A stretch of 64,000 nucleotides of DNA. Source: a virus. The position numbers and the translations under genes are program-made. The number at the start of each line of letters is the position of its first letter. Positions within the stretch are counted from its first letter, which is position 1. The stretch spans positions 1 through 64,000 of the IMG/VR virus record IMGVR_UViG_3300029324_000094; one strand, given 5' to 3'. The notes under the pieces are model-generated. The model was not told the origin of the DNA and did no database searches. It saw nothing but the letters and a program-made list of their open reading frames with translations. Positions 1 to 64,000 of the stretch are shown here, piece by piece.

Positions 1-1053
1 AACAATAATATCTGTCGTAAGAGAGATATCCGGTACCGCTTTTTTAATCTTGTCTACAAGCTCAAGATAATGCTCTTTTGTATAGTGGCGGTTCATCTTC
101 TTTAAAATCCGGCTGCTTCCTGACTGAACCGGAAGATGCAGATGCCTGCAGATTTTTTTGGATCTGCTCATCACTTCGATCAGTTCATCCGACAGATCTT
201 TTGGATGGGACGTCATAAACCGGATTCTCTCCAGTCCCTCGATTTTTTCAATCTCCTGAAGAAGCTGTGCAAATGTCATCGGATGCTCCAGATTCTTTCC
301 ATAGGAATTGACATTCTGTCCCAGAAGCATAACCTCCACAACTCCGTCTGCTACGAGACGCTCAATCTCACGTACGATCGCTTTCGGGTCTCTGCTGCGT
401 TCCCTTCCACGCACATATGGTACAATACAGTAACTGCAGAAATTATTGCAGCCGAACATGATATTAACACCGGATTTGAAAGAATACTTTCTCTCAACCG
501 GAAGGTCTTCAACGATCTTATCTGTATCTTTCCAGATATCAATTACCATCCGGTCAGACTGCATGCTGTTCGTAAGAAGCTCTGCGAATTTGTATATATT
601 ATGTGTGCCGAAGATCAGGTCTACAAACCGGTAACTCTTTTTCAGTTTCTCTACAACCTCCGGTTCCTGCATCATACAGCCACATAAAGCGATCATCATA
701 TGCGGATTTTTTTTCTTGATCCTTCCAAGCTGTCCCAAGCGTCCGTAAACTCTTAAGTTTGCATTTTCCCGGACAGTACAGGTATTATAAATAACAAAAT
801 CTGCTTTCTCCTCGTCCGGTTCTTCCACATAACCGATCTGCTCTAAAATACCGACCAGTTTTTCGGAGTCGCGTGCATTCATCTGACAACCAAAGGTTAC
901 GGTACTCGCGGTTAAAGGACGTCCCAGCTTTTCAGACATCTCCTTTACATACTTTCGTGCTTTTTCAATAAAATAATACTGACGCTCCGGCTCAGTGGTC
1001 GGTGCCTCTATTTCAAGACTCTCAGAACCGGATAATTCCTCAACTATACTCAT
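1..1053 (-). CDS. miaB: MiaB-like tRNA methylthiotransferase (radical SAM), host gene; 3' end runs past the window start
   Basis: Minus-strand translation from the ATG at 1053 has an MTTase N-terminal domain (FGCQMNARDSEKL) and the radical-SAM motif CNNFCSYCIVP. Missing from the ORF table because it is open at the window edge. Confidence 0.7.
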   Translation of the reverse strand, partial: MSIVEELSGSESLEIEAPTTEPERQYYFIEKARKYVKEMSEKLGRPLTASTVTFGCQMNARDSEKLVGILEQIGYVEEPDEEKADFVIYNTCTVRENANLRVYGRLGQLGRIKKKNPHMMIALCGCMMQEPEVVEKLKKSYRFVDLIFGTHNIYKFAELLTNSMQSDRMVIDIWKDTDKIVEDLPVERKYSFKSGVNIMFGCNNFCSYCIVPYVRGRERSRDPKAIVREIERLVADGVVEVMLLGQNVNSYGKNLEHPMTFAQLLQEIEKIEGLERIRFMTSHPKDLSDELIEVMSRSKKICRHLHLPVQSGSSRILKKMNRHYTKEHYLELVDKIKKAVPDISLTTDIIV

Positions 1054-1126
1054 TATAAGCTTTCCTCTCTTAAATTTATGTATGCGATTTTATATTATAT
1101 CCGATACGGTCTGATTTTTCAATGAA

Positions 1127-1152
1127 AAGGCTACACTTTTATATGTAGCCTT
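1127..1152 (-). terminator. Rho-independent terminator downstream of the endolysin gene
   Basis: Inverted repeat AAGGCTACA/TGTAGCCTT followed by a U-rich tract on the minus-strand transcript, about 36 nt past the endolysin stop. Confidence 0.45.
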
Positions 1153-1189
1153 CTATGATGTAAAGGAATTTAATTCCAGTACCCTACTT

Positions 1190-2218
1190 TTATTTCACCC
1201 TGAGTTTCTGACCGGCATAAATTTTATTCGGATTTTTGATGCCGTTCAACGCTGCAATCTTCTGATAGGTTGTGCCGTATTTTGCTGCAATCTTTGACAG
1301 GGTATCACCGGATTTTACCGTATAGCATACAGCAGATGTTCCTGATCCACTTCCGTTGATTACTTTCTGCACTTCTGCATACCGTTTTCCGAGTACCGTC
1401 TTACGGGTATCACCATTGCCATATTTTCCCGCCTTTGTCTCTGCAGCAAGCGTGGAGACTGATGCGGATGCGATATGATTGATAAATGTCTGCACCTCGG
1501 AGTAACGACTGCCAAGCTTTGCCTTGCGTGTATCGCCATTACCATACTTGCCTGACAGCGTATCTACCACAAGCTGCAATGTTGTTCCAATCGGCACGAC
1601 TGCACTGGGACTGGATGCAGGCTGTGACGGCTTGCTGATCCCTGTGATTTCTGCCGGAAAATCACGATAGCAATAATTAACATCTACCCGTCCACTAATG
1701 CCCGGAACACTTCCATCGGAGCTGTACTGCCACATATCGGCTTTCATCCCAAGTGTACTATTATAGCGTGCGATCCACAGTGGATATCTTGTCCCCAGCG
1801 AACTCAAGTAATTATCCCACCATGATTTATTACAATACACTCCGCACTTATATCCTGCTGCTTCGATCAGTGCAGCGAATTTCTTCATACGGTCAACCGC
1901 ACCGTTCTGCGTTCCCGATTCTTCCAGATCATAAAATACCGGATATGAAAGTTTATATCCTTTCACCAGTCTCAGTACATGTCTTGCCTCTGACTCTGCC
2001 TGTGCAGTTGTCTTTGCATACGAATAAATATAAACACCAAACGGAATCCCCAGCTTGGTACATTCATTTGCATTTCTCTTCCACTGTGTATCATCCTGAG
2101 AGGTCAGATCATCCCCGTAGCCACACCGGATGATTACATGATATCCGGCTGCCTTAACTTTCTCCCAGTTAATAGTTCCCTGATGATACGATACGTCTAC
2201 TACATTAATCGTTGCCAT
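1190..2218 (-). CDS. Phage endolysin: GH25 muramidase, two CW_7 repeats and a C-terminal LysM
   Basis: N-terminal GH25-like region ([21 protein letters not shown]). Two repeats [18 protein letters not shown] match the CW_7 motif. C-terminal LysM ([29 protein letters not shown]). Confidence 0.85.
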
Positions 2219-2220
2219 GA

Positions 2221-2643
2221 TTATTCTTCCTCCTTATCTGAATCTCTCAACTGTAAAAGTACATCTTTCAGCCGTTCCGGGATCGGAACAAATACCGCTG
2301 CATTTTCCAACAGGCTCAACGCTTCGTTGCAAATGTAAAATGTGATTACCACTTCCCGGAGTGGAATCGTGCCACCGATCAGCATCTGAATCAGGTAAGC
2401 CACAGCGATCACAATAAACATCACGATCTTTTTCAGCAATCCACGAAATCCCGTTTCGGACGAAAGCTGCTTCAAATAGATCCCTTTTAGCACTCCCGTA
2501 ACATAATCCAGCACTGCAAGACACACGATCGTCTTAAGCAGTACATCCCATCCTCCTAAAAAGTACGCAAGGACTCCACCCAGGAATCCAAACACAATGC
2601 TGATTTCATTAAATAACTTGTCCATCTTTTTCATATTCCTCAC
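2221..2643 (-). CDS. Phage holin (phage_holin_4_1-like)
   Basis: 140 aa with two or three TM segments and a charged C-terminus; sits immediately upstream of the endolysin gene. Confidence 0.75.
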
Positions 2644-2650
2644 TTTCCTT

Positions 2651-3778
2651 TCATCCTACTGCAAACACCGGGCGAACCCCATAAGTGCTTGTAGCCATAT
2701 CACTGCTAGCATCGCCGTATTGCGATATCAAGGTGTATGTCTGTGATCCTGCTACATTCCGCAACCAATAGTTTACACCAATAGTCTTCAATTCAGGAGC
2801 AAGCCGGAACAGTGCTAACTGTTGTGTATCGGATGTCTGCTTATTACTATTGTCAGTGCAAATATAAGTTCCATGCACCATTACTTCACTCATGAGATCC
2901 ACGGACGCATTTATCCAAGCTCCATCGGAAAACATTCTATGAGTTAGCAATAAACTTTTAAATGTATCCGGCAATGTTTTCGCTATATTATTCAATCGAG
3001 TCGATTTCATTTCCGAATTTCTATAACCACCGTACGTACTGTTGCTTGTATGCATCTGTCCGCTCCCTAACACAGTATCCGGGACTATTAATATATGGGG
3101 TTTTTGTACTTTTTCTGATTCCGGATAACCTACATTTTTCCAGTAATTTACGTCTGCTATCCGATATTTCACTCCATTTATCTCCCAGTAGTCACCAACA
3201 TACAAATCCGCAAAACTTCCATCCCGGATGACTTCCAGCTGCTCCTCCGTGATCGATTCTCCCAGATGTTTACCCCGGAAGATGTTCCGGTGCATTTCCG
3301 GTGACAATGCCGCCTGTATATACACGCTGACTGCCTGCTCCACCATCTCAGGACTGGCGGCAAACCTTCCGGCATCCGCATCATCCCGGACTGACTGGGC
3401 GATCTGCCGTGTCTCGTCCACCTTTTCAAGAATCTGCTGCCATACTGTCGGCTCAGGATTGGATGGAGTACCACCGGAAAGAGTAGCCGGAACCGTAAAG
3501 CTCTTGATATCGGTCGTGATAACCGTCTCGCCTAGCGTCCCGGATACGGATACCCCGACCCGTCCCGGTGCGGTAAGAGCCTCTGCCGGAACAGTGCAGG
3601 TATCATCTTCCAGAAGTTTCGGATGATTTTCCCCGTCTGCTCCCCGGAAGAAAGCCGTCTTCGTCATTCCATCCCATTCCTCTGAGAAGCTGAACTCTGC
3701 TTTCAGATACTCCCTTGTTCCCTCTGCTGTCTCAGGTGGCTCAAGATAGAGCCGCTGATTTACTACTTTGATTTTCAT
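2651..3778 (-). CDS. Putative tail fibre / receptor-binding protein with C-terminal YWLR...GVRP domain
   Basis: 375 aa between the tail genes and the lysis cassette. The C-terminal YWLRNVAGS...YGVRPVFAV motif recurs in ORF 45538..46143. Confidence 0.4.
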   Translation of the reverse strand: MKIKVVNQRLYLEPPETAEGTREYLKAEFSFSEEWDGMTKTAFFRGADGENHPKLLEDDTCTVPAEALTAPGRVGVSVSGTLGETVITTDIKSFTVPATLSGGTPSNPEPTVWQQILEKVDETRQIAQSVRDDADAGRFAASPEMVEQAVSVYIQAALSPEMHRNIFRGKHLGESITEEQLEVIRDGSFADLYVGDYWEINGVKYRIADVNYWKNVGYPESEKVQKPHILIVPDTVLGSGQMHTSNSTYGGYRNSEMKSTRLNNIAKTLPDTFKSLLLTHRMFSDGAWINASVDLMSEVMVHGTYICTDNSNKQTSDTQQLALFRLAPELKTIGVNYWLRNVAGSQTYTLISQYGDASSDMATSTYGVRPVFAVG

Positions 3779-3821
3779 GCTTTTGTATACCCCATTGTCT
3801 TTCTCTCATCTACAAATATTT

Positions 3822-4232
3822 TTAAAATAATTTATATCTTGGCATTTCTTCTCCCCACAGCAGATGTCGAATCCAATCGTCAAGAACAACTGCAATGGCA
3901 GACAAAAGAAACCACAAAATCGAAAACGGAAGACAGATTTGCCCCAGCAGATTGAATGGCATATTGCTGTAATCCCATACATTCCAGCCAAGCAATAGAT
4001 TTACGATGCAACCGCACACAAACTCCAATAATGTAATCACTGCCGACCCTATAACCATCTGTTTCGCAAGTGCCATGCTGCGATATTTTTCATTGATGCA
4101 CCCAATCAAAAAGAACGCTACGCCACCAACAATAAACATTGTCCAGTGGGTTCGTCCTCGTGCAACAACCTCAAGTAGCATATAAATAAGGCCGCCAATC
4201 CCAAATAAAATCAGCGGTCTTATTCTCCTCAT
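3822..4232 (-). CDS. Multi-pass membrane protein (moron; resembles putative ABC-transporter type IV / CmpB-like proteins)
   Basis: 136 aa with four hydrophobic segments. Confidence 0.4.
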   Translation of the reverse strand: MRRIRPLILFGIGGLIYMLLEVVARGRTHWTMFIVGGVAFFLIGCINEKYRSMALAKQMVIGSAVITLLEFVCGCIVNLLLGWNVWDYSNMPFNLLGQICLPFSILWFLLSAIAVVLDDWIRHLLWGEEMPRYKLF

Positions 4233-4939
4233 GATTTTTGAGCCAGCATTGCTTTCAGCGGCTCAGACTGATAATTGACCGGGATATCCATTCCATAGAC
4301 AACTCGTTCAACCTCTTCTTTGTTTTTCAGTGATCGAATATAAATTCTCAGGTCACGAAAATAAGTAACATGCCATGTAACATATCCCATTGCTTTTGAT
4401 GTAATCCTAGCCATGTCCTCATTGCTATAGAACTTGCAATGTTTGTCCTCATCAGACGTGTGCCACGGAATATTTTCTTCTCTTGCCATAACCTGTGCTT
4501 GCAGTCCAACGAGGCTTGTCTGGTCGTGTTCTGTCAACGTAAAATGTTCGGTACTTCCATCGGATAGAACAACATCAATCCCTTGTGCAATTAATGCCTG
4601 CTGCGTATCATTCATTTCAATTACTTTCGATTCTATCACTTCTTCAAGCGTTTCCGGCATAATTGGAACTGGTTCAGGCTCTTCATACACGCTCCCGTCA
4701 TTGGAAAGAATATACCCATCATCAAACACCCGATACAATGTTGTGAAATCTTCGTATTTTCCGTAAACGTTTCCAGCATCATTAAGAAGATAAAAGCCGG
4801 AAAGATTCTGATCGCATCCTGTAATCTGTATCAGATTACTTGCAATCACAGACACGGAGCCATTAACAAGATTCATTTTGTCCAAAAATAAGATATTCAT
4901 ATGTGCCTCCTCGCTACGATTTTGCAATCCATACGCCAT
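4229..4939 (-). CDS. Tail fibre-associated protein (DUF4376-like chaperone?)
   Basis: 236 aa; position within the tail-fibre module only. Confidence 0.3.
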   Translation of the reverse strand: MAYGLQNRSEEAHMNILFLDKMNLVNGSVSVIASNLIQITGCDQNLSGFYLLNDAGNVYGKYEDFTTLYRVFDDGYILSNDGSVYEEPEPVPIMPETLEEVIESKVIEMNDTQQALIAQGIDVVLSDGSTEHFTLTEHDQTSLVGLQAQVMAREENIPWHTSDEDKHCKFYSNEDMARITSKAMGYVTWHVTYFRDLRIYIRSLKNKEEVERVVYGMDIPVNYQSEPLKAMLAQKS

Positions 4940-5552
4940 GGAATTTATAAAAATCCCTTACCGCTGGTGTGGAGAAATAAATAACGCCCGTAGTATCAAC
5001 ATACGACATCACAGCAACTCCGTTTCCCCAACTCTGCGAACATCCTACGCACTGGATGTGCGTTGCTACAGTGGGTCTAAGCTCTGCTGGAATAGCCTCC
5101 GAATTGATGCCATACAAGTTGTTAGCAATTAATGTAGTTCCGCTTTTAGCATTGAGAGATACATTGAAATGTACCTCCCTGCCGATTTTGTAAGCCGAAA
5201 ACGCAGATACGTTATAAAATGGCTGGATATGAAACATTGACTGTGCGTAGCTGACAGGGGTAATCATGTCATACAATTCCTTTACAGCTTTTGCATCAAC
5301 AAAATATCCCTCTTCCGTGACAAGGCTCACTTCACTCAAGGATACAATCTTATTCGCATGGATATCATTCAATGCCTTTCTTTCTTCTATTATCTCTTTT
5401 GCTCCATAGACTGTTCCTTTTTGAGCATACGCAGTCAAATCTTCCAAAGAAATTGTCCCGTCAGTATTGATAGTCTGACGATATTTTCTTTGCGTATTTA
5501 CGCTTGATAATATCTCATCTTTAAAGTCTAAAGATAATGGTGTATATTGCAT
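4914..5552 (-). CDS. Putative tail fibre / baseplate upper protein
   Basis: 212 aa, downstream of Tal. Confidence 0.35.
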   Translation of the reverse strand: MQYTPLSLDFKDEILSSVNTQRKYRQTINTDGTISLEDLTAYAQKGTVYGAKEIIEERKALNDIHANKIVSLSEVSLVTEEGYFVDAKAVKELYDMITPVSYAQSMFHIQPFYNVSAFSAYKIGREVHFNVSLNAKSGTTLIANNLYGINSEAIPAELRPTVATHIQCVGCSQSWGNGVAVMSYVDTTGVIYFSTPAVRDFYKFHGVWIAKS

Positions 5553-5564
5553 CTCCTAACCCTC

Positions 5565-6005
5565 CTAACATTTTATCGCTGACTGAACTCGCCCCAGCAC
5601 AATAGATAACCTCTGCTGCGTCAGCTTTTGTGTGGTATAGCCATTGTAAAAAGCAAGGCAGGAGCTTTCCAGTCTGTTCAAGTCTTCGTAGGACGGTGTT
5701 CTGCCGTTGTCTATCCACATTTTTTTATCCGTATCAGCAAAAGCAAACGTATCATTCATTAGCGATTCTAAATTATCCTCTAGGGAATTAAATTCGTCCG
5801 CATACGGAAAGTCTGCATAACTTGCTTTATCGCTCCCCATTTCTTTCATTGAAACATCAGCATATAGCGTTAGTGCAACTCCCTGTAGGTACGCTATATT
5901 GTTTTTGATTCGGTTGTAATCTTCGTAATTGAAGTAATCGCTTTCAGACCAATCTGTTTTTGGCTCTTTCCACATTTCCTTTTCTCCTTGTTCTGAGTCC
6001 ACCAC
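5565..6005 (-). CDS. Phage tail-associated hypothetical protein
   Basis: 146 aa ORF overlapping the Tal stop. Confidence 0.35.
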   Translation of the reverse strand: MVDSEQGEKEMWKEPKTDWSESDYFNYEDYNRIKNNIAYLQGVALTLYADVSMKEMGSDKASYADFPYADEFNSLEDNLESLMNDTFAFADTDKKMWIDNGRTPSYEDLNRLESSCLAFYNGYTTQKLTQQRLSIVLGRVQSAIKC

Positions 6006-8187
6006 TCAAAGCTCCGGCATCATATGAAATCTGAGACTCTTCAACCACAGCTTGCAGAGAGGAATCATATTTATTTTCCTGCCGGATCGTGTCTCCACAA
6101 TCTATCGCTGGCTCTCCACGATAATCAAGTTCATATTCTATGCCGGACGAATAATAATCTCCAACCCATTCAGCAAGCTCTCTACTATGTTCCAGGTCGG
6201 AAATTAACGGGTTGTTCCATTCCTTATCATTACCACGGTTATTTACCGATTGAACGGTATAGGCTGTCGAAATGTTATATTTATACCCCCTAACCGATAT
6301 GCTCACCTCTGCCCCAACAGAAACACCTGACAGGGCAATTTCCACATAATAAGCACCTGATGACACGATAGACGCTGACTGACCGCTTTTCCCGTTCTGA
6401 ATACTTGCAACGTAGCCGTAACTCGGCTCAGAAACATAATAAATAGAGCTATTTCCGTCATAGGTAAATGTTTCAGAAACAAGCTCATCCAACGTATTGC
6501 CTTTTGAGTAAAGGTATCTTGCAACCTTTATATTTTTTACTTTATCAAGCTGCGTACCTATAGGAGTAGAATACAAATCATCATACTCAATCTTATACGC
6601 CGTTTCGGATCCGATGGAGATATAATTTACATGGACTCTGCTATTCGATGGCATTTCCGTAAATTCGATTTCCATTTTGTCATACTCTTTGAAATCGTAT
6701 TGAATCTCAAATTCCTGAACGATGCCGGAACTAATCACCAGTGTGTCATTCAATACATTGTCAGCGTACGTCCGTATAATAAACTTTTTCGGAAGAATAT
6801 TTCCAAACTCAATAAAAAGTCCATAGGATTTATATTTTGCCTCAAGCGTCCGTGTAATAACTGGATTTTGCGTAAAGGTTCCGTCATCCTTACTGATTGC
6901 CGCACTCACGTATCCAGAGTTTAAAACACCAACTCTTTTTAGAAACAAGGATTTCCCATCCGCTTTCCATCCATTTTTTTCATATGTTGCAAAAACATCT
7001 TTTTCATTCTGAACATCGACACTGCTCACATCGGAATAGTAAGTTGTTCCATTGGAACTTGTTTCACATTCAGGGATGAATAATGAATGGATCCTGATTC
7101 GTCCATATCTGTCATAATCCAGTACGCAACGTCCGGCATTTGCAATGATCTGTAATGCCTCCTTGTGCGTTACGTTTGGAAGTGGATTGTGTACTTTTAC
7201 TTTCTTCAAATACGTGTCTATGTCGTATTCGTCAGGCGTTATCCCAGCATCAGCAAACACTTGTTCAGCTAAATCATACAATGAAATTCCGTCCGTATAA
7301 TATTCACCTTTGTGATACTCATCACTCATGAACTGCAATACATCTACAGCCTTAATGGTTGCTTGTTCGTCATCAGCACTCCATTCATGGACATATAAAG
7401 AATGCATCTGCATCCACTCAACACTCCCTGAGTCCAATTTATACCCCATCAAGACATTGATTTTCTGACCACTTTCTAAGAAGTTGATTTCAGATGCCGG
7501 ATTGTCCACGTTGAAGATCTGATTATCATTATTAAGGGTTATTGAAAATTCTGATTGAGGAAGATCATCATTAATAGCAGACAAACTTGTTGTACTACTC
7601 GCCTCTTTAATCCATTCGTTGTCATATTCAAGTCCGAGTCCGAACTGAATATAATCAATTCTCACTCGGTTATTTGGGAAACGCATCTCTATGATCGACA
7701 ATTCGATGGATTCCGTATTCTCAAATACGCTGTCCGTCTCAAATGTCGCATTTGCGTTATTATACTGGTTCACTTCACCACTATCGGTCATGATTGTAAA
7801 TTTAGTTGGATAATTTTCTCCAAACCGAATTGTCAGACCTTTAATGTCTGACTTCCCACATCCGAACACAAATTTCACACTAAATGTTCCAGCAAAGAGA
7901 TTCTTCGATGTAATTCCATCTTTTGAATAATCATTTTCACTTCTCGGAAGAAAGTACATTCCACCATCAGCTCGAAACATATTTTTTTCATAGGTCGCAT
8001 ATCTTTTCACGGTATGCTGACTGTATAGGGATGTTGGATCAGAAAAACCGTTATACTTCTCCTGATCCTGCAGCTCCGCAGACTGTTGAGCATCCTGATT
8101 AATCAATCCTAACTGGACTTTCATAAAAGATTGATTTCTAACAGGACGCTTCATTAAGTCTTTATATTCTTGTGAAGTCTGATACAT
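5944..8187 (-). CDS. Tail-associated lysin / prophage tail endopeptidase-family protein (Tal)
   Basis: 747 aa, second gene after the tape measure gene, the canonical Tal position in siphoviruses. Confidence 0.55.
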   Translation of the reverse strand: MYQTSQEYKDLMKRPVRNQSFMKVQLGLINQDAQQSAELQDQEKYNGFSDPTSLYSQHTVKRYATYEKNMFRADGGMYFLPRSENDYSKDGITSKNLFAGTFSVKFVFGCGKSDIKGLTIRFGENYPTKFTIMTDSGEVNQYNNANATFETDSVFENTESIELSIIEMRFPNNRVRIDYIQFGLGLEYDNEWIKEASSTTSLSAINDDLPQSEFSITLNNDNQIFNVDNPASEINFLESGQKINVLMGYKLDSGSVEWMQMHSLYVHEWSADDEQATIKAVDVLQFMSDEYHKGEYYTDGISLYDLAEQVFADAGITPDEYDIDTYLKKVKVHNPLPNVTHKEALQIIANAGRCVLDYDRYGRIRIHSLFIPECETSSNGTTYYSDVSSVDVQNEKDVFATYEKNGWKADGKSLFLKRVGVLNSGYVSAAISKDDGTFTQNPVITRTLEAKYKSYGLFIEFGNILPKKFIIRTYADNVLNDTLVISSGIVQEFEIQYDFKEYDKMEIEFTEMPSNSRVHVNYISIGSETAYKIEYDDLYSTPIGTQLDKVKNIKVARYLYSKGNTLDELVSETFTYDGNSSIYYVSEPSYGYVASIQNGKSGQSASIVSSGAYYVEIALSGVSVGAEVSISVRGYKYNISTAYTVQSVNNRGNDKEWNNPLISDLEHSRELAEWVGDYYSSGIEYELDYRGEPAIDCGDTIRQENKYDSSLQAVVEESQISYDAGALSGGLRTRRKGNVERAKNRLV

Positions 8188-8190
8188 TCA

Positions 8191-8583
8191 TTACCACCCC
8201 GCATCAATAATGTTGACCTTGCAATTTATGTAAGACAGAACTCTCCCCTCAGAATCGATCTTGAAAACGTCTGCCGTCCTGTCCCCCGGATACATAGTCA
8301 GTGTTCGCCAGTTATTGTTTACCATGTCCCAAAACTGAACAGTGAAAAAATAATTTTTATCAAATTCTTTTAGCATATCGGACCATGTTTTCGCATCCAA
8401 GTACGGCCATTCAAGGTTGTTGATCTTGTAGTTATCTCTTCCAATTTTCTGACCAACAACCTTATTATTAGCATTTCGAGCAGCATTTACCGCTGTGGTA
8501 ACTACCATATTGGGATACCGTTTCGGTGTTGGAAACGGCTTTCCATTTATCCGTATGAAATTAGATATATGCCTTGCTGCCAT
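8191..8583 (-). CDS. Small distal-tail (Dit-like) component
   Basis: 130 aa immediately after the tape measure gene. Confidence 0.35.
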   Translation of the reverse strand: MAARHISNFIRINGKPFPTPKRYPNMVVTTAVNAARNANNKVVGQKIGRDNYKINNLEWPYLDAKTWSDMLKEFDKNYFFTVQFWDMVNNNWRTLTMYPGDRTADVFKIDSEGRVLSYINCKVNIIDAGW

Positions 8584-8595
8584 CTCCTACACCTC

Positions 8596-11500
8596 CTAAG
8601 TTGGCGAAAAAGAAAAGCCCGCATTATTGCGTGCTTTTGAAATCTGCTTATCAACTCTCTTACTATCCATATTTACACTCACGTTTTTCCTGAGTATTGC
8701 TTTCTGATATTCAATAACCTCTCTCAATAAAGCATTCGTCTCATCATTTGCACGCTCCACACCGGAACTTACAGACTCAACGATTTGGCTATTATTTGCT
8801 ACCACATGGCGATTTCCAATGTTTCCGATATACTCAGAGCCGAATCCATTTTCATTTGCCACATAAATCTCACCATTGAGCGGCATTCCACCAGTCTTAT
8901 ATCCTTTGTATCCTCTTGCAGTCCAACCGCTATACAGACTTCCATACCTTGATACTGTATAACGGATAGATGCAAGCATATTGGATAACGGGTCATAAAT
9001 ATTGGAGTTGTATCCCTCTAACGCATTCGCTTTAAAGGTTGAATCAATCACCTGCATCAGACCCTTTGACGGAGTTCCTTTCTTTGCATTGGAATCCCAG
9101 TTATTAATTGCATAAGGATTTCCACCTGACTCATGTTGCATCTGTTTCAGCAATGCATTCAGATTGTCCTCTGAAAACTGCTTTGTCATCTGCAATGCCT
9201 TTTTTGCAAGTTCTCTCCACTGCTCAACTCCACCGGATGGCGAATAATCCATGCTTGTTCCACTGAACAGATCCTTGACTTTGGAAACCACTGAATCAAA
9301 CAACTTATTAATGGATGTCTTTGCAATAGTAAGTCCGGGTTCTAACGCCCCCGTGAAGTCAGTAAACTTGTCGATAGCCAACTGAACCAACTTTTTAGGA
9401 TGCGTTGCATAATCAAATACATTTCCGGTAAAGCTTTTGAATGACTCCCACGCACTACCTATAAGATCTCCAATACCACTCTTGAAGTGTGGCATACTCT
9501 GCATCTGCATAAGAGCTGCTGTCTTTCCAGCTGGAAGAACTTTTGTTCCCTTTGGCATAGGCAGTACCACATTGCGTCCCGTAGGAATAATTGTCTTTCC
9601 GTTCGGGAATTGAACCAGCTCACGATACGTGCTACCTGATTGGTCATTTACAACACCCAATGTATCATGAGCAACCCCGTTGGTTCCTGTTGCAAATGCT
9701 GGAATCAGGTCGCTGTCACCTCCAAGTTTTTTGTAAATCCAGTTCACAGCTTTCCGAACCGCATCCAACGCTCCCTTAATCGGCTTACTAATCCACCCCG
9801 CAACTTTTTCAAAGTATCCACCGATATTATCAAAAATTTTGGTGATGCCACTATAGGCTTTTTGGAATGTTTTACTAAACCAATCCGCTATAGGTTTTAC
9901 ACTGTTGCGGATATCGGATATACGCTCAGAAAACCAAGTTCCAATAAATTTAAAAGGAGCTTCCGCAAGCGTCTTTGCGGCAGAGAATTTCTTCGAGAAC
10001 CACTCACTTACCGGCTCAAAAACATATTGAATTCCCTGCCAAATTCCGGAAAAGAATCCATCTCCATCAGACCACGCCTGCTGAGCCACTCCCCATCCAC
10101 TCTGAAATCTAGCTCCAACTTCTATCGCCGTATCTGTTGCTTCTTCCCTAATGTTCTTAAACGTTGTTGCAATACCTATGGCTGATGTAGGTGGAAATGA
10201 AATTTCTGGAAGCTCAACCTCTTCTCCAAACATCTTTTTGATTATTTCCTGTCCGAAACCTCTTGCAAAATCATTTGGCAAGTCAAGCAACGCATCGGAT
10301 AATGCCAGAAAAAATTGAGCAAGATCCCATGTGAGTCCCGCCCAATCAATTCCGCAAATAAAATCCACAAGCTTTTGCCCTATAGTTTCAAAGGTCTCAT
10401 CATCATCTAATGTGTTGATAAAGCTTGTCATTGACTCAAGTATGCCTTTTACAAAATTACTGAAAGTCTCTGCCGTAAGTCCCGCATCCCAATTTTCAAA
10501 AAAACCAGTTATGCTACTTGCCAAAGATGCACCCAAATTAGACCAGTCAAAATTTATATTGAATGCATTGGCGGCATGAAAAGCTGTATTTATAGAATTA
10601 GCAACGGTTCCTCCCAAATCATAAAAAAGCCTCGGTGAAATCAATCCGTTAAGGAATGTCGCCAAGTCTTTTCCAAAATTATCGGCCTTATGATAAACAG
10701 ATTCCCACGGGATACCCTCCAAGGCGGAACTTAGTTTATCCCCAATGATCGCTCCGATTTCAGTGAAGTCAGACTTTGCTATAGCATCCTTAAACATATC
10801 AGCCAATTTATTCATCGAACTGGAAACTTCAATCGTTTCAAACATTTCAGACGGAGATGGTCCGCTCGAACTGCCGCCTGAACCGCTACTTCCGGACGAA
10901 CCACTATTATCATTCGGCTGGACAACGTTCAGCTCATCAATTCCCAATGTATAGTTCTGTAAATCCTTAAGAGCTTTTTCAGCACTGTTAGCTGATTTCT
11001 TGGTTGCATCCAATCCAGATGCATAGTCTTTCCACGCCTTTTTGGCTTGTACGACATAGCCTTTCCCTGTGAGTGCTGCCATAAACTGGCCAACTGCATT
11101 CAAAGCACTTGCAATCATGTCAATGAATGTAGATATATATGGACCTACCACATTAATAATCGGGGCAAAAGCGACAGCCCATGCATTCTTCATGTAAAGA
11201 AGTGAGCTAACCATGCCAGAAATACTCTTGTTATACTCGGAACTATACTGAGTTAAGTTATCTGACCCTTCTTTGATTGCCTGTTTTATCTTGCTTATTA
11301 ATCCAAAAATGGTTGAAAACATGATGGATGAACCAATCATTCTTCCAATCGACATTCCTCGCCGTGATTGCTTGGTATTCGTTGACCCCATTAATTCTTT
11401 TAGTGTTTTTATCGGATGTATAGCCTTACTCGCAACCGTCTTTGCATTTGCAATCGTCTTCGCCATCTTGTCGAAAGATTTTTTCACGGAATTAATCCAT

Positions 11501-13476
11501 TTTCCGGCACCCTTAATATTACCGACAGCTCTTTTGAACCCGTTTGCAATCTTCGTGGCTCGGCTCATCGCAGCAGCAGCACGTTTAGCTTCTTCAGCTC
11601 CCATTTCAGCCTTTACACGCGTCCGCATCTGCCTATCATACTGCTTCTTTGCGGCTGTAACCCTTTCCAGTTCAAGAGCGACTCTATCGTACTCTGAATC
11701 TCCCTGTCCATATCCTTGAGTTCCAAGGTCTGAAAGATTTTGCTTCAACTGTTTTATTTTGTACTCAAGTGTATTAATTCCCTCTTGTGCAGTCTTCGTG
11801 TCAATAGATAACTCAGATTTCGCAACATCACGCATTTCTTTATCGTACTGCTTCTTTGCGGCTGTAACCTCTGCTAACTCTCTTGCAACAGCATCATATT
11901 CCGGGTCGTATTCTGCAAATCCCTTAGACGCTAATTCTCCAAGGGTTTCCTTTAATCGCTTTATTTGCTCATTGAATGTATTTACTGTGCGGGTATTCAT
12001 TGAAGAGCCTAAGTCATTCAGTGTTCTACCTGCTTCCGATGCATTAACTCCAAGTCCTTTAACTGCATCGCCGAAACTTCTATACTGCGCAGCTTCTTCA
12101 CCGAAGACCGCTTTCACTGCCTCTGGGTTATATCCAACAGATTCTGCGGAAACGGGATGTCCTTTTTGCTCGGTCGGTGCAGTAGCCGGTGTTGATGTCT
12201 CACGTGTAATAGTAAAATCTTTTTTACTTTCAGCATTTAACTTTCCAAGAGCCTCAGTCGCTGCATAGATGGCATTTTCATACTGATTCATTTGCATAAT
12301 TTTTTTGTACCAGTCTTTTCCACCTAGTGTGTCTGTACCCTCCAGGGTAACCATATCGCTTACTGCTTGCTTGACACGGGTATACGCACGTTCATATTTT
12401 GAAATTTCACCCTGAAGCTCAATCGCTCCCATAGATGAAAAATCCGTTGTCACCATAGAATCCTTGAATTTCTTATTGAGATTATCAAGCGATGCTGCCG
12501 GATACTTCAAGTCGCTTCTAGTAGCTTTCTGCTCGGCAGTTCTTCCAGTGCTGCGTTTGAGACTATTTGCAATCTCATTCGCCCTCTCAAGTCCAGACAA
12601 ATCCATCTGAGCACCGAACAACTCAGCAAGAGACTTTCCAGTATCTTCAACTCCCTTAACAGATTTTGAAAGCTGGCTGGACTCTTCTTTTGCAGCTTTA
12701 ATGCCGGTTGCGAGATTATTTACGCCCTCAATTACACTGTCATAAGCGGAATCTTCAAATCCCTTTGGTTTTTCATAGCCTTTGGAAGTGTCATAAAAAT
12801 GCTTCATGGCATTGTCAAGCTGAGCAAACTGATCCTCAACACTTCCAGTTTCTTTCAAGATACTTGGAAACTGGCTTTGCAGTGCTGAGTAATACTCATC
12901 CATAGGCGTTCCGCTGCCTGTTGACATTTTCTGTTTTAATATCGGAGAACGCTCCTTATAGCTATCTCCAATGGATTTCGCAGTTTCAGGGTTCAACTTA
13001 ATCTTCCCTGACTTATTAATCCACTCATAGAGCCTTCTATATTCGTCAGCCGTCTCTTTTGCGATAGAACCGTTCTTCGCAGTAAGATTTCCCAACTCTT
13101 CAATATCTTCCGCAAAGCCTTTGTAAGGATTGCCGGAATTTGCCGCAAGCCCCTTGGCGATTTTTTTCGTAAGGGATTTTACCTGATTCTGAACGTCTGC
13201 ACCCGCAAGATTTAGATTGAAATTCCTTATGAGATCATTTGCTAAATCCCTGCCAAGTTTTTTGGCGGACGCTTTCATGGCATCACCGGAAAGCAGTTTA
13301 TCAAAATCAACGTTTTTGAAAGAAAATCCACCTTGAGCCATAATCATGACCTTTTCAAGTGAATTTGCTACTTTTTCAAGTTTTTTATATAAGGCTCCTA
13401 ATGCTCGAGTGGCACGACTCGCCTCTGTCTCAACGACTATTTCAAGTCTGTCAATTTCATTTTCCACTGCTCTCAC
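8596..13476 (-). CDS. Tail tape measure protein with C-terminal lytic transglycosylase (SLT) domain
   Basis: 1626 aa, coiled-coil rich, with an internal tandem repeat ([23 protein letters not shown] / [23 protein letters not shown]). SLT motif [29 protein letters not shown]. Confidence 0.9.
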   Translation of the reverse strand: [1626 protein letters not shown]

Positions 13477-13860
13477 CTCGAGTCCGTATTGTTTGTCCTA
13501 TTCGCCCATGCTGCGAAATTAGCTGCTGCTATTTGCGTATTTTGGTCAATGATCTCTTCCAGTTCTTCCTCTGTCAGCTCCTCCGAATATTCATTTCCAA
13601 CAATCATATGCTTTTCAGGGTATGATGCTTTTTTAGACAAGACACATCCAATCGCTTTCAGTACATAGAGTCCATTCATCCATGCAGATATATCCTGCAT
13701 TACAGCCACTTCACGCTCACGATCTTCCTGCTGTTCCTTGTAGATGTTCAACGCTCTCGGAGTCATATTCCAAAATTCCGAGTAGCCAATTCCACATCTA
13801 GCTGCTATTGGCAGCCAATACTCATAAATGAACTGCGTATAGCTTTCCGCTTTAATTAAT
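13473..13860 (-). CDS. Tail assembly chaperone GT extension, reached by a -1 frameshift from the upstream G gene
   Basis: The -1 frame stays open across the G stop codon (13856-13858) for more than 20 codons upstream. The first in-frame ATG is only at 13766. Confidence 0.45.
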
Positions 13861-14221
13861 CTTCCTCTGTTTCCTCGTCTGCTACTTTCTTTGACTTCGT
13901 AGCTTTCTTCGGAGTCTCCTGCTCGTCCTGAGTCATTCCGAGCATTTTTTGGAAAAAATCAGATTCTGACACTGCCTCCGCAAAAGCATTTGTGATATCA
14001 ACAATGTTTCCACCGCCAAGTACGTGCTGAGTAATCAGTCTCTCAGCTTCCTCACGATCGCAGTCTGCCGCCACACAAGTAAATCCCATTGCGATAAGTA
14101 AGAGCTGTTTCTTACGGAACGCATCAATGATTGAGAATCCCTGTTCCTCCATCTTTGCGTATTCTCCAAACTGCATTTCTTTTACTCTGTATTCTTTTCT
14201 GTTGATCGTTACCTTTACCAT
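13856..14221 (-). CDS. Tail assembly chaperone (gpG-like)
   Basis: About 121 aa (MVKVTINRKEY...) with an acidic C-terminus, lying between the major tail and tape measure genes. Confidence 0.5.
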   Translation of the reverse strand: MVKVTINRKEYRVKEMQFGEYAKMEEQGFSIIDAFRKKQLLLIAMGFTCVAADCDREEAERLITQHVLGGGNIVDITNAFAEAVSESDFFQKMLGMTQDEQETPKKATKSKKVADEETEED

Positions 14222-14541
14222 TTTTAACTCTCCTATTGACACTCCCCACAGATAAAGCATGGGAATTCTTGCTTCAACCACTACTGCATTGGCTGATACC
14301 ATTCGGTATCTCAATGTCTTACACAGTGTCCACAAGCTAGATTATACTGTTCCCGTATGCCCTGCGGTGCAGTTCATATGTTCTATTGTTTTACGTTTAC
14401 TATGCTGACTGCATTTGCAGTCCTTTATTCAGTCTTATATCCCCATAGCTAAAGCAGGGGGCTTTACGACACACTGGATAAAAAATAAGAGCCGCCACCA
14501 GGCGGCTCTAGCAAATTCCAATGTTAAACAGTATCAGCATA

Positions 14542-14979
14542 TTAAGATGCGAATGCTGTGGCTGCCGCTTCTGATTCGATCGCAGAGTCTCTTACAATCG
14601 TAATGGTCATTTCACGTGCAGCGTTTACATCACCGCTGTTGACCTTTACGCTCAGAACTCCTGTCCAAGAGAACTGACCATCTTTACCATCAGCACCGAA
14701 ATCCAGCTCAAACACCTGCTTCTTACCAGCTTTTGCGAGAACTGCCTTATGTGTTTCTTTCGTGTAGTTCGCTGTGAACTGCATATCGTCTGCACTGCGA
14801 ACTCCTGGAATAGACGCTTCATCCTCATCGTCCAAATCGGTTACTGTAATTTTCTCAGGATCTCCACCGAGATCAGGGTAGTTCTTAATAGGACACAGCT
14901 TTGCAACCGTTGCACCAGTGTCACCACATTTCAGAACTGTATTAATCGTACTTAATGCTTTTACTTCTGCGTTTGCCAT
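14542..14979 (-). CDS. Major tail protein (TP901-1/phi13-like)
   Basis: Starts MANAEVKAL behind an AAAGGAAG RBS; about 145 aa; sits upstream of the chaperone pair. Confidence 0.65.
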   Translation of the reverse strand: MANAEVKALSTINTVLKCGDTGATVAKLCPIKNYPDLGGDPEKITVTDLDDEDEASIPGVRSADDMQFTANYTKETHKAVLAKAGKKQVFELDFGADGKDGQFSWTGVLSVKVNSGDVNAAREMTITIVRDSAIESEAAATAFAS

Positions 14980-15065
14980 TTCTTCTTCCTTTCTACCGCC
15001 AACTATTGCGGTCAGCGAATGTCTCCTAGCGACATCCGGTATAATACACATTAGAATAGGAAGCT

Positions 15066-15488
15066 TTACGCTCCCTTAGTTTCAAATTTCTTTATTTCAT
15101 CTACCGATGCAACAAGCCTGTTAAATCTCGCCACCGTACGATAAATGTTTGTGTCTGATACATTTTCAACGGGTTTTGGACCGTATGACCGAGCATACCC
15201 CATCTTTCTCATAGCATCACAACATTGATTTATGATATTTTTTGATTCGGTAATGTTCTTATTGGAATAGCACTGAATTTCCATCACCGATTTTACAGCA
15301 TTCTCTGAATTATCAAGATCCATGCAAGCATCCGTATTGTCAATTTGCACGACTGACACTGCCGGAAATGCCGGAGGTGACTTGCTGGAATAATTGGATA
15401 CATTTTTACAGGTTTCTGCCACATATGTTTTTATGTTGGTCAGAACCCTATTAGATGCGTCAATCACTTCCAAACACCTCCTTTGCAA
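15066..15488 (-). CDS. Tail terminator / neck protein (position-based)
   Basis: 140 aa between the tail-completion and major tail genes. Confidence 0.3.
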   Translation of the reverse strand: MQRRCLEVIDASNRVLTNIKTYVAETCKNVSNYSSKSPPAFPAVSVVQIDNTDACMDLDNSENAVKSVMEIQCYSNKNITESKNIINQCCDAMRKMGYARSYGPKPVENVSDTNIYRTVARFNRLVASVDEIKKFETKGA

Positions 15489-15966
15489 TACTGCTTATCA
15501 CACCCATATTCCTTAACTGCTGTCCAGTCTCATACATGAATGGACGGGAAATCATACCGTTTGTCCAGTGCCATTCTCCGTCTTTAAAGTAGTACCAGCC
15601 GGCTTCGCCATGATTATTCACGTCATACTTCCATCCTGCAATGGACTTGTTAGGGTGAGGTGTTTTCTCTCCCATCACTCCTGTTCCAAACTCAACATAT
15701 GCAGCCCACGGGCAATCAGTATAAATAACATATGTAGCACCATTGTAGATGATATCTCCCTGCTCAAGTTTCAGGCTGTTTAAAAGCTCTCCCGTGTAAA
15801 TAGCATCCTTACCTGATATTTTTATACGAGCAATCGCTATGCCTTCTTCCGCAAGCCTGTAAGCGAACTCTTCACATTTCTCCTGTATCCGGTTGTTGTA
15901 TAGCCGAACTTTTCGACCAAGCTCTCTGAAATCTTTCGCTGACAGTCCCACTGTGTACTTAGGCAT
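15460..15966 (-). CDS. Tail completion protein (HK97 gp10-like, position-based)
   Basis: 168 aa in the neck module. Confidence 0.3.
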   Translation of the reverse strand: MPKYTVGLSAKDFRELGRKVRLYNNRIQEKCEEFAYRLAEEGIAIARIKISGKDAIYTGELLNSLKLEQGDIIYNGATYVIYTDCPWAAYVEFGTGVMGEKTPHPNKSIAGWKYDVNNHGEAGWYYFKDGEWHWTNGMISRPFMYETGQQLRNMGVISSIAKEVFGSD

Positions 15967-16354
15967 TCTTTTTCCTCACTTTCAGTGCGACGACGACACC
16001 ACTCAAGCCGTCTGCAATGCCAGCAACAGTGTAGTCCGCCGTTTTATCGTCAATAGTGCCATCCGCATTCACAGTCGGTTTGTTTTTCCAAATAAGAGAC
16101 TCCTCTGTAATCGGAAGATTTTCTACTGTGGACAACGTTCTTGTATAGTCAAGGTTCGTTCCAAACACATCTGCATACGCAGTTCCACGGCTTGCTGACA
16201 ATGAAGCATAAAAAGATACAGGAGAACTGTAACCACTGTCGCAATCTCCTGTATCGTCACCATTTTCATCCAAAATATGTACGTCTTTGACGTAATTTGC
16301 ATACCATAATTTCTGTGTATTTCTTTTCAAGTTTCTCAATACGCTACCCTCCAC
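15959..16354 (-). CDS. Head closure / head-tail adaptor (SPP1 gp16-like)
   Basis: 131 aa in the neck module. Confidence 0.35.
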   Translation of the reverse strand: MEGSVLRNLKRNTQKLWYANYVKDVHILDENGDDTGDCDSGYSSPVSFYASLSASRGTAYADVFGTNLDYTRTLSTVENLPITEESLIWKNKPTVNADGTIDDKTADYTVAGIADGLSGVVVALKVRKKNA

Positions 16355-16467
16355 CTAAAATGCGTATATGTCCCTGCGACCTTTCCGGCAGTCACCGTAT
16401 TGGTCACGCACAATCTTCTGCAACTTAACCCTGTTGCCGGGAGATAATCGGATCACCTATACCTTTC

Positions 16468-16797
16468 TCAAACCACTGTGCATATAGCAACAACTCCTTC
16501 AAGGTACGTGCTTCGCTGAACCCATGTCCTAGTTCCAGTGTTATCATTATGAGAACTTTCCCCCTCAGCACCAATCTGATTATAGTCGTACAGTGCAAGA
16601 TTGCGAATATTGGAGTAATACCGCTCCATATCCTTTTCTATCATCTCATCGCTATATTCATCGGGATAACTTCTTATCCTCTTTACCTCTCGATAGGCAT
16701 TTTTGATCTTGGAATTAAGAGCCAACAAATCAGCACTTTCCGATATGCACAATTCCTCGATCAATTCTTCACTTATTTCATATACTAAGCTGTCCAT
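16468..16797 (-). CDS. Head-tail connector protein (gp6-like)
   Basis: 109 aa, acidic and helical, immediately after the capsid gene. Confidence 0.45.
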   Translation of the reverse strand: MDSLVYEISEELIEELCISESADLLALNSKIKNAYREVKRIRSYPDEYSDEMIEKDMERYYSNIRNLALYDYNQIGAEGESSHNDNTGTRTWVQRSTYLEGVVAICTVV

Positions 16798-16802
16798 GCA
16801 AT

Positions 16803-16982
16803 CACCTATTTCTTTGGTGGTCGTCCTGCCCTCTGTTTCTCATCTGCCGTTCCACTTCTTTTTGTCTCGGAATCAGTGGCTTTCTGAACCACCCGTTTCC
16901 ATCCACTTAACGCAAATGCGGAGGCCTGAATTTCAGACCCCACGCTCATCTTAACTCCATTTTTTTCAAATGTGATAATCAT
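16803..16982 (-). CDS. Small hypothetical protein (59 aa) downstream of the major capsid gene
   Basis: Reverse-strand ORF MIITFEKNGVKMSVGSEIQAS...; below the ORF-table size cutoff. Confidence 0.3.
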
Positions 16983-16995
16983 TATCTCTTACTCC

Positions 16996-17829
16996 TTAGT
17001 CTGCTGGGTTCTGGCAAACACCGATAGCATCTTTCTTCTGATTCAGAACAAAAGCATCGTAGCGAACACGTCCTTCTACGAGGCTACCAGAAATTCCCGG
17101 TGCATCCTCATGAATCTTGTACTCAGCAAGTTTAATTGGTGATGGCATAACCACTGGGTTAGTGATTACAAAGTTTGTTTTCTCAGGGAAGTAAGATGCA
17201 GGAGCTTTGATAATAAGAACTCCATCAACTTCACCTACAAGTCCCGTGATAGCAAGTTTTGTAGCCATATCGCCTTTCTTTGTAAATGCTTCGTCAAGTT
17301 TCAGCATATTGTAGTAACCCGGAGTTACGATACAAACTCTTCCGCCTGTCGGCACTTTAGCATTGTCAAGAATCTCCTGCACAGCAAGGAATTTCTCATA
17401 TGCGTTAGCTTTTGTCACAGCAACGTCTTTAACAACGTGTGATACCTCTGCTCCTGCAACCAGTTTTGCGATACGGTATGTATCAATCTCAGGAATAATA
17501 ACCTCGTCAATCTGACGTCTCAGCGCAGCAGCCGCAGCCATTGTTCCCATTGTGTCATCTTCACTCTTCTTGTCGATTGTGAATGTGAAGGCTCTGTCTT
17601 TGGAAAGAACCATCTCCTGAACTTCATTCTCAAGCTCTGCCGGTGTTCCGTATCTATTAGCACCCTCTGTTTTGTAATCTCCCATTGTTGCAGTCGGTAC
17701 AGAAAATACCTTTACCGTGGAAACTCCAACCCAGTCATATGCGTAGTTTACAAGCGCAGATGTAAGTGCACCAATTTTGAATCTTTCATCCACAATCTGT
17801 GAATACTTCTCAGCGTAATTAACAGCCAT
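16996..17829 (-). CDS. Major capsid protein
   Basis: 277 aa following the scaffold gene. Confidence 0.8.
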   Translation of the reverse strand: MAVNYAEKYSQIVDERFKIGALTSALVNYAYDWVGVSTVKVFSVPTATMGDYKTEGANRYGTPAELENEVQEMVLSKDRAFTFTIDKKSEDDTMGTMAAAAALRRQIDEVIIPEIDTYRIAKLVAGAEVSHVVKDVAVTKANAYEKFLAVQEILDNAKVPTGGRVCIVTPGYYNMLKLDEAFTKKGDMATKLAITGLVGEVDGVLIIKAPASYFPEKTNFVITNPVVMPSPIKLAEYKIHEDAPGISGSLVEGRVRYDAFVLNQKKDAIGVCQNPAD

Positions 17830-17899
17830 TTCTATTCTCCTTTTCTAACTTTTTGAAATCAGCGAACACATCTTTATGTGCCCGGTATATATAGGAAGA

Positions 17900-18433
17900 T
17901 TAACCGTTGAATCCTTTCAGGAATAAATCAGTCTCTTCATCTTCACCTTGTCCGGCATTTACTGGCGGTCTACTCTTGAGCCATTCTGTCTCAGCCTCTT
18001 TAATTGAAGCATCCTTGAATTTACTCATGTTCTCAGTAACTTTAACCATATCACCGTCAAGCTCTGCCTGTGCAGTATCCTTAGCCATGTCTCCTGACAT
18101 TCCAAGTGCAAGATAGCGATTTGTAGCATTTGTCATTTTGATGGTATCTTCCAGACCTTTGACGTACTTCTTATGTTCTTCTTCTGCTTCTCTTTTGGCT
18201 TCTTCTTCCTGCTCTTCTGCCGTCTGTTTAGCTTTTAACTGCTTTCTGTAGTTGGCAGCCTCCGAGGATGCCTTGTTGTAGTCATTCTGTAATTTCGCAC
18301 TATTGGCTCTTTCCTGAGCAAGCTGTGCCATCAGCTCTTCTACGGTAGGCTCTTTTTCATCTGTAGTAGCATTTGGCTCCTGATTCTGCTGCCCCTGTCC
18401 TTCAAGGTTTTTGTTGTCTTCCATAATTATCAT
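17900..18433 (-). CDS. Scaffolding protein
   Basis: 177 aa, acidic, coiled-coil and Q/E/K-rich, between the MuF and capsid genes. Confidence 0.7.
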   Translation of the reverse strand: MIIMEDNKNLEGQGQQNQEPNATTDEKEPTVEELMAQLAQERANSAKLQNDYNKASSEAANYRKQLKAKQTAEEQEEEAKREAEEEHKKYVKGLEDTIKMTNATNRYLALGMSGDMAKDTAQAELDGDMVKVTENMSKFKDASIKEAETEWLKSRPPVNAGQGEDEETDLFLKGFNG

Positions 18434-18511
18434 GTTCCTTTCTTTCGCGTTTAGAGTTCTCTCTCATCAGTTACATTTCGCGATTATAGTCTTCTCTGAC
18501 TTTCGCGTTTG

Positions 18512-18545
18512 TTAAGGCACTTCTCTGTGCCATATAAAAAACAGC
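18512..18545 (-). terminator. Rho-independent terminator between the MuF and scaffold genes
   Basis: Minus-strand ACAGTCACA-AAAA-TGTGGCTGT followed by UUUUUU. Confidence 0.5.
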
Positions 18546-18567
18546 CACATTTTTGTGACTGTAATTT

Positions 18568-19221
18568 CTAAAAATAAATAACTGTGCATCTGCAATTTAC
18601 CACTTGATTCAGACTAGGATTCATCGACATGTCTTTTGGGAATAACATCCATGAATCCCCAACATGAAAAGCCTGTCCTATCGGGATATATTTGCCATTA
18701 ATATCTCGATGATCCCCCCTTGTCACCTCATCCATAATCGACTCCCATCGTTTCATGGTTCGCCCGGAATTAACGGCCTCCATATATCTTGTATGATTGG
18801 TAGCTGTATTGACTTCATTTTCAGCCATATATTTTGCCCTGTCTAATGAGTAGTAATAAGGCTGATCCTTGTGTTTCCTAGTGCTATCAATAACATCATA
18901 GGAAAAACCTTTGATATAGGTAGAAAGATATTTGTCAACGTCCGTATATTTCCGTAAAGTTTCCAAATAAGAATCTTCAATTTGCTTACGAACAATCTCG
19001 TAATGGATTTTCCCTGCCTGAGTCATTGTAAATAATAAGGTCATAGTTACAATGAAATTATCTTCAAGCTCTTGTGCAATCTTGATTCTTTCGGCCTTGT
19101 CATCTTCCGTAAGATTCATTTCTCCGAAATACTGTTCAAAAGGCATACTTCGTTTATTTTGGACAAGAGCGTTTAATTCATCAAATCTAAGATTCTTGAA
19201 CATCGTCACCACCGCCATCAT
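18568..19221 (-). CDS. Head morphogenesis protein (Mu F / SPP1 gp7-like)
   Basis: 217 aa; C-terminal NVVNCRCTVIY is the typical Phage_Mu_F motif. Confidence 0.75.
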   Translation of the reverse strand: MMAVVTMFKNLRFDELNALVQNKRSMPFEQYFGEMNLTEDDKAERIKIAQELEDNFIVTMTLLFTMTQAGKIHYEIVRKQIEDSYLETLRKYTDVDKYLSTYIKGFSYDVIDSTRKHKDQPYYYSLDRAKYMAENEVNTATNHTRYMEAVNSGRTMKRWESIMDEVTRGDHRDINGKYIPIGQAFHVGDSWMLFPKDMSMNPSLNQVVNCRCTVIYF

Positions 19222-20779
19222 TGGTACTCATTCCGTCTAAAATCGGTGAATTGCCCGTTTGATCGGACAGGTCAGCCATCTCCCTTTTCTGTGGTTGCTG
19301 CTGAGTATCTTTCTTTATAAGCGATTCCTGATACTGTTCAATCGTTTTTCGACTGTCAGCCCACGCCTGTGCCACATCCGGGAATAAATCAACCTGCTCC
19401 ATAGCGACACGTCCATGCACTCCGGCATTAATCATTGCAACCATTGAATTAACCTTTGTGGCAAGATCATATGTCTTATTTCTGATAAACTTCGGTTTCA
19501 CATCAGAAAATTTCAAATTCCGCAACGGACTGTCATATGGTATATCGTTTGTTTTTTGAATTGCAATCAGTTCAAGTTCTACAATCTCCGCTTTTCCTCG
19601 GCGTAAAATCTGTTCTTCCTTGCAAGCACTGTTTTCAGCAGCACTCCAACCAGAAGACATATTCATTGCAGATCCAGTAGAGCCGCCACCGGGATCTGTC
19701 TGAATTGGGACGTAAGCCTTTTGTAAAATCATGTTACGCTTGCTTACGATATTTTCTTGCACGCCCTGATAATCAAATGTGCTTGAAACAGCCTTTAACA
19801 TTGGCGTTCCACCATTCCCACTCTGCGGTGCGATAATCCATTGCCCTCCAATAGGAGACTGAGTTTTACCATCACTATCTTTCGGCAAGTCGAATCCTGT
19901 ACCAAAAAATACTTCCTGAGTTGTCTGTGCTACGCTGTTGGCGAAATCAGACACCTCTACGTTCAGTGCGTTCATATCAGAAATCTGCCGTTCAAAGCAT
20001 CCCATTCTGTCCGTTGCCCGGTTAAACTCCACAATCGGGATCTTGCCGAACGGATTTGCCTCTCCGCTTCTCCCCATAAATGACCACGGATTTTCAGGCT
20101 TATTTCCATTTATAATTTCTCGCATATCTTTAATCTCATAGCGAGTATCCGGCGTGAACACTGTATAGTACACCGTTCCGTCCTTCGTCCTGCGGAAAGT
20201 AACACCAGCAATCTTTTCTTGTAACGCTGAATTTCTGTAGATGCAGAACGTAAACAAGGGATTTAGCGTTGCAAGATCAAATGGAGCTAAACCATCATAA
20301 ACCTTTTTGATATCAACGAACTGATAACCAATTCCGTTAATTTCAACAAATCTGCCAAGCTCCTGATCTTTTGAAAAAGCATATTCTGAATCATTCAGCT
20401 CATTCAACATGGAAATCGCATCATCCTGTGAATCATTCTGTTTATCTGTAGATTTGCTCAAATCCTTATTTCCACGTTGCACATAGGTGATTGGCTGCCC
20501 CCAAACATATCCGAGCTTAAACTCGGTAATTTGGTTTGCGAGATTATCTTGTACTCTAATATCAACGTCCTTACGGATCGTTTTCTTTCTCACAAGTGGC
20601 TGAATACCTTTTTCGTACCGCATCAAGGTAACCATATTGTTTGCATTTTCCATGTGGACAAGCATCGCTTCTTCCAACACCTGAAAGATATTTTCTTTTG
20701 TAATCTTTTCCACATCCGTATAAATCCGGCGTCTGCCAGTTAATTCAGGATATACATATGCTTTATTGTCCTCGGACAC
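19187..20779 (-). CDS. Portal protein (SPP1 gp6-like)
   Basis: 530 aa, directly downstream of the terminase region and upstream of MuF. Confidence 0.8.
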   Translation of the reverse strand: MSEDNKAYVYPELTGRRRIYTDVEKITKENIFQVLEEAMLVHMENANNMVTLMRYEKGIQPLVRKKTIRKDVDIRVQDNLANQITEFKLGYVWGQPITYVQRGNKDLSKSTDKQNDSQDDAISMLNELNDSEYAFSKDQELGRFVEINGIGYQFVDIKKVYDGLAPFDLATLNPLFTFCIYRNSALQEKIAGVTFRRTKDGTVYYTVFTPDTRYEIKDMREIINGNKPENPWSFMGRSGEANPFGKIPIVEFNRATDRMGCFERQISDMNALNVEVSDFANSVAQTTQEVFFGTGFDLPKDSDGKTQSPIGGQWIIAPQSGNGGTPMLKAVSSTFDYQGVQENIVSKRNMILQKAYVPIQTDPGGGSTGSAMNMSSGWSAAENSACKEEQILRRGKAEIVELELIAIQKTNDIPYDSPLRNLKFSDVKPKFIRNKTYDLATKVNSMVAMINAGVHGRVAMEQVDLFPDVAQAWADSRKTIEQYQESLIKKDTQQQPQKREMADLSDQTGNSPILDGMSTNDGGGDDVQES

Positions 20780-20919
20780 CGAATCTCACCTACCTTTGTG
20801 TAAAAAAGAAAGAGCCTCACGTGATGACGCCACGCAAGACTCAATCCTTGAAAAAATGAACGAATTACAATTTCTTCGATTATAAGTATAGCACTCTTAA
20901 TTGTGAATTGTGTGAAACC

Positions 20920-21354
20920 TTATCGGGAAACATATTTTGACAACCTCTTTGATACAGTAGAACGCTCCATACACATTATTTCTGCAATCTCCTGTTGACA
21001 CAACCCGTCCTTTGTGTACTCAAGAATCGCCTTGTCCTCGACGTCTTTGCAATTTGCTATCACATTGTCAATCGCAAGTTCCAGCTCATTCAGATACCGA
21101 ATGTCTGATTGGATCTGCTCTTCAATTATTCGGCAATCTTCTTCCCATTTCTTCATCTGCTGCCGCTCATACTCCGCACACCCAGTAATAGTAAATCCTC
21201 TTGTTTCATACGGGAACTGCGGATTTGACCCATAAACCTTTCCTGAATAATAAGATGGACGCTTTTCTATGTACCGTTCAAGCTTTTTCTTATCCTTTTC
21301 AAGAAGGATTCCAAGTAACTTATAATTTGCGATATCTCTTCTCGTAATTTCCAT
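20920..21354 (-). CDS. Sigma-70 region-4-like HTH protein (RinA/ArpU-like late regulator?) between terminase and portal
   Basis: C-terminal DKAILEYTKDGLCQQEIAEIMCMERSTVSKRLSKYV resembles sigma-70 region 4. Confidence 0.4.
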   Translation of the reverse strand: MEITRRDIANYKLLGILLEKDKKKLERYIEKRPSYYSGKVYGSNPQFPYETRGFTITGCAEYERQQMKKWEEDCRIIEEQIQSDIRYLNELELAIDNVIANCKDVEDKAILEYTKDGLCQQEIAEIMCMERSTVSKRLSKYVSR

Positions 21355-21368
21355 TCTCTGTATCCTCC

Positions 21369-24080
21369 TTAAATTGGACTTTGTATAATTTGTGCCGCCC
21401 TAACGAAACCAGTTGTAACAAATAATGCAAAACTCGCCAATCCGTCCGGCACATCATCGTGTGGATTCTTCCCACGCACTGAATAACTCAACAGAAATCC
21501 CATCATTCTTCCGTAATCATCTTTCGGTTTATAATGTTCACGATCCCTAAAGAGGACGTGCTTCTTTACCCAATCTGCATTGACAATAATCTTTGTTTCC
21601 TTATTAGATTCCGTGTACTTTGTGGTTATGTTGCAGGCACCGCCTTTTTGCTCAACAAGCTTACTTACTTCAAGTGCTACACGGTCCCCACCATTGTTTG
21701 ACTCGAACTGACACTGTTGCATTTTAGTATTAACTATCAAATCCGATGTCCGCTCATACTGGATTCCGTAATTGGAATTATCATCACAAACACAGTCTGT
21801 AAGATAAAAGTCGTTTCCGTACTGCAACATACAAGGCAAAAACAAATAGTCAGTACCTTTATTTTTCGTATCGCAGATGCCCCATACAGCGTCAGGCTCA
21901 GTAACCGGCAACGTAATGAATCTCCGCAATTCTTCATCTGTATACAGGAGTCCTTCACGTTCGATAGGTTCATTCTTATACAGACACTTGTAGGTGATCT
22001 CATCCATTGTGAGTTCCTGGTCATGGAAAAACTCAACGCTGAAACCATTGTACTTGTAATCGAAATTCGACTCCCCAGTGATAGGGTCTATGTCCGGTAT
22101 GGCAATAAATCTTGCCCTGTCATTTCCATCGTAAATATCAATTAGTCGCCCAATGACATCATGCACGGACCATCTCGTAGCAATATGGATTTCTTTGCAG
22201 CCATCCATTTTTCTCTGTTTGGCGTCAGTACCGTAGATTCTCCAAAGCTTGTCCAGAATATTTTTATTCAATGCTTCTTCGATACCACCAATCAAATCAT
22301 CACAATACAGATATCTATTTGCACGGACTTTACCGGCATTCTTACTTCCAACAGATGTACACTGGATATTTGAGAACGGTTTGTATTTATTGAAATTTAT
22401 GGTTTCTCTCTTGGCATTTGTGCTATGAAATTTCACGTCTGGGAAAATCTCTTGCCAGCAATATTCATCTGAGTTCGTTGTAATATCCATAACCCCGTCA
22501 TAGAACATTCTGGTAATATCTCCACTGTGTGAGAAAAACAAACTGAAATCATCCGGGTGTCTTCCGATTATCCATGAACAGAAAAACTTTTCAAGAGTGG
22601 TGTTATGCGTAATGATATAATCATCTGTAATATATAAATGACTTTCATCATCAATGTAAATGCATTGGCACTCTTCTTCACCGATGTATTCTATCTCTGA
22701 TATGAATCTCTTCATAACTTTTCTTTTTGGAGTATATTTTTCAGCTTTTCTTGTCAGAGAAAATATACTATCCATGCCAGAGGTAAATTGTATGATAATC
22801 TCAAAATAATCATTGCATTGTTTATACTTACCATTTTTCTTATATCCGGCTTTACGTTTGTTTTTACTTGCATAACCTCCAAGAGAATGAACAAGTTCGC
22901 ATACATCATTTGCAAGATGTTCTGAAATTGTAGCGTATGTACAATAATATTTTGAAGCAGATCCGTCTGTATCCATAAGACCTCTCAAAAGCCACAATCT
23001 CTGCTCATAACTTCCATATAGATAATCTTTCGGTATGAATTTATCTATACTCTTCTTTCCGAATAATCCGAGCCTATCAAGTTCTTTTCTGACTAAGCTT
23101 CCAACTTTTGCATTATCGCCTTCATGTCCACTAACAAAATATGTACATCTCTCTTTATATTTCAAGCTATATCCATCAGGTAAAAAACTGTCAAATCTAT
23201 CCAACAATTCTTTGTCTACAGAGCTTAGCAAAACACTACCACCAGTTAATCCGCCATCTCCGATAAGTGCACCGACAACATACGGGTGCAGGGAAAATTC
23301 TTTTTTCTCAAAACAATCGATCTTAGGAACATAATCTATTGAATAATTTTTTCTCTTTCCATTCTCCAACTTGTAATTTTTAAGCATTTCAGACAGCTCT
23401 ACTGTCCTGTATTTTTCGCTACCATCTTTATTCTTTCGTCTGCGATCATCTCTTGTTTGTACCGTCCATAAGTGATTATCCGAACATCTCGTCTTGGAAC
23501 CATCATCGAAGGTCACCTCATACATCTTTCGCTTCTTTCTTGGTGAGATACTAAGCACGGTTGCTACTTTTCCTGTTCCAGAAATTACCTTTGTACCTAC
23601 TTTGACGTCCCCCATTTGTATAAATCCATTTGGCGTCAATATCTTTGAATATAAAGGTTGACACTTCTGCGTTCCCGGTGGCATGGAAATTGAAAGGATG
23701 TCAAGTTTGTCATCCTCAAGATCCTGCATTGCCTGAATCAATCCATGCTTATTCAGTTGTTTCCTTTTCGGGGAGTAGAAGCGATCCTGTTCTAATCGTT
23801 TTCGCTCAAGATAAAGTAGATAGCTGTCAAACAAATGAGGTGCCTCAAACTTTAAAGCTTGCCAGTACAAGGTTTCAAACCGCACATCCTGATTCTTTAT
23901 CAGTAATCTCTGAGCCGATAACTTAACCGCCTTTGAGAGTTTCAGGCAGTATTGCAGATAGTCATGATTATCCTCATACATATTCAGGCACAACTGCATA
24001 ATATTATCCCATGTACTATATTTATTTGTATCCTGCATTTTCAATGCGTTTGCTAATCTCTTATACTCTCTAAACTCCAT
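21369..24080 (-). CDS. terL: Terminase large subunit interrupted by an intein
   Basis: Likely start MEFREYKRL behind a GGGAGA RBS; the ORF-table start at 24125 has no good RBS. ATPase P-loop PPGTQK|..|TTLEKFF is split by a 354-aa Cys1...HN/T intein. C-terminal nuclease domain contains HDDVPD. Confidence 0.85.
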   Translation of the reverse strand: MEFREYKRLANALKMQDTNKYSTWDNIMQLCLNMYEDNHDYLQYCLKLSKAVKLSAQRLLIKNQDVRFETLYWQALKFEAPHLFDSYLLYLERKRLEQDRFYSPKRKQLNKHGLIQAMQDLEDDKLDILSISMPPGTQKCQPLYSKILTPNGFIQMGDVKVGTKVISGTGKVATVLSISPRKKRKMYEVTFDDGSKTRCSDNHLWTVQTRDDRRRKNKDGSEKYRTVELSEMLKNYKLENGKRKNYSIDYVPKIDCFEKKEFSLHPYVVGALIGDGGLTGGSVLLSSVDKELLDRFDSFLPDGYSLKYKERCTYFVSGHEGDNAKVGSLVRKELDRLGLFGKKSIDKFIPKDYLYGSYEQRLWLLRGLMDTDGSASKYYCTYATISEHLANDVCELVHSLGGYASKNKRKAGYKKNGKYKQCNDYFEIIIQFTSGMDSIFSLTRKAEKYTPKRKVMKRFISEIEYIGEEECQCIYIDDESHLYITDDYIITHNTTLEKFFCSWIIGRHPDDFSLFFSHSGDITRMFYDGVMDITTNSDEYCWQEIFPDVKFHSTNAKRETINFNKYKPFSNIQCTSVGSKNAGKVRANRYLYCDDLIGGIEEALNKNILDKLWRIYGTDAKQRKMDGCKEIHIATRWSVHDVIGRLIDIYDGNDRARFIAIPDIDPITGESNFDYKYNGFSVEFFHDQELTMDEITYKCLYKNEPIEREGLLYTDEELRRFITLPVTEPDAVWGICDTKNKGTDYLFLPCMLQYGNDFYLTDCVCDDNSNYGIQYERTSDLIVNTKMQQCQFESNNGGDRVALEVSKLVEQKGGACNITTKYTESNKETKIIVNADWVKKHVLFRDREHYKPKDDYGRMMGFLLSYSVRGKNPHDDVPDGLASFALFVTTGFVRAAQIIQSPI
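22602..23663 (-). other. Intein with LAGLIDADG homing-endonuclease domain inside terL
   Basis: Starts CQPLYSKILTPNG (block A) and ends YIITHN followed by +1 Thr. Carries LAGLIDADG-like motifs ALIGDGGL and LLRGLMDTDGS. Confidence 0.8.
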
Positions 24081-24143
24081 GTTTCTCCCTAAATCAAAAA
24101 AGAGCCAATATCTGCAATTTCTCACAAATATCAGCTCTGGCTC

Positions 24144-24305
24144 TTAGGCTCTGGCACTAATTATCTTTCCATCCTTAATCACTGGATAATACGCTTTCTT
24201 ACAGTGCTTACACCAAATCGGCGTATTCTCAATATTGGAATGTTTCTCTATCCGCTGTCCAGTCTTATGACCAGCCGGACAGTAATACCAACCATTAACG
24301 ATCAT
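24144..24305 (-). CDS. Small zinc-ribbon protein
   Basis: MIVNGWYYCPAGH...CKHCKK; a CPxG...CxxC ribbon. Confidence 0.35.
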   Translation of the reverse strand: MIVNGWYYCPAGHKTGQRIEKHSNIENTPIWCKHCKKAYYPVIKDGKIISARA

Positions 24306-24306
24306 G

Positions 24307-24591
24307 TTATTCCGCTGTATGACAAGTGTTTGTAATCTTTCCATACACATCTTCATACAGCTCCTGTTTGTCCCCGTTATATGTGTACTCAGCATAAATA
24401 CCATCTCCACTGATATCGGTTGAAGCAAGGCACTTATAGTTCTGCAAGGTTTTACACGACCAAACGATAAATACATTGCTTAAATCAATCGGTGGCGTCT
24501 GTGGAGTATCTGCCTGTCCATTATTGTTATACCATTCAACAAGTTTCTTCTTACATACACTCTGAAAGTGGTCCATTCCTGTGATAATCAT
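24307..24591 (-). CDS. Hypothetical phage protein
   Basis: 94 aa ORF. Confidence 0.35.
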   Translation of the reverse strand: MIITGMDHFQSVCKKKLVEWYNNNGQADTPQTPPIDLSNVFIVWSCKTLQNYKCLASTDISGDGIYAEYTYNGDKQELYEDVYGKITNTCHTAE

Positions 24592-24593
24592 GA

Positions 24594-24950
24594 TTAAGCC
24601 TCCTCATAAATAATATCCAAACCATAAGCAACCGCAGCATCATGTTCTATCCGGCATCCTCTTGCATTCTCCCAGCCTTTACAGAAGTACGCTGCATGGC
24701 ACAGAGACATATTCTCTAAGGACTTAGCAAGGAAACATAATGGAATCTGAACTACTCCACGTTTTTCCATTGCATCGGCACTGTACCATTCATCTGTAAA
24801 AAGAGTATTCACAACTTCATATCCTTTTTCTTCAAGAACCTTAATTGCTTTCTCTCTTGTTGCTACGATTTCCTCATCAGTCTTTCCAGCCATTGGCTGA
24901 CTTAACATTGCTTTCTTCATGATTAATCCTCCTACTCTGCAAATACCCAA
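24594..24950 (-). CDS. DUF4406-like (nucleoside 2-deoxyribosyltransferase-like) protein
   Basis: MKKAMLSQPMAGKTDEEI... N-terminus typical of DUF4406. Confidence 0.5.
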   Translation of the reverse strand: MGICRVGGLIMKKAMLSQPMAGKTDEEIVATREKAIKVLEEKGYEVVNTLFTDEWYSADAMEKRGVVQIPLCFLAKSLENMSLCHAAYFCKGWENARGCRIEHDAAVAYGLDIIYEEA

Positions 24951-25435
24951 TCTTCTGCAAGCATATCTGTCTGTGTCGGCACATACTGCTCACATTTTGT
25001 GTAATAAGAATCTTTTTCAGATTCACAGGCTTTTATGATAGAGTATTCTTTGCTATCAAATCTGTCTTCCCTTTTGCCATCAAGACAGGCTCCGAAAGTG
25101 GCTCGTGCAAGTTGCAAGAATGTGTCTGACTCAAATGTTAATCGTCTTACACGCTTCTTGTTCTTCACCTGTTTCATAGCTTCATGGAATGAAAATGTAT
25201 TCATGCCACCAAGTGCTGGACAGTTCGTACCATTCGCAAAAATCCATTCATTGGAACAAATATTTGTAAATGTGTAATCCACACACTCGGTGCTTCGGAT
25301 ATCAATGTCCTTACCATCTTTCGTATGCATCAAAATTGACTGTGCCGGAATACACCAAAACCAATATCCAGACCATGACGGAAGTTTTACTTTTGCTCCA
25401 TGTTTCATTGCTTCAAATGCTTCTTTAAATGTCAT
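24932..25435 (-). CDS. DUF2829-like phage protein
   Basis: N-terminal MTFKEAFEAMKHGAKVKLPSW. Confidence 0.45.
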   Translation of the reverse strand: MTFKEAFEAMKHGAKVKLPSWSGYWFWCIPAQSILMHTKDGKDIDIRSTECVDYTFTNICSNEWIFANGTNCPALGGMNTFSFHEAMKQVKNKKRVRRLTFESDTFLQLARATFGACLDGKREDRFDSKEYSIIKACESEKDSYYTKCEQYVPTQTDMLAEDWVFAE

Positions 25436-25451
25436 CGTTCATTTCTCCTTT

Positions 25452-25856
25452 CTATAGTCCCTCCCATTCTGCTTTCCATTTCGCTACTCTATCTTTCATG
25501 ATTTTTCTCGCCTTTTCCATTGGCGTTCCTTTTGCAAATGTAGCAGTTATACGGATATATCTTTTCCCATTTTGATTAAACATTTTGATTTCATTTCTTT
25601 CGAACGAAATAAACGGGGATGCTATATGCACTTCATTCAACGTGCAATAATCAAACTCCGCAACATAGCATTCCATTACTTTTTTATTTGAATCGAATTG
25701 AATAGCATCAGTGTCGTACTCTTCTATCTCATACCTGTCATAGAAAATATCTTTATTTAATGTCGCACATATGCATTCTGCGCGATTTCGGTCTATTTCT
25801 ACAGCACGAATTCCATAATCAGAATATTCACCAGATGTGATCACATACACTTTCAT
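25452..25856 (-). CDS. Hypothetical protein
   Basis: True start MKVYVITSGEY. The longer ORF-table N-terminus (AERLAVNQDVAGSIPS) is a read-through of tRNA-Asn. Confidence 0.45.
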   Translation of the reverse strand: MKVYVITSGEYSDYGIRAVEIDRNRAECICATLNKDIFYDRYEIEEYDTDAIQFDSNKKVMECYVAEFDYCTLNEVHIASPFISFERNEIKMFNQNGKRYIRITATFAKGTPMEKARKIMKDRVAKWKAEWEGL

Positions 25857-25879
25857 TTCATCACGCTCCTTTTCTAAAA

Positions 25880-25951
25880 CTGGCATAGACGGAATCGAAC
25901 CAGCGACATCTTGGTTAACGGCCAAGCGTTCTGCCTCTGAACTATATGCCA
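25880..25951 (-). tRNA. tRNA-Asn (GTT), with C rather than U at position 33
   Basis: Cloverleaf folds with T-loop GGTTCGATTCC, a 7-bp acceptor stem, D-stem GTTC/GAAC and anticodon stem CTTGG/CCAAG with loop CCGTTAA. Confidence 0.6.
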
Positions 25952-26512
25952 ATAAAACATGATTAGAGTTTCCTCTTATTCACCACGGTAAAAGTCATAT
26001 TCTGCCACTGTGATGATAGGTCTGAGCTTCTGAGAGCGACTCTTGGCTTCCTACCACTGTCTAAGCACACATGGGATTGATACCCACAAATTTCACGGTT
26101 CTTTCAGAGAATTTAATGTTTTTCTTATCGCCTTTAAAACATTTTGTTCGAATTAAGAACTTGCCATACCGCTACTTTAACGAATTTCTTGTGTTATACT
26201 CTGATTTCTCGGATTCAAGGCAAATCAGCTTACTTGAGATTTCCGGTTAGTCCGTAGTCTCTCACACTACTCACATCACCGGATTATTCTTGCACCGCAA
26301 GCGTCTATTCTACGCTGACCACAAGGATTCTGCATTTAACTTCTCTATGATGATACACTGCAAAGCATTGTTGACGGTTTCCGTCTCCACCAATGAAATC
26401 ACTTCCACTGGAAAGAATCAGTTAATCCAGTATCCCGAATTAACCTATCTCGCTATCATTGCATCTCAGCAGGATTGAAAAATCCATCTGCACTGAGTTA
26501 ATCATGTTTGAA

Positions 26513-26584
26513 CAGACCGAATAGGGATCGAACCTATAATTGCGGTTTTGGAGACCGCTGTTTTGCCAATTAAACTATCGACCT
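26513..26584 (-). tRNA. tRNA-Trp (CCA)
   Basis: Anticodon stem GCGGT/ACCGC with loop CTCCAAA; T-arm ATAGG-TTCGATC-CCTAT; acceptor AGGTCGA/TCGGTCT. Confidence 0.6.
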
Positions 26585-26586
26585 AC

Positions 26587-26655
26587 AAGGTAATGGGGAA
26601 TCGAACCCCAACATACGGAGTCAAAGTCCGTTGCTCTACCGTTGAGCTATTACCC
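26587..26655 (-). tRNA. tRNA-Gln (TTG)
   Basis: Anticodon stem ACGGA/TCCGT with loop CTTTGAC; T-loop GGGGTTCGATTCCCC; acceptor GGGTAAT/ATTACCT. Confidence 0.6.
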
Positions 26656-26662
26656 GATAAAA

Positions 26663-26733
26663 TTACTGCATTCGGAATCGAACCGAAACCTATTAGCCAT
26701 TCGCTAATCATTCTGCCGCTTAAACTATACAGT
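26663..26733 (-). tRNA. Atypical tRNA-like gene: anticodon loop CGAATGG (G33, apparent anticodon AAU)
   Basis: Good acceptor stem (TACTGTA/TGCAGTA), T-arm (TTCGG-TTCGATT-CCGAA) and anticodon stem (ATTAG/CTAAT). The anticodon loop is non-canonical. Confidence 0.4.
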
Positions 26734-26791
26734 ACACTGGAAAATCACTATGAAAGAAAAAGGTCTCCAGGAAATTCCACTCCCCGGAGAA

Positions 26792-26865
26792 AGCTACCAC
26801 TCGGACTCGAACCGAAAACCTGTTGATTCGTAATCAACTGTTCTATCCATTTGAGCTATGGTAGC
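26792..26865 (-). tRNA. tRNA-Arg (ACG)
   Basis: Anticodon stem GTTGA/TCAAC with loop TTACGAA; acceptor GCTACCA/TGGTAGC. Confidence 0.6.
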
Positions 26866-26942
26866 ATATCGCGGTTTTTATATTTTGATTCAGGGTGGGG
26901 AGTCCGAAAAAATATTTATCTGAGAACCGCGAAGCTCAGAAA

Positions 26943-27016
26943 TAGCAGATGTCGGAGTCGAACCGACTATTTCAAGATCATGACTCTTGCGTGGTATTCC
27001 GTTCCACTCATCTGCA
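26943..27016 (-). tRNA. tRNA-Met or tRNA-Ile2 (CAT)
   Basis: Anticodon stem CAAGA/TCTTG with loop GTCATGA; T-arm GTCGG-TTCGACT-CCGAC; the 1:72 pair is a T.T mismatch. Confidence 0.55.
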
Positions 27017-27018
27017 AA

Positions 27019-27101
27019 CGCCGTATGAAGGATTCGAACCTCCAAGTCGTTTCCGACCGAATGGTTAGCAACCATCTCCAATACCATTATGGGAATACGG
27101 C
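27019..27101 (-). tRNA. tRNA-Ser (GCT), class II
   Basis: Anticodon loop TTGCTAA; long variable arm CGGTCGGAAACGACTT; T-arm GGAGG-TTCGAAT-CCTTC; acceptor GCCGTAT/ATACGGC. Confidence 0.6.
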
Positions 27102-27205
27102 TTATTTAGCGGTCTGCCAAACCGCCATAAATATAAAATTAAAAAAGAGTTACAGCCTATCACTGTCAGTATCTCCGCAAAGATACTGGGTTGAGTTTCA
27201 CCTCT

Positions 27206-27273
27206 AGGAATCGGAAGGACTCGAACCCTCGTTTCTGTCGCGATCAGTGTTCTACCAGTTGGACTACAATTCC
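27206..27273 (-). tRNA. Degenerate tRNA-like gene (3-bp anticodon stem, loop ATCGCGA, apparent anticodon CGC); possible tRNA pseudogene
   Basis: Acceptor GGAATTG/CGATTCC, D-arm GTCC..GAAC and T-arm GAGGG-TTCGAGT-CCTTC are intact. The anticodon arm is 4 nt short. Confidence 0.35.
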
Positions 27274-27423
27274 TTTAACCGCCATCTGACGGTTAGCAAC
27301 AATATTTATCGTGCCGTGCGTTGCACTATGCGGTTGTTTAAGGTTCGTATCGTCTTACCGCCAACCTACACGCCGCTCTTTTGTTCCTCAAGCAGTAGTT
27401 GGAGATTTTAGAGTCTTTACTGA

Positions 27424-28285
27424 CTATTTTCCATCAGTTACTACCGTGTCTGCACCTTGAACAGTTACCCATCCAAATTTGTTTCTTGCCTCAGCTTCTT
27501 TCATCCGAATCAGCTCATCCGTAATCGAAGCACTGATGATTTTATTTGACTCAGCTTCAGCCTGAGCTTTCGTAATCTGAATCTGTGCATCTGTTTCAGC
27601 CTGAATCTTCTCAGTCTCTTTCTGAACCTTGATTTTTTCCTGTTCAGCTTCTGCTTGTTGCTTTTCTTGTAATGCAGTCACGCGATTATCAATAGCTTCT
27701 TTCAGTTTCTTGTCTGGGTGAACATCAATGATTGATGCATCCAGAACTTCAATTCCGTACTTATCGGAAAATTCGCTATTCAGGTAATCAGTCAGCTCAG
27801 AATTGAGTTTTGATCTGTTTCCAGAGTAAATATCCATCATGGAATAATTCGTTGTAATCTCTGAAATTTTCGATTTCAGAACAGGCTTCACACGGCTTTC
27901 GATGATATCGTCACCGTCCATACCTTTGAACTTCTTGTATGTATCTACAAGCGTATCCGGGTTGTATCGATATGACATCTAAAAACTGATTGCAATACTT
28001 GCATCATCAGAAGTAGCAACCTTAAAAGAGTCATCTCCCTTGCTGCCCTCTCTCTTGTCTTTCGACATTACCAAGATTTCATTACTTGTTGAGAACTCTT
28101 TTACTTTTTTCATCGGACCTACAAAATTCAATCCCGGTGAAAGCGTTTCTTTCTGTACTCCATCCCTATACGTGTAGACTATACCAGTCTGTCCAGTCTT
28201 AATCAATTTGCACGAACTGACCGTGAACGCTGCACCGATAACAGCTGCAGCCACTACTACCGCGACTATTCCTTTTTTTCTTCAT
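27424..28285 (-). pseudogene. SPFH / band-7 (HflK/prohibitin-like) gene disrupted by an A7-tract frameshift near the start and an in-frame TAG at 27979-27981
   Basis: ATG at 28285 followed by an AAAAAAA run. The SPFH frame is reached only via a -1 shift, and the ORF table had to use a GTG start at 28254. The SPFH domain (GIVYTYRDGV...PGLNFVGP) continues in the same frame across TAG|ATG into ORF 27424..27978. Confidence 0.5.
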
Positions 28286-28428
28286 TCGTCCATTTTCCTC
28301 TCTTTAATTTCTTTTTCTGCTTTCGCATTATCTTTAAGGATTGAAAGTAAGATTTTATTTCCTACCCAAGCCAAAAGCATTCCAATAATCAAAAATACGG
28401 TTAAGGCACCTACAAATACTACAAACAT
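28282..28428 (-). CDS. Small membrane protein (48 aa) upstream of the SPFH gene
   Basis: MFVVFVGALTVFLIIGMLLAWVGNKILLSILKDNAKAEKEIKERKMDE; one TM segment; stop overlaps the SPFH ATG. Confidence 0.4.
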   Translation of the reverse strand: MFVVFVGALTVFLIIGMLLAWVGNKILLSILKDNAKAEKEIKERKMDE

Positions 28429-28429
28429 C

Positions 28430-28606
28430 TCAACTCACCGCCTGTGCTACAAAATATAATAAATTTCCAACAGATATTAACAACAATCCTACCGTGATTC
28501 CAATGTTAATTCCATCTCTACGAGCTTTCACCATGAAGTACAGCATAGAAGTAAACATTGCTGCCATTATCAAATTTGCAATCAAGAAAATTAAGTTGAT
28601 TATCAT
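28430..28606 (-). CDS. Small membrane protein (58 aa, two TM)
   Basis: MIINLIFLIANLIMAAMFTSMLYFMVKARRDGINIGITVGLLLISVGNLLYFVAQAVS. Confidence 0.4.
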   Translation of the reverse strand: MIINLIFLIANLIMAAMFTSMLYFMVKARRDGINIGITVGLLLISVGNLLYFVAQAVS

Positions 28607-28899
28607 TTCCGGTATCTCCTCCGCATTCGCAATCCGTGAAGTTTCCGCCAGTTATTTGAACCAATCGAGTAACATGGCAAAGTGTTTACATTAAATGTTC
28701 CAAACGTTCCATAGAAAACCGTAGATGCGTCCAATAAGTTGTCTATGTTTCTCATTTTCTGTTTTAGCATTGAAGTTGGTATTGTTGCCAATTCTTCGAT
28801 CAGATCATCACAGATTAGATCCGAATCCTGTTGGATGTAAAAATTCCCAACAGGAGGAAATCCACCACATACATATCTTCTCTTATCTTTCACACCCAT
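28603..28899 (-). CDS. Hypothetical protein
   Basis: 98 aa ORF. Confidence 0.3.
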   Translation of the reverse strand: MGVKDKRRYVCGGFPPVGNFYIQQDSDLICDDLIEELATIPTSMLKQKMRNIDNLLDASTVFYGTFGTFNVNTLPCYSIGSNNWRKLHGLRMRRRYRK

Positions 28900-28910
28900 C
28901 GCACATTCTC

Positions 28911-29231
28911 CTAAAGCGCATTCACGCTCTCAAAAGCTTTTATCATCTTCGGAAACTGAATGGCTATCCAGTCAATAATTGTCTCTTCGTGTCCGAACTG
29001 CTTGTAATGCTCAAAGTTTGCTTGCAATCCACTTTCAGCAAGGAAAGCGTGAATGATTTCATGCCGCAACTGCTTTCTCATCAACTCATCAAAATCACCA
29101 ACCTCATTGACGTTATCATCCCTGATTTTAATTTCTCTTGACGTATAATCGCAGTAGCCATCGATATCTTTATCTTTGAATGACTCCCTAATCACTCTAT
29201 ATTCGGTTCCAAGAATATTTACTGTTGTCAT
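28911..29231 (-). CDS. Small HExxH metallopeptidase-like protein
   Basis: 106 aa with LRHEIIHAFLAESG (HExxH plus a downstream E). Confidence 0.45.
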   Translation of the reverse strand: MTTVNILGTEYRVIRESFKDKDIDGYCDYTSREIKIRDDNVNEVGDFDELMRKQLRHEIIHAFLAESGLQANFEHYKQFGHEETIIDWIAIQFPKMIKAFESVNAL

Positions 29232-29254
29232 TTGCTATCCTTTCAAGACGTATC

Positions 29255-29488
29255 CTACAGGCATTTAATAATTAAACTGATAACCGTTACGATCACCATC
29301 ACGAATGTAACCATGACGGTAAATCCGAACAGGGTAAAGAGTATTTCCTCTCCCTTTTTGTATTCCTTTTTCACAGAAATTCTTAGCTGATCTGTAACGC
29401 CTAGCGTCCTAACATACATCCTTGACGTTATCAGAAGTGCAAAGCTGATGACGACTAATATCATCGTAATTTTAATTAACATATCCAT
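29255..29488 (-). CDS. Small two-TM membrane protein
   Basis: 77 aa, hydrophobic, behind a GGAGG RBS. Confidence 0.45.
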   Translation of the reverse strand: MDMLIKITMILVVISFALLITSRMYVRTLGVTDQLRISVKKEYKKGEEILFTLFGFTVMVTFVMVIVTVISLIIKCL

Positions 29489-29519
29489 CCTCCAAAAGAG
29501 CCTTTTTGTTTTTGGTCGT

Positions 29520-29645
29520 TATTTTTCGGGGTGAGGCTGTGCCGGGTGTACCATCCACTACAACCCCTGCCGGGGGATCTCCAGCAACAAGCAATGCTAA
29601 AATGCAAGCGGTGCATCAGCAACCCGAACATATGTATCTATACGA
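29520..29645 (-). other. GC-rich structured non-coding element in the 5' leader of the 77-aa membrane protein gene
   Basis: Local GC is well above the roughly 40% background. Nested inverted repeats (GGGGTG..CACCCC, CCCGGC..GCCGGG) and no ORF. Confidence 0.3.
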
Positions 29646-29754
29646 TAAATAACCATTTTCAGTATAGATTATGTACTATATTTTGTATGCTATTTTGAAC
29701 AAACACAATATATTGTTATTTAATTTTAGTTTAGCATTATGTGCTACACACTTG

Positions 29755-30360
29755 TTAAAATAAGTCAACCGGATCATCTGTATCCGCATCACCTAGAAGT
29801 GCTTTGGGATCTGCTCCGATGTCGGTAGCGATTTGTTCAATACTCTTTTTCGCTCCAGTAATCTGTTCATGCTCTACTGCTTTTGTCTCCGCCATTCCGT
29901 AAGCAGCTTTTGCAATGAATATTTTGTTCGCATCTGTCCCCTTGGAATTTCCCAAATTGTCGACCAAAAAACCTTTGCAAATATTCAACCATTTTTTGAC
30001 CGTGTCGGAGTGTTCAGCTGTCCGATATCTCCCATTAAGCCAAGTATTAAACGTTGTTCTGTCGATATCTACTAAAAAGCTAAATGCTTCCAACGTAGGA
30101 TTGACACTGTATTTACTGCATAGTCTTACATACACACTAAATATATTATCTAATGCTTTTATGTCTGCATTATCTGGCTTAGATATACGGTCTGAAATAT
30201 AAAATAACATATCCACAAAGTTGTCTTTTACGATCTTTTTACTTTCCTGATCCACATGCTCTAACTCTAATTCATTTTTGATATATTCATCAGCGTAATA
30301 ATTAATGTCATGTCTATATATCTCTATTCCAGCAGATGTAATATCTGTATTGTCTTTCAT
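29755..30360 (-). CDS. Hypothetical protein with internal HTH-like segment
   Basis: 201 aa; LEAFSFLVDIDRTTFNTWLNG is helix-turn-helix-like. A terminase small subunit role is possible but unsupported. Confidence 0.35.
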   Translation of the reverse strand: MKDNTDITSAGIEIYRHDINYYADEYIKNELELEHVDQESKKIVKDNFVDMLFYISDRISKPDNADIKALDNIFSVYVRLCSKYSVNPTLEAFSFLVDIDRTTFNTWLNGRYRTAEHSDTVKKWLNICKGFLVDNLGNSKGTDANKIFIAKAAYGMAETKAVEHEQITGAKKSIEQIATDIGADPKALLGDADTDDPVDLF

Positions 30361-30596
30361 TTTTGCTCACCTCCAAACTGTAAAAGTATAATAAAAAAGA
30401 CCGCTCCCCATTATGCAGTAACGTATATCTGCTATACGGGTCACGGTCTCAAAGGACTACCAAGAATGTATATATTATAATTCGGCTATATACTGCCCTA
30501 TTCACTTTTCATTGCTTATATATTAATTCAATATTCTGCAGGTGTCAACCCTAATAAAAAAAGTTGTGCATCAGCTTGCGAAATGCACAAGATATA

Positions 30597-30689
30597 ATAT
30601 ATATTCTATTCTTTTCTTCTCTATTCTTCTCTTATCTTCTCTGGGTTGCCAATTGGTATACCAACCGGTTACAAACCGGTATACCAAGC
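30597..30689. repeat. Ori-like repeat block, non-coding copy: pyrimidine tract plus palindromes CCAATTGG, GGTATACC and AACCGGTT with AACCGGT iterons 11 bp apart
   Basis: About 85% identical to 49659..49733 (inside the replisome-organiser gene) in the same orientation. Preceded by the 8-bp inverted repeat TTGTGCAT/ATGCACAA at 30564..30590. Confidence 0.6.
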
Positions 30690-31099
30690 ATATTTCACTC
30701 TCTGGAAGTGCAAAAAAGACAGCCGTTTTTTAGCTGCCTTTTCCATTGATTTATTTTATCCAATCTGCTATAATCAATTTAGCTCGAGAGCGGTGGCAAG
30801 TTCCGCCCTCTCTTGTGTGTCTGAGCTGTTGTTATACGGCTCTTTTTTTAATTGTCTTCGATGCCCTTTTGAGTGTCATCAATAAGGCGGTCAACCATCT
30901 TTTCAGCCTTATCATATTCTTTGTTTTTCAATGCTTCTTTCAAGTCTTTTAAATCCTGTAAAAGTCTTCTCAAGTAACTTTTAAATACGCTCATGTCTTC
31001 GTTCATGTCTCTCCTTTCTCCAGCTTGCCACTGGTAACTTGTAAGCTTGTTCCTTACAAGTATTATTATACCACTATTTTTAGTGCTGTCAATACTTTT

Positions 31100-31381
31100 T
31101 TAATAATATTTAACTTTTTCCTCGTCTGTCGGAACGACCTCTAATATATCGCCGGGTTGGCATTTTAGCAGCACGCACAGAGTGTTAAGCGTAGTCGTGT
31201 TGATATTCTCGCCCCTCCTTATCTTGGTCATTGTAGCCTCGCTGATCCATTTGTTTTTGCGTATCCTAGTACTCGTGTACCCTCTTTCCGACAGCTCTCT
31301 AAGCACATCTATCTTGTATTTAATCATGTCTCGCACTCTCCTTTTTACCCTAGATTGTATCACCTCTATATTATATATCAT
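31100..31381 (-). CDS. XRE-family HTH transcriptional regulator
   Basis: 93 aa with an HTH_26/Cro-C1-like helix (ISEATMTKIRRGENINTTTLNTLCVLL). Confidence 0.7.
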   Translation of the reverse strand: MIYNIEVIQSRVKRRVRDMIKYKIDVLRELSERGYTSTRIRKNKWISEATMTKIRRGENINTTTLNTLCVLLKCQPGDILEVVPTDEEKVKYY

Positions 31382-31398
31382 TGGTTAAGGCAGCACAA
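31369..31398 (-). promoter_or_regulatory. Sigma-70 promoter for the XRE gene (-35 TTGTGC, 17-bp spacer, -10 TATAAT)
   Basis: Read directly on the minus strand, followed by an AAAAAGGAGAG RBS. Confidence 0.45.
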
Positions 31399-31431
31399 GA
31401 AAAAGTTTTTTAAAATACACGCTTTTTAGTG

Positions 31432-31460
31432 TTGACATACACTATTTTTAGTGGTATATT
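31432..31460 (+). promoter_or_regulatory. Near-consensus sigma-70 promoter (TTGACA, 17 bp, TATATT) driving the plus-strand small-gene cassette
   Basis: ttgacatacactatttttagtggtatatt. The 5' leader carries two direct repeats AACGAGGACAGAAA (31472..31485 and 31504..31517). Confidence 0.55.
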
Positions 31461-31527
31461 ATAACCATAGCAACGAGGACAGAAAAAATCCCGCCCCGGA
31501 GGTAACGAGGACAGAAAGAGGTAGAAA

Positions 31528-31743
31528 ATGAAAAAGTATTTTTTGAAAAAATACTATAGTTTTAAATTCCAGCTTAACCGGCTGGAAAGAAAAGAATTAA
31601 AAAAGGAACTGGGAGAACTCGAGTTCTCCGGCTGTACTTTTGCAGCCACAGACAGAATCAAATCCGTACTCTATGAATTAGGGTACAGAGTCGAAACGAG
31701 AGGACGCTTAGCGTTCTCGGAAAAATTCTTTGAGGAGGTGTAG
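31528..31743 (+). CDS. Small basic hypothetical protein (71 aa), cassette gene 1
   Basis: ORF behind an AGAGG RBS. Confidence 0.45.
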   Translation: MKKYFLKKYYSFKFQLNRLERKELKKELGELEFSGCTFAATDRIKSVLYELGYRVETRGRLAFSEKFFEEV

Positions 31744-31746
31744 AAA

Positions 31747-31923
31747 ATGAAAAAAGAATATAAAAAATTTAAAAAGATAAAAAGAGCGGTTGACCTACTA
31801 CTACTCGTTGCAGCAGTGGCGGTTGCAAGCTCAGCTGTGACGAGATCTTACATGATCCGCACGGCACAGCCAGATCGGGCGTGCAATATCGCCTGGTCAG
31901 GTGAAATACATGAATACAGATAA
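31747..31923 (+). CDS. Small peptide (58 aa) with Lys-rich N-terminus and one hydrophobic segment; signal or anchor-like
   Basis: MKKEYKKFKKIKRAVDLLLLVAAVAVASSAVTRSY...; below the ORF-table size cutoff. Confidence 0.4.
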   Translation: MKKEYKKFKKIKRAVDLLLLVAAVAVASSAVTRSYMIRTAQPDRACNIAWSGEIHEYR

Positions 31924-31934
31924 GGAGAAAGGCC

Positions 31935-32225
31935 ATGAAATACTTTTTTGAAGAAATAAAAACAAAAAAGGTTGTGGAGCTGGAAAGAGACAGCATCACA
32001 GCCGGGCAAATGAAAGAAATCAGCCGTGACGGCTTCCGGCTGATCGGAATATGCGGTGGGGAAGAAATCACCCAAACAGGGTGCTACTGTACCGCCATCG
32101 GTCAGCAGCACTTTGACGGGCTGACCCTCGACTATCTGGTGGCAGGCTACACCCTGACTGCTGCCACTGAATCTGTCAGAGCATTTGAAAAAGACGGTCG
32201 GACGGTGACCGTTGAAAGAATTTAA
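31935..32225 (+). CDS. Hypothetical protein (96 aa)
   Basis: ORF behind an AAGGAGAAAGG RBS. Confidence 0.45.
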   Translation: MKYFFEEIKTKKVVELERDSITAGQMKEISRDGFRLIGICGGEEITQTGCYCTAIGQQHFDGLTLDYLVAGYTLTAATESVRAFEKDGRTVTVERI

Positions 32226-32237
32226 GGAGGAAACAAA

Positions 32238-32432
32238 ATGGAAGCATATATAAAAATATTAGTCAAAAACTTTGATTTTGAAAGCCCAGAGGATTTCCGG
32301 GCAGAATTAAGAAAAAACCGGAGCGAGGTTATAGAATGGCTCCGGTGGAGAGCAGACGGCGGCAAGATGAAAAACGAAATTACAGCCGCCGGACTTGCAC
32401 AAGCTTGCAAAGAGCTTTTAAATCGCATTTAG
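32238..32432 (+). CDS. Hypothetical protein (64 aa)
   Basis: ORF behind an AGGAGG RBS. Confidence 0.45.
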   Translation: MEAYIKILVKNFDFESPEDFRAELRKNRSEVIEWLRWRADGGKMKNEITAAGLAQACKELLNRI

Positions 32433-32510
32433 TCGAAACGCCTCCGGGCGTCTACAGGAACCGCCCCACCTGTACCGATGAGACAGGGCAACGAAAGGAG
32501 ATAGAACACA

Positions 32511-32941
32511 TGAAAAATTATATAACAATTGTGGAGAAAACAAGTAAAAACCTTAGAAGCCATGTGATAATTCACAACGGTTTTCATTATTTCGCTGAAA
32601 TGGACACCGCGGAGCAATTAGAAAGATTTTCTAAAATGCTCGGATTCACTTACAAGCTGGAAGAAGTGAGCAAATCAGAACAGCATGGAGAATATAGACG
32701 TTTTAGCATGTCGCACACTATAGAAGACCGATGCGGCGGCGGATTTTGGAAGCTTTCAGACATTCCAGAGAATGCAAAGCCGTTTAAAGCTCTTTCAAAT
32801 GGATCTATCGTTAATTGCTTTTTCCTAAATGATGGCGAAACAATACACATATATAGACCAAACCCAAATGCAAAAGAAGTATATAAACCGCTCGCTCTTA
32901 AAGAACGCATTAAATTTGTGAAAAATAATTATTTATGTTAA
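32511..32941 (+). CDS. Hypothetical protein (143 aa)
   Basis: ATG at 32511 behind an AAAGGAGA RBS. Preceded by the GC hairpin ACGCC-TCCG-GGCGT at about 32445..32460. Confidence 0.45.
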
Positions 32942-33013
32942 CCACCGCCGACAGCGTACCGGGGAGCATTGCCCCGGAGCGGTTTTATAAAAAATATGAA
33001 AGGAGGTACAGCC

Positions 33014-33205
33014 ATGAAAAAAATCATATTGACCGATACGGAAGCACGCCGGTTGTGTCAGTTAATCCAGTTAACAGCCGGATGCAGACAAGAAAGCCTG
33101 CAGAGCTGGCAGAAAAGCGATCTCGATTCTGCCAGTGAAGTAGTGCAGCTACTCGAAGACATAGAAAGAGTAGCCGAAAAGATTAGAAAGGAATTAGCCG
33201 GATAA
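33014..33205 (+). CDS. Hypothetical helical protein (63 aa)
   Basis: ATG behind an AAAGGAGG RBS. The longer ORF-table start at 32969 is less likely. Confidence 0.45.
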   Translation: MKKIILTDTEARRLCQLIQLTAGCRQESLQSWQKSDLDSASEVVQLLEDIERVAEKIRKELAG

Positions 33206-33218
33206 TTTCCGGCTTTTT
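33196..33218 (+). terminator. Rho-independent terminator ending the plus-strand cassette
   Basis: AGCCGGA-taatt-TCCGGCT followed by TTTTT. Confidence 0.55.
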
Positions 33219-33256
33219 CCAGTACAAAAAACGGACGGGAGGGGACGAAAACGCAA

Positions 33257-33400
33257 ATGAAAATCACAGAAAAAGAATGGCTGAACCTGTGCCAGTCAGT
33301 CAAAAACGAAAAGTGTGACTGTATACACTGGGACGATGCCCCGGTCACATCTCAATCCAGCGGAGTTGTTGCAGCATATTCCGCACCGGGCAGAAGTTAA
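33257..33400 (+). CDS. Small Cys-containing ORF (47 aa)
   Basis: MKITEKEWLNLCQSVKNEKCDCIHW... behind a GGGAGGGGA RBS. Confidence 0.3.
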   Translation: MKITEKEWLNLCQSVKNEKCDCIHWDDAPVTSQSSGVVAAYSAPGRS

Positions 33401-33453
33401 TATTTTGTAAAAATAAAGCCAACACCGACTTTTGGGGATTGGCTTATTAGTGT

Positions 33454-33885
33454 TTACTCGTATTCTTTTCGTATCTGTTCCATACGGCTGCTTATTGCGT
33501 TCCGGACGGATTCCGGCAGATTCTGAAAACGTGGAACAATTCCAAAGAAGTCAGACATAACCAGAGCGGAAAATGCATTTGCATCTACTTCCAGCGATTG
33601 CAGATTGTACTGTTCGACGCTAATTTTATCGCTTGCTTGGTATCCTTTCAGGTCTGCACCGTTGGCGATCTGATAAGAATGCCGCAGCTCGTGAGAGATC
33701 GCAAAGAACAGCTCAGGCGATACGGTCACATCATTCCGGACCAATACCGCATCCGGTGTTAATGCTGCTATTTGTGTACTGGTCCGCATTCGATCAGATG
33801 GAACGAATTTAATAGCTGGTACAGATATATCCAATATATTGCAGACCTCCCGAGCGAATTTGATGCAGATTTGCTTTTTATCCAT
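33454..33885 (-). CDS. HExxH metallopeptidase-like protein (ImmA/IrrE-like?)
   Basis: 143 aa with the motif AISHELRHSYQ. Confidence 0.4.
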   Translation of the reverse strand: MDKKQICIKFAREVCNILDISVPAIKFVPSDRMRTSTQIAALTPDAVLVRNDVTVSPELFFAISHELRHSYQIANGADLKGYQASDKISVEQYNLQSLEVDANAFSALVMSDFFGIVPRFQNLPESVRNAISSRMEQIRKEYE

Positions 33886-34311
33886 GTTCCTAATCTCCTT
33901 TTATGAGTGTATAATACCATGGATCGGACAAAAATGGAATTGAATTTATATTTTAATCGTGATATGCTAAATACGATTATAAGCTTGTATTTGACGGTTT
34001 AAGGCATTTTATTTAATAGGCGAGCAAATTATCAAATATGCTTAAAAGGCATCAAATTCAGTCGCATACGAACGCACAGCGATATCACGGCTCATTATTA
34101 TAGTATTATTCACACAGCAAAATCGCATCAAAAAAGGACGCTGAAATTGACTCATTTTTCAGCATCCAGATTTTAGACCTCCTGAAAAAGTACCGACATC
34201 TTTTTTGCGGAAACTCTTCCGGGAGATTTTCTTGCCCTAAAAACGCCCTAAAAACGCCACCCTTCGGACTTTTGGAACGCAATAGTAAATTGCCACATTG
34301 GACAGAGCTTT

Positions 34312-34962
34312 TTAATTCTCCGCTATACTTTTCCTATAATCATTTCTTTCTTGCATCAACTGCTCAATATTGGATTTTACTCCACGCTTTGCATCTGAAA
34401 CCCTCATGTGAATTTGTTTCTGCTTTCTCCTGCAATAATCACTGCAAAGATTTGTTGCAACATCAGAATGAAACTGTTTTCCGCAGTATACACAGATTTT
34501 AAGACTATTCTTTCGTTTCTCTATCTTTTTATCATATTGACCTGATTCTATATTATACCTCTGCTTATGATCTCTCTGCCATTCCAATACCGCCTCACGT
34601 TGGCATTCATCTGAGCAATATTTTTGACGACCGGAATTTACTACATATTCCACACCACACCATTCACATTTTGCGACACTCCCGATCGGTCTTGCAGTTC
34701 CTTTCTCTCTGTGTCTCTTTTCGGCATCCCTTTTCCTTACGACCCTACAGTTCGGGCAGTAAAACGCCCTTGGTCCACCACTAAACTCGGCTCCACACAT
34801 CTTGCACGTCCTGATTCTCATTACATCAGACTTTCTTTTTTTTGCACATTCGTCACAGTACAATTTATCGAGATCGCCATAGAAAGCCTTACCACAGTCA
34901 ATGCAAGCTCTTTTTGTCCTATTCTTCATTAAAAATAGACACCTACCATTCTTCTTCGTCAA
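34312..34962 (-). CDS. Multi-zinc-ribbon protein (five CxxC...CxxC modules)
   Basis: CIDCG..CDEC, CKMCG..CPNC, CEWCG..CSDEC, CVYCG..CSDYC. Confidence 0.5.
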   Translation of the reverse strand: MTKKNGRCLFLMKNRTKRACIDCGKAFYGDLDKLYCDECAKKRKSDVMRIRTCKMCGAEFSGGPRAFYCPNCRVVRKRDAEKRHREKGTARPIGSVAKCEWCGVEYVVNSGRQKYCSDECQREAVLEWQRDHKQRYNIESGQYDKKIEKRKNSLKICVYCGKQFHSDVATNLCSDYCRRKQKQIHMRVSDAKRGVKSNIEQLMQERNDYRKSIAEN

Positions 34963-35202
34963 TCAACCCAAATATCTTTTTATCCTTTCGGAAGTCCTCT
35001 TTAAGTAGTCACTCTTTTCTCCTGATTCATTCGCATTATCGCAATAGTACGATATCTCTTTCAGCATATGCCGCCTGTTATCATCCTTTTCCTGATCCAC
35101 GTCCAATTCTTCGCCCATGAGTCCGGCGATAAGCAAATTAACCTTTAACTTATAATCATCATCCATCATAGCATCTTTAATTAAAACTGTCACATTTCGC
35201 AT
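34963..35202 (-). CDS. Hypothetical protein (79 aa)
   Basis: ORF only. Confidence 0.35.
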   Translation of the reverse strand: MRNVTVLIKDAMMDDDYKLKVNLLIAGLMGEELDVDQEKDDNRRHMLKEISYYCDNANESGEKSDYLKRTSERIKRYLG

Positions 35203-35370
35203 TTTTGTACCTCCATTTTAAAACACTCCTTAACCTATATATACTACATCACATTGATTCCCGATAGTCAAGCGTTTTCACGAAAAAGCAGATGACCGCT
35301 TATCAATCATCTGCCTCAGTACACTTTATTCCACTATTCCAGTTCTAACATCTATTCCATGTCTACGCAG

Positions 35371-35553
35371 TCACTCATCTGGTTCTTCCTTTAAATATGC
35401 TCTTTGCTGCCTGGTTACAGCCTCATACGCTGGAGTCTTGAACCTCCTCAACGCTTCTATTGGCGGTCTTGTCTTCTCAAGCCGTTTATAATGCGTCTGA
35501 AAATTATTGTCCATTTCAGCTGGACAACTTCTTTCTTCCGTACTTCGTTTCAT
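35371..35553 (-). CDS. Hypothetical small protein
   Basis: ORF only. Confidence 0.3.
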   Translation of the reverse strand: MKRSTEERSCPAEMDNNFQTHYKRLEKTRPPIEALRRFKTPAYEAVTRQQRAYLKEEPDE

Positions 35554-35756
35554 GAAAAATCACTCCATTCTTTTGATGCAAGCCAATCTTCATAGCCTGT
35601 ATGCCCTTTGCAGCACGTTTCTTGTGCTATACAGTCGGAGCAGCATCTTGTTATTTCGCACAGCATATCAGCCAGTTCCTTGTCTGTCGCTTTCCTGATG
35701 CGGTCAGCATTTGTCATTTTCTCAGACACTTCACAATGCCTCCAATTCTTTTTCAT
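35550..35756 (-). CDS. Hypothetical small Cys-rich protein
   Basis: 68 aa with CSDC..CC. Confidence 0.35.
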   Translation of the reverse strand: MKKNWRHCEVSEKMTNADRIRKATDKELADMLCEITRCCSDCIAQETCCKGHTGYEDWLASKEWSDFS

Positions 35757-35943
35757 ACTCTGATTTTTTCTGTTTCATCCAGTCACACAACTCTTTCTGG
35801 AATCGGACTGACTGTCCGTAATTGTAAGGGAATGAACTGGATACGCACAATCCGTCCCCGCTTTCCTTCTCTTTAATTAAAATCCTAAGACTTTCAATGT
35901 CTCTTTCCAATTCTTTTGCCTTATCTAAAATGTCTTTAGTCAT
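35731..35943 (-). CDS. Hypothetical coiled-coil protein
   Basis: ORF only. Confidence 0.35.
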   Translation of the reverse strand: MTKDILDKAKELERDIESLRILIKEKESGDGLCVSSSFPYNYGQSVRFQKELCDWMKQKKSEYEKELEAL

Positions 35944-36413
35944 TACCTGCCCCTCTCCTTTTCCACTAATTCAAATCTGTATTTCTGCTGCACGTCCGGA
36001 TATTTTACATGATCGACCTCGCTCACAAACATTCCATAAGGTCTGCACCAAATTGCTCCGTCCTCACATTCGTATACTACATAGAATTGTCCCGGTGCTT
36101 CTGTATCCTGGCTGACTGCGATCACTTTAACCGTATGCCCTTTGAAATGTCTGTAGATCTTACCAATCTCAACTTTCCTGTCGTTATCTACTGGAACTTT
36201 TCTCTTGAAATGCTTCTCGCATTCCGCAAGATCGCAGTTGCCGTAATTCAATGGATTTTCATCACTCCAACGTCCAATATCTGCTTCTTCTACATGGATG
36301 TGCTGGTTTATCATCCCATCTAAACCGAAACTGATTTCCGCAACAACCTCACTCGCATCAATATCTCCCTCAACGTCCACCAAATATCCGCTTACTTTAA
36401 ATATCTTTGCCAT
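35943..36413 (-). CDS. DUF1653-like protein
   Basis: C-terminal YRHFKG...YVVYECEDGAIW resembles DUF1653. Confidence 0.4.
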   Translation of the reverse strand: MAKIFKVSGYLVDVEGDIDASEVVAEISFGLDGMINQHIHVEEADIGRWSDENPLNYGNCDLAECEKHFKRKVPVDNDRKVEIGKIYRHFKGHTVKVIAVSQDTEAPGQFYVVYECEDGAIWCRPYGMFVSEVDHVKYPDVQQKYRFELVEKERGR

Positions 36414-36900
36414 TGCTATTCTCCTTATCTTCTAACAGTTCAGGATCGTCATAGATATTGCCAATAACTTCCCAATCCTCACTTACCCAACACTCCATCA
36501 ATTCTGTATTCCCATCAGATATTCCTCTAACACAAGATGATGGATTTTTGTGTGTATAAATCATAAAAGAACAATTCGCAAAAATAATCTCTGCGTAATA
36601 GTTGTATTCTTCATCATGACAGAATGGATATTGAAATCCTCTTAATATATCTCCCTCAAAGATTTTCTTTCCGTTCTTGTCGGTCAGTCCTGTGTACTGG
36701 CAAATCGTATCCGGTTTAACATCCGCAAAATCAATTGCATTAATATCCCATTCATCACAAGCCGTTCCTTTGTATTCATTAATCACCAAACCACCTACAA
36801 AAACGTGCCTAGGTTTTGGGTAGCCATCGTCAAACAAATATCCATCTACCCATTCGCCATCGTCTATTTTCTTCGCTCTAAAAAGAATCTCTCTATTCAT
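36397..36900 (-). CDS. YopX-family phage protein
   Basis: MNREILFRAKKIDDGEWVDGYL... is a typical YopX N-terminus. Confidence 0.55.
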   Translation of the reverse strand: MNREILFRAKKIDDGEWVDGYLFDDGYPKPRHVFVGGLVINEYKGTACDEWDINAIDFADVKPDTICQYTGLTDKNGKKIFEGDILRGFQYPFCHDEEYNYYAEIIFANCSFMIYTHKNPSSCVRGISDGNTELMECWVSEDWEVIGNIYDDPELLEDKENSNGKDI

Positions 36901-37282
36901 TTATTCCACCGCCTTTCACGATCTCGATCGCAGTTGCAATCCCGCTCGCATATCCTTTTGCCGAATCGAACTGTAATGGATTTTCTCTTGCACATCTTTG
37001 TTTTTCTTCGTCAGCAAGCTTCAATTCTTCTTCCAACTGCTTCAGAACCTTGTCCACATCATAGGCTGTATTATACAATCTCAAAATCTTAATTTCCTTA
37101 TTGCAGTCAACAATATTTTTTTGTAATTGCACAATTTTTGCTTCAATGTCATATAAAGTAGTATCTGCATCTGTTTTTCTCTGTTCCCATCTTGCAATCT
37201 CTGCCATTGCTCTAGTCATTTCTTCACTCATTTTTTCAATTTCTGCATCAGCATCAATCAGTCTCATCTTCTTCACTCCCAT
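36893..37282 (-). CDS. Hypothetical coiled-coil protein
   Basis: ORF only. Confidence 0.35.
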   Translation of the reverse strand: MGVKKMRLIDADAEIEKMSEEMTRAMAEIARWEQRKTDADTTLYDIEAKIVQLQKNIVDCNKEIKILRLYNTAYDVDKVLKQLEEELKLADEEKQRCARENPLQFDSAKGYASGIATAIEIVKGGGINE

Positions 37283-37563
37283 TCACTTTTCAACATATCT
37301 GCCTTAATCAGTCCGTAGATTATATCCAGTGCTGTTCTTTTGTCACTGTACCGGCAATTTGCATTTTTATGTATCCGTGGATCACTCTTATCCCAATCCA
37401 TCATGGCAAAATGTATGTCGCTCACAAATAACATCTTACATCCTCTTGCCACGCAGAGATAATAGCATTCTGCCTGCTTCGGAAGTCCTCTACACCGTTT
37501 GAATCCGAACTTCTCAAACTCACTGGCTTTTACTTTTGGTTTCAGCATCTTTTCCTCCTTCAT
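37273..37563 (-). CDS. Hypothetical protein
   Basis: ORF only. Confidence 0.3.
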   Translation of the reverse strand: MKEEKMLKPKVKASEFEKFGFKRCRGLPKQAECYYLCVARGCKMLFVSDIHFAMMDWDKSDPRIHKNANCRYSDKRTALDIIYGLIKADMLKSEWE

Positions 37564-37581
37564 CTTCGAAGCTCTTCGCTT

Positions 37582-37881
37582 TTATCTCAATGAATTCATT
37601 TGCATTTCTTCGAAGATTTTCTCATAACCTATCTGTTGATCGCGTTCTTTCAGATGCTCAACACGGTTATTCCATTTCTCAACAGCTTCTTCTTTGGAAT
37701 TCGCTCCATGTACCGCATAGCAATCTTCCTCGGCTGTGTCTATTGTTGTTCCGTGTATTCCATCGTAGTGGCAGTATCTCGGACAGCCAGCCGACCATCC
37801 GAAATAAAATCCGTCTGCCACATCTCTTGAAAGATATGCTTTCGCTCCACATCTAGGGCATGGTTTTAATTCTTCCATCAA
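37582..37881 (-). CDS. lar: Lar-family restriction alleviation protein
   Basis: N-terminal LKPCPRCGAKAY matches the Lar_restr_allev signature. Confidence 0.55.
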   Translation of the reverse strand: MMEELKPCPRCGAKAYLSRDVADGFYFGWSAGCPRYCHYDGIHGTTIDTAEEDCYAVHGANSKEEAVEKWNNRVEHLKERDQQIGYEKIFEEMQMNSLR

Positions 37882-38198
37882 TTGTCCTCCTTATACGGTT
37901 CCGGCAATGGCATCCAGGCAATAATTACTCTTGTTGAATACTCATAAATCCCTTCAAAAATACCATTTCCTGCATATCTTAATTCTGTTACTGTGCCATC
38001 TGAAAATTGTGCTATTACATTCATTGCATTCTCCGGCAGCCTCTCACTGCATGGAATCCACTTACTTTTTTCTCTCAATGATTTAAGTTCTTCCAACCAA
38101 TCTGCGAGTTGCCTGTGTTCTTTCTGACATTCTTCGCATACATATTGATTTTCAGACATTTCTTTTGCATGAGCAATTGCTTCTTCCAGTGTCATCAT
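37878..38198 (-). CDS. DUF551-like phage protein
   Basis: C-terminal AWMPLPEPYKE. Confidence 0.45.
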   Translation of the reverse strand: MMTLEEAIAHAKEMSENQYVCEECQKEHRQLADWLEELKSLREKSKWIPCSERLPENAMNVIAQFSDGTVTELRYAGNGIFEGIYEYSTRVIIAWMPLPEPYKEDN

Positions 38199-38569
38199 AC
38201 TTCCACCTCTTCATCTGCTGGAAACTGGAATATAAATCCAGATGTAAGCAATTCTTTTGCAATTTCCATATCCACAAGCGTATCTCCCTTTGGAATAATA
38301 CGTCTGTTGTATTCCGCTGTTGCATAATGCTTTCTGCACATCTCCATAGCTTTGATTCCTTTTTCTTCCGTGGAATACTTAGCCATTATCATAAAAGCAT
38401 CACTTAAAAGGTCGCTCAATGAAAAAGCAATTACTCTCCCATCACCTAAAGCTTGTAACGTTGTTTCTCCGTAAGGCAAATCAAATTTTTTGTCCTGGCT
38501 AATGATTCTCATAACTAACTCCACCTTTCGTATTCCATGCACACATATCGCAATTCTTAGGGCATACAT
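38195..38569 (-). CDS. Hypothetical protein
   Basis: ORF only. Confidence 0.35.
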   Translation of the reverse strand: MYALRIAICVHGIRKVELVMRIISQDKKFDLPYGETTLQALGDGRVIAFSLSDLLSDAFMIMAKYSTEEKGIKAMEMCRKHYATAEYNRRIIPKGDTLVDMEIAKELLTSGFIFQFPADEEVEV

Positions 38570-38687
38570 TTGCCTTTATTGCTCTTTTGCACATCTCCAT
38601 TTTCAATTCCCTATCATCCTTAATGTCCTTAATGAATCCGAGTTTCCTCAGGATTCTATGAATCAGTGATTCTTTCTTCATCTTCAT
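38499..38687 (-). CDS. Hypothetical small protein
   Basis: ORF only. Confidence 0.25.
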   Translation of the reverse strand: MKMKKESLIHRILRKLGFIKDIKDDRELKMEMCKRAIKANVCPKNCDMCAWNTKGGVSYENH

Positions 38688-38834
38688 TCTCCTTTACATA
38701 ATCCGGGCAGTCTACCGCATATTCGTAGCTGTCCAGAGAATCACAATACATATCGCAGCATTCATATTCTCCGCATTCCAGACAGCAACAGGCGTTCTTC
38801 TTATCTACTACACATTCAATTCTGCATCCCATCA

Positions 38835-39536
38835 TTATTCCCCTTGCTTATATTCGCATTTAATCTGTCTAGCTGACACGATCATGTTCACAAAATCACC
38901 TGCATGGTTAATCTCAATGTTTGCCGGAATGCCGTATTCATCAAACATCTTAATTTCATAATGCTCATCTGCTTCATCTGCTAATTCCAACGCATCTGTG
39001 AAATTGTTTTCTTCGTCTGGAAAGCCATCCAGAATATCTCTTATTTCATTCTCAATATTTGACAACAACGAAATCATAGGTACATTGACCGTCCTCTGTG
39101 AAATCACAATTCTTCTTGTGCCATCTCCACAAGTCAGAAGCAATTCGTATTCGCACTCATAATAACCATCCACCAAAATCGCATTTTCCGGGAATTCGTC
39201 TGTCACCGTAGGCTTGTTTTTACTGCTTTCCTGGATATCATACGGCACATAGTAATCAATAACGTGCTTTTCTTCCAAAGTTTCTCGGCTAAAAACCGTA
39301 TGCTCTTTTTCCAGCAATGTGACATTCTCTCTAAATCTATCAAATTCATCCGTATTGCCATTCTCATTATCTACCTTGAAGAACGACTCAAGTTCGCCTG
39401 TATCAATATTCTTTCTTCCGATTCTCTCTGTATAAATGTCCGGGATTGCCGTTCCTCTACAATTAAGTTCGATTTTATTTTTAAGTACCAATCCTTTAGA
39501 TTCTAAATCTTCTCTTGCTATTCCTGTTAATTTCAT
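38835..39536 (-). CDS. Hypothetical acidic protein
   Basis: Likely start MKLTGIARE. Confidence 0.35.
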   Translation of the reverse strand: MKLTGIAREDLESKGLVLKNKIELNCRGTAIPDIYTERIGRKNIDTGELESFFKVDNENGNTDEFDRFRENVTLLEKEHTVFSRETLEEKHVIDYYVPYDIQESSKNKPTVTDEFPENAILVDGYYECEYELLLTCGDGTRRIVISQRTVNVPMISLLSNIENEIRDILDGFPDEENNFTDALELADEADEHYEIKMFDEYGIPANIEINHAGDFVNMIVSARQIKCEYKQGE

Positions 39537-39605
39537 AATTCGTTCCTTTCTCCTTAAAAATGGGTATAAAAATACCAACCACCGAATACTGATGGTTGGT
39601 AAATT

Positions 39606-40358
39606 CTAAATAATTTCTGCTTTGTGTAGAAAAGAATTGGAATTTTTTATATAGCATTCCTTTCTGGCTTTGAAAGAAATTTTACCTACTTTCTGATAAG
39701 ATGTGCAACTTATATTTACAGTCAATTTCGTTTTTACGTTTTCACATATAGCATCTATATCAAAGCCTATACATAATTGTTCTGCTGTTTTTAATATATT
39801 CTCAGCTTTCTCATCTTGCAAATCAAAATTTATTATTAAGTGTTCTTTATCTTCATATTGAAAATTAACATTTTTTTCTTTTTCGTATTCTTTATAAAAT
39901 TGTTTTTCTTTTTCTCTCGGATGCTCAATATCATATATGGACAAATGTTTTATTTTCAATTTTGAAATCATAACATTTGATAACAATTTTAATTCCATTT
40001 CAATAAAAATGTCATCAACTTCTCGTGTACCAGGATTTAGAAAATCAATCTTTACTTTTTGTTCATTATTTACAACAAACATGGCTTTATTGTTTGAAAT
40101 TTGTGTTCTATCATTTTGTCGTTTATTTGACAGATACACTGTCATACTCAACATGAATGTCACACAAAATGTTAATACAGTTCCTATATACGCCAACATA
40201 TTTCCTGCTGGAATAGTTACTTGAGACCACCATGACTCTGTAGGAATTATATAAACAAAATGAATAATCGCAGTAGGCACTACTATCAATCCCAAAAACA
40301 CGCATATAAAAAATATTATCGGATGTTCGTCAAAAAATCGTATTATCTTTTCTAGCAT
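39606..40358 (-). CDS. Membrane-anchored protein (two N-terminal TM plus soluble domain), AT-rich moron
   Basis: 250 aa; local AT content is higher than in neighbouring genes. Confidence 0.45.
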   Translation of the reverse strand: MLEKIIRFFDEHPIIFFICVFLGLIVVPTAIIHFVYIIPTESWWSQVTIPAGNMLAYIGTVLTFCVTFMLSMTVYLSNKRQNDRTQISNNKAMFVVNNEQKVKIDFLNPGTREVDDIFIEMELKLLSNVMISKLKIKHLSIYDIEHPREKEKQFYKEYEKEKNVNFQYEDKEHLIINFDLQDEKAENILKTAEQLCIGFDIDAICENVKTKLTVNISCTSYQKVGKISFKARKECYIKNSNSFLHKAEII

Positions 40359-40443
40359 ATTTCCTATCTCCTATAATAAATGATACGAAAATTATACCAT
40401 TCCAACCATCAATATTCAATTGTCAAGGTGCTGTTATTTGTTT

Positions 40444-41133
40444 TTAATCAATCCCATCATAAAGATTTTCAGATAATTCAACTTCCCTTTCGTCCAGTTC
40501 TCTTATTGCTTCAATAATCTTCATCTTCGTTTCTCTGCAAGGGAAATATCCGTATTTTGCATATCTCAGCATTCTCTCAAACGTACTCATTGGATACGGA
40601 ATATTTCCATCTGTCACTAACCTCTTCATATGCAAGTGCTGAAAGAAATTTTCTGTATACATTACACGGTATTCGATATGTGTTTTGATGTCTTCATTGA
40701 ATGGATCCGGCTCTTCTTCACGCTCTGCGCCTGTTTCATCCTCTATGATTGCTTTGTAGTACGCAAATTTCGTAATGCTAAAATCAAACTGGCTTAATAT
40801 TTCTTCTGGTTTTCCAAAAATCTTTGAACACAATTCAATCCTTACGCCTGTTCTTATATGCTTATACGCCTTTACATTGTCGTTCTCGTAATAGAACGTA
40901 TACTCTTCACTCCGTTTATCATCGCCCTCATATCCGGGAGTCATTGAGTCAAAATACTGAACTGCATCTTCGTAATCAGATTCGCTCTCGAAAAACATAT
41001 CAATGTCTTTTACATTCTCTTTATTGAAAATGTTTTTGAAACAGCCACCACAAATGAATCCGTTATGTCCTATCATAAATTCATCTAACCAGTTCAATAT
41101 CCAAAAATTTCCTCTATCTTCTCGTGTAAACAT
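40444..41133 (-). CDS. Minimal nucleotidyltransferase-fold (Pol-beta superfamily) protein
   Basis: GFICGGCFKNIFNKENVKDIDMFF fits the hG[GS]x9-13Dh[DE]h motif. A later FDFSI acidic patch is a candidate third catalytic residue. Confidence 0.4.
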   Translation of the reverse strand: MFTREDRGNFWILNWLDEFMIGHNGFICGGCFKNIFNKENVKDIDMFFESESDYEDAVQYFDSMTPGYEGDDKRSEEYTFYYENDNVKAYKHIRTGVRIELCSKIFGKPEEILSQFDFSITKFAYYKAIIEDETGAEREEEPDPFNEDIKTHIEYRVMYTENFFQHLHMKRLVTDGNIPYPMSTFERMLRYAKYGYFPCRETKMKIIEAIRELDEREVELSENLYDGID

Positions 41134-41168
41134 TGCTTTTCTCCTTTCAATTACTGATATTTCGCTTA

Positions 41169-41564
41169 TTATTCTTTGTACTTCTGCAAAATCTCTGTAA
41201 TTGCTTTCATGTGATCTGCTGCTTCCATCAAATCTTCATCACCAATCGAATCAAGACCGTATTTCCTATTAAAATCCTCAAACGCATATCTTCCATCTCT
41301 AAATTGTTCAAACATGATAGCTAATTCATTTTCTTTTTCCGAATTTTCATCACACTCATAAAAAATTTCATTTTTGTCATGTTCTCCAAACTTATCAGTA
41401 AAGAATTTTGTCCGCTTTGGAGTGATTCTTGTGATTTTTGCCGGAGTAATTAACTGATGCCGGAATGATGAACGCCATCCACAACTCACGTCTCTCGCAA
41501 CACCAACAATATCCCCGACTTTCAATGTGTCTTTGTCTATCTCTTTTAATTTAATGTTCATCAA
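41169..41564 (-). CDS. Hypothetical protein
   Basis: ORF only. Confidence 0.35.
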   Translation of the reverse strand: MMNIKLKEIDKDTLKVGDIVGVARDVSCGWRSSFRHQLITPAKITRITPKRTKFFTDKFGEHDKNEIFYECDENSEKENELAIMFEQFRDGRYAFEDFNRKYGLDSIGDEDLMEAADHMKAITEILQKYKE

Positions 41565-44061
41565 TTCTCATCCTTTCCGCAATCGCTTCGATCACATTTA
41601 CAGTAACTCCATTTCCGGCTTGCTTGTACAACTGACTGTCAGAATTTACAAACGCAGCTTTTTCAAAATAATCATCCGTCCACCCTTGCAGTCTGAAACA
41701 TTCTTTCGGAGTCAATCGCCGGATTGCTATGTAGCATTGATATTTTTCATACCAGACAGCATATACGGTCAGTTCTTCCGACACTTGTACGAAAATCCCT
41801 TGATTGCAACTGGTATCAAGCGTATTTGCTATGTCATGCCCTACTCTACCTCTTCTCGTTTTACTTCCTGGTACAGCCAAATTTACGCTATCAACACCAA
41901 CTCTGCATTCCGAATATCCTTGTTTTGTCGCTTCTGTTACTTTTACTGCAAGCTGATTATCTTTATTGACGGTGGACAATGTATTCACTACTCCATCATC
42001 TCTGACTTCGCTTTCGAGGAATTCATGTCTGGAGATTTTGATGTTTCCAGCTTCATAATCTTTGCGGATTTCTTTTCCGTAATCACTACGAACATTCCGT
42101 AGTACTCCGATCGGCTCTATTCCTACTCCATGTCTATCCTGTCCCGTAAGCGTAAACATTGGTTCTCCGTCTTCCTTGAATCTCCGTCCGTTCTGACGTT
42201 TTTCTGCCCTATCTGGTGTTAATACCGGAATAGCAATTCCGCTATCTTGCCCTGCGTGGTTCGATGCTCCTTTGTGATATCTTGCCTTCAGGCATCGTGC
42301 CTGCTCCGTCATCTTCGAGCCTTCATGACACAAGTCAATGAAGCATGGCAAGGCACCATGTTGCCTTCCGCCGCCTTGACAAGTGCTTAATGCTTCTGTG
42401 ATTCCATCTTGTGCAAATACCTGCGTATTTCTTCTGTAACCGTCCCTGTGACCTATTATTTGAATACTATTTTCTCCGTCTGCTCTTTCGACAGGAAATA
42501 CTTTTGCGGTACTTCTCCCTCTAAGATGTCCGATAATGAAACACCTTTCTCTGTTTTGTGGGACTCCGAAATCTTTGGAGTTGAGTACTTGCCATTCTGC
42601 ATCATACCCTGCTTGTTCCATTTCAATGAGCAGTCTGGCGAAATCCCATCCTCCATTAACACTAAGCAGATTCTTAACGTTCTCAATGAAAAGGTAAGTG
42701 GGTTTATCTTCTTCTTTGAGCTGTCCGATAAGGTACATAACTCTGAAAAACAAGCTTGAACGGTTTCCTTGAAATCCAAGTTGCTTTCCGGCAACTGAGA
42801 TATCTTGGCAATTGTGGACAATTGCTCCGTTTGCAACATATGAGTTGTCTTCTTCAACACTGATGTTATACACTGTTCCAAAATCATCAGATTCTGTTGG
42901 CTGATACAATTCTCTGCAAACATATCTTGCACGATAATGTCCTTTAACTGATTTACTAGAGATTCGGAATGTATATGTATCTCTTTGTCGGCATTCCCTT
43001 CCTTGGATAACACATTTTTCATCTCTTCTAGTGTAGTAAACAGCTGGAACAGATTTTCCAAGTCGCTGTGCAATGATGCACATGCCAAGAACGAGTGCTG
43101 CGCTGGTTGATGTTGCTTCTTCTCGATCACTTCTTCCATCACCGGACATATATCCATCGAAGAAGTATTTTGCTTTCTCTCGTGGCAAACACAATGCTTC
43201 TCTTGGAACTCGTTTTCCATGTGCGTATTTTCCGAACTTTTCAAGGTATTCGTATAATTGGTTATTGCACACATGATACTTTCCACAAGTTCGTTCTTTT
43301 GTGTAAGTTCCATGTAGTTTCGCTTCTCGCAATCGCTGTTCGAATTCTGCCCTCTTATCATCGCTGATTGCGAACACGATTCTTCCTCCACTTGGTCTGT
43401 CTTTTCTTTCAACTCTCCACCCATCAGCAAGATAACGTCCGATAATCCACCACATTTCCTTGCTGTATCCATCGGATTCTGCATCAGGCAAAACCATTGT
43501 GGAATACCAACTGTCATCAAGTTGTTCCACTTTTTTGAATTCCATTGGCTGATCTGGTTTAGTGACATAATACGGATGCTCTGCCGTGGTTCTTGTTGGC
43601 AATATTCCGAATCCATTGACATCCCAGAGTCTTGCTCCGTCCCTGTGCATTGTTGCTGTGACTTTTCTCCATCTTCCTTTGTGCGTAAGGACTTTATCTC
43701 CGACAGATACATCTTCAATTGGGATATATCCTTTTTCTGTAAGAATATAAGTTCCTTTGGCAAAACATGGGAATCCGAAACACCAACAGTCTGCTTTCGG
43801 AATGTCTCCGGTATACACTCGTCTAATGTCATTTGCGTACCATTCTCCGTTTCTGTATTCATCTTTTAAAATCTCCTTTTGTCGCTTTTTCAGTGGTAAT
43901 TCTTCCAGTACTTTTCTCTGCTCATCTGTCAGAAGATGCATGGATATGTAGCTTGCAGTCGCAAATTTATCAAATTCACAAAAACCAACACACTCATGTC
44001 CAGCAAGTTCCATTCCCTTTCGGAAACCACCTATTCCGGCGAAAAAATCTATAAATTTCAC
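41551..44061 (-). CDS. dcm: DNA cytosine-5 methyltransferase (Dcm) interrupted by an intein
   Basis: Motif I FAGIGGF. Motif IV GFPC|Q is split by a 319-aa intein. Also ENV, QNRER, and motifs IX/X (QAGNGVTVNV). Confidence 0.85.
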   Translation of the reverse strand: MKFIDFFAGIGGFRKGMELAGHECVGFCEFDKFATASYISMHLLTDEQRKVLEELPLKKRQKEILKDEYRNGEWYANDIRRVYTGDIPKADCWCFGFPCFAKGTYILTEKGYIPIEDVSVGDKVLTHKGRWRKVTATMHRDGARLWDVNGFGILPTRTTAEHPYYVTKPDQPMEFKKVEQLDDSWYSTMVLPDAESDGYSKEMWWIIGRYLADGWRVERKDRPSGGRIVFAISDDKRAEFEQRLREAKLHGTYTKERTCGKYHVCNNQLYEYLEKFGKYAHGKRVPREALCLPREKAKYFFDGYMSGDGRSDREEATSTSAALVLGMCIIAQRLGKSVPAVYYTRRDEKCVIQGRECRQRDTYTFRISSKSVKGHYRARYVCRELYQPTESDDFGTVYNISVEEDNSYVANGAIVHNCQDISVAGKQLGFQGNRSSLFFRVMYLIGQLKEEDKPTYLFIENVKNLLSVNGGWDFARLLIEMEQAGYDAEWQVLNSKDFGVPQNRERCFIIGHLRGRSTAKVFPVERADGENSIQIIGHRDGYRRNTQVFAQDGITEALSTCQGGGRQHGALPCFIDLCHEGSKMTEQARCLKARYHKGASNHAGQDSGIAIPVLTPDRAEKRQNGRRFKEDGEPMFTLTGQDRHGVGIEPIGVLRNVRSDYGKEIRKDYEAGNIKISRHEFLESEVRDDGVVNTLSTVNKDNQLAVKVTEATKQGYSECRVGVDSVNLAVPGSKTRRGRVGHDIANTLDTSCNQGIFVQVSEELTVYAVWYEKYQCYIAIRRLTPKECFRLQGWTDDYFEKAAFVNSDSQLYKQAGNGVTVNVIEAIAERMRIDEH
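42811..43767 (-). other. Intein with LAGLIDADG homing endonuclease inside dcm
   Basis: Starts CFAKGTYILTEKG and ends NGAIVHN followed by +1 Cys. Carries IIGRYLADGW and FFDGYMSGDG. Confidence 0.8.
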
Positions 44062-44909
44062 TGTGTACCTCCGATAAAATCAGTAATGCTCATCTGCGGA
44101 TCTACTTCAACATTCAACATCTCATTTTTCGCTTTACTGTAAAAATTTCGATCAATTTCAAATCCGTAAGCACTTCTACCTAAATTCCTTGCAGCTCGCA
44201 ATGTGCTACCGGAACCGCAGCAAGGATCAATAACCACATCCCCCGGATCCGTAAATATCTGGATCAGTTGCTCCAACACCTTAACCGGCTTCTGTGCTGG
44301 ATGGATTTTAGGTATCTCTTTCCCGTCCTTTTCCCACTTAAACCAGTTAAACACCATATGTCCGGTACCTCGAATCGTCTTACCGTTTTCGTCAAATTTT
44401 GCACCGTTTCTAAATTTCGGCAACTTATCCCGGTATAATACCAGTGCATATTCCGTAGCACCCACAACACGCATGTTTGCTTTCAATACCTGTGGGCTAT
44501 AATTTTTCACGAATACAAGCGGTATGTAATTATTAAAACCATGTTTCTTAGCTGCATTGATCAATGTACTCATCTGCTCAAAACTGCAAAATACAATCAT
44601 GCACGGTGCATCAGAACTTCTTCCACGTCTACCGGCTTTCTTTGGCTCTTTCTTCAACATCTTCGAGCAGAAGTGGAAGTATTCATATAAATTGAAATTA
44701 AAGTCAGAATTGAATGCTGCTTTCTTTGCAAGTTTGCTTTCACCGTTTTTGTTATCCCCACCTACATACCACATTGGATTGCTTCCATAGAAGTTGCTTC
44801 CAACATTGTATGGCACATCTGCTATAATCAGTTGCGCTTTCGGTATTCCATAACGGCGAAAATTTTGCATCGAGTCTCTATAGATTTCACATTTCATACT
44901 CTTTCCCAT
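44058..44909 (-). CDS. N6-adenine or N4-cytosine DNA methyltransferase (beta class)
   Basis: Motif IV DVPY (IIADVPYN) precedes motif I (DPCCGSGST). Confidence 0.7.
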   Translation of the reverse strand: MGKSMKCEIYRDSMQNFRRYGIPKAQLIIADVPYNVGSNFYGSNPMWYVGGDNKNGESKLAKKAAFNSDFNFNLYEYFHFCSKMLKKEPKKAGRRGRSSDAPCMIVFCSFEQMSTLINAAKKHGFNNYIPLVFVKNYSPQVLKANMRVVGATEYALVLYRDKLPKFRNGAKFDENGKTIRGTGHMVFNWFKWEKDGKEIPKIHPAQKPVKVLEQLIQIFTDPGDVVIDPCCGSGSTLRAARNLGRSAYGFEIDRNFYSKAKNEMLNVEVDPQMSITDFIGGTQ

Positions 44910-45466
44910 CTCATGCCTCCTGCCGTTTTCGCAATCCCAGTAATTACATGGTTAATACTACCAACGTTAATTCCGGTTAAATCACTTGCTTCTTTGCATG
45001 AACTATAAACAACTCCGGTATCGACGCATTTTATTGGCTTGCAATTCCGTGCCTGCTTAAGAACGTTGTAGGAATGCTTTATATTTTCCCCATGCGAAGT
45101 CCATTCCAAATTTTCTACATAATTATTTCTTTTATTTCCATCCTTATGATTTACGTCCCTAAACTTTTCAGGATTGTCTAAAAACGCTGATGCAACCAAT
45201 CTGTGAACTGTACATATCTTTCTTTTTGCGTTTACGCTTATACTAACAATTGGATAGCCTCCGTTTTGTATTCTTTGTGCAAGCACACGTCCTTTCATAA
45301 AACTGGTTACGTTTACACCTCCATTCCCAATCTTTGATATCTTTCTGTCCAAAGACCGGATATTTCCAAGATTCGATGCCTGATAAAATCCTTTGTACTC
45401 AGGTATATCTTTCCATATTTCACACTTTATCTTCTTCCTTCTCTGTTCCATATTTACTCGGAGCAA
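44894..45466 (-). CDS. HNH homing endonuclease with NUMOD4 motif
   Basis: WKDIPEYKGFYQASNLGNIRS (NUMOD4) and an HNH_3 core (NHKDGNKRNNYVENLEW). Confidence 0.65.
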   Translation of the reverse strand: MLRVNMEQRRKKIKCEIWKDIPEYKGFYQASNLGNIRSLDRKISKIGNGGVNVTSFMKGRVLAQRIQNGGYPIVSISVNAKRKICTVHRLVASAFLDNPEKFRDVNHKDGNKRNNYVENLEWTSHGENIKHSYNVLKQARNCKPIKCVDTGVVYSSCKEASDLTGINVGSINHVITGIAKTAGGMRWERV

Positions 45467-45537
45467 AGGATCCTTTCATGCTGGCCAGCAAATCTCCTGC
45501 TCCTTTCTGTAATTTATCTCTTAATCAAGTTCCGCCA

Positions 45538-46143
45538 TTAGTCATCATCTTCCTCACAAGATTCAAAGAGTGGAGAAGAAAAGATACAAAATGGGCGAAC
45601 ACCGCCGCTGCCGTTGCTGTAATTACTGCTGAAATAGCCGGACGGAGAAACAATACGAACCCATGAAGTATCGTTATTGCATTTTGTACTGTCAGGAGTT
45701 AAAGTCCACCACCAATATTTTTCATTTGGAATTAATTCACGATATTTTCTGTACTCATCAAGACTAATAATCGATACCTTATCTTCACATGATCCATATT
45801 CCTTCTGTCCGTCTAATGAGGTTAACACCCTCTCGAATGCAACTACATGATCTTCTCCAATTTCATCAACCAGCTTTTCATAGAATTCTTTATTGAGATA
45901 TTTTCTAATACTGCTTTCCTTCCAATCATTGTTTGTCCCAAAATTAAAAGAATCTTTTATTCTTTCGGCTAAACAAACAATACCTTTATCTGTCCTATCC
46001 AGCATTTTCCATGTAAGTCCAGCTAATTCGAACGTGTCTCCAATTTCAAGACTACGAAATTTTTCACCCTTTAACTCTGATTTTATTTCACGTAATTCAT
46101 CTTCTAATTTTCGTACTTTTTCTTCTAAAATTTTATTTGTCAT
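45538..46143 (-). CDS. Coiled-coil protein with C-terminal WWTLTP...GVRP domain
   Basis: The same C-terminal domain signature as ORF 2651..3778. Confidence 0.4.
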   Translation of the reverse strand: MTNKILEEKVRKLEDELREIKSELKGEKFRSLEIGDTFELAGLTWKMLDRTDKGIVCLAERIKDSFNFGTNNDWKESSIRKYLNKEFYEKLVDEIGEDHVVAFERVLTSLDGQKEYGSCEDKVSIISLDEYRKYRELIPNEKYWWWTLTPDSTKCNNDTSWVRIVSPSGYFSSNYSNGSGGVRPFCIFSSPLFESCEEDDD

Positions 46144-46147
46144 ATCT

Positions 46148-46390
46148 TCAATCTCCTTTATTCATCCACTCAAACGCTTCTGCAGCATTGCGAAATGTTC
46201 TTGCTGCACACCAATTGCATATCAGTTTGTGTCCACAGTTACTCATACTGTTGTTAATACAAGCTGGTTCTCCGCAGATCACACAGCGAAAACGGTTCTC
46301 GCTAGAACGTTTCAAGCCTGTCTTATTAAACACTTCAAGATTCTCTCTGTCGATGCTTACATAGTCCTCATGTACTTTAACGTCCATCAC
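46148..46390 (-). CDS. Small zinc-ribbon protein
   Basis: CVICG..CGHKLICNWC. Confidence 0.35.
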   Translation of the reverse strand: MMDVKVHEDYVSIDRENLEVFNKTGLKRSSENRFRCVICGEPACINNSMSNCGHKLICNWCAARTFRNAAEAFEWMNKGD

Positions 46391-46605
46391 TTCACCTCAT
46401 TCGCAAGCTGGAATCCCATTCTCGCTGCATTTCTAAGGTTGTCCTTAATCAGCGACTTATTTGGCTGTCTGTTGGAACACAACCATTGCATGTCTCGGTC
46501 ATCCTCCCAGTCTTTGGCATTCCATTCGTCCAAATACTCACACTCAGCTTTCGCCACCTGTAAGCATTGAATCATGTAATCTATCTTTTCTCCTGTGTTC
46601 ATCAT
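46387..46605 (-). CDS. Hypothetical small protein
   Basis: ORF only. Confidence 0.3.
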   Translation of the reverse strand: MMNTGEKIDYMIQCLQVAKAECEYLDEWNAKDWEDDRDMQWLCSNRQPNKSLIKDNLRNAARMGFQLANEVK

Positions 46606-47162
46606 TGCTTCACCTCGTATCTAAATTCCATAAGCGAGAAGAATTTCCCATCGTGATTTTCACAGTAGTTTTTCAGCACATCCATGCAAGAATCACTATT
46701 TCCAATTTCTTCTTCATGCACGATTTTTCTTTCTTCATCCACTACAAGGCAATAAATTTTCTGTGTAACCTCAACCACTTTCTTCTCATGGTCTTTCTTA
46801 AACTGTTTGAGGATTTCAATCACTTTGTCAGGATGTTCTCTTCTGTAAGCCGAACAAAACGAATATCTAGATTCTTTAACGAGTTTTCCTAACTCGCAAT
46901 TTTTGCACTCTCTTGCGCACATATCTGCCAATACCTTGATTGCTTCTTCTGCTGTCAGTTCTTCCTCTACTGGTTCAAACATTTCGTCTGTCCAACTATA
47001 CACGTCCTTGTAAATTTCATAGAAATCACTATGAACAGTACGAATCGTTGCGATTTTTCCACTTTTTTCAACCATTTTACTCACAGCCGGATAACAACCA
47101 TATCTTTTTCCAACCACTAAATCTTTTCTGACTCTTACCTTATCTCCTGCTTTGTATTTCAT
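46602..47162 (-). CDS. Hypothetical protein
   Basis: 186 aa ORF. Confidence 0.35.
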   Translation of the reverse strand: MKYKAGDKVRVRKDLVVGKRYGCYPAVSKMVEKSGKIATIRTVHSDFYEIYKDVYSWTDEMFEPVEEELTAEEAIKVLADMCARECKNCELGKLVKESRYSFCSAYRREHPDKVIEILKQFKKDHEKKVVEVTQKIYCLVVDEERKIVHEEEIGNSDSCMDVLKNYCENHDGKFFSLMEFRYEVKQ

Positions 47163-47389
47163 TACTTACCTCGTTTCTCTTTGCAAAGTCTCTCTATTTC
47201 ATCAAGGATTGCTAGACATATGCTCTTCGCAAAACTTGTTTTTCCATTACTTTCGTAGATTTTATGAATCACCTCTGACATTTCGCATTCAATATCATCA
47301 GAAAAATCTCCATGTTTCAGAAATTCATTGAATGCAAGCCAATTCTGCGTAATCACTTTGTAATACTTTTTTCTTTCTTCTTCCGTCAT
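47162..47389 (-). CDS. Hypothetical small protein
   Basis: ORF only. Confidence 0.3.
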   Translation of the reverse strand: MTEEERKKYYKVITQNWLAFNEFLKHGDFSDDIECEMSEVIHKIYESNGKTSFAKSICLAILDEIERLCKEKRGK

Positions 47390-47397
47390 ATTCTCAC

Positions 47398-49245
47398 CTA
47401 CTCAAACGGAATCTTTAGTTGATCCGCCTCGCTGAATCCGTCTTGTTTCGCCCATCCATACTCTACGGTTAAATCATCATTTTCACCGTAAATTCTCTTG
47501 GATCGCTCATCATACATGACGAGAAATCCTTTTGTATTGATTTTCCCAAACAATCTATTTTTCGGGACTGTGACTCTTCGATACGCATTGCTCAATTCGT
47601 TATCCTTGCTGTATCCAATCACCAGTGAAGCAAGATTTGATATGTCTCCTGCACCGCTGATTTCGTCTGTCTCATTCGTGGAAAAATTGTTCTTCCTCTT
47701 ATGAGCTACAAGCAAAATCAATACATCGAATTGCAATGCCATCCTCGCAAGTTTTTTCACAAAAAGACTTTGCTTTTCGTACTTATCAGTTCCTTTTTCT
47801 GCATCTAAATCAATCGCAGTCATTAAATTATCAATCAGAACAACATCTATTCCGTATTGTAGAACCGTTTGCTGTACGGTTTTGCACAGATCCTCTTTCT
47901 CATCTCCATCGACAATCGAACTGTCATAAATAAACGCTTTTCCTCGATACCAGGCATTAATCAACTCTTGATTCTGATTGGAAATCTTTCTTGAAACATC
48001 TCCAAATCTGTTTGTTGTTTCGATGATGTGCTGCGGACCGGCTATCTGAAAATCAAGCCACGCTTTAAACAAATAGTTTGGAAGCTCACCGGAATAAGCA
48101 AACACCTTATGTCCGGTCTCAATCGCCCTGCCTACAATCTGACTTGCAAGTGTTGACTTTCCCTCACCCGGCTTTCCAGTAATAAGAACTACACCGCCAA
48201 AAGGAATGCCACCGTATAACAGGCGATTGCACTCGTTGACCGTAGAGTCCAGCTTTTTCAAACTGTATATATCAACGTCCTGCACGTCAGACAGCTCTTT
48301 AACACGCCTCACAGGCTCAAATTCGGCATTTTCTACCGCTAGCCGAACATCTTCATGTCCATGCTTCATTAACAGCTCATTTGCGTCTTTACAGCCCTTA
48401 TAGTCCTCTTCCCGGACGTGTTTAATCTTGTTTGGAAATCTTCCCTTCAATTCCGGTAGCAATGTCATATGCCCTTTTTCAAAATCTCCAAACACTACAA
48501 TCTCTTGGAATTTGTTCACCCAGTCAAAACAATATGGAATCCAGGTAAATCCCTTTGCTCCGTTCGGAACGCTCACGGCATTCTTTATACCGGCTGTCGC
48601 TACGGAAAGGCTATCTAACTGCCCCTCCGTAATCACAAGCCTTGTGAAGTCCTTGCATTGCTTCATCCCAAACAATATCGGCTTACAATCGCGTTCACAC
48701 CATTCCTTGTTCTTATCTACTTCCTTGTTGAAGTCGGTTTTGCGGTATTTGACGAATTGCATCTTCCCATCTCCGTCATAGAACGGAAATACGAGTATGT
48801 TGTCATGATCCTTTTGAGTGGTAATTTCATACTCATGAGCAACCTCAGCAGATATTTTTCTGCTTTCCAAGTAAGCAACTGCCGGCTCTTTTGGAACAAT
48901 CGGCTTGTCCGGTGTCTTCAATTTCCTGTATTGCTTTTTCGGCTGGTAATATTCCATTACCTGCTGCCCCAAACTGAAATCAAAATCTCTTGCAAGACTG
49001 ATCATATTTCCGGTAACACCGCAGCTCTCTCTCAAACATTTAAACTGACCGGTTGACAGATTAATGGAAAAAGTGTTCTTGTCCTTTTTATCTCCACCGT
49101 GACAATACGGACAGAACCTTGTGAATTTCAATTCATCACCGTGTTGTCTTGCAGGCTCTCCAACATATCGGGCGAAATCAAAAGCATCTTCCGGCTTAAA
49201 TTTGTAATACATCAAACACCACTCTCCTGAATTTTTTTCAACCAA
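47398..49245 (-). CDS. Primase-helicase fusion (zinc-binding CHC2 primase, TOPRIM, DnaB-like helicase)
   Basis: CPYCHGGDKKDKNTFS...CLRESCG zinc finger, and helicase Walker A GKPGEGKST. Confidence 0.8.
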   Translation of the reverse strand: MVEKNSGEWCLMYYKFKPEDAFDFARYVGEPARQHGDELKFTRFCPYCHGGDKKDKNTFSINLSTGQFKCLRESCGVTGNMISLARDFDFSLGQQVMEYYQPKKQYRKLKTPDKPIVPKEPAVAYLESRKISAEVAHEYEITTQKDHDNILVFPFYDGDGKMQFVKYRKTDFNKEVDKNKEWCERDCKPILFGMKQCKDFTRLVITEGQLDSLSVATAGIKNAVSVPNGAKGFTWIPYCFDWVNKFQEIVVFGDFEKGHMTLLPELKGRFPNKIKHVREEDYKGCKDANELLMKHGHEDVRLAVENAEFEPVRRVKELSDVQDVDIYSLKKLDSTVNECNRLLYGGIPFGGVVLITGKPGEGKSTLASQIVGRAIETGHKVFAYSGELPNYLFKAWLDFQIAGPQHIIETTNRFGDVSRKISNQNQELINAWYRGKAFIYDSSIVDGDEKEDLCKTVQQTVLQYGIDVVLIDNLMTAIDLDAEKGTDKYEKQSLFVKKLARMALQFDVLILLVAHKRKNNFSTNETDEISGAGDISNLASLVIGYSKDNELSNAYRRVTVPKNRLFGKINTKGFLVMYDERSKRIYGENDDLTVEYGWAKQDGFSEADQLKIPFE

Positions 49246-50105
49246 TCAGGATGTTCGCTTAAGATTCCATAATCAAGTCCTTGTCCATCGTAAATAGCAC
49301 CCGCATCTTCTAACTGCTTGCGGAAACTCGATTCCAAACAGGAAAAACGGTCACAAGGTTCTCTTGGTTTTTCTAAGTCCTCCGATTCCTGCCCCCAGTT
49401 TTCATCCAAATAATCAACATACCCACTGTTGAAAAATGTGCTTCCGTGCATCCAATATTTACGATCTCTACCGCTGTCACTCATATCTTTCAAGAATCGA
49501 TCAACACAACGTCCAATCTGATCGTATCCGATTTTTTGAAGTGCTTTCTTCCTTGATGTTGATACCTGCCCTTTCCCTTTTTTGATTGGATATAACTTCC
49601 AAATAGATTCAAAGAAGTCATCAAGTGATTGTTCATCGTGCAGTTTTTCTGCACTATATATACTATTCTTTTCTTCTCTATTCTTCTCTATTCTATTCTG
49701 GGTATCCAACCGGTTACAAACTGGTATACCAAGCGGTAAAACGTCCGAAGATTCCACGGCATTTCTAAAGGAATATCTGCCATTCGGTTGCACTGTTAGA
49801 TGTGATTTTTCTTCCTGGTAAATCGTTTCCGTGTATCTGTCTTTCCTCAAATAATTATTAATTCTCCAATGCTTGATTACACAGATCCCGTCTGGAAACT
49901 GTATGACAAATGATTTCGCAACAAGCAGATCGTAATCATTCTGATTTGCACCGATGATCTTCATTACCTTTTTAGCGTTGTTCAAAAATCCATCATCATC
50001 AGCTCTCATAGATAGGTGGAAATACAATGCTTGTGTTGATAATGGCATTTCTAAGAAAGCATCTGAATCAACAATTTGTTTGGAGAACATTCTTTTTTCT
50101 GCCAA
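49212..50105 (-). CDS. Replisome organiser protein (Phage_rep_org_N-like)
   Basis: N-terminal LEMPLSTQALYFHLSMRADDDGF. The gene body contains the iteron/palindrome block. Confidence 0.7.
   Translation of the reverse strand: MAEKRMFSKQIVDSDAFLEMPLSTQALYFHLSMRADDDGFLNNAKKVMKIIGANQNDYDLLVAKSFVIQFPDGICVIKHWRINNYLRKDRYTETIYQEEKSHLTVQPNGRYSFRNAVESSDVLPLGIPVCNRLDTQNRIEKNREEKNSIYSAEKLHDEQSLDDFFESIWKLYPIKKGKGQVSTSRKKALQKIGYDQIGRCVDRFLKDMSDSGRDRKYWMHGSTFFNSGYVDYLDENWGQESEDLEKPREPCDRFSCLESSFRKQLEDAGAIYDGQGLDYGILSEHPDWLKKIQESGV
49659..49733. repeat. Ori-like iteron/palindrome block inside the replisome-organiser gene
   Basis: ccAACCGGTtacaAACtGGTatacc preceded by a pyrimidine tract; homologous to 30597..30689. 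Confidence 0.6.
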
Positions 50106-50759
50106 CTATTCCACCTCCCGTTGAAGCAGTTCAATAACTTTTGCTCCCTGTTCAGAGTTACTGCAAAATACGAACTCTACTCCGTACTTCTTCTGCATAG
50201 TTTTACACGCTTTCATGAGCGTTTCGCCTTTAGTTGCGGCAGGATACCTCTGTGTACGCCTATATATTGGATTTCCGCTCTTGTAATGACCAATCACATC
50301 ATCTGTACGCTTCATCACAAAAAGTCTCGGATTTTTCCATCTATAAAGCTCGTCAAGAGATCGGATTGTCCGATTGTAAATATCTTTTGTTCCCGGAATC
50401 AAGCCACCGGCATTCTGTACCAACACATACAGCTTAATTCCGTTGTTCTGAGCCAGTATGCATTCATCGCGGAATCTTGCGTGCTGTTTACCGCAGATAT
50501 CCCCCACAAGTTCCTGAATATCTTTCTTTGTGTCAACAGTCACATTGTACGTTCCGAGGAAATCCATTTTTTTTACCGGAATCCCACGTTCTTTCTTCCG
50601 GTTAATTACATCCGCAACCTTTTCGTTGGCAATAATGTAATCACCACATGGAAGAGGCATAGTCAGGACCTCAATTCCTTGCTTTTGCCAATAATTCTCT
50701 TTGGCAGTATGTTTACCTTTCTGCTGCCCTTTATCGCTAATTAGTATCAGTTTTCTCAC
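50106..50759 (-). CDS. Putative recombination or repair nuclease (restriction-endonuclease-like fold)
   Basis: PLPCGDYII...EK motif; sits between the replication and SSB genes. Confidence 0.3.
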   Translation of the reverse strand: MRKLILISDKGQQKGKHTAKENYWQKQGIEVLTMPLPCGDYIIANEKVADVINRKKERGIPVKKMDFLGTYNVTVDTKKDIQELVGDICGKQHARFRDECILAQNNGIKLYVLVQNAGGLIPGTKDIYNRTIRSLDELYRWKNPRLFVMKRTDDVIGHYKSGNPIYRRTQRYPAATKGETLMKACKTMQKKYGVEFVFCSNSEQGAKVIELLQREVE

Positions 50760-51132
50760 CTGCCTTAAGTTCTTTTCTTCGTAAATATCTCTGATGTTCC
50801 CGCTCCTTTACCGGTATTTTCTTCGGACACCACTGCGGACAGCACGTCACTTTCTGCAAAATCAACCGCATTTCTGGGACGCACAGTCTCTTAAAACCTG
50901 TACCCTTATCTAATTTGACAAGGGTACATTCATTGCATTCGTCACAATGAGGAAGTGATTCTGCCACCTTGCTTCTATAATCCCTCTGCTTCTGCCTATA
51001 AACTTCAGGATTCGCATTCCAGCGTCTTCTCTTAAGAAGAGCATTTACGTTATCAACAATGCAATCCTCATATTGGCATTCATAGCAATTTGGATACGAA
51101 CAGTCCTTTTTTCCAGCCATTCCGCTTCTCAT
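50737..51132 (-). CDS. Cys-rich hypothetical protein
   Basis: 131 aa with multiple Cys pairs (CSYPNCYECQYEDC, CDECNEC, CCPQWC). Confidence 0.35.
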   Translation of the reverse strand: MRSGMAGKKDCSYPNCYECQYEDCIVDNVNALLKRRRWNANPEVYRQKQRDYRSKVAESLPHCDECNECTLVKLDKGTGFKRLCVPEMRLILQKVTCCPQWCPKKIPVKEREHQRYLRRKELKAGEKTDTN

Positions 51133-51286
51133 TCTTTCTCCTTATATATTCTTCACGGCTTATCCCATCCGTCATATTAACGTCCACCCTCTCACCGGCT
51201 AAAGTGCCATTGTATTTGCAATCAGGATATGGACACTGAAAGCAATCGGGATGGCAACAATACTCCGGTCTTACTCCGCTCGACAT
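51080..51286 (-). CDS. Cys-rich small protein
   Basis: CCHPDCFQCPYPDC. Confidence 0.3.
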   Translation of the reverse strand: MSSGVRPEYCCHPDCFQCPYPDCKYNGTLAGERVDVNMTDGISREEYIRRKNEKRNGWKKGLFVSKLL

Positions 51287-51296
51287 TTATTTCTCC

Positions 51297-51722
51297 TTAA
51301 TTAAACGGTAATTCTTCATCCATTCCATCCGGGATACTCATAAACCCGTCTGATGCCGGAATTGATCCACTTCCTGCTGACTGCTGATTCTGCTGATTGG
51401 CTGCTTTGCTTTCTGCAAACTCCTGTTCTTCCACAACTACATCTGTTGTATACACCTTGTTTCCGTCCTTGTTTGTGTAGCTTCCGGTCTGAATACGCCC
51501 TGAGACAGCAACTTGCATTCCTTTGCGGAAATACTTCTCTGTAAATTCAGCCGACCGTCCAAAGACAACACAAGGAATAAAATCCGCTGTCGGCTCTCCA
51601 TCTTTCTTAAATTTTCTGTTTACAGCAAGTGTATATCTTGCAACCGCTGTAGCATTGTCTCCCTGTGAATATCTCACCTGCGGATCTGCTGTCAATCTCC
51701 CCATTAAAACTGTTTTATTCAT
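51297..51722 (-). CDS. ssb: Single-stranded DNA-binding protein
   Basis: OB-fold N-terminus (VLMGRLTADPQVRY), Gln-rich linker and acidic tail DEELPF. Confidence 0.85.
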   Translation of the reverse strand: MNKTVLMGRLTADPQVRYSQGDNATAVARYTLAVNRKFKKDGEPTADFIPCVVFGRSAEFTEKYFRKGMQVAVSGRIQTGSYTNKDGNKVYTTDVVVEEQEFAESKAANQQNQQSAGSGSIPASDGFMSIPDGMDEELPFN

Positions 51723-51909
51723 CTATGTAGTCCTCCTTATTTAAGTAAATAAATAATCATGTTTACGATACTTAAGATTATTGCGAGCAAGAATCCTAAA
51801 AACGGAATTAAAAATCCTTTATTCTCAGTGTCTTTATACATGTAAAAATCAAAAGTCGCTCCCATAGCGTAAAAAATTATTAATAATATTTTGTAAATCA
51901 TTGCTCCTC

Positions 51910-52653
51910 CTAGAATGGCGTAAGCCTAAACTCTTTCTCTGCACGCTTTTCGGCAATCCAAACATTCACATCTGAGTCAACCACACTTCGTATCTCGTCT
52001 TTGAACCGCTGCGGATTGCCGTTTCCTGCACTTAAGTGTATCAAGCCTATACTTCTTAGGCTTTTACTGTTTATGCTCTGTATGAGCCTTTTACACGTTT
52101 GTAATTCCATATGCCCAGTAAGCACATGGGAGAATTTAGCCCCATCTTCTTCTCGGCTGATATAGTCCTCTGAGTAGTTGCACTCAATCAGTCCATAGTT
52201 GATTTCCATTTTTGAGAAATCGTACGGACAATACTCAGCATCCGTAATGAAAAGGATTCTTCCGTCAGGTGAATCAATCAACCATCCGTCACACTCCGTC
52301 TCTCCATGCGGTACACGGAACGGTATCACCGAAAATGAGCCTATCTGATAACGCCTCATACGCTGTAACCCTACAGTCTTTTCGCCCATTACTGTTTCAA
52401 TGTCCGTCTCCACTTCATCGGATGTGTAAATCTTGATACCATACTGCATATACTGCTTGATGTACCCAACATGGTCTTTATGAACGTGACTTACCATGCA
52501 TCCGCTCACCTTGGAAGTCTGATAGTCAATCGTTTTCAGCATATCTTTTGCTGGCACACCGCATTCCAGGAGAAGAACATCTTCCCCTGAAATCAGAGCA
52601 TAACCATTTCCTTTTGAACCGGAGTTAATTGTTTTTACTACCACTAAAAACAC
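51910..52653 (-). CDS. Metallo-beta-lactamase-fold hydrolase
   Basis: HVHKDHVGY motif; next to recT. Confidence 0.6.
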   Translation of the reverse strand: MFLVVVKTINSGSKGNGYALISGEDVLLLECGVPAKDMLKTIDYQTSKVSGCMVSHVHKDHVGYIKQYMQYGIKIYTSDEVETDIETVMGEKTVGLQRMRRYQIGSFSVIPFRVPHGETECDGWLIDSPDGRILFITDAEYCPYDFSKMEINYGLIECNYSEDYISREEDGAKFSHVLTGHMELQTCKRLIQSINSKSLRSIGLIHLSAGNGNPQRFKDEIRSVVDSDVNVWIAEKRAEKEFRLTPF

Positions 52654-52673
52654 CTTTCTTTTCTGATGTCATA

Positions 52674-53129
52674 TCAACCGCCCATATTTGGACAGATGCA
52701 ATCCCATTGATAATTTTCGAAGTGAAGTTCTTCATCTTTCAGAATTCTTCCATCAACAATTTCAATGTCCTGATTGAATTCCATCCCCATTTCAAAACCA
52801 TGAATTTTCATATCAACATGATATTTTTCACATGTTTTCAGGAGTTCATCTGCTGAAATTCCCCATGCAAACTTGGAATCAAAGACTTCAACAAAGGTTT
52901 CATCATCTTCATATTCAGAAAGATAAACTTCTACACCTTTGACAAATCCCCTTCTTGTGTTTTCGATCCAACATGTTTCATTTGAATTAATATCGCCATA
53001 TTCATCCAGCTGCAGCTTTGCTTTTTCTTCACCAAGGAATCCAACTGGACGTAAGCCTTCAAGAATAAATCTCGTCATATTTTCTTTTGTTCCACGAACT
53101 TTCAAACTTCCTTCACACCAATTTGGCAT
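52674..53129 (-). CDS. Hypothetical protein
   Basis: 151 aa ORF. Confidence 0.35.
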   Translation of the reverse strand: MPNWCEGSLKVRGTKENMTRFILEGLRPVGFLGEEKAKLQLDEYGDINSNETCWIENTRRGFVKGVEVYLSEYEDDETFVEVFDSKFAWGISADELLKTCEKYHVDMKIHGFEMGMEFNQDIEIVDGRILKDEELHFENYQWDCICPNMGG

Positions 53130-53144
53130 TTTATATGTACCTCT

Positions 53145-53534
53145 CTACTCACCGAAAAATTCCTTCCTAACATCGACCACTTCATACCTTGCGGCTTTCA
53201 TCCTGAATGGCTTCTTATCGCCTTTACAAATAAATTGCCGACATATTTCTGGTCTGACTGGATAGATTCTGCATTTCTCTTTCAGCTTTGAATCGTCCAT
53301 GAACGGGCAAGCCAGGTCGTAAACCTCTTTAGCTACTGGAAACAAGTGTCTGTAAGGCTTGATATCGTGAGCTTTGATGTACTGCTTAATCGTAATGATT
53401 TCTTTACTGGATAAAGGCAGGCATCTCGAACAGCACGCACCACACTGGCTACATTTTCCATCAACCGTCATGTCATAAGTGCCATTTTTCATACCCTCAA
53501 TGGCATCACTTAACCACTTTGTTTGAGCTGTCAT
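53145..53534 (-). CDS. YkgJ-like Cys-cluster (zinc- or iron-chelating) protein
   Basis: CSQCGACCSRC cluster plus a later CPF...C. Confidence 0.45.
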   Translation of the reverse strand: MTAQTKWLSDAIEGMKNGTYDMTVDGKCSQCGACCSRCLPLSSKEIITIKQYIKAHDIKPYRHLFPVAKEVYDLACPFMDDSKLKEKCRIYPVRPEICRQFICKGDKKPFRMKAARYEVVDVRKEFFGE

Positions 53535-53878
53535 TCTTTTACAATCTCCACTTCATATCCAAGCTCTTTGCAGATTTCAGAAGCGGTCATTTTTCGTACT
53601 TTTTCACGATTCCAAATACAGTTACGTTCATCTGAAAGCATGATGCTAAATTTTCTTAATGCTGGCTTGAAAACTTTCATAATATCAAGGTCAGAATCAT
53701 CCGGCCATGTCATATCACTTTTATGTGGATATCCTCCATCAAGCGACATATAGCCGTTCATTCCAATACCGTATAATTTTCCATCCTGATTGACAATCAA
53801 GTATTTTGTACCATCTCTTGTTTCAACAACCATTCCTGTTTTTAAATCTTTTAATTCCATATCTTTACTCCTTTGCAA
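53531..53878 (-). CDS. Hypothetical protein
   Basis: 115 aa ORF. Confidence 0.35.
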   Translation of the reverse strand: MQRSKDMELKDLKTGMVVETRDGTKYLIVNQDGKLYGIGMNGYMSLDGGYPHKSDMTWPDDSDLDIMKVFKPALRKFSIMLSDERNCIWNREKVRKMTASEICKELGYEVEIVKE

Positions 53879-54893
53879 AATCCGGCGTTTCTACCTCAAC
53901 AGCTTCAGATTCAGCCACTACAGATTCATCTTCCACGGCAAATTCCTGTGAATTTTCGCTTTCCCTAACCTCTTCCTGTGCCGTCTTATATGTTTCATCC
54001 AACTGCAATAAGGAACTGGATGCCATGCTGTTAAGATTCTTCGGAAATTTCTTGATAGCATTGTTACGCATCTTTCGTACAATCATAGCTTCCGGTGTAT
54101 CAAGCCACGCTGCACTGATATATGGCTTTGCAGCTTCACACCGCAAGATATCTTCCAAAGTTTCGCACTCACGGATGGCTGATAAAACTTCCTCTTTCCT
54201 TGCCCTGATCTGTTCTTTCTGTTTTGGAGTAGCTTTATAGCGATTCTCACAAATTCCAAACGTTTCATTCAGCAGATTATTCCTGATATGAGCGATCAGG
54301 TTCGTTCTCACCGGCTCTCTTTCTGCAATCAGATAATCAATCGTTCCATCTTTCAGCTTTACCGGATAAACAACCCTTACCGTCTTGTCTGACAGTCCTT
54401 TAGGAGTCCACTCCGCAGGCTCAATCTCAATTCCACGTCTGCGAGGATATGTAAAATCATCTCCTTCTTTTACGAGCCAAACCGGGTATACGGTGTCAAT
54501 GTTATTTCCGAACTGCCGGAGCAAACTGTCATTTCCGTCTCCCTCAATCCCCATTTCAACAACCTTGCACCACTGACCGCCAATCTGCTTGTTTCTGAGC
54601 TGGAAATACACTTCTCTCGGCATTGCACTGGCGTTTAGCTTAAGACTCGCACACTGAGCCACGACCTCTCTCAGATTGGAAGTGTTGAGATTCCCCATAT
54701 CTGCTTTATCATCATTTTGCACTAACTGGAAGATAGCTCCCATAGCGTTCATTGCACACTGTTTGGAATATTCATCATACTTAACACCATTCTGCTCAAA
54801 ATCCCTTGAGACAAGACCAGTTATGGTATTTGTCCACTGACTCAAACCAGTTGTAAATTCCTGCTTCTGAGCAACTTCATTCTTCTCTGCCAT
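53865..54893 (-). CDS. recT: RecT-family single-strand annealing protein
   Basis: 342 aa; its position in the recombination module next to the MBL-fold hydrolase and SbcC/Rad50-like ATPase fits a RecT-family annealing protein; no motif was checked. Confidence 0.65.
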   Translation of the reverse strand: MAEKNEVAQKQEFTTGLSQWTNTITGLVSRDFEQNGVKYDEYSKQCAMNAMGAIFQLVQNDDKADMGNLNTSNLREVVAQCASLKLNASAMPREVYFQLRNKQIGGQWCKVVEMGIEGDGNDSLLRQFGNNIDTVYPVWLVKEGDDFTYPRRRGIEIEPAEWTPKGLSDKTVRVVYPVKLKDGTIDYLIAEREPVRTNLIAHIRNNLLNETFGICENRYKATPKQKEQIRARKEEVLSAIRECETLEDILRCEAAKPYISAAWLDTPEAMIVRKMRNNAIKKFPKNLNSMASSSLLQLDETYKTAQEEVRESENSQEFAVEDESVVAESEAVEVETPDFAKE

Positions 54894-55120
54894 TACTCTT
54901 CCTCCACTTTCCCATCAATCTTTTTCAGCTTCTCCCGGAAAGGAAGAATTTCCGTCTCTGGAACATCAACCGCAGTTACTACAGCTTTCGCAGTTCCAAT
55001 AGAAACTACTTCTCCCGGCTTCACGATCACATCTGAACCGAACGTGTATTCACGCCCATGCTGAACGCCATCTTTCATATATCTGGCTTTGATATATAAC
55101 ATTAGTCCTACTCCTTTCAT
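54893..55120 (-). CDS. Hypothetical small protein
   Basis: ORF only. Confidence 0.3.
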   Translation of the reverse strand: MKGVGLMLYIKARYMKDGVQHGREYTFGSDVIVKPGEVVSIGTAKAVVTAVDVPETEILPFREKLKKIDGKVEEE

Positions 55121-55410
55121 TCAAACACGTGTCTCAATAACGCCCATATCGCATCAGAAGCATCCATTCTCTTTTCTTTTTCCATAAAAACATCCTTGAG
55201 AACTTCATTTATCTCGCTTGCGATTTCATCATCAGGCTTTCCGCTTGCAAGAATGTTAAACACTTTCTCTCCTGCATCCTCTCCGAACTTATCTGCAAAC
55301 ATTTTTCTTACTCCACGACAAATCCCCTTAAATTCATTCATAGTGTCGTTCAGGAAACCGCTGATTTCTACTGATCCTGTTCCTTTCCCGTTTCTTTCTG
55401 CCTTAATCAT
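55117..55410 (-). CDS. Hypothetical protein
   Basis: 97 aa ORF. Confidence 0.3.
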   Translation of the reverse strand: MIKAERNGKGTGSVEISGFLNDTMNEFKGICRGVRKMFADKFGEDAGEKVFNILASGKPDDEIASEINEVLKDVFMEKEKRMDASDAIWALLRHVFE

Positions 55411-57427
55411 ATTTAACCTCGCTCTCTACTTTTAATTCCTTATCATCGGTTACTGCCAAACAAATCATCTGAGAATCCATTTCCGGCACATTGAAGTCGT
55501 TGATGCTTTCCGCATTATCCACGAAAATAGGGCAACTGACACCGTACAGACTGGATAATGATTGAATAATATCCAATCCTGCAACAATCCGATGCCCGTT
55601 ATTCAAGCTTGAAAGCGGAACGCCATTTACAGTACATTCACAAGTTTCTTTCAGCCCCCCGTTGATCTGATTGTCGAACAGCTTGAATGAAACCAACTTA
55701 AACATTCCGTTGATCTTTTCAGAAATCATTTTCATTTTCGCCCGAATAAAATCCTCCACAAGGTCGATCATCTGTTCCTGTTCTGCAATTTTCTGTCCGA
55801 CTTCTTTCTGCTCTTCCTCCAATTCAGCAATACGCTCTTTCACTTTGGAATTGTCTGCTGCCGCAATCTTTCCAGTAATTTCAGCAATTTCATTTTTTAA
55901 AATATCTCTCCGAGCTTTCAACTCCATCGAAGAAGTATCTTTGCTCATTTCTTCAATCTCTTTTTCAAGTGCCGAGATTTTCTCTGTAGTTGCCTTATAC
56001 TCTGCATTTTCTGAAACATCAGCAACCTTTGGCATTCCGTCTACAGCCTTTTTAACAATCTCGTATTCACTCTGTGCATCTGCCAACTTGGTAGTCAGCT
56101 CATCTTTTTCTTTGATAAGAGATTCTTCCAAGGTTTTAAATTTGTCTCTCGATTTAGCAGCTGACCTTCCATCAGCTTCAATCTGCGAAATCCTTTTAGC
56201 ACGGTTTTCTTCAAACTCTGCCTTATCTTTTTCGTACTTGCTTTCATATGCAGTCTTGCGAGCTTCGTAATCAGCAATACGTTTCTGCTTTACCTCTTCC
56301 GGCAAGTCCTGTCCGCAAGTAGGACAGATAAACGAGCCGTCCGTAAGCGGTTCCAACGGAGTAAGAGCCGGATATGCCTTTGCTTTTTTAGACTTCCATT
56401 CAACCAAAAGCCGATTTTTTTCACGCTCATGATCTTCATACTTTACATGAGCATCCCTGATTTCGCTTTCCTTATTCAATACATCACGCTTGAGATCATT
56501 CAATGTATCCCGCGTTCTTGATAAGTCATTTCGGATATCAGTTGATTCCAAAAGCAACTTCTGATTCTCCGCATTCTGAATTTCTGATAGATGGAATTTG
56601 AGAGTCATGATTTCTTCACGTTTGGAATTAATTTCTTCCAACTTGCTGTTACCGCCTGAGATTTCATCTTCTACTTTCTGCAGAGCTACTTCCTTGGCGG
56701 TTTTCTCAGTCTCCAACGCTCCCACATCCGCAATGACAAGCTGTTTAGACGCTTCATCAATTCTTGCTGGAATCTCAACCATGTCCTTATTAAGTGCATT
56801 TTTTGTCTTCGTGTATTTTTTCAAAATATCGTCTGTGCTTGCAATTCTCAGTTCCGGGATGAGTTTTGCGTACTTCTCGCCAAACGTCTGAGCGATCTCC
56901 GCATCCGGGAATGTTCCAACGAATTTCATCAGGATCTCTCTCTGCTTTTTCCACGGTAATGCATTGAACGCTGCAGGATCGGTAATCAGAGTGAAGATCT
57001 CTTCATCAATGATTCCAGCAATAAATTCCTTGAACTCTTTTTGAGATTTCGGATACCCGTTGATCTCAAACTCATTCACATTCCCCTGAAATTCTGTAAT
57101 GCCTGTTCCACGTTTTTTTACCCATTTCTGTTTCTGAGTCTTTTTCAGATCATATTCATCTCCGCCAACGGAAATCTTCGCTTCAACGGAAATCTCGATA
57201 TTATCAATCATCTTTCCGTCCTTGTCCAACGGTCTGACATCGAAATCTGAATTTCCAAGAGAATCTCTTCCAAACAGTAGCCATTTAAATGAATCAAAGA
57301 TCGTTGTCTTTCCGGTGGCATTTGCACCGAATATTCTTGTCTTTTCACCAAATTCAATATTGCGATCCTTGCATCCTTTAAAGTTCTGAATATGTATGGA
57401 CAGCAACTTAACCTTTTTAATTTCCAC
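55403..57427 (-). CDS. SbcC/Rad50-like SMC-family ATPase with zinc hook
   Basis: Walker A GANATGKTT, long coiled coil, hook CPTCGQ, and C-terminal signature/D-loop (LSSLNNGHRIVAGLDI..VDNAES). Confidence 0.7.
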   Translation of the reverse strand: MEIKKVKLLSIHIQNFKGCKDRNIEFGEKTRIFGANATGKTTIFDSFKWLLFGRDSLGNSDFDVRPLDKDGKMIDNIEISVEAKISVGGDEYDLKKTQKQKWVKKRGTGITEFQGNVNEFEINGYPKSQKEFKEFIAGIIDEEIFTLITDPAAFNALPWKKQREILMKFVGTFPDAEIAQTFGEKYAKLIPELRIASTDDILKKYTKTKNALNKDMVEIPARIDEASKQLVIADVGALETEKTAKEVALQKVEDEISGGNSKLEEINSKREEIMTLKFHLSEIQNAENQKLLLESTDIRNDLSRTRDTLNDLKRDVLNKESEIRDAHVKYEDHEREKNRLLVEWKSKKAKAYPALTPLEPLTDGSFICPTCGQDLPEEVKQKRIADYEARKTAYESKYEKDKAEFEENRAKRISQIEADGRSAAKSRDKFKTLEESLIKEKDELTTKLADAQSEYEIVKKAVDGMPKVADVSENAEYKATTEKISALEKEIEEMSKDTSSMELKARRDILKNEIAEITGKIAAADNSKVKERIAELEEEQKEVGQKIAEQEQMIDLVEDFIRAKMKMISEKINGMFKLVSFKLFDNQINGGLKETCECTVNGVPLSSLNNGHRIVAGLDIIQSLSSLYGVSCPIFVDNAESINDFNVPEMDSQMICLAVTDDKELKVESEVKYD

Positions 57428-57599
57428 CGATTATATCCCCTTTCTTCTTATCTATAATCTTGACTACACGCTCGCCCGAATGCTTCTGAACAATGTGTAG
57501 ATACAAATTATCTTCCAGTAGGTTCATCCATTCTTCCTGGTTTAAACCCACCTTTTCCAGCAGGACCTTATTCTGCCTTGTCAACTTCTTCGGCTGTTT
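57417..57599 (-). CDS. Hypothetical small basic protein
   Basis: Likely start MKQPKKLTRQNK. Confidence 0.3.
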   Translation of the reverse strand, partial: KQPKKLTRQNKVLLEKVGLNQEEWMNLLEDNLYLHIVQKHSGERVVKIIDKKKGDIIGGN

Positions 57600-57786
57600 C
57601 ATCTTCTTCCTCCATTTCAAACAATTTGCAGAGCGTCCTTGCAAAAAGTTCCTGCGAAACAGCGATAAGAGCTTGTCCCGCCGCTGAATCAATGCCACAC
57701 TCGCTATTAGTTATCATATCCGCCGCCGCATCTGCGAACTTTTTGACAAACTCATCAGGCGTAATCGTTATTTTTTCCTTTGCCAT
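57568..57786 (-). CDS. Hypothetical acidic small protein
   Basis: 72 aa ORF. Confidence 0.35.
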   Translation of the reverse strand: MAKEKITITPDEFVKKFADAAADMITNSECGIDSAAGQALIAVSQELFARTLCKLFEMEEEDETAEEVDKAE

Positions 57787-57871
57787 TTTCTTTTTCTCCT
57801 ATTTGTGATATTATTTAATTGGTTTTTGAGCTAAGTGCCTGAGAGGTTGCCGCCTCACTATGGCACTTTTC

Positions 57872-58054
57872 TTATGCATACAATGTCTGCCCGAAAGCCA
57901 CGCAGCATACCATCAGTGCGATCGAAAATCCTATTACAAACCAAAATGCTTTCTCTACGACCTTATCGTAGGCATCCGGCTTCTTTACCGGTTGCTCCAT
58001 CGGTTGTTCCGCCGTTTTTCTCTTTCTGACCTGTACTACTTCCAATTCTTTCAT
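57872..58054 (-). CDS. Small single-TM protein
   Basis: 60 aa with one hydrophobic helix. Confidence 0.3.
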   Translation of the reverse strand: MKELEVVQVRKRKTAEQPMEQPVKKPDAYDKVVEKAFWFVIGFSIALMVCCVAFGQTLYA

Positions 58055-58209
58055 GCCGCAACATCCTCCTTCTTCTTTGTTCCGGAAACCATAAGCGAAA
58101 TATCTAATGTTTCCTTTTTTATGGCTGCATTCAACTCTTCAATAGAGTTAATGCCGACTTCTTTCAGCCTGTCTTCTATAAATCTCCTTTTTTCTTCCAC
58201 ATATTTCTC

Positions 58210-58998
58210 CTACGCAACCTGTTCAATCACCGGAACATAGCCATGCTTCTTCAATTCTTCATATAAGAAGAGTCTGCCTTTCTGTGTCCATTCAGTCTGC
58301 ATCGTAACGTCTGCTCTGCCATCAGCTCTTGTGATGTTGATTGTTTTGCTATGGACATATCCATTATTCTGATGTTTGGAATACAGGACCCATTGACCGC
58401 CGACTTTGTACTGAATCTTTAATTCTTTTAGAATCTGATTCATTTTCCTTCCGCTAAGTCCGTAGTCCTTGGCAATCTGTGTGATAGCTACCAGTGACTT
58501 CGATTGAAGAATCTTGTCTACATAATTTGCTTTCGGCTGTAGCTCGGAAATCAATTTCTGATTTTCAACAGCCTGTTCACCAAGAAACTTGCATTGGTCT
58601 TTCAGAGAGTCTATAGTCTTTTTCGCTTCAATCACCGCAAGTGCAAGTAACTCTTCGCCTTGTGGTGCAAGCTGATAACTTCCATTCTTTCTGATTGCCG
58701 GAAGAACTTCGGATGTAACCCAGTGTTTAAATCTCTTTGCTGATTCCAGCTTACTTCCAAAGATTAATGCGTATAAGCCAGATTCGTTGATTACTGTTAC
58801 TTCCCTTCTCTGACCTGCGTACTCGATTTGGGTACTCAGCTTATCCTCTTCACTTACATGAGTCGGAACTGCATTTTTAGGATTCGCATAACCAAGTGCT
58901 GTTGCCACATCTTTTCCTACAAAATAGGTTTCATTATCAATAGCTACTGTTCGGATATCACCGAACTCTTCTGAATTAAAAATATGTAATTCGTTCAT
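58210..58998 (-). CDS. Antirepressor (Bro-N plus KilA-C domains)
   Basis: N-terminal FGDIRTVAIDNETYFVGKDVATALGY (Bro-N). C-terminal KilAC-like ORF6C region. Confidence 0.7.
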   Translation of the reverse strand: MNELHIFNSEEFGDIRTVAIDNETYFVGKDVATALGYANPKNAVPTHVSEEDKLSTQIEYAGQRREVTVINESGLYALIFGSKLESAKRFKHWVTSEVLPAIRKNGSYQLAPQGEELLALAVIEAKKTIDSLKDQCKFLGEQAVENQKLISELQPKANYVDKILQSKSLVAITQIAKDYGLSGRKMNQILKELKIQYKVGGQWVLYSKHQNNGYVHSKTINITRADGRADVTMQTEWTQKGRLFLYEELKKHGYVPVIEQVA

Positions 58999-59014
58999 TA
59001 CATTTCCTTTCTGT

Positions 59015-59026
59015 GATATAATCCTC
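59015..59026 (+). promoter_or_regulatory. Extended -10 promoter TGTGATATAAT (copy 1)
   Basis: Lies in the duplicated module 58985..59050, directly upstream of plus-strand gene 59046..59288. Confidence 0.4.
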
Positions 59027-59045
59027 CGTGAAAGGAGGCGTTTTC

Positions 59046-59288
59046 GTGAAAAAGAAAGTTAAATTCACATGTTCCAAATTATCGGAAGGCTTCATTTCCG
59101 AATGTGAAGTTGAAAACGTTAGTGATTTTGAGAATCCAAATCTATTCAAAGTCACTACTGTTTACAATCAGAGTTGTCCTCTGTATCAGTTGAAGAAATG
59201 TCCTTCGCTCGACTGCGCACTGGCACAGGGCGATGTGATGGATTATTACAGTCATTCTGACTCAAATTCGATTGACTGCAAAAGATAG
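59046..59288 (+). CDS. Small Cys-rich protein (GTG start), plus strand
   Basis: AAAGGAGG RBS then GTG. VKKKVKFTCSKL..SEC..CPLYQLKKCPSLDC. Overlaps the 3' end of minus-strand ORF 59155..59466 antisense. Confidence 0.4.
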   Translation: MKKKVKFTCSKLSEGFISECEVENVSDFENPNLFKVTTVYNQSCPLYQLKKCPSLDCALAQGDVMDYYSHSDSNSIDCKR

Positions 59289-59466
59289 CTCGCTTCACTG
59301 TCATTTCCGGGGATTCACCCATCTTTGCCTTAAACTTGAATCCTCGGAGATTTTCAATTTTTTCCCCATCGACATAAACTCTTACCGGTTCTGTATCGAC
59401 AAACTTTCCTTTTTCTCCGATGTGGATAACAATTTCCTTTAATGGTTCATATCCTAATTCGTTCAT
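59155..59466 (-). CDS. Hypothetical protein with MNEL N-terminus; C-terminal third may be antisense read-through
   Basis: The first 58 aa or so look protein-like; the remainder overlaps the plus-strand gene. Confidence 0.35.
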   Translation of the reverse strand: MNELGYEPLKEIVIHIGEKGKFVDTEPVRVYVDGEKIENLRGFKFKAKMGESPEMTVKRAIFCSQSNLSQNDCNNPSHRPVPVRSRAKDISSTDTEDNSDCKQ

Positions 59467-59475
59467 CTTTCTCCT

Positions 59476-59487
59476 TTCTGTGATATA
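59476..59487 (+). promoter_or_regulatory. Extended -10 promoter TGTGATATAAT (copy 2)
   Basis: Lies in the duplicated module 59455..59515, upstream of 59508..59768. Confidence 0.4.
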
Positions 59488-59507
59488 ATCACCCTGGAGG
59501 TGATATT

Positions 59508-59768
59508 ATGAAATTTTTCATTTACTGCGATTTCTCGACTTTAAAATGTACAAAATTTGAGTTTGCTAAAAAACTTCAAACTATTTCAACAAATTTCTGT
59601 AATATTAATGATTTCTTTTGGGAAATAGAAATTAATGAATTATCTCTTATTCCTTATTCAGATAATTCTTGCGAAACTATCTATCATCAATTGGAAGATT
59701 TTGTTGATTCGCACAGCATTCTTAAAGTTTTCAAAGTTGAAGAATCTTTCGGCAATGAAGCTCCATAG
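59508..59768 (+). CDS. Small hypothetical protein, plus strand
   Basis: GGAGGTGATATT then ATG; 86 aa. Its 3' end overlaps minus-strand ORF 59687..59959. Confidence 0.4.
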   Translation: MKFFIYCDFSTLKCTKFEFAKKLQTISTNFCNINDFFWEIEINELSLIPYSDNSCETIYHQLEDFVDSHSILKVFKVEESFGNEAP

Positions 59769-59959
59769 AGAGCAGCCTGCCGTTCTTCGTTTGTCATGCA
59801 CCGGATTTTTAACTCTTCTTCGGATAAAGTATTTTGTGGATTCGGGCGAATCATTTTTCTTAACAACTCTTTTGATTTGTCCGTATCCAGTTCTTTTAGA
59901 TACAGCATGATTTCTCGCACGAGTTCAATGTCGTATTTAACCATTCGATTTTTAAGCAT
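59687..59959 (-). CDS. Hypothetical helical protein
   Basis: 90 aa ORF. Confidence 0.35.
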   Translation of the reverse strand: MLKNRMVKYDIELVREIMLYLKELDTDKSKELLRKMIRPNPQNTLSEEELKIRCMTNEERQAALYGASLPKDSSTLKTLRMLCESTKSSN

Positions 59960-59979
59960 TTACTTTTACTTTCTCCTTT

Positions 59980-60168
59980 CTACTCTTCCAGGAAATACTC
60001 AATAGTTACTCCGAAGTAGTCAGCAATTTTCTTTAATTTATCTACTTTCGGCTTACTTTTACCGGACTTCCAATCAGAAAAAACTGTTGTTGACAAGCCA
60101 GTGTCTTTTGCAACTCTATATGTAGAAATTCCTCTTGCTTTTACGAGTCGCTCAAATTTTTCGTACAT
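59980..60168 (-). CDS. Cro-like XRE-family HTH regulator
   Basis: 62 aa with an HTH (STYRVAKDTGLSTTVFSDWKSG), divergent from the cI-like gene. Confidence 0.7.
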   Translation of the reverse strand: MYEKFERLVKARGISTYRVAKDTGLSTTVFSDWKSGKSKPKVDKLKKIADYFGVTIEYFLEE

Positions 60169-60759
60169 TTCAATCCTCCTTTCTTGAAAATAGCTAGGAT
60201 ATCCTGTATAATAAGTTTAGCCTTAGTTAAGGTAGAAAGTAGGTGTTGCCAGTGAAAGCAATATTGAATCTGCCCTGTTCCTACATAATCATGATGCGTA
60301 AGGCTGAGTTTTGAGCGGAACAAAAACCGCTAAAGTGAGTGGTACACCACAGAAGCTTTTTGATTACTTTAGGCATGATTCCATAACTTCTGTAAAATGT
60401 GTAGAGAAACACGTAATAATTCGCTAGTCAGAAACAAGGTATAAGCACAGAGAAGTGCAATCCTCTTGGAGAATAATCGCGGCTTTGGGTTATGGTTCAT
60501 TGCAGTGTACGTAGGTAAACAAATTTTGAGGAGAGACTTTGTGTGAGCGTATATGCGCTAAAGTAATCGCACGAAGTCTTTTTCTTTTTATCCTAACTTT
60601 TTATTGAAATTAGTTAGAAAATCCTATATAATGTAATCAGGCAAAATTATTTATTCAAAACCTAGGATTTTCTAACTTGTATCCTCATTATACTTAGGAT
60701 ACTCTAGTTTGTCAACGACTTTTTTAGGATTTTCTAGTTTTTATTGAGGAGTGTAACTA
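60169..60759. promoter_or_regulatory. Lysis-lysogeny switch intergenic region with operator repeats
   Basis: TAGGATTTTCTA occurs three times (60617..60628 inverted, 60663..60674, 60725..60736). Palindromes CTAGGATATCCTG (60193..60205) and CTTAGGATACTCTAG (60690..60704). Several TATAAT-like boxes. Confidence 0.5.
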
Positions 60760-61134
60760 ATGTATGAAATATTTGAGAGATTATTAAAAGAAAAAGGGTT
60801 AAAAGCAGCGGATGTTGTAAGAGGGACTGGGATAAAGTCCCCCGTGTTTTCCGAATGGAAAAAAGGAAAAAGCAACCCAAATACTGAAAAAATGCTTAAA
60901 ATAGCAAATTTTCTTAATGTAACTGTTGAATACCTTATGACAGGGGAAGACCCAAAAGCCGACTCTCCCTCTCAAGGCTACTACATTGATGAAGAGACAG
61001 CTCGTACAGCACAGGAAATCTACAGCAATGATAAGATTCTCTTTGACGTATACAAAACCGCAGATAAAGACAGATTGATAGCGTACGCCAAAAAGTTATC
61101 TGAATTGCGAAAATTAGAGGAAGGTGAGGAATGA
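60760..61134 (+). CDS. cI-like XRE-family repressor
   Basis: N-terminal HTH (KAADVVRGTGIKSPVFSEWKKG) and a C-terminal extension. Confidence 0.7.
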   Translation: MYEIFERLLKEKGLKAADVVRGTGIKSPVFSEWKKGKSNPNTEKMLKIANFLNVTVEYLMTGEDPKADSPSQGYYIDEETARTAQEIYSNDKILFDVYKTADKDRLIAYAKKLSELRKLEEGEE

Positions 61135-61431
61135 TTGTATTACAAAGGATATTATATAAATGTAGTAATACTCGATGAATCCTATGGTGTTCCGGGATGC
61201 GTAAGACATAATTCTGATGATTCTTACACGATATTCATAGATGCATCATTAAACTACGAAAAACAGCATGAAGTGTTTTTGCATGAAATAAGACATATTT
61301 TAGGTGACGATTTCAGTGAATCCGATGTGCAAATGATAGAAATGAAGAACCATATGCATGATTACTGCATAGAAGTTTCAGCAGAGATTTTCCCATACAC
61401 GCAAAGAATAAAGATTGTAACTGCTAATTAA
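61135..61431 (+). CDS. ImmA/IrrE-family metallopeptidase (anti-repressor protease)
   Basis: HEVFLHEIRHIL (HExxH); directly follows the repressor gene. Confidence 0.6.
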   Translation: MYYKGYYINVVILDESYGVPGCVRHNSDDSYTIFIDASLNYEKQHEVFLHEIRHILGDDFSESDVQMIEMKNHMHDYCIEVSAEIFPYTQRIKIVTAN

Positions 61432-61478
61432 CAATACTTAAAATATAAGATTTATTATAAACAGAGGAGAAAATAATT

Positions 61479-62219
61479 TTGAGTGACTGCACATTATATA
61501 TCGATGAAGCCGGAGATTTAGGAACGGGGAAAGGATCTGATTGGTTTATTCTATCCGGAGCTATAGTAAATAAGGAAGACGAACAAGAAATCAGAGATAC
61601 AATAAAGAATATTCGTGTAAAATTAAATATCAATGAAATACATTTTAGAAAAATGATAAGTTTTGATAAGAAAGCATACGCAGTATCTGAATTATCTAAA
61701 TGTAATTTTGAATACATAACTGTAGTAGCTGATACAAATAAGTTAAATTTGTCGAAGTTTCACTCTGCTCCTACCCAACGCCCAAGTATGATTTTCTATA
61801 ATCATATTTGTCGATTTTTAATTGAACGAGCTTCTTGGTTATTAAGGGATACAGGAAGAACTGCCAATATCGTATTATCCAGTAGAGGAACGAACCGAGA
61901 TGCAGAACTAATAGAATACATAAAGAAAATAATCACATACAGAAATAACAATATTGAATCTCGTTTTAGTGGGATATGTGCAAAACCAGCATCATCTTGG
62001 GATATGTTACAGCTTGCAGATGTGTGTGCTACATCAATGTATAACATGTACCAAGTAAATGGACTCGGATTCACAACTCCGTGCTACGCACGCAAATTGC
62101 AATCTCATTTATACAGACATAATGGAAAAACACTTCTAAAATATGGCATGAAATATTATGATGATGCAATGGCACCTGATAAAAATTATTTCAAAGATCA
62201 TACGATTTGCAATAGATAA
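61479..62219 (+). CDS. DUF3800-family protein
   Basis: N-terminal LYIDEAGDLG is the characteristic DUF3800 start. Confidence 0.55.
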   Translation: MSDCTLYIDEAGDLGTGKGSDWFILSGAIVNKEDEQEIRDTIKNIRVKLNINEIHFRKMISFDKKAYAVSELSKCNFEYITVVADTNKLNLSKFHSAPTQRPSMIFYNHICRFLIERASWLLRDTGRTANIVLSSRGTNRDAELIEYIKKIITYRNNNIESRFSGICAKPASSWDMLQLADVCATSMYNMYQVNGLGFTTPCYARKLQSHLYRHNGKTLLKYGMKYYDDAMAPDKNYFKDHTICNR

Positions 62220-62459
62220 TATAGATATAGAAAAAACCCCCAGCACGACTACCACAGGTCAAGCCTGCTGGTGATTACACCCTCGCGTTATCTGGCGGCG
62301 TTCTTTCTAAGATTATTATAATTCAGCCAGTTATAAATGTCAACAAACATTTGTTCTGGAATACTTAAATTGGTATAACCGCCTAGTGCGATTATATATA
62401 AAACGTGTGGTGCGTTTAAGAACAGGTTCTTATCAAAAGAGAAAGAGAGGAAAAAAGAA

Positions 62460-62813
62460 ATGAAAACTTGGAAACTTGTATCAGGAATACTGTCAATTAT
62501 TTTATTTGCAGTAGTCAGTATGCAGTCATGTGCTGTAGGAATTGGGAACACGTTGCAAGACAATGGAGAAGTTGGTGGTTCGGCTGGAATTATTGTTGCT
62601 ATACTTCTTCTTGCAGGAGGAATTGTATCTATCGTTACACGAAACGGTGGAAAAGGTGGCAACATTGCATTAATCGTGCTGTTTGGACTTGCTGCACTCT
62701 GCGGTTTTACTATGGGAGGAAGTTATAGTGATTTAACTATATGGTCTGCATGGTGCTTAATTTGTGCAATACTTGCAATTATTTCTATCGTGAAAAAGCC
62801 TAAAAATCAGTGA
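62460..62813 (+). CDS. Four-TM small membrane protein
   Basis: 117 aa, Gly-rich TM helices, behind an A/G-rich RBS. Confidence 0.5.
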   Translation: MKTWKLVSGILSIILFAVVSMQSCAVGIGNTLQDNGEVGGSAGIIVAILLLAGGIVSIVTRNGGKGGNIALIVLFGLAALCGFTMGGSYSDLTIWSAWCLICAILAIISIVKKPKNQ

Positions 62814-62831
62814 TTTGATAGTTGCATTATA

Positions 62832-63025
62832 TGAATAAATACGTCTATGACAACAACCTTGCACATTATACGCAAAAAGAATTGAATGCCTATGCGAAGA
62901 TGGTTCACAAAACTATTGGAAATGGCATACATATTCCTGGACACTTCCAAACATTAGACGAAGACTTGCAGAACAAAGTTATGGACATTAACCGTGAGAT
63001 GTATTTGAGATCTCACAGTCAATAA
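62832..63025 (+). CDS. Small hypothetical protein
   Basis: About 64 aa (MNKYVYDNN...), followed by the hairpin CCGCCCCTT..AAGGAGCGG. Confidence 0.3.
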
Positions 63026-63220
63026 AACAAAAACCGCCCCTTCGCCAAAAGGAGCGGAATGTTGAAGAAACACACGCAAATATGTTTCTTCCAGTACTCC
63101 GAAGAGATACCATTAATTGCCAATGAATATTGTATCATCTTCGGACAGCCAATGCAATCAGAACAGCCGTTCTGTGTTGGTTGTATTTTTTATACCCATT
63201 TTTAAGGAGGATGATTTTTT

Positions 63221-64000
63221 ATGACAGAAAACCAAGAAAAAATAGTAGCACTATACGTCCGTGTATCGACTGGCTATCAGGTGGACAAGGACTCCCTCCC
63301 ATTCCAGAAGAAAGAATTGAAAGCATACTGCGAACACGTATTGCACATCGACAAAAAGCGAATAGAGATATTTGAAGATGCGGGAAAATCAGGAAAGAAC
63401 ACGAAGCGTCCGGCATTTGAACGAATGATGAACAAGATAAAAGCCGGGCAAGTATCTCATGTAATCGTTTACAAGATTGACCGCATATCTCGTAACCTTG
63501 TAGACTTCTCTCTCATGTACGATGATTTCAAGTACAACAACGTCACGTTCATATCTCTGAACGAGCAATTTGATACCTCTAGTGCAATCGGAGAAGCTAT
63601 CCTTAAAATTATATTAGTGTTCGCTGAATTGGAGCGTAAGCTTACGTCAGAGCGTGTTAAAGACGTAATGATAGGACGTGCGAAGAACGTTCAGTGGAAT
63701 GGGGCAAGGGTTCCGTATGGATGGGATTGGGATGAAAAAAATAAATGCCCGGTACATTCCGATAAAGAAGCTCCTTACGTGAGAACTATGTATCAAATGT
63801 ATTTAGATGGCGGGTCAACGATCACTATAAGGAATTACAACAACTCTCACAACATCCCTACAAAACGAGGCGGTGAATGGACATCAAAAACTGTAGCTGA
63901 TCTTTTGAGAAATCCAATGAATAGAGGTGATTACCGGTACAATTATCGAGAAAGCTCACGAGGACGTAAAAAACCGGCGGAAGAAGTCATCTACATTAAA
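63221..64000 (+). CDS. int: Large serine recombinase (integrase), N-terminal part; continues past the window end
   Basis: Resolvase catalytic domain (VALYVRVSTGYQ with the Ser nucleophile, VIVYKIDRISRN) followed by a recombinase domain. No stop codon within the window. Confidence 0.8.
   Translation, partial: MTENQEKIVALYVRVSTGYQVDKDSLPFQKKELKAYCEHVLHIDKKRIEIFEDAGKSGKNTKRPAFERMMNKIKAGQVSHVIVYKIDRISRNLVDFSLMYDDFKYNNVTFISLNEQFDTSSAIGEAILKIILVFAELERKLTSERVKDVMIGRAKNVQWNGARVPYGWDWDEKNKCPVHSDKEAPYVRTMYQMYLDGGSTITIRNYNNSHNIPTKRGGEWTSKTVADLLRNPMNRGDYRYNYRESSRGRKKPAEEVIYIK

What the first reader, a model, noticed from the sequence alone, without database searches (positions are those of the whole stretch)
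49659..49733. Iteron/palindrome block inside the replisome-organiser gene, with a diverged non-coding duplicate 19 kb away
Within the Phage_rep_org_N gene there is a pyrimidine tract followed by AACCGGT iterons 11 bp apart and the palindromes GGTATACC and AACCGGTT. This is a lambda-O-like ori-within-initiator layout. A copy about 85% identical in the same orientation sits in a 740-bp non-coding region (30597..30689). That copy has gained an extra CCAATTGG/GGTATACC palindrome and is flanked by an 8-bp inverted repeat (30564..30590) and terminator-like hairpins (30790..30852). It could be a second origin, a regulatory decoy for the initiator, or a recombination scar.
Basis: seen in the sequence. 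Interest (0 to 1): 0.6.

Follow-up and report, generated by a model that had tools for sequence, protein, structure and literature searches.

The report
Phage replication origin with spare copy
A gut-bacterial phage carries the binding-site array of its replication initiator twice, once inside the initiator gene and once in a gap in front of the packaging genes. This layout is already known from Bacillus phage SPP1, so it is a real but fairly ordinary feature.

Summary
Window 49655-49734, inside the 297-aa initiator gene 49212-50105(-), and 30598-30689 (intergenic) are direct repeats. The matches are 60 nt at 85% and 29 nt at 97%, separated by a 12-nt indel that equals one extra iteron. The iteron part stays significant with low-complexity masking (E=9e-9). 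GGTATACC occurs only 3 times in 64 kb, always inside these two blocks.

Each block has two parts: a pyrimidine tract of 10-nt repeats, then four 11-12-bp iterons (about GGTAWMCAA). More than 100 relatives of the initiator carry the same block at the junction of the N- and C-domains.

Nine related viral contigs carry both copies, always in direct orientation. The intergenic copy lies 13-20 kb downstream of the gene copy in all nine, if one contig is read as circular. Against one group of relatives it is a roughly 80-nt island of conservation in otherwise unrelated flanks. In three lineages it lies just upstream of the terminase genes.

The same repeat search on SPP1 recovers oriL (in gene 38) and oriR (non-coding): 46 nt, 85%, direct. 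The best reading is an SPP1-like pair of initiator-binding arrays: a primary origin in the gene and an accessory oriR-like site. The initiator is not detectably homologous to G38P, and the 'Phage_rep_org_N' label fails. Binding and firing are untested.

The parts
49212..50105 (-). Replication initiator / replisome-organiser-type gene (297 aa, TTG start). It has an N-domain with a winged-helix-like predicted fold, a disordered linker encoded by the origin block, and a helical C-domain.
   Evidence: PHROG 5708/8489 'DnaD-like helicase loader' at E=3e-70 and 3e-67; phrog_270 'replication initiation protein' on the C-domain. No Pfam or NCBIfam hit. A protein 92% identical over the N-half is named 'replisome organizer [Coprococcus comes]' by NCBI. 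AF2 model: residues 8-72 H-H-E-H-H-E-E with pLDDT 70-82; residues 110-153 below 50.
49655..49746 (.). In-gene origin-type block (copy A). Pyrimidine tract 49663-49699 with CTATTCT / TCTCTATTCT repeats at about 10-nt period. Iterons GGTATCCAACC (49701), GGTTACAAACT (49712), GGTATACCAAGC (49723) and the degenerate GGTAAAACGTCC (49735). It encodes residues 124-151 of the protein.
   Evidence: The same tract-plus-iteron layout is at the same place in relatives.
30598..30689 (.). Intergenic origin-type block (copy B), same orientation as A. Pyrimidine tract 30602-30641 (three 10-nt-phased repeats). Iterons GGTTGCCAATT (30644), GGTATACCAACC (30655), GGTTACAAACC (30667) and GGTATACCAAGC (30678).
   Evidence: Conserved island against the B2 relatives (0.80-0.94 identity over 30601-30680, flanks 0.1-0.5).
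30564..30609 (.). Inverted repeat TTGTGCAT-N11-ATGCACAA (30564-30590) followed by an AT-rich palindromic stretch ATATAATATATAT (30592-30609). The 40-nt windows here are 75-78% A+T. Candidate unwinding element and/or operator next to copy B.
   Evidence: The inverted repeat is kept in B1 relatives, with a loop change.
30710..30738 (-). Terminator-like hairpin for minus-strand (early/middle) transcription, just upstream of copy B: GGCAGC-N9-GCTGTC then TTTTTT on the minus strand. Relatives have GACAGCCC-N4-GGGCT there.
   Evidence: Read directly from the sequence. The scan did not flag it because the loop is 9 nt. The motif CTGGAAGnGCAAAAAAGACAGCC is conserved in B1 and B2 relatives.
30520..30548 (-). 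Sigma-70-like promoter candidate (TTGACA-17-TAATAT) between copy B and the first late gene.
   Evidence: 10 of 12 matches. A consensus match only.
29755..30360 (-). First gene downstream of copy B. Weakly similar to small terminase subunits. It marks the start of the late block (TerL 21369-24125, portal 19187-20779, tape measure 8596-13476).
   Evidence: phrog_606 terminase small subunit at E=1.4e-5; TerL and portal.
47398..49245 (-). Primase-helicase (DnaB-like C-terminal ATPase) immediately downstream of the initiator gene. It co-varies with the initiator's C-domain.
   Evidence: phrog_239 at E=2e-85; Pfam DnaB_C/AAA_25. In B2 contigs the initiator C-domain and the helicase are replaced together.
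50106..57427 (-). Recombination/replication-restart module upstream of the initiator: ERCC4-type nuclease (50106-50759), SSB (51297-51722), metallo-beta-lactamase-fold protein (51910-52653), RecT-like annealase (53865-54893) and SbcC-like AAA_23 ATPase (55403-57427).
   Evidence: It parallels the SPP1 set of exonuclease, RecT-like G35P, SSB G36P and resolvase G44P (PMC3485210, PMC6316719).

Best explanation
The two segments are two arrays of binding sites for the phage's own replication initiator. They are organised like oriL and oriR of Bacillus phage SPP1.

Copy A lies in the linker-coding part of the initiator gene and is the primary origin. The N-domain of the initiator binds the 11-12-bp GGTAWMCAA iterons. 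The adjacent A+T-rich polypyrimidine/polypurine tract of 10-nt repeats is the region that opens. The C-domain brings in the primase-helicase encoded next door.

Copy B sits between the terminator of the early/middle genes and the promoter of the late (packaging) genes, about 19 kb downstream. It is an accessory site bound by the same protein. By analogy with SPP1 oriR, its most likely role is a tightly bound nucleoprotein complex, or a late second origin, that stalls or re-starts forks. That would help switch replication from circle-to-circle to recombination-dependent concatemer synthesis, using the RecT/SSB/nuclease module encoded just upstream of the initiator.

Shown here: the repeat, its architecture, its conservation, its orientation and its position in relatives. 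Inferred: binding, unwinding, firing and fork stalling.
For: 1. The duplicate is real and includes the non-repetitive iteron part.
2. The tract-plus-iteron block is a family trait at the N/C-domain junction of the initiator. Most of the 148 places in the loci held that match the signature lie in relatives of this gene.
3. Modularity fits 'N-domain reads the iterons, C-domain reads the helicase'. B2 contigs keep residues 1-144 at 90% identity plus the iterons. They swap the C-domain together with the helicase (31% identity). P0087 has a different N-domain joined to the same C-domain.
4. The intergenic copy keeps the purine/pyrimidine tract although nothing is encoded there, so the tract is a DNA element and not just a peptide linker.
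5. Nine related contigs hold both copies, all in direct orientation. The intergenic copy is 13-20 kb downstream of the gene copy in transcription direction in all nine, provided the distant contig 3300028797_000221 (N-domain 54% identity) is read as circular; read linearly its copies are 35 kb apart. That contig's two copies match each other better (score 74) than its gene copy matches other lineages' intergenic copies (30-42).
6. Against B2 relatives the copy is an island of 0.80-0.94 identity in unrelated flanks.
7. Positive control: the same tool on SPP1 finds oriR 4889-4934 vs oriL 35960-36005 (46 nt, 85%, direct). oriL sits at residues ~128-143 of G38P, the same relative position as here.
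8. Literature: gp38 binds both sites with similar affinity, oriL drives theta replication, and oriR is proposed as a fork barrier that triggers the recombination-dependent sigma mode (PMC6316719, PMC3485210, PMC5737612).
9. The window encodes the matching recombination module.
Against: - No experiment shows binding or initiation at either site.
- The initiator shows no detectable sequence similarity to G38P (BLASTP E=0.58), so the parallel is architectural, not homology-based.
- The AF2 model is weak (mean pLDDT 60) and Foldseek gave no significant match, only a list enriched in winged-helix domains.
- The second copy is not universal. Cultured Clostridium phage phiCp-A has the in-gene block but no second copy.
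- Within B2 contigs the intergenic copy resembles the window-type gene copy more than its own gene copy, so the two copies do not simply co-evolve.
- Even in SPP1 the role of oriR as a barrier is a proposal, not a demonstrated fact.
- Copy B's position next to a promoter and the terminase genes also fits regulatory or packaging-linked roles.
Confidence: 0.6

Rival explanations
1. Copy B is a negative-control iteron cluster, like incA of P1 or the extra iteron sets of F and RK2. It titrates the initiator or pairs ('handcuffs') with the in-gene origin through initiator bridges. This would limit theta initiation, for instance keeping the prophage or early infection from over-initiating. It would not act as an origin or a fork barrier.
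For: It is a second iteron array without the coding context, in the same orientation and carrying four units like the origin. It is maintained in relatives but dispensable in some, such as phiCp-A, as expected of an accessory control locus. Iteron control loci are established for P1 and iteron plasmids (own knowledge; review PMC4980987 listed, not read).
Against: Control clusters in plasmids lie next to the origin and lack an unwinding element. Here the copy is 13-20 kb away and keeps the whole pyrimidine tract and an A+T-rich flank (75-78% A+T), so it looks like a complete origin. No evidence that this phage is maintained as a plasmid; relatives carry a CI-like repressor and sit in contigs up to 400 kb.
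Confidence: 0.15
2. Copy B is mainly a switch for late gene expression or packaging. Initiator bound between the early terminator and the late promoter, just upstream of the terminase genes, would couple late transcription or packaging initiation to the level of replication protein.
For: Copy B lies between a terminator-like hairpin and a promoter-like site, about 240 bp upstream of a terS-like gene. In two other lineages the intergenic copy is also directly upstream of the terminase genes: L105 has tRNA-Gln, TerL, portal; L180 has TerS, TerL. An inverted repeat suited to a dimeric regulator sits next to it.
Against: In SPP1 the equivalent site is not at the late promoter or at pac. In L138 the intergenic block lies upstream of replication genes. 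In L164 its orientation relative to the flanking genes is reversed. The early/late junction is also simply the largest intergenic gap available. The promoter is only a consensus match.
Confidence: 0.12
3. Copy B is a neutral leftover: a recombination scar or gene-conversion product from the mosaic exchange that often breaks at the origin block, with no function of its own.
For: The origin block is a recombination junction. Copy B sits exactly at a mosaic boundary: sequence right of 30720 is unrelated to B1 relatives and sequence left of 30600 is unrelated to B2 relatives. In the window the pyrimidine tract of B matches A over a 35-nt stretch with one mismatch (97%), whereas the intergenic copies of the B1 relatives have a differently arranged tract. 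This hints at recent gene conversion.
Against: Similarity stops at the edges of the cis-element and does not extend into coding sequence. The copy persists at 80-94% identity in lineages whose flanks are unrelated. It keeps the same orientation in 9 of 9 contigs that carry both copies. A distant lineage carries its own lineage-specific version. SPP1 has the same arrangement with a different protein.
Confidence: 0.05

Closest known systems
Bacillus subtilis phage SPP1 oriL / oriR with origin-binding protein G38P
   Same: The origin repeats lie inside the initiator gene at the end of its N-terminal third (SPP1 residues ~128-143; here 124-151). A second copy about 85% identical lies in direct orientation in a non-coding gap of the late region bracketed by transcription signals (PMC6316719). 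A helicase gene lies downstream, and RecT-like annealase, SSB and nuclease genes are nearby.
   Different: No detectable sequence similarity between the initiators. G38P has a Phg_2220_C C-domain; the window protein has no Pfam hit. The repeats differ: AGACACAG-type boxes in SPP1 against GGTATACC-type iterons plus a pyrimidine tract here. SPP1 oriR lies after the portal and gp7 genes, whereas here the copy lies in front of the terminase-side genes. SPP1 is virulent; this phage looks temperate. SPP1 uses a separate loader (G39P) and helicase; here there is a fused primase-helicase.
Phage lambda O protein / ori-lambda
   Same: Iterons and an A+T-rich region lie inside the initiator gene at the junction between an N-terminal origin-binding domain and a C-terminal domain that recruits the helicase system. 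Hybrid phages recombine at this junction (own knowledge). The same modular swaps are seen here.
   Different: Lambda has one origin only. The proteins are unrelated by Pfam (no Phage_rep_O hit). The iteron sequence and length differ. The hosts here are Clostridia.
Iteron control loci of P1 (incA/incC) and iteron plasmids
   Same: Two clusters of the same initiator-binding repeats exist on one replicon, one of which is dispensable for initiation.
   Different: Those clusters flank the initiator gene within about 1-2 kb and the control cluster lacks an unwinding element. Here the clusters are about 19 kb apart and both look like full origins. Not tested here.
In-gene origins of lactococcal and streptococcal temperate phages (e.g. 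TP901-1 and Tuc2009 rep genes)
   Same: These are annotated 'replisome organizer / DnaD-like' proteins. Repeats essential for replication inside the rep gene are recalled from own knowledge. tblastn finds 30-45% identical relatives of the window protein in 130 GenBank phages, mostly Streptococcus and Lactococcus.
   Different: No second non-coding copy has been reported for them to my knowledge. The only GenBank relative whose whole genome I checked (Clostridium phage phiCp-A) has none.

Membership tests
SPP1-type dual origin (oriL in the initiator gene + oriR in non-coding DNA) | Repeat array inside the coding sequence of the origin-binding protein | tested here: met
   Block at 49655-49746 inside gene 49212-50105(-). 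The same position is used in more than 100 relatives.
SPP1-type dual origin (oriL in the initiator gene + oriR in non-coding DNA) | Second, similar repeat array in a distant non-coding segment, in direct orientation | tested here: met
   30598-30689, 85-97% identical, direct. Nine related contigs have both copies, all direct. The SPP1 control gives 46 nt at 85%, direct.
SPP1-type dual origin (oriL in the initiator gene + oriR in non-coding DNA) | A+T-rich unwinding element next to the repeats | tested here: inconclusive
   40-nt windows of 70-75% A+T next to A and 75-78% next to B, against a window average of about 60%. No unwinding calculation or assay was done.
SPP1-type dual origin (oriL in the initiator gene + oriR in non-coding DNA) | The initiator binds both arrays specifically | not testable with these tools
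   Needs EMSA, footprinting or ChIP.
SPP1-type dual origin (oriL in the initiator gene + oriR in non-coding DNA) | Initiator homologous to G38P | tested here: not met
   BLASTP E=0.58. G38P hits Phg_2220_C/TIGR02220; the window protein hits nothing in Pfam or NCBIfam. A profile-profile comparison was not done.
   No Pfam hit at E<=10 for the whole protein or for residues 1-127. Relative P0087 has PF09681 in place of this N-domain, joined to the same C-domain.
DnaD-like / replisome-organiser initiators of Firmicutes phages (PHROG 5708/8489) | Significant match to the family profiles | tested here: met
   phrog_5708 E=2.9e-70 and phrog_8489 E=3.2e-67. NCBI names a close relative 'replisome organizer'.
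Lambda O / ori-lambda type | Homology to lambda O (Pfam Phage_rep_O) | tested here: not met
   No such hit.
Lambda O / ori-lambda type | Origin at the junction of an exchangeable origin-binding N-domain and a helicase-specific C-domain | tested here: met
   Swap of the C-domain plus helicase, with the breakpoint at residue ~144, in B2 contigs. N-domain swap in P0087. Linker disorder at 110-153.
Iteron-plasmid / P1 incA-type control locus | Extra iteron cluster that lowers initiation by titration or handcuffing | not testable with these tools
   Needs copy-number and looping assays.

The most novel reading that the evidence does not exclude
The intergenic copy is not merely a spare origin. It would be a conserved replication-to-packaging coupling element of Clostridia phages. 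In this reading, initiator bound at a full origin-like array placed directly in front of the terminase operon (seen in three lineages with different terminases) creates the fork stall or break, or a late initiation, that feeds concatemer synthesis and late expression at the point where packaging starts. The strand-asymmetric 10-nt-repeat pyrimidine tract would be an initiator-bound single-strand element, as described for the plasmid initiators' unwinding-element repeats.
Probability: 0.15. Interest if true: 0.6.

Novelty: new member of a known kind. Interest (0 to 1): 0.35.

Why it matters
If the two arrays work as in SPP1, the oriL/oriR design is not a peculiarity of one Bacillus phage. It would be a recurring solution in temperate phages of gut Clostridia (Coprococcus/Blautia-type hosts) that use an unrelated or only remotely related initiator.

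That offers natural variants for testing the still unproven idea that a second initiator-bound site triggers the theta-to-sigma switch. The variants include different iterons, spacings of 13-20 kb, relatives with and without the second copy, and a position next to the terminase genes.

The intergenic copy also shows that the odd 'NRIEKNREEKN' peptide stretch found in many replisome-organiser proteins is a by-product of a DNA element. This is useful for annotating origins in metagenomic phage genomes.

Tried and rejected
- **Chance or low-complexity match:** rejected.
- **Direct homology to SPP1 G38P:** none by BLASTP.
- **Structure route:** the AF2 model from a 20-sequence alignment is only moderately confident. 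Foldseek against PDB gave nothing at E<=0.001, so the winged-helix reading stays weak.
- **Near-identical GenBank phages:** only two unannotated fecal 'Bacteriophage sp.' records match, and only a few kb elsewhere. The intergenic element as a query found only one in-gene block, in Streptococcus phage Javan291.
- **Host genomes:** the exact 21-mer is absent from GTDB representative genomes. Protein-based loci reach at most 57% identity over most of the protein (locally up to 69%), and no second copy lies within 10 kb of them.
- **Cultured relative phiCp-A:** no second copy.
- **Lineage-specific scan for the L180/L144 intergenic block:** it did not find a gene copy on the same contigs, so that lineage stays open.
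- **Rfam on 30300-31500:** no match.
- **GC skew:** follows gene orientation only and says nothing about the origin.
- **Pseudogene fragment of a duplicated rep gene:** rejected, because the similarity ends at the edges of the element.

Full report
**1. The observation**

The two segments exist as described. A whole-window repeat search gives 30598-30657 vs 49655-49714 (60 nt, 85%) and 30661-30689 vs 49706-49734 (29 nt, 97%). Both are direct, about 19.05 kb apart, and they are the two longest and best repeat families in the 64 kb. The alignment shows one 12-nt insertion in the intergenic copy.

- AACCGGT/AACTGGT 11 bp apart
- GGTATACC, AACCGGTT and CCAATTGG

The flanking features are also confirmed:
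- the inverted repeat at 30564-30590
- the hairpins at 30792-30852

The similarity is not confined to the pyrimidine run. With DUST masking on, the iteron part still matches at E=9e-9 within the window. GGTATACC occurs three times in the window against 0.22 expected, only inside these blocks.

**2. Anatomy**

Each block has two parts on the + strand.
- A pyrimidine tract of 37-40 nt built from roughly 10-nt repeats: TCTCTATTCT-like, three copies in register.
- Four 11-12-bp units of the type GGT(A/T)NNCAANC. In A these are GGTATCCAACC, GGTTACAAACT, GGTATACCAAGC and GGTAAAACGTCC. In B they are GGTTGCCAATT, GGTATACCAACC, GGTTACAAACC and GGTATACCAAGC.

The 'extra palindrome' of copy B is therefore one more iteron at the tract-proximal end. 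Copy A has a degenerate extra unit at the distal end.

*Copy A.* It lies in gene 49212-50105(-) and encodes residues 124-151 (...LGIPVCNRLDTQNRIEKNREEKNSIY...). An AlphaFold model is moderately confident for residues 8-72, with an H-H-E-H-H-E-E, winged-helix-like order. It is below pLDDT 50 for residues 110-153, which is the linker encoded by the block. Foldseek against PDB gives nothing significant. Its top list is rich in winged-helix DNA-binding domains, including plasmid initiators 5kbj and 4pta.

*Copy B.* Reading in the direction of transcription (minus strand), the order is:
1. a terminator-like hairpin at 30738-30710 (read from the sequence; conserved in relatives)
2. the iterons
3. 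the purine/pyrimidine tract
4. an A+T-rich palindromic stretch and an 8-bp inverted repeat
5. a promoter-like site at 30548-30520
6. a gene weakly similar to small terminase subunits, 30360-29755

The late genes then follow: TerL, portal and tape measure.

**3. What the gene is**

- Pfam and NCBIfam give no hit, even at E<=10, so 'Phage_rep_org_N' is not verified.
- PHROGs places it firmly in 'DnaD-like helicase loader / replication initiation protein' families (3e-70).
- NCBI calls a protein with a 92% identical N-half 'replisome organizer [Coprococcus comes]'.
- The gene lies between an ERCC4-type nuclease and a primase-helicase. Further upstream are SSB, an MBL-fold protein, a RecT-like annealase and an SbcC-like ATPase.
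- Relatives sit behind a CI-like repressor and on contigs of up to 400 kb, so the phage is temperate. The named hosts are Lachnospiraceae and other Clostridia.

**4. Relatives: the in-gene block**

In about 50 fetched relatives of the protein (38-100% identity), the same place in the gene holds a pyrimidine tract followed by GGTATACC-like 11-bp iterons. The details are lineage-specific.

Searching all loci held at that point for the signature gave 148 places. Most of them lie inside relatives of this gene at residues ~120-150.

The block is also a recombination junction.
- 'B2' contigs share the upstream nuclease (82%) and initiator residues 1-144 (90%). They have an unrelated C-domain and a different helicase (31%), and similarity resumes after the helicase.
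- P0087 joins a true PF09681 N-domain to the window-type C-domain.

This is the lambda-O-type logic: the N-domain goes with the iterons and the C-domain goes with the helicase.

**5. Relatives: the intergenic copy**

An exact 21-mer scan found 15 loci, and two contigs held both copies. Combining this with the protein-anchored loci and the signature scan gives nine contigs with both copies:

| Contig | Spacing between copies |
|---|---|
| 3300045988_096850 | 18.8 kb |
| 3300045988_111312 | 15.3 kb |
| 3300045988_067752 | 19.0 kb |
| 3300045988_082866 | 20.3 kb |
| 3300029359_000344 | 16.0 kb |
| 3300045988_093118 | 13.4 kb |
| 3300045988_043096 | 16.4 kb |
| 3300045988_063245 | 17.8 kb |
| 3300028797_000221 (distant, N-domain 54%) | 35 kb, or 14 kb if circular |

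In all nine the two copies have the same orientation. The intergenic copy lies downstream of the gene copy in transcription direction, taking the last contig as circular.

- Against B2 relatives, the intergenic copy is an island of 0.80-0.94 identity (30601-30680) in flanks that align at noise level.
- Against B1 relatives, the left flank is conserved and everything right of 30720 is unrelated.
- The distant contig's two copies match each other (score 74) far better than its gene copy matches other lineages' intergenic copies (30-42).

Further intergenic copies occur in other lineages: L133, L138, L144/L180 and L164, which has two tandem blocks. The neighbours of the copy vary by lineage:
- in L105 the next genes are tRNA-Gln, TerL and portal
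- in L180 they are TerS and TerL
- in L138 they are a different DnaD-like loader and a DnaB helicase

The second copy is not universal. Cultured Clostridium phage phiCp-A (N-domain 56%) has the in-gene block only.

**6. The precedent**

The same repeat search on SPP1 (NC_004166) returns 4889-4934 (non-coding, between genes 7 and 8) vs 35960-36005 (inside gene 38, residues ~128-143). The match is 46 nt, 85%, direct. These are oriR and oriL.

The literature on SPP1 says:
- Both origins consist of direct repeats plus an A+T-rich unwinding element.
- gp38 binds both with nanomolar affinity.
- oriL alone drives theta replication in vitro.
- gp38 bound to oriR is proposed to stall the fork and trigger the switch to recombination-dependent concatemer synthesis, using the exonuclease, RecT-like G35P, SSB and the G44P resolvase.
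- oriR lies in a late-region segment 'bracketed between transcriptional signals'.

Sources: PMC6316719, PMC3485210 and PMC5737612. The window reproduces this design point by point. However, its initiator shows no detectable similarity to G38P.

**7. Mechanism and rivals**

Most likely, both blocks are arrays for the same initiator. The in-gene block is near-universal in the family and is the primary origin. The intergenic block is present in a subset of lineages and is an accessory oriR-like site.

The intergenic copy keeps the pyrimidine tract without any coding need. So the tract is a cis element: a candidate unwinding region, possibly bound on one strand as reported for plasmid initiators (PMC4081077, listed, abstract only).

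Sequence cannot separate three roles for copy B: fork barrier or late origin, negative control by titration or handcuffing (P1 incA-like), or coupling to late transcription and packaging. Its repeated position in front of the terminase genes keeps the third option alive. A neutral scar is unlikely given the conserved island, the fixed orientation and the lineage-specific versions.

**8. Verdict**

This is a real, non-random and evolutionarily maintained feature. It is a new member of the SPP1-type 'origin in the initiator gene plus second non-coding origin copy' kind, in an uncultivated temperate phage of gut Clostridia with a different initiator family. Interest is moderate to low. It generalises a known design and offers natural variants to test the oriR model, but it would not surprise a phage-replication specialist.

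Noticed in passing
window 30746-30852 (+ strand): A promoter-like site (TTGATT-17-TGcTATAAT) is followed by a roughly 70-nt stretch that folds into two hairpins and ends in a T-run (MFE -26.4 kcal/mol, z = -4.4). This is a candidate small RNA, convergent with the 52-aa ORF 30848-31006(-). There is no Rfam match, and the region is unrelated in the B1/B2 relatives.
   Followed up: partly
window 30564-30590: Inverted repeat TTGTGCAT-N11-ATGCACAA between copy B and the late promoter-like site. B1 relatives keep it with a change in the loop. It could be an operator for a dimeric regulator, for example the HTH_26 protein 31100-31381(-).
   Followed up: no
window 25879-27101 (- strand): A cluster of seven tRNA genes (Asn, Trp, Gln, Ile, Arg, Met, Ser) inside the late region. 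A distant relative (L105) has a tRNA-Gln directly next to its intergenic origin copy.
   Followed up: no
window 41551-44061 (-): An 836-aa C5 cytosine DNA methyltransferase interrupted by an intein (Hint_2 / Hom_end_hint / Intein_splicing hits). An N6/N4 methyltransferase lies next to it at 44058-44909. The iterons contain CCGG and other palindromes, so methylation might affect them (speculation).
   Followed up: no
window 21369-24125 (-): The large terminase ORF is unusually long (918 aa). Its N-terminal ~390 residues also hit P-loop 'DnaC-like loader / primase' PHROGs, which suggests a fusion or an inserted domain.
   Followed up: no
window 49212-50105 and loci L025/L027/L028/L031; protein P0087: The origin block is a domain-shuffling junction. 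Some relatives keep the N-domain and swap the C-domain plus helicase. P0087 swaps in a PF09681 N-domain instead.
   Followed up: yes
L164 8950-9045 (IMGVR_UViG_2623620477_000001): Two tandem intergenic tract-plus-iteron blocks about 65 bp apart. Their orientation is opposite to that of the flanking genes, unlike the window and its nine relatives.
   Followed up: partly
L138 2591-2630 (IMGVR_UViG_3300037150_000196): An intergenic tract-plus-iteron block lies directly upstream of a different DnaD-like loader gene (phrog_1701) and a DnaB-like helicase. This may be a lineage in which the origin is non-coding and the initiator lacks this N-domain.
   Followed up: partly
window 51910-52653 (-): A metallo-beta-lactamase-fold protein with a weak, below-threshold hit to the anti-Pycsar Apyc1 family. 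It sits inside the recombination module, so it could be a nuclease or an anti-defence enzyme.
   Followed up: no
window 31500-34000 and 60000-64000: Two short stretches where genes and GC skew switch to the + strand. These may be morons or the lysogeny module; a DUF3800 gene lies at 61479-62219. Neither stretch was analysed.
   Followed up: no
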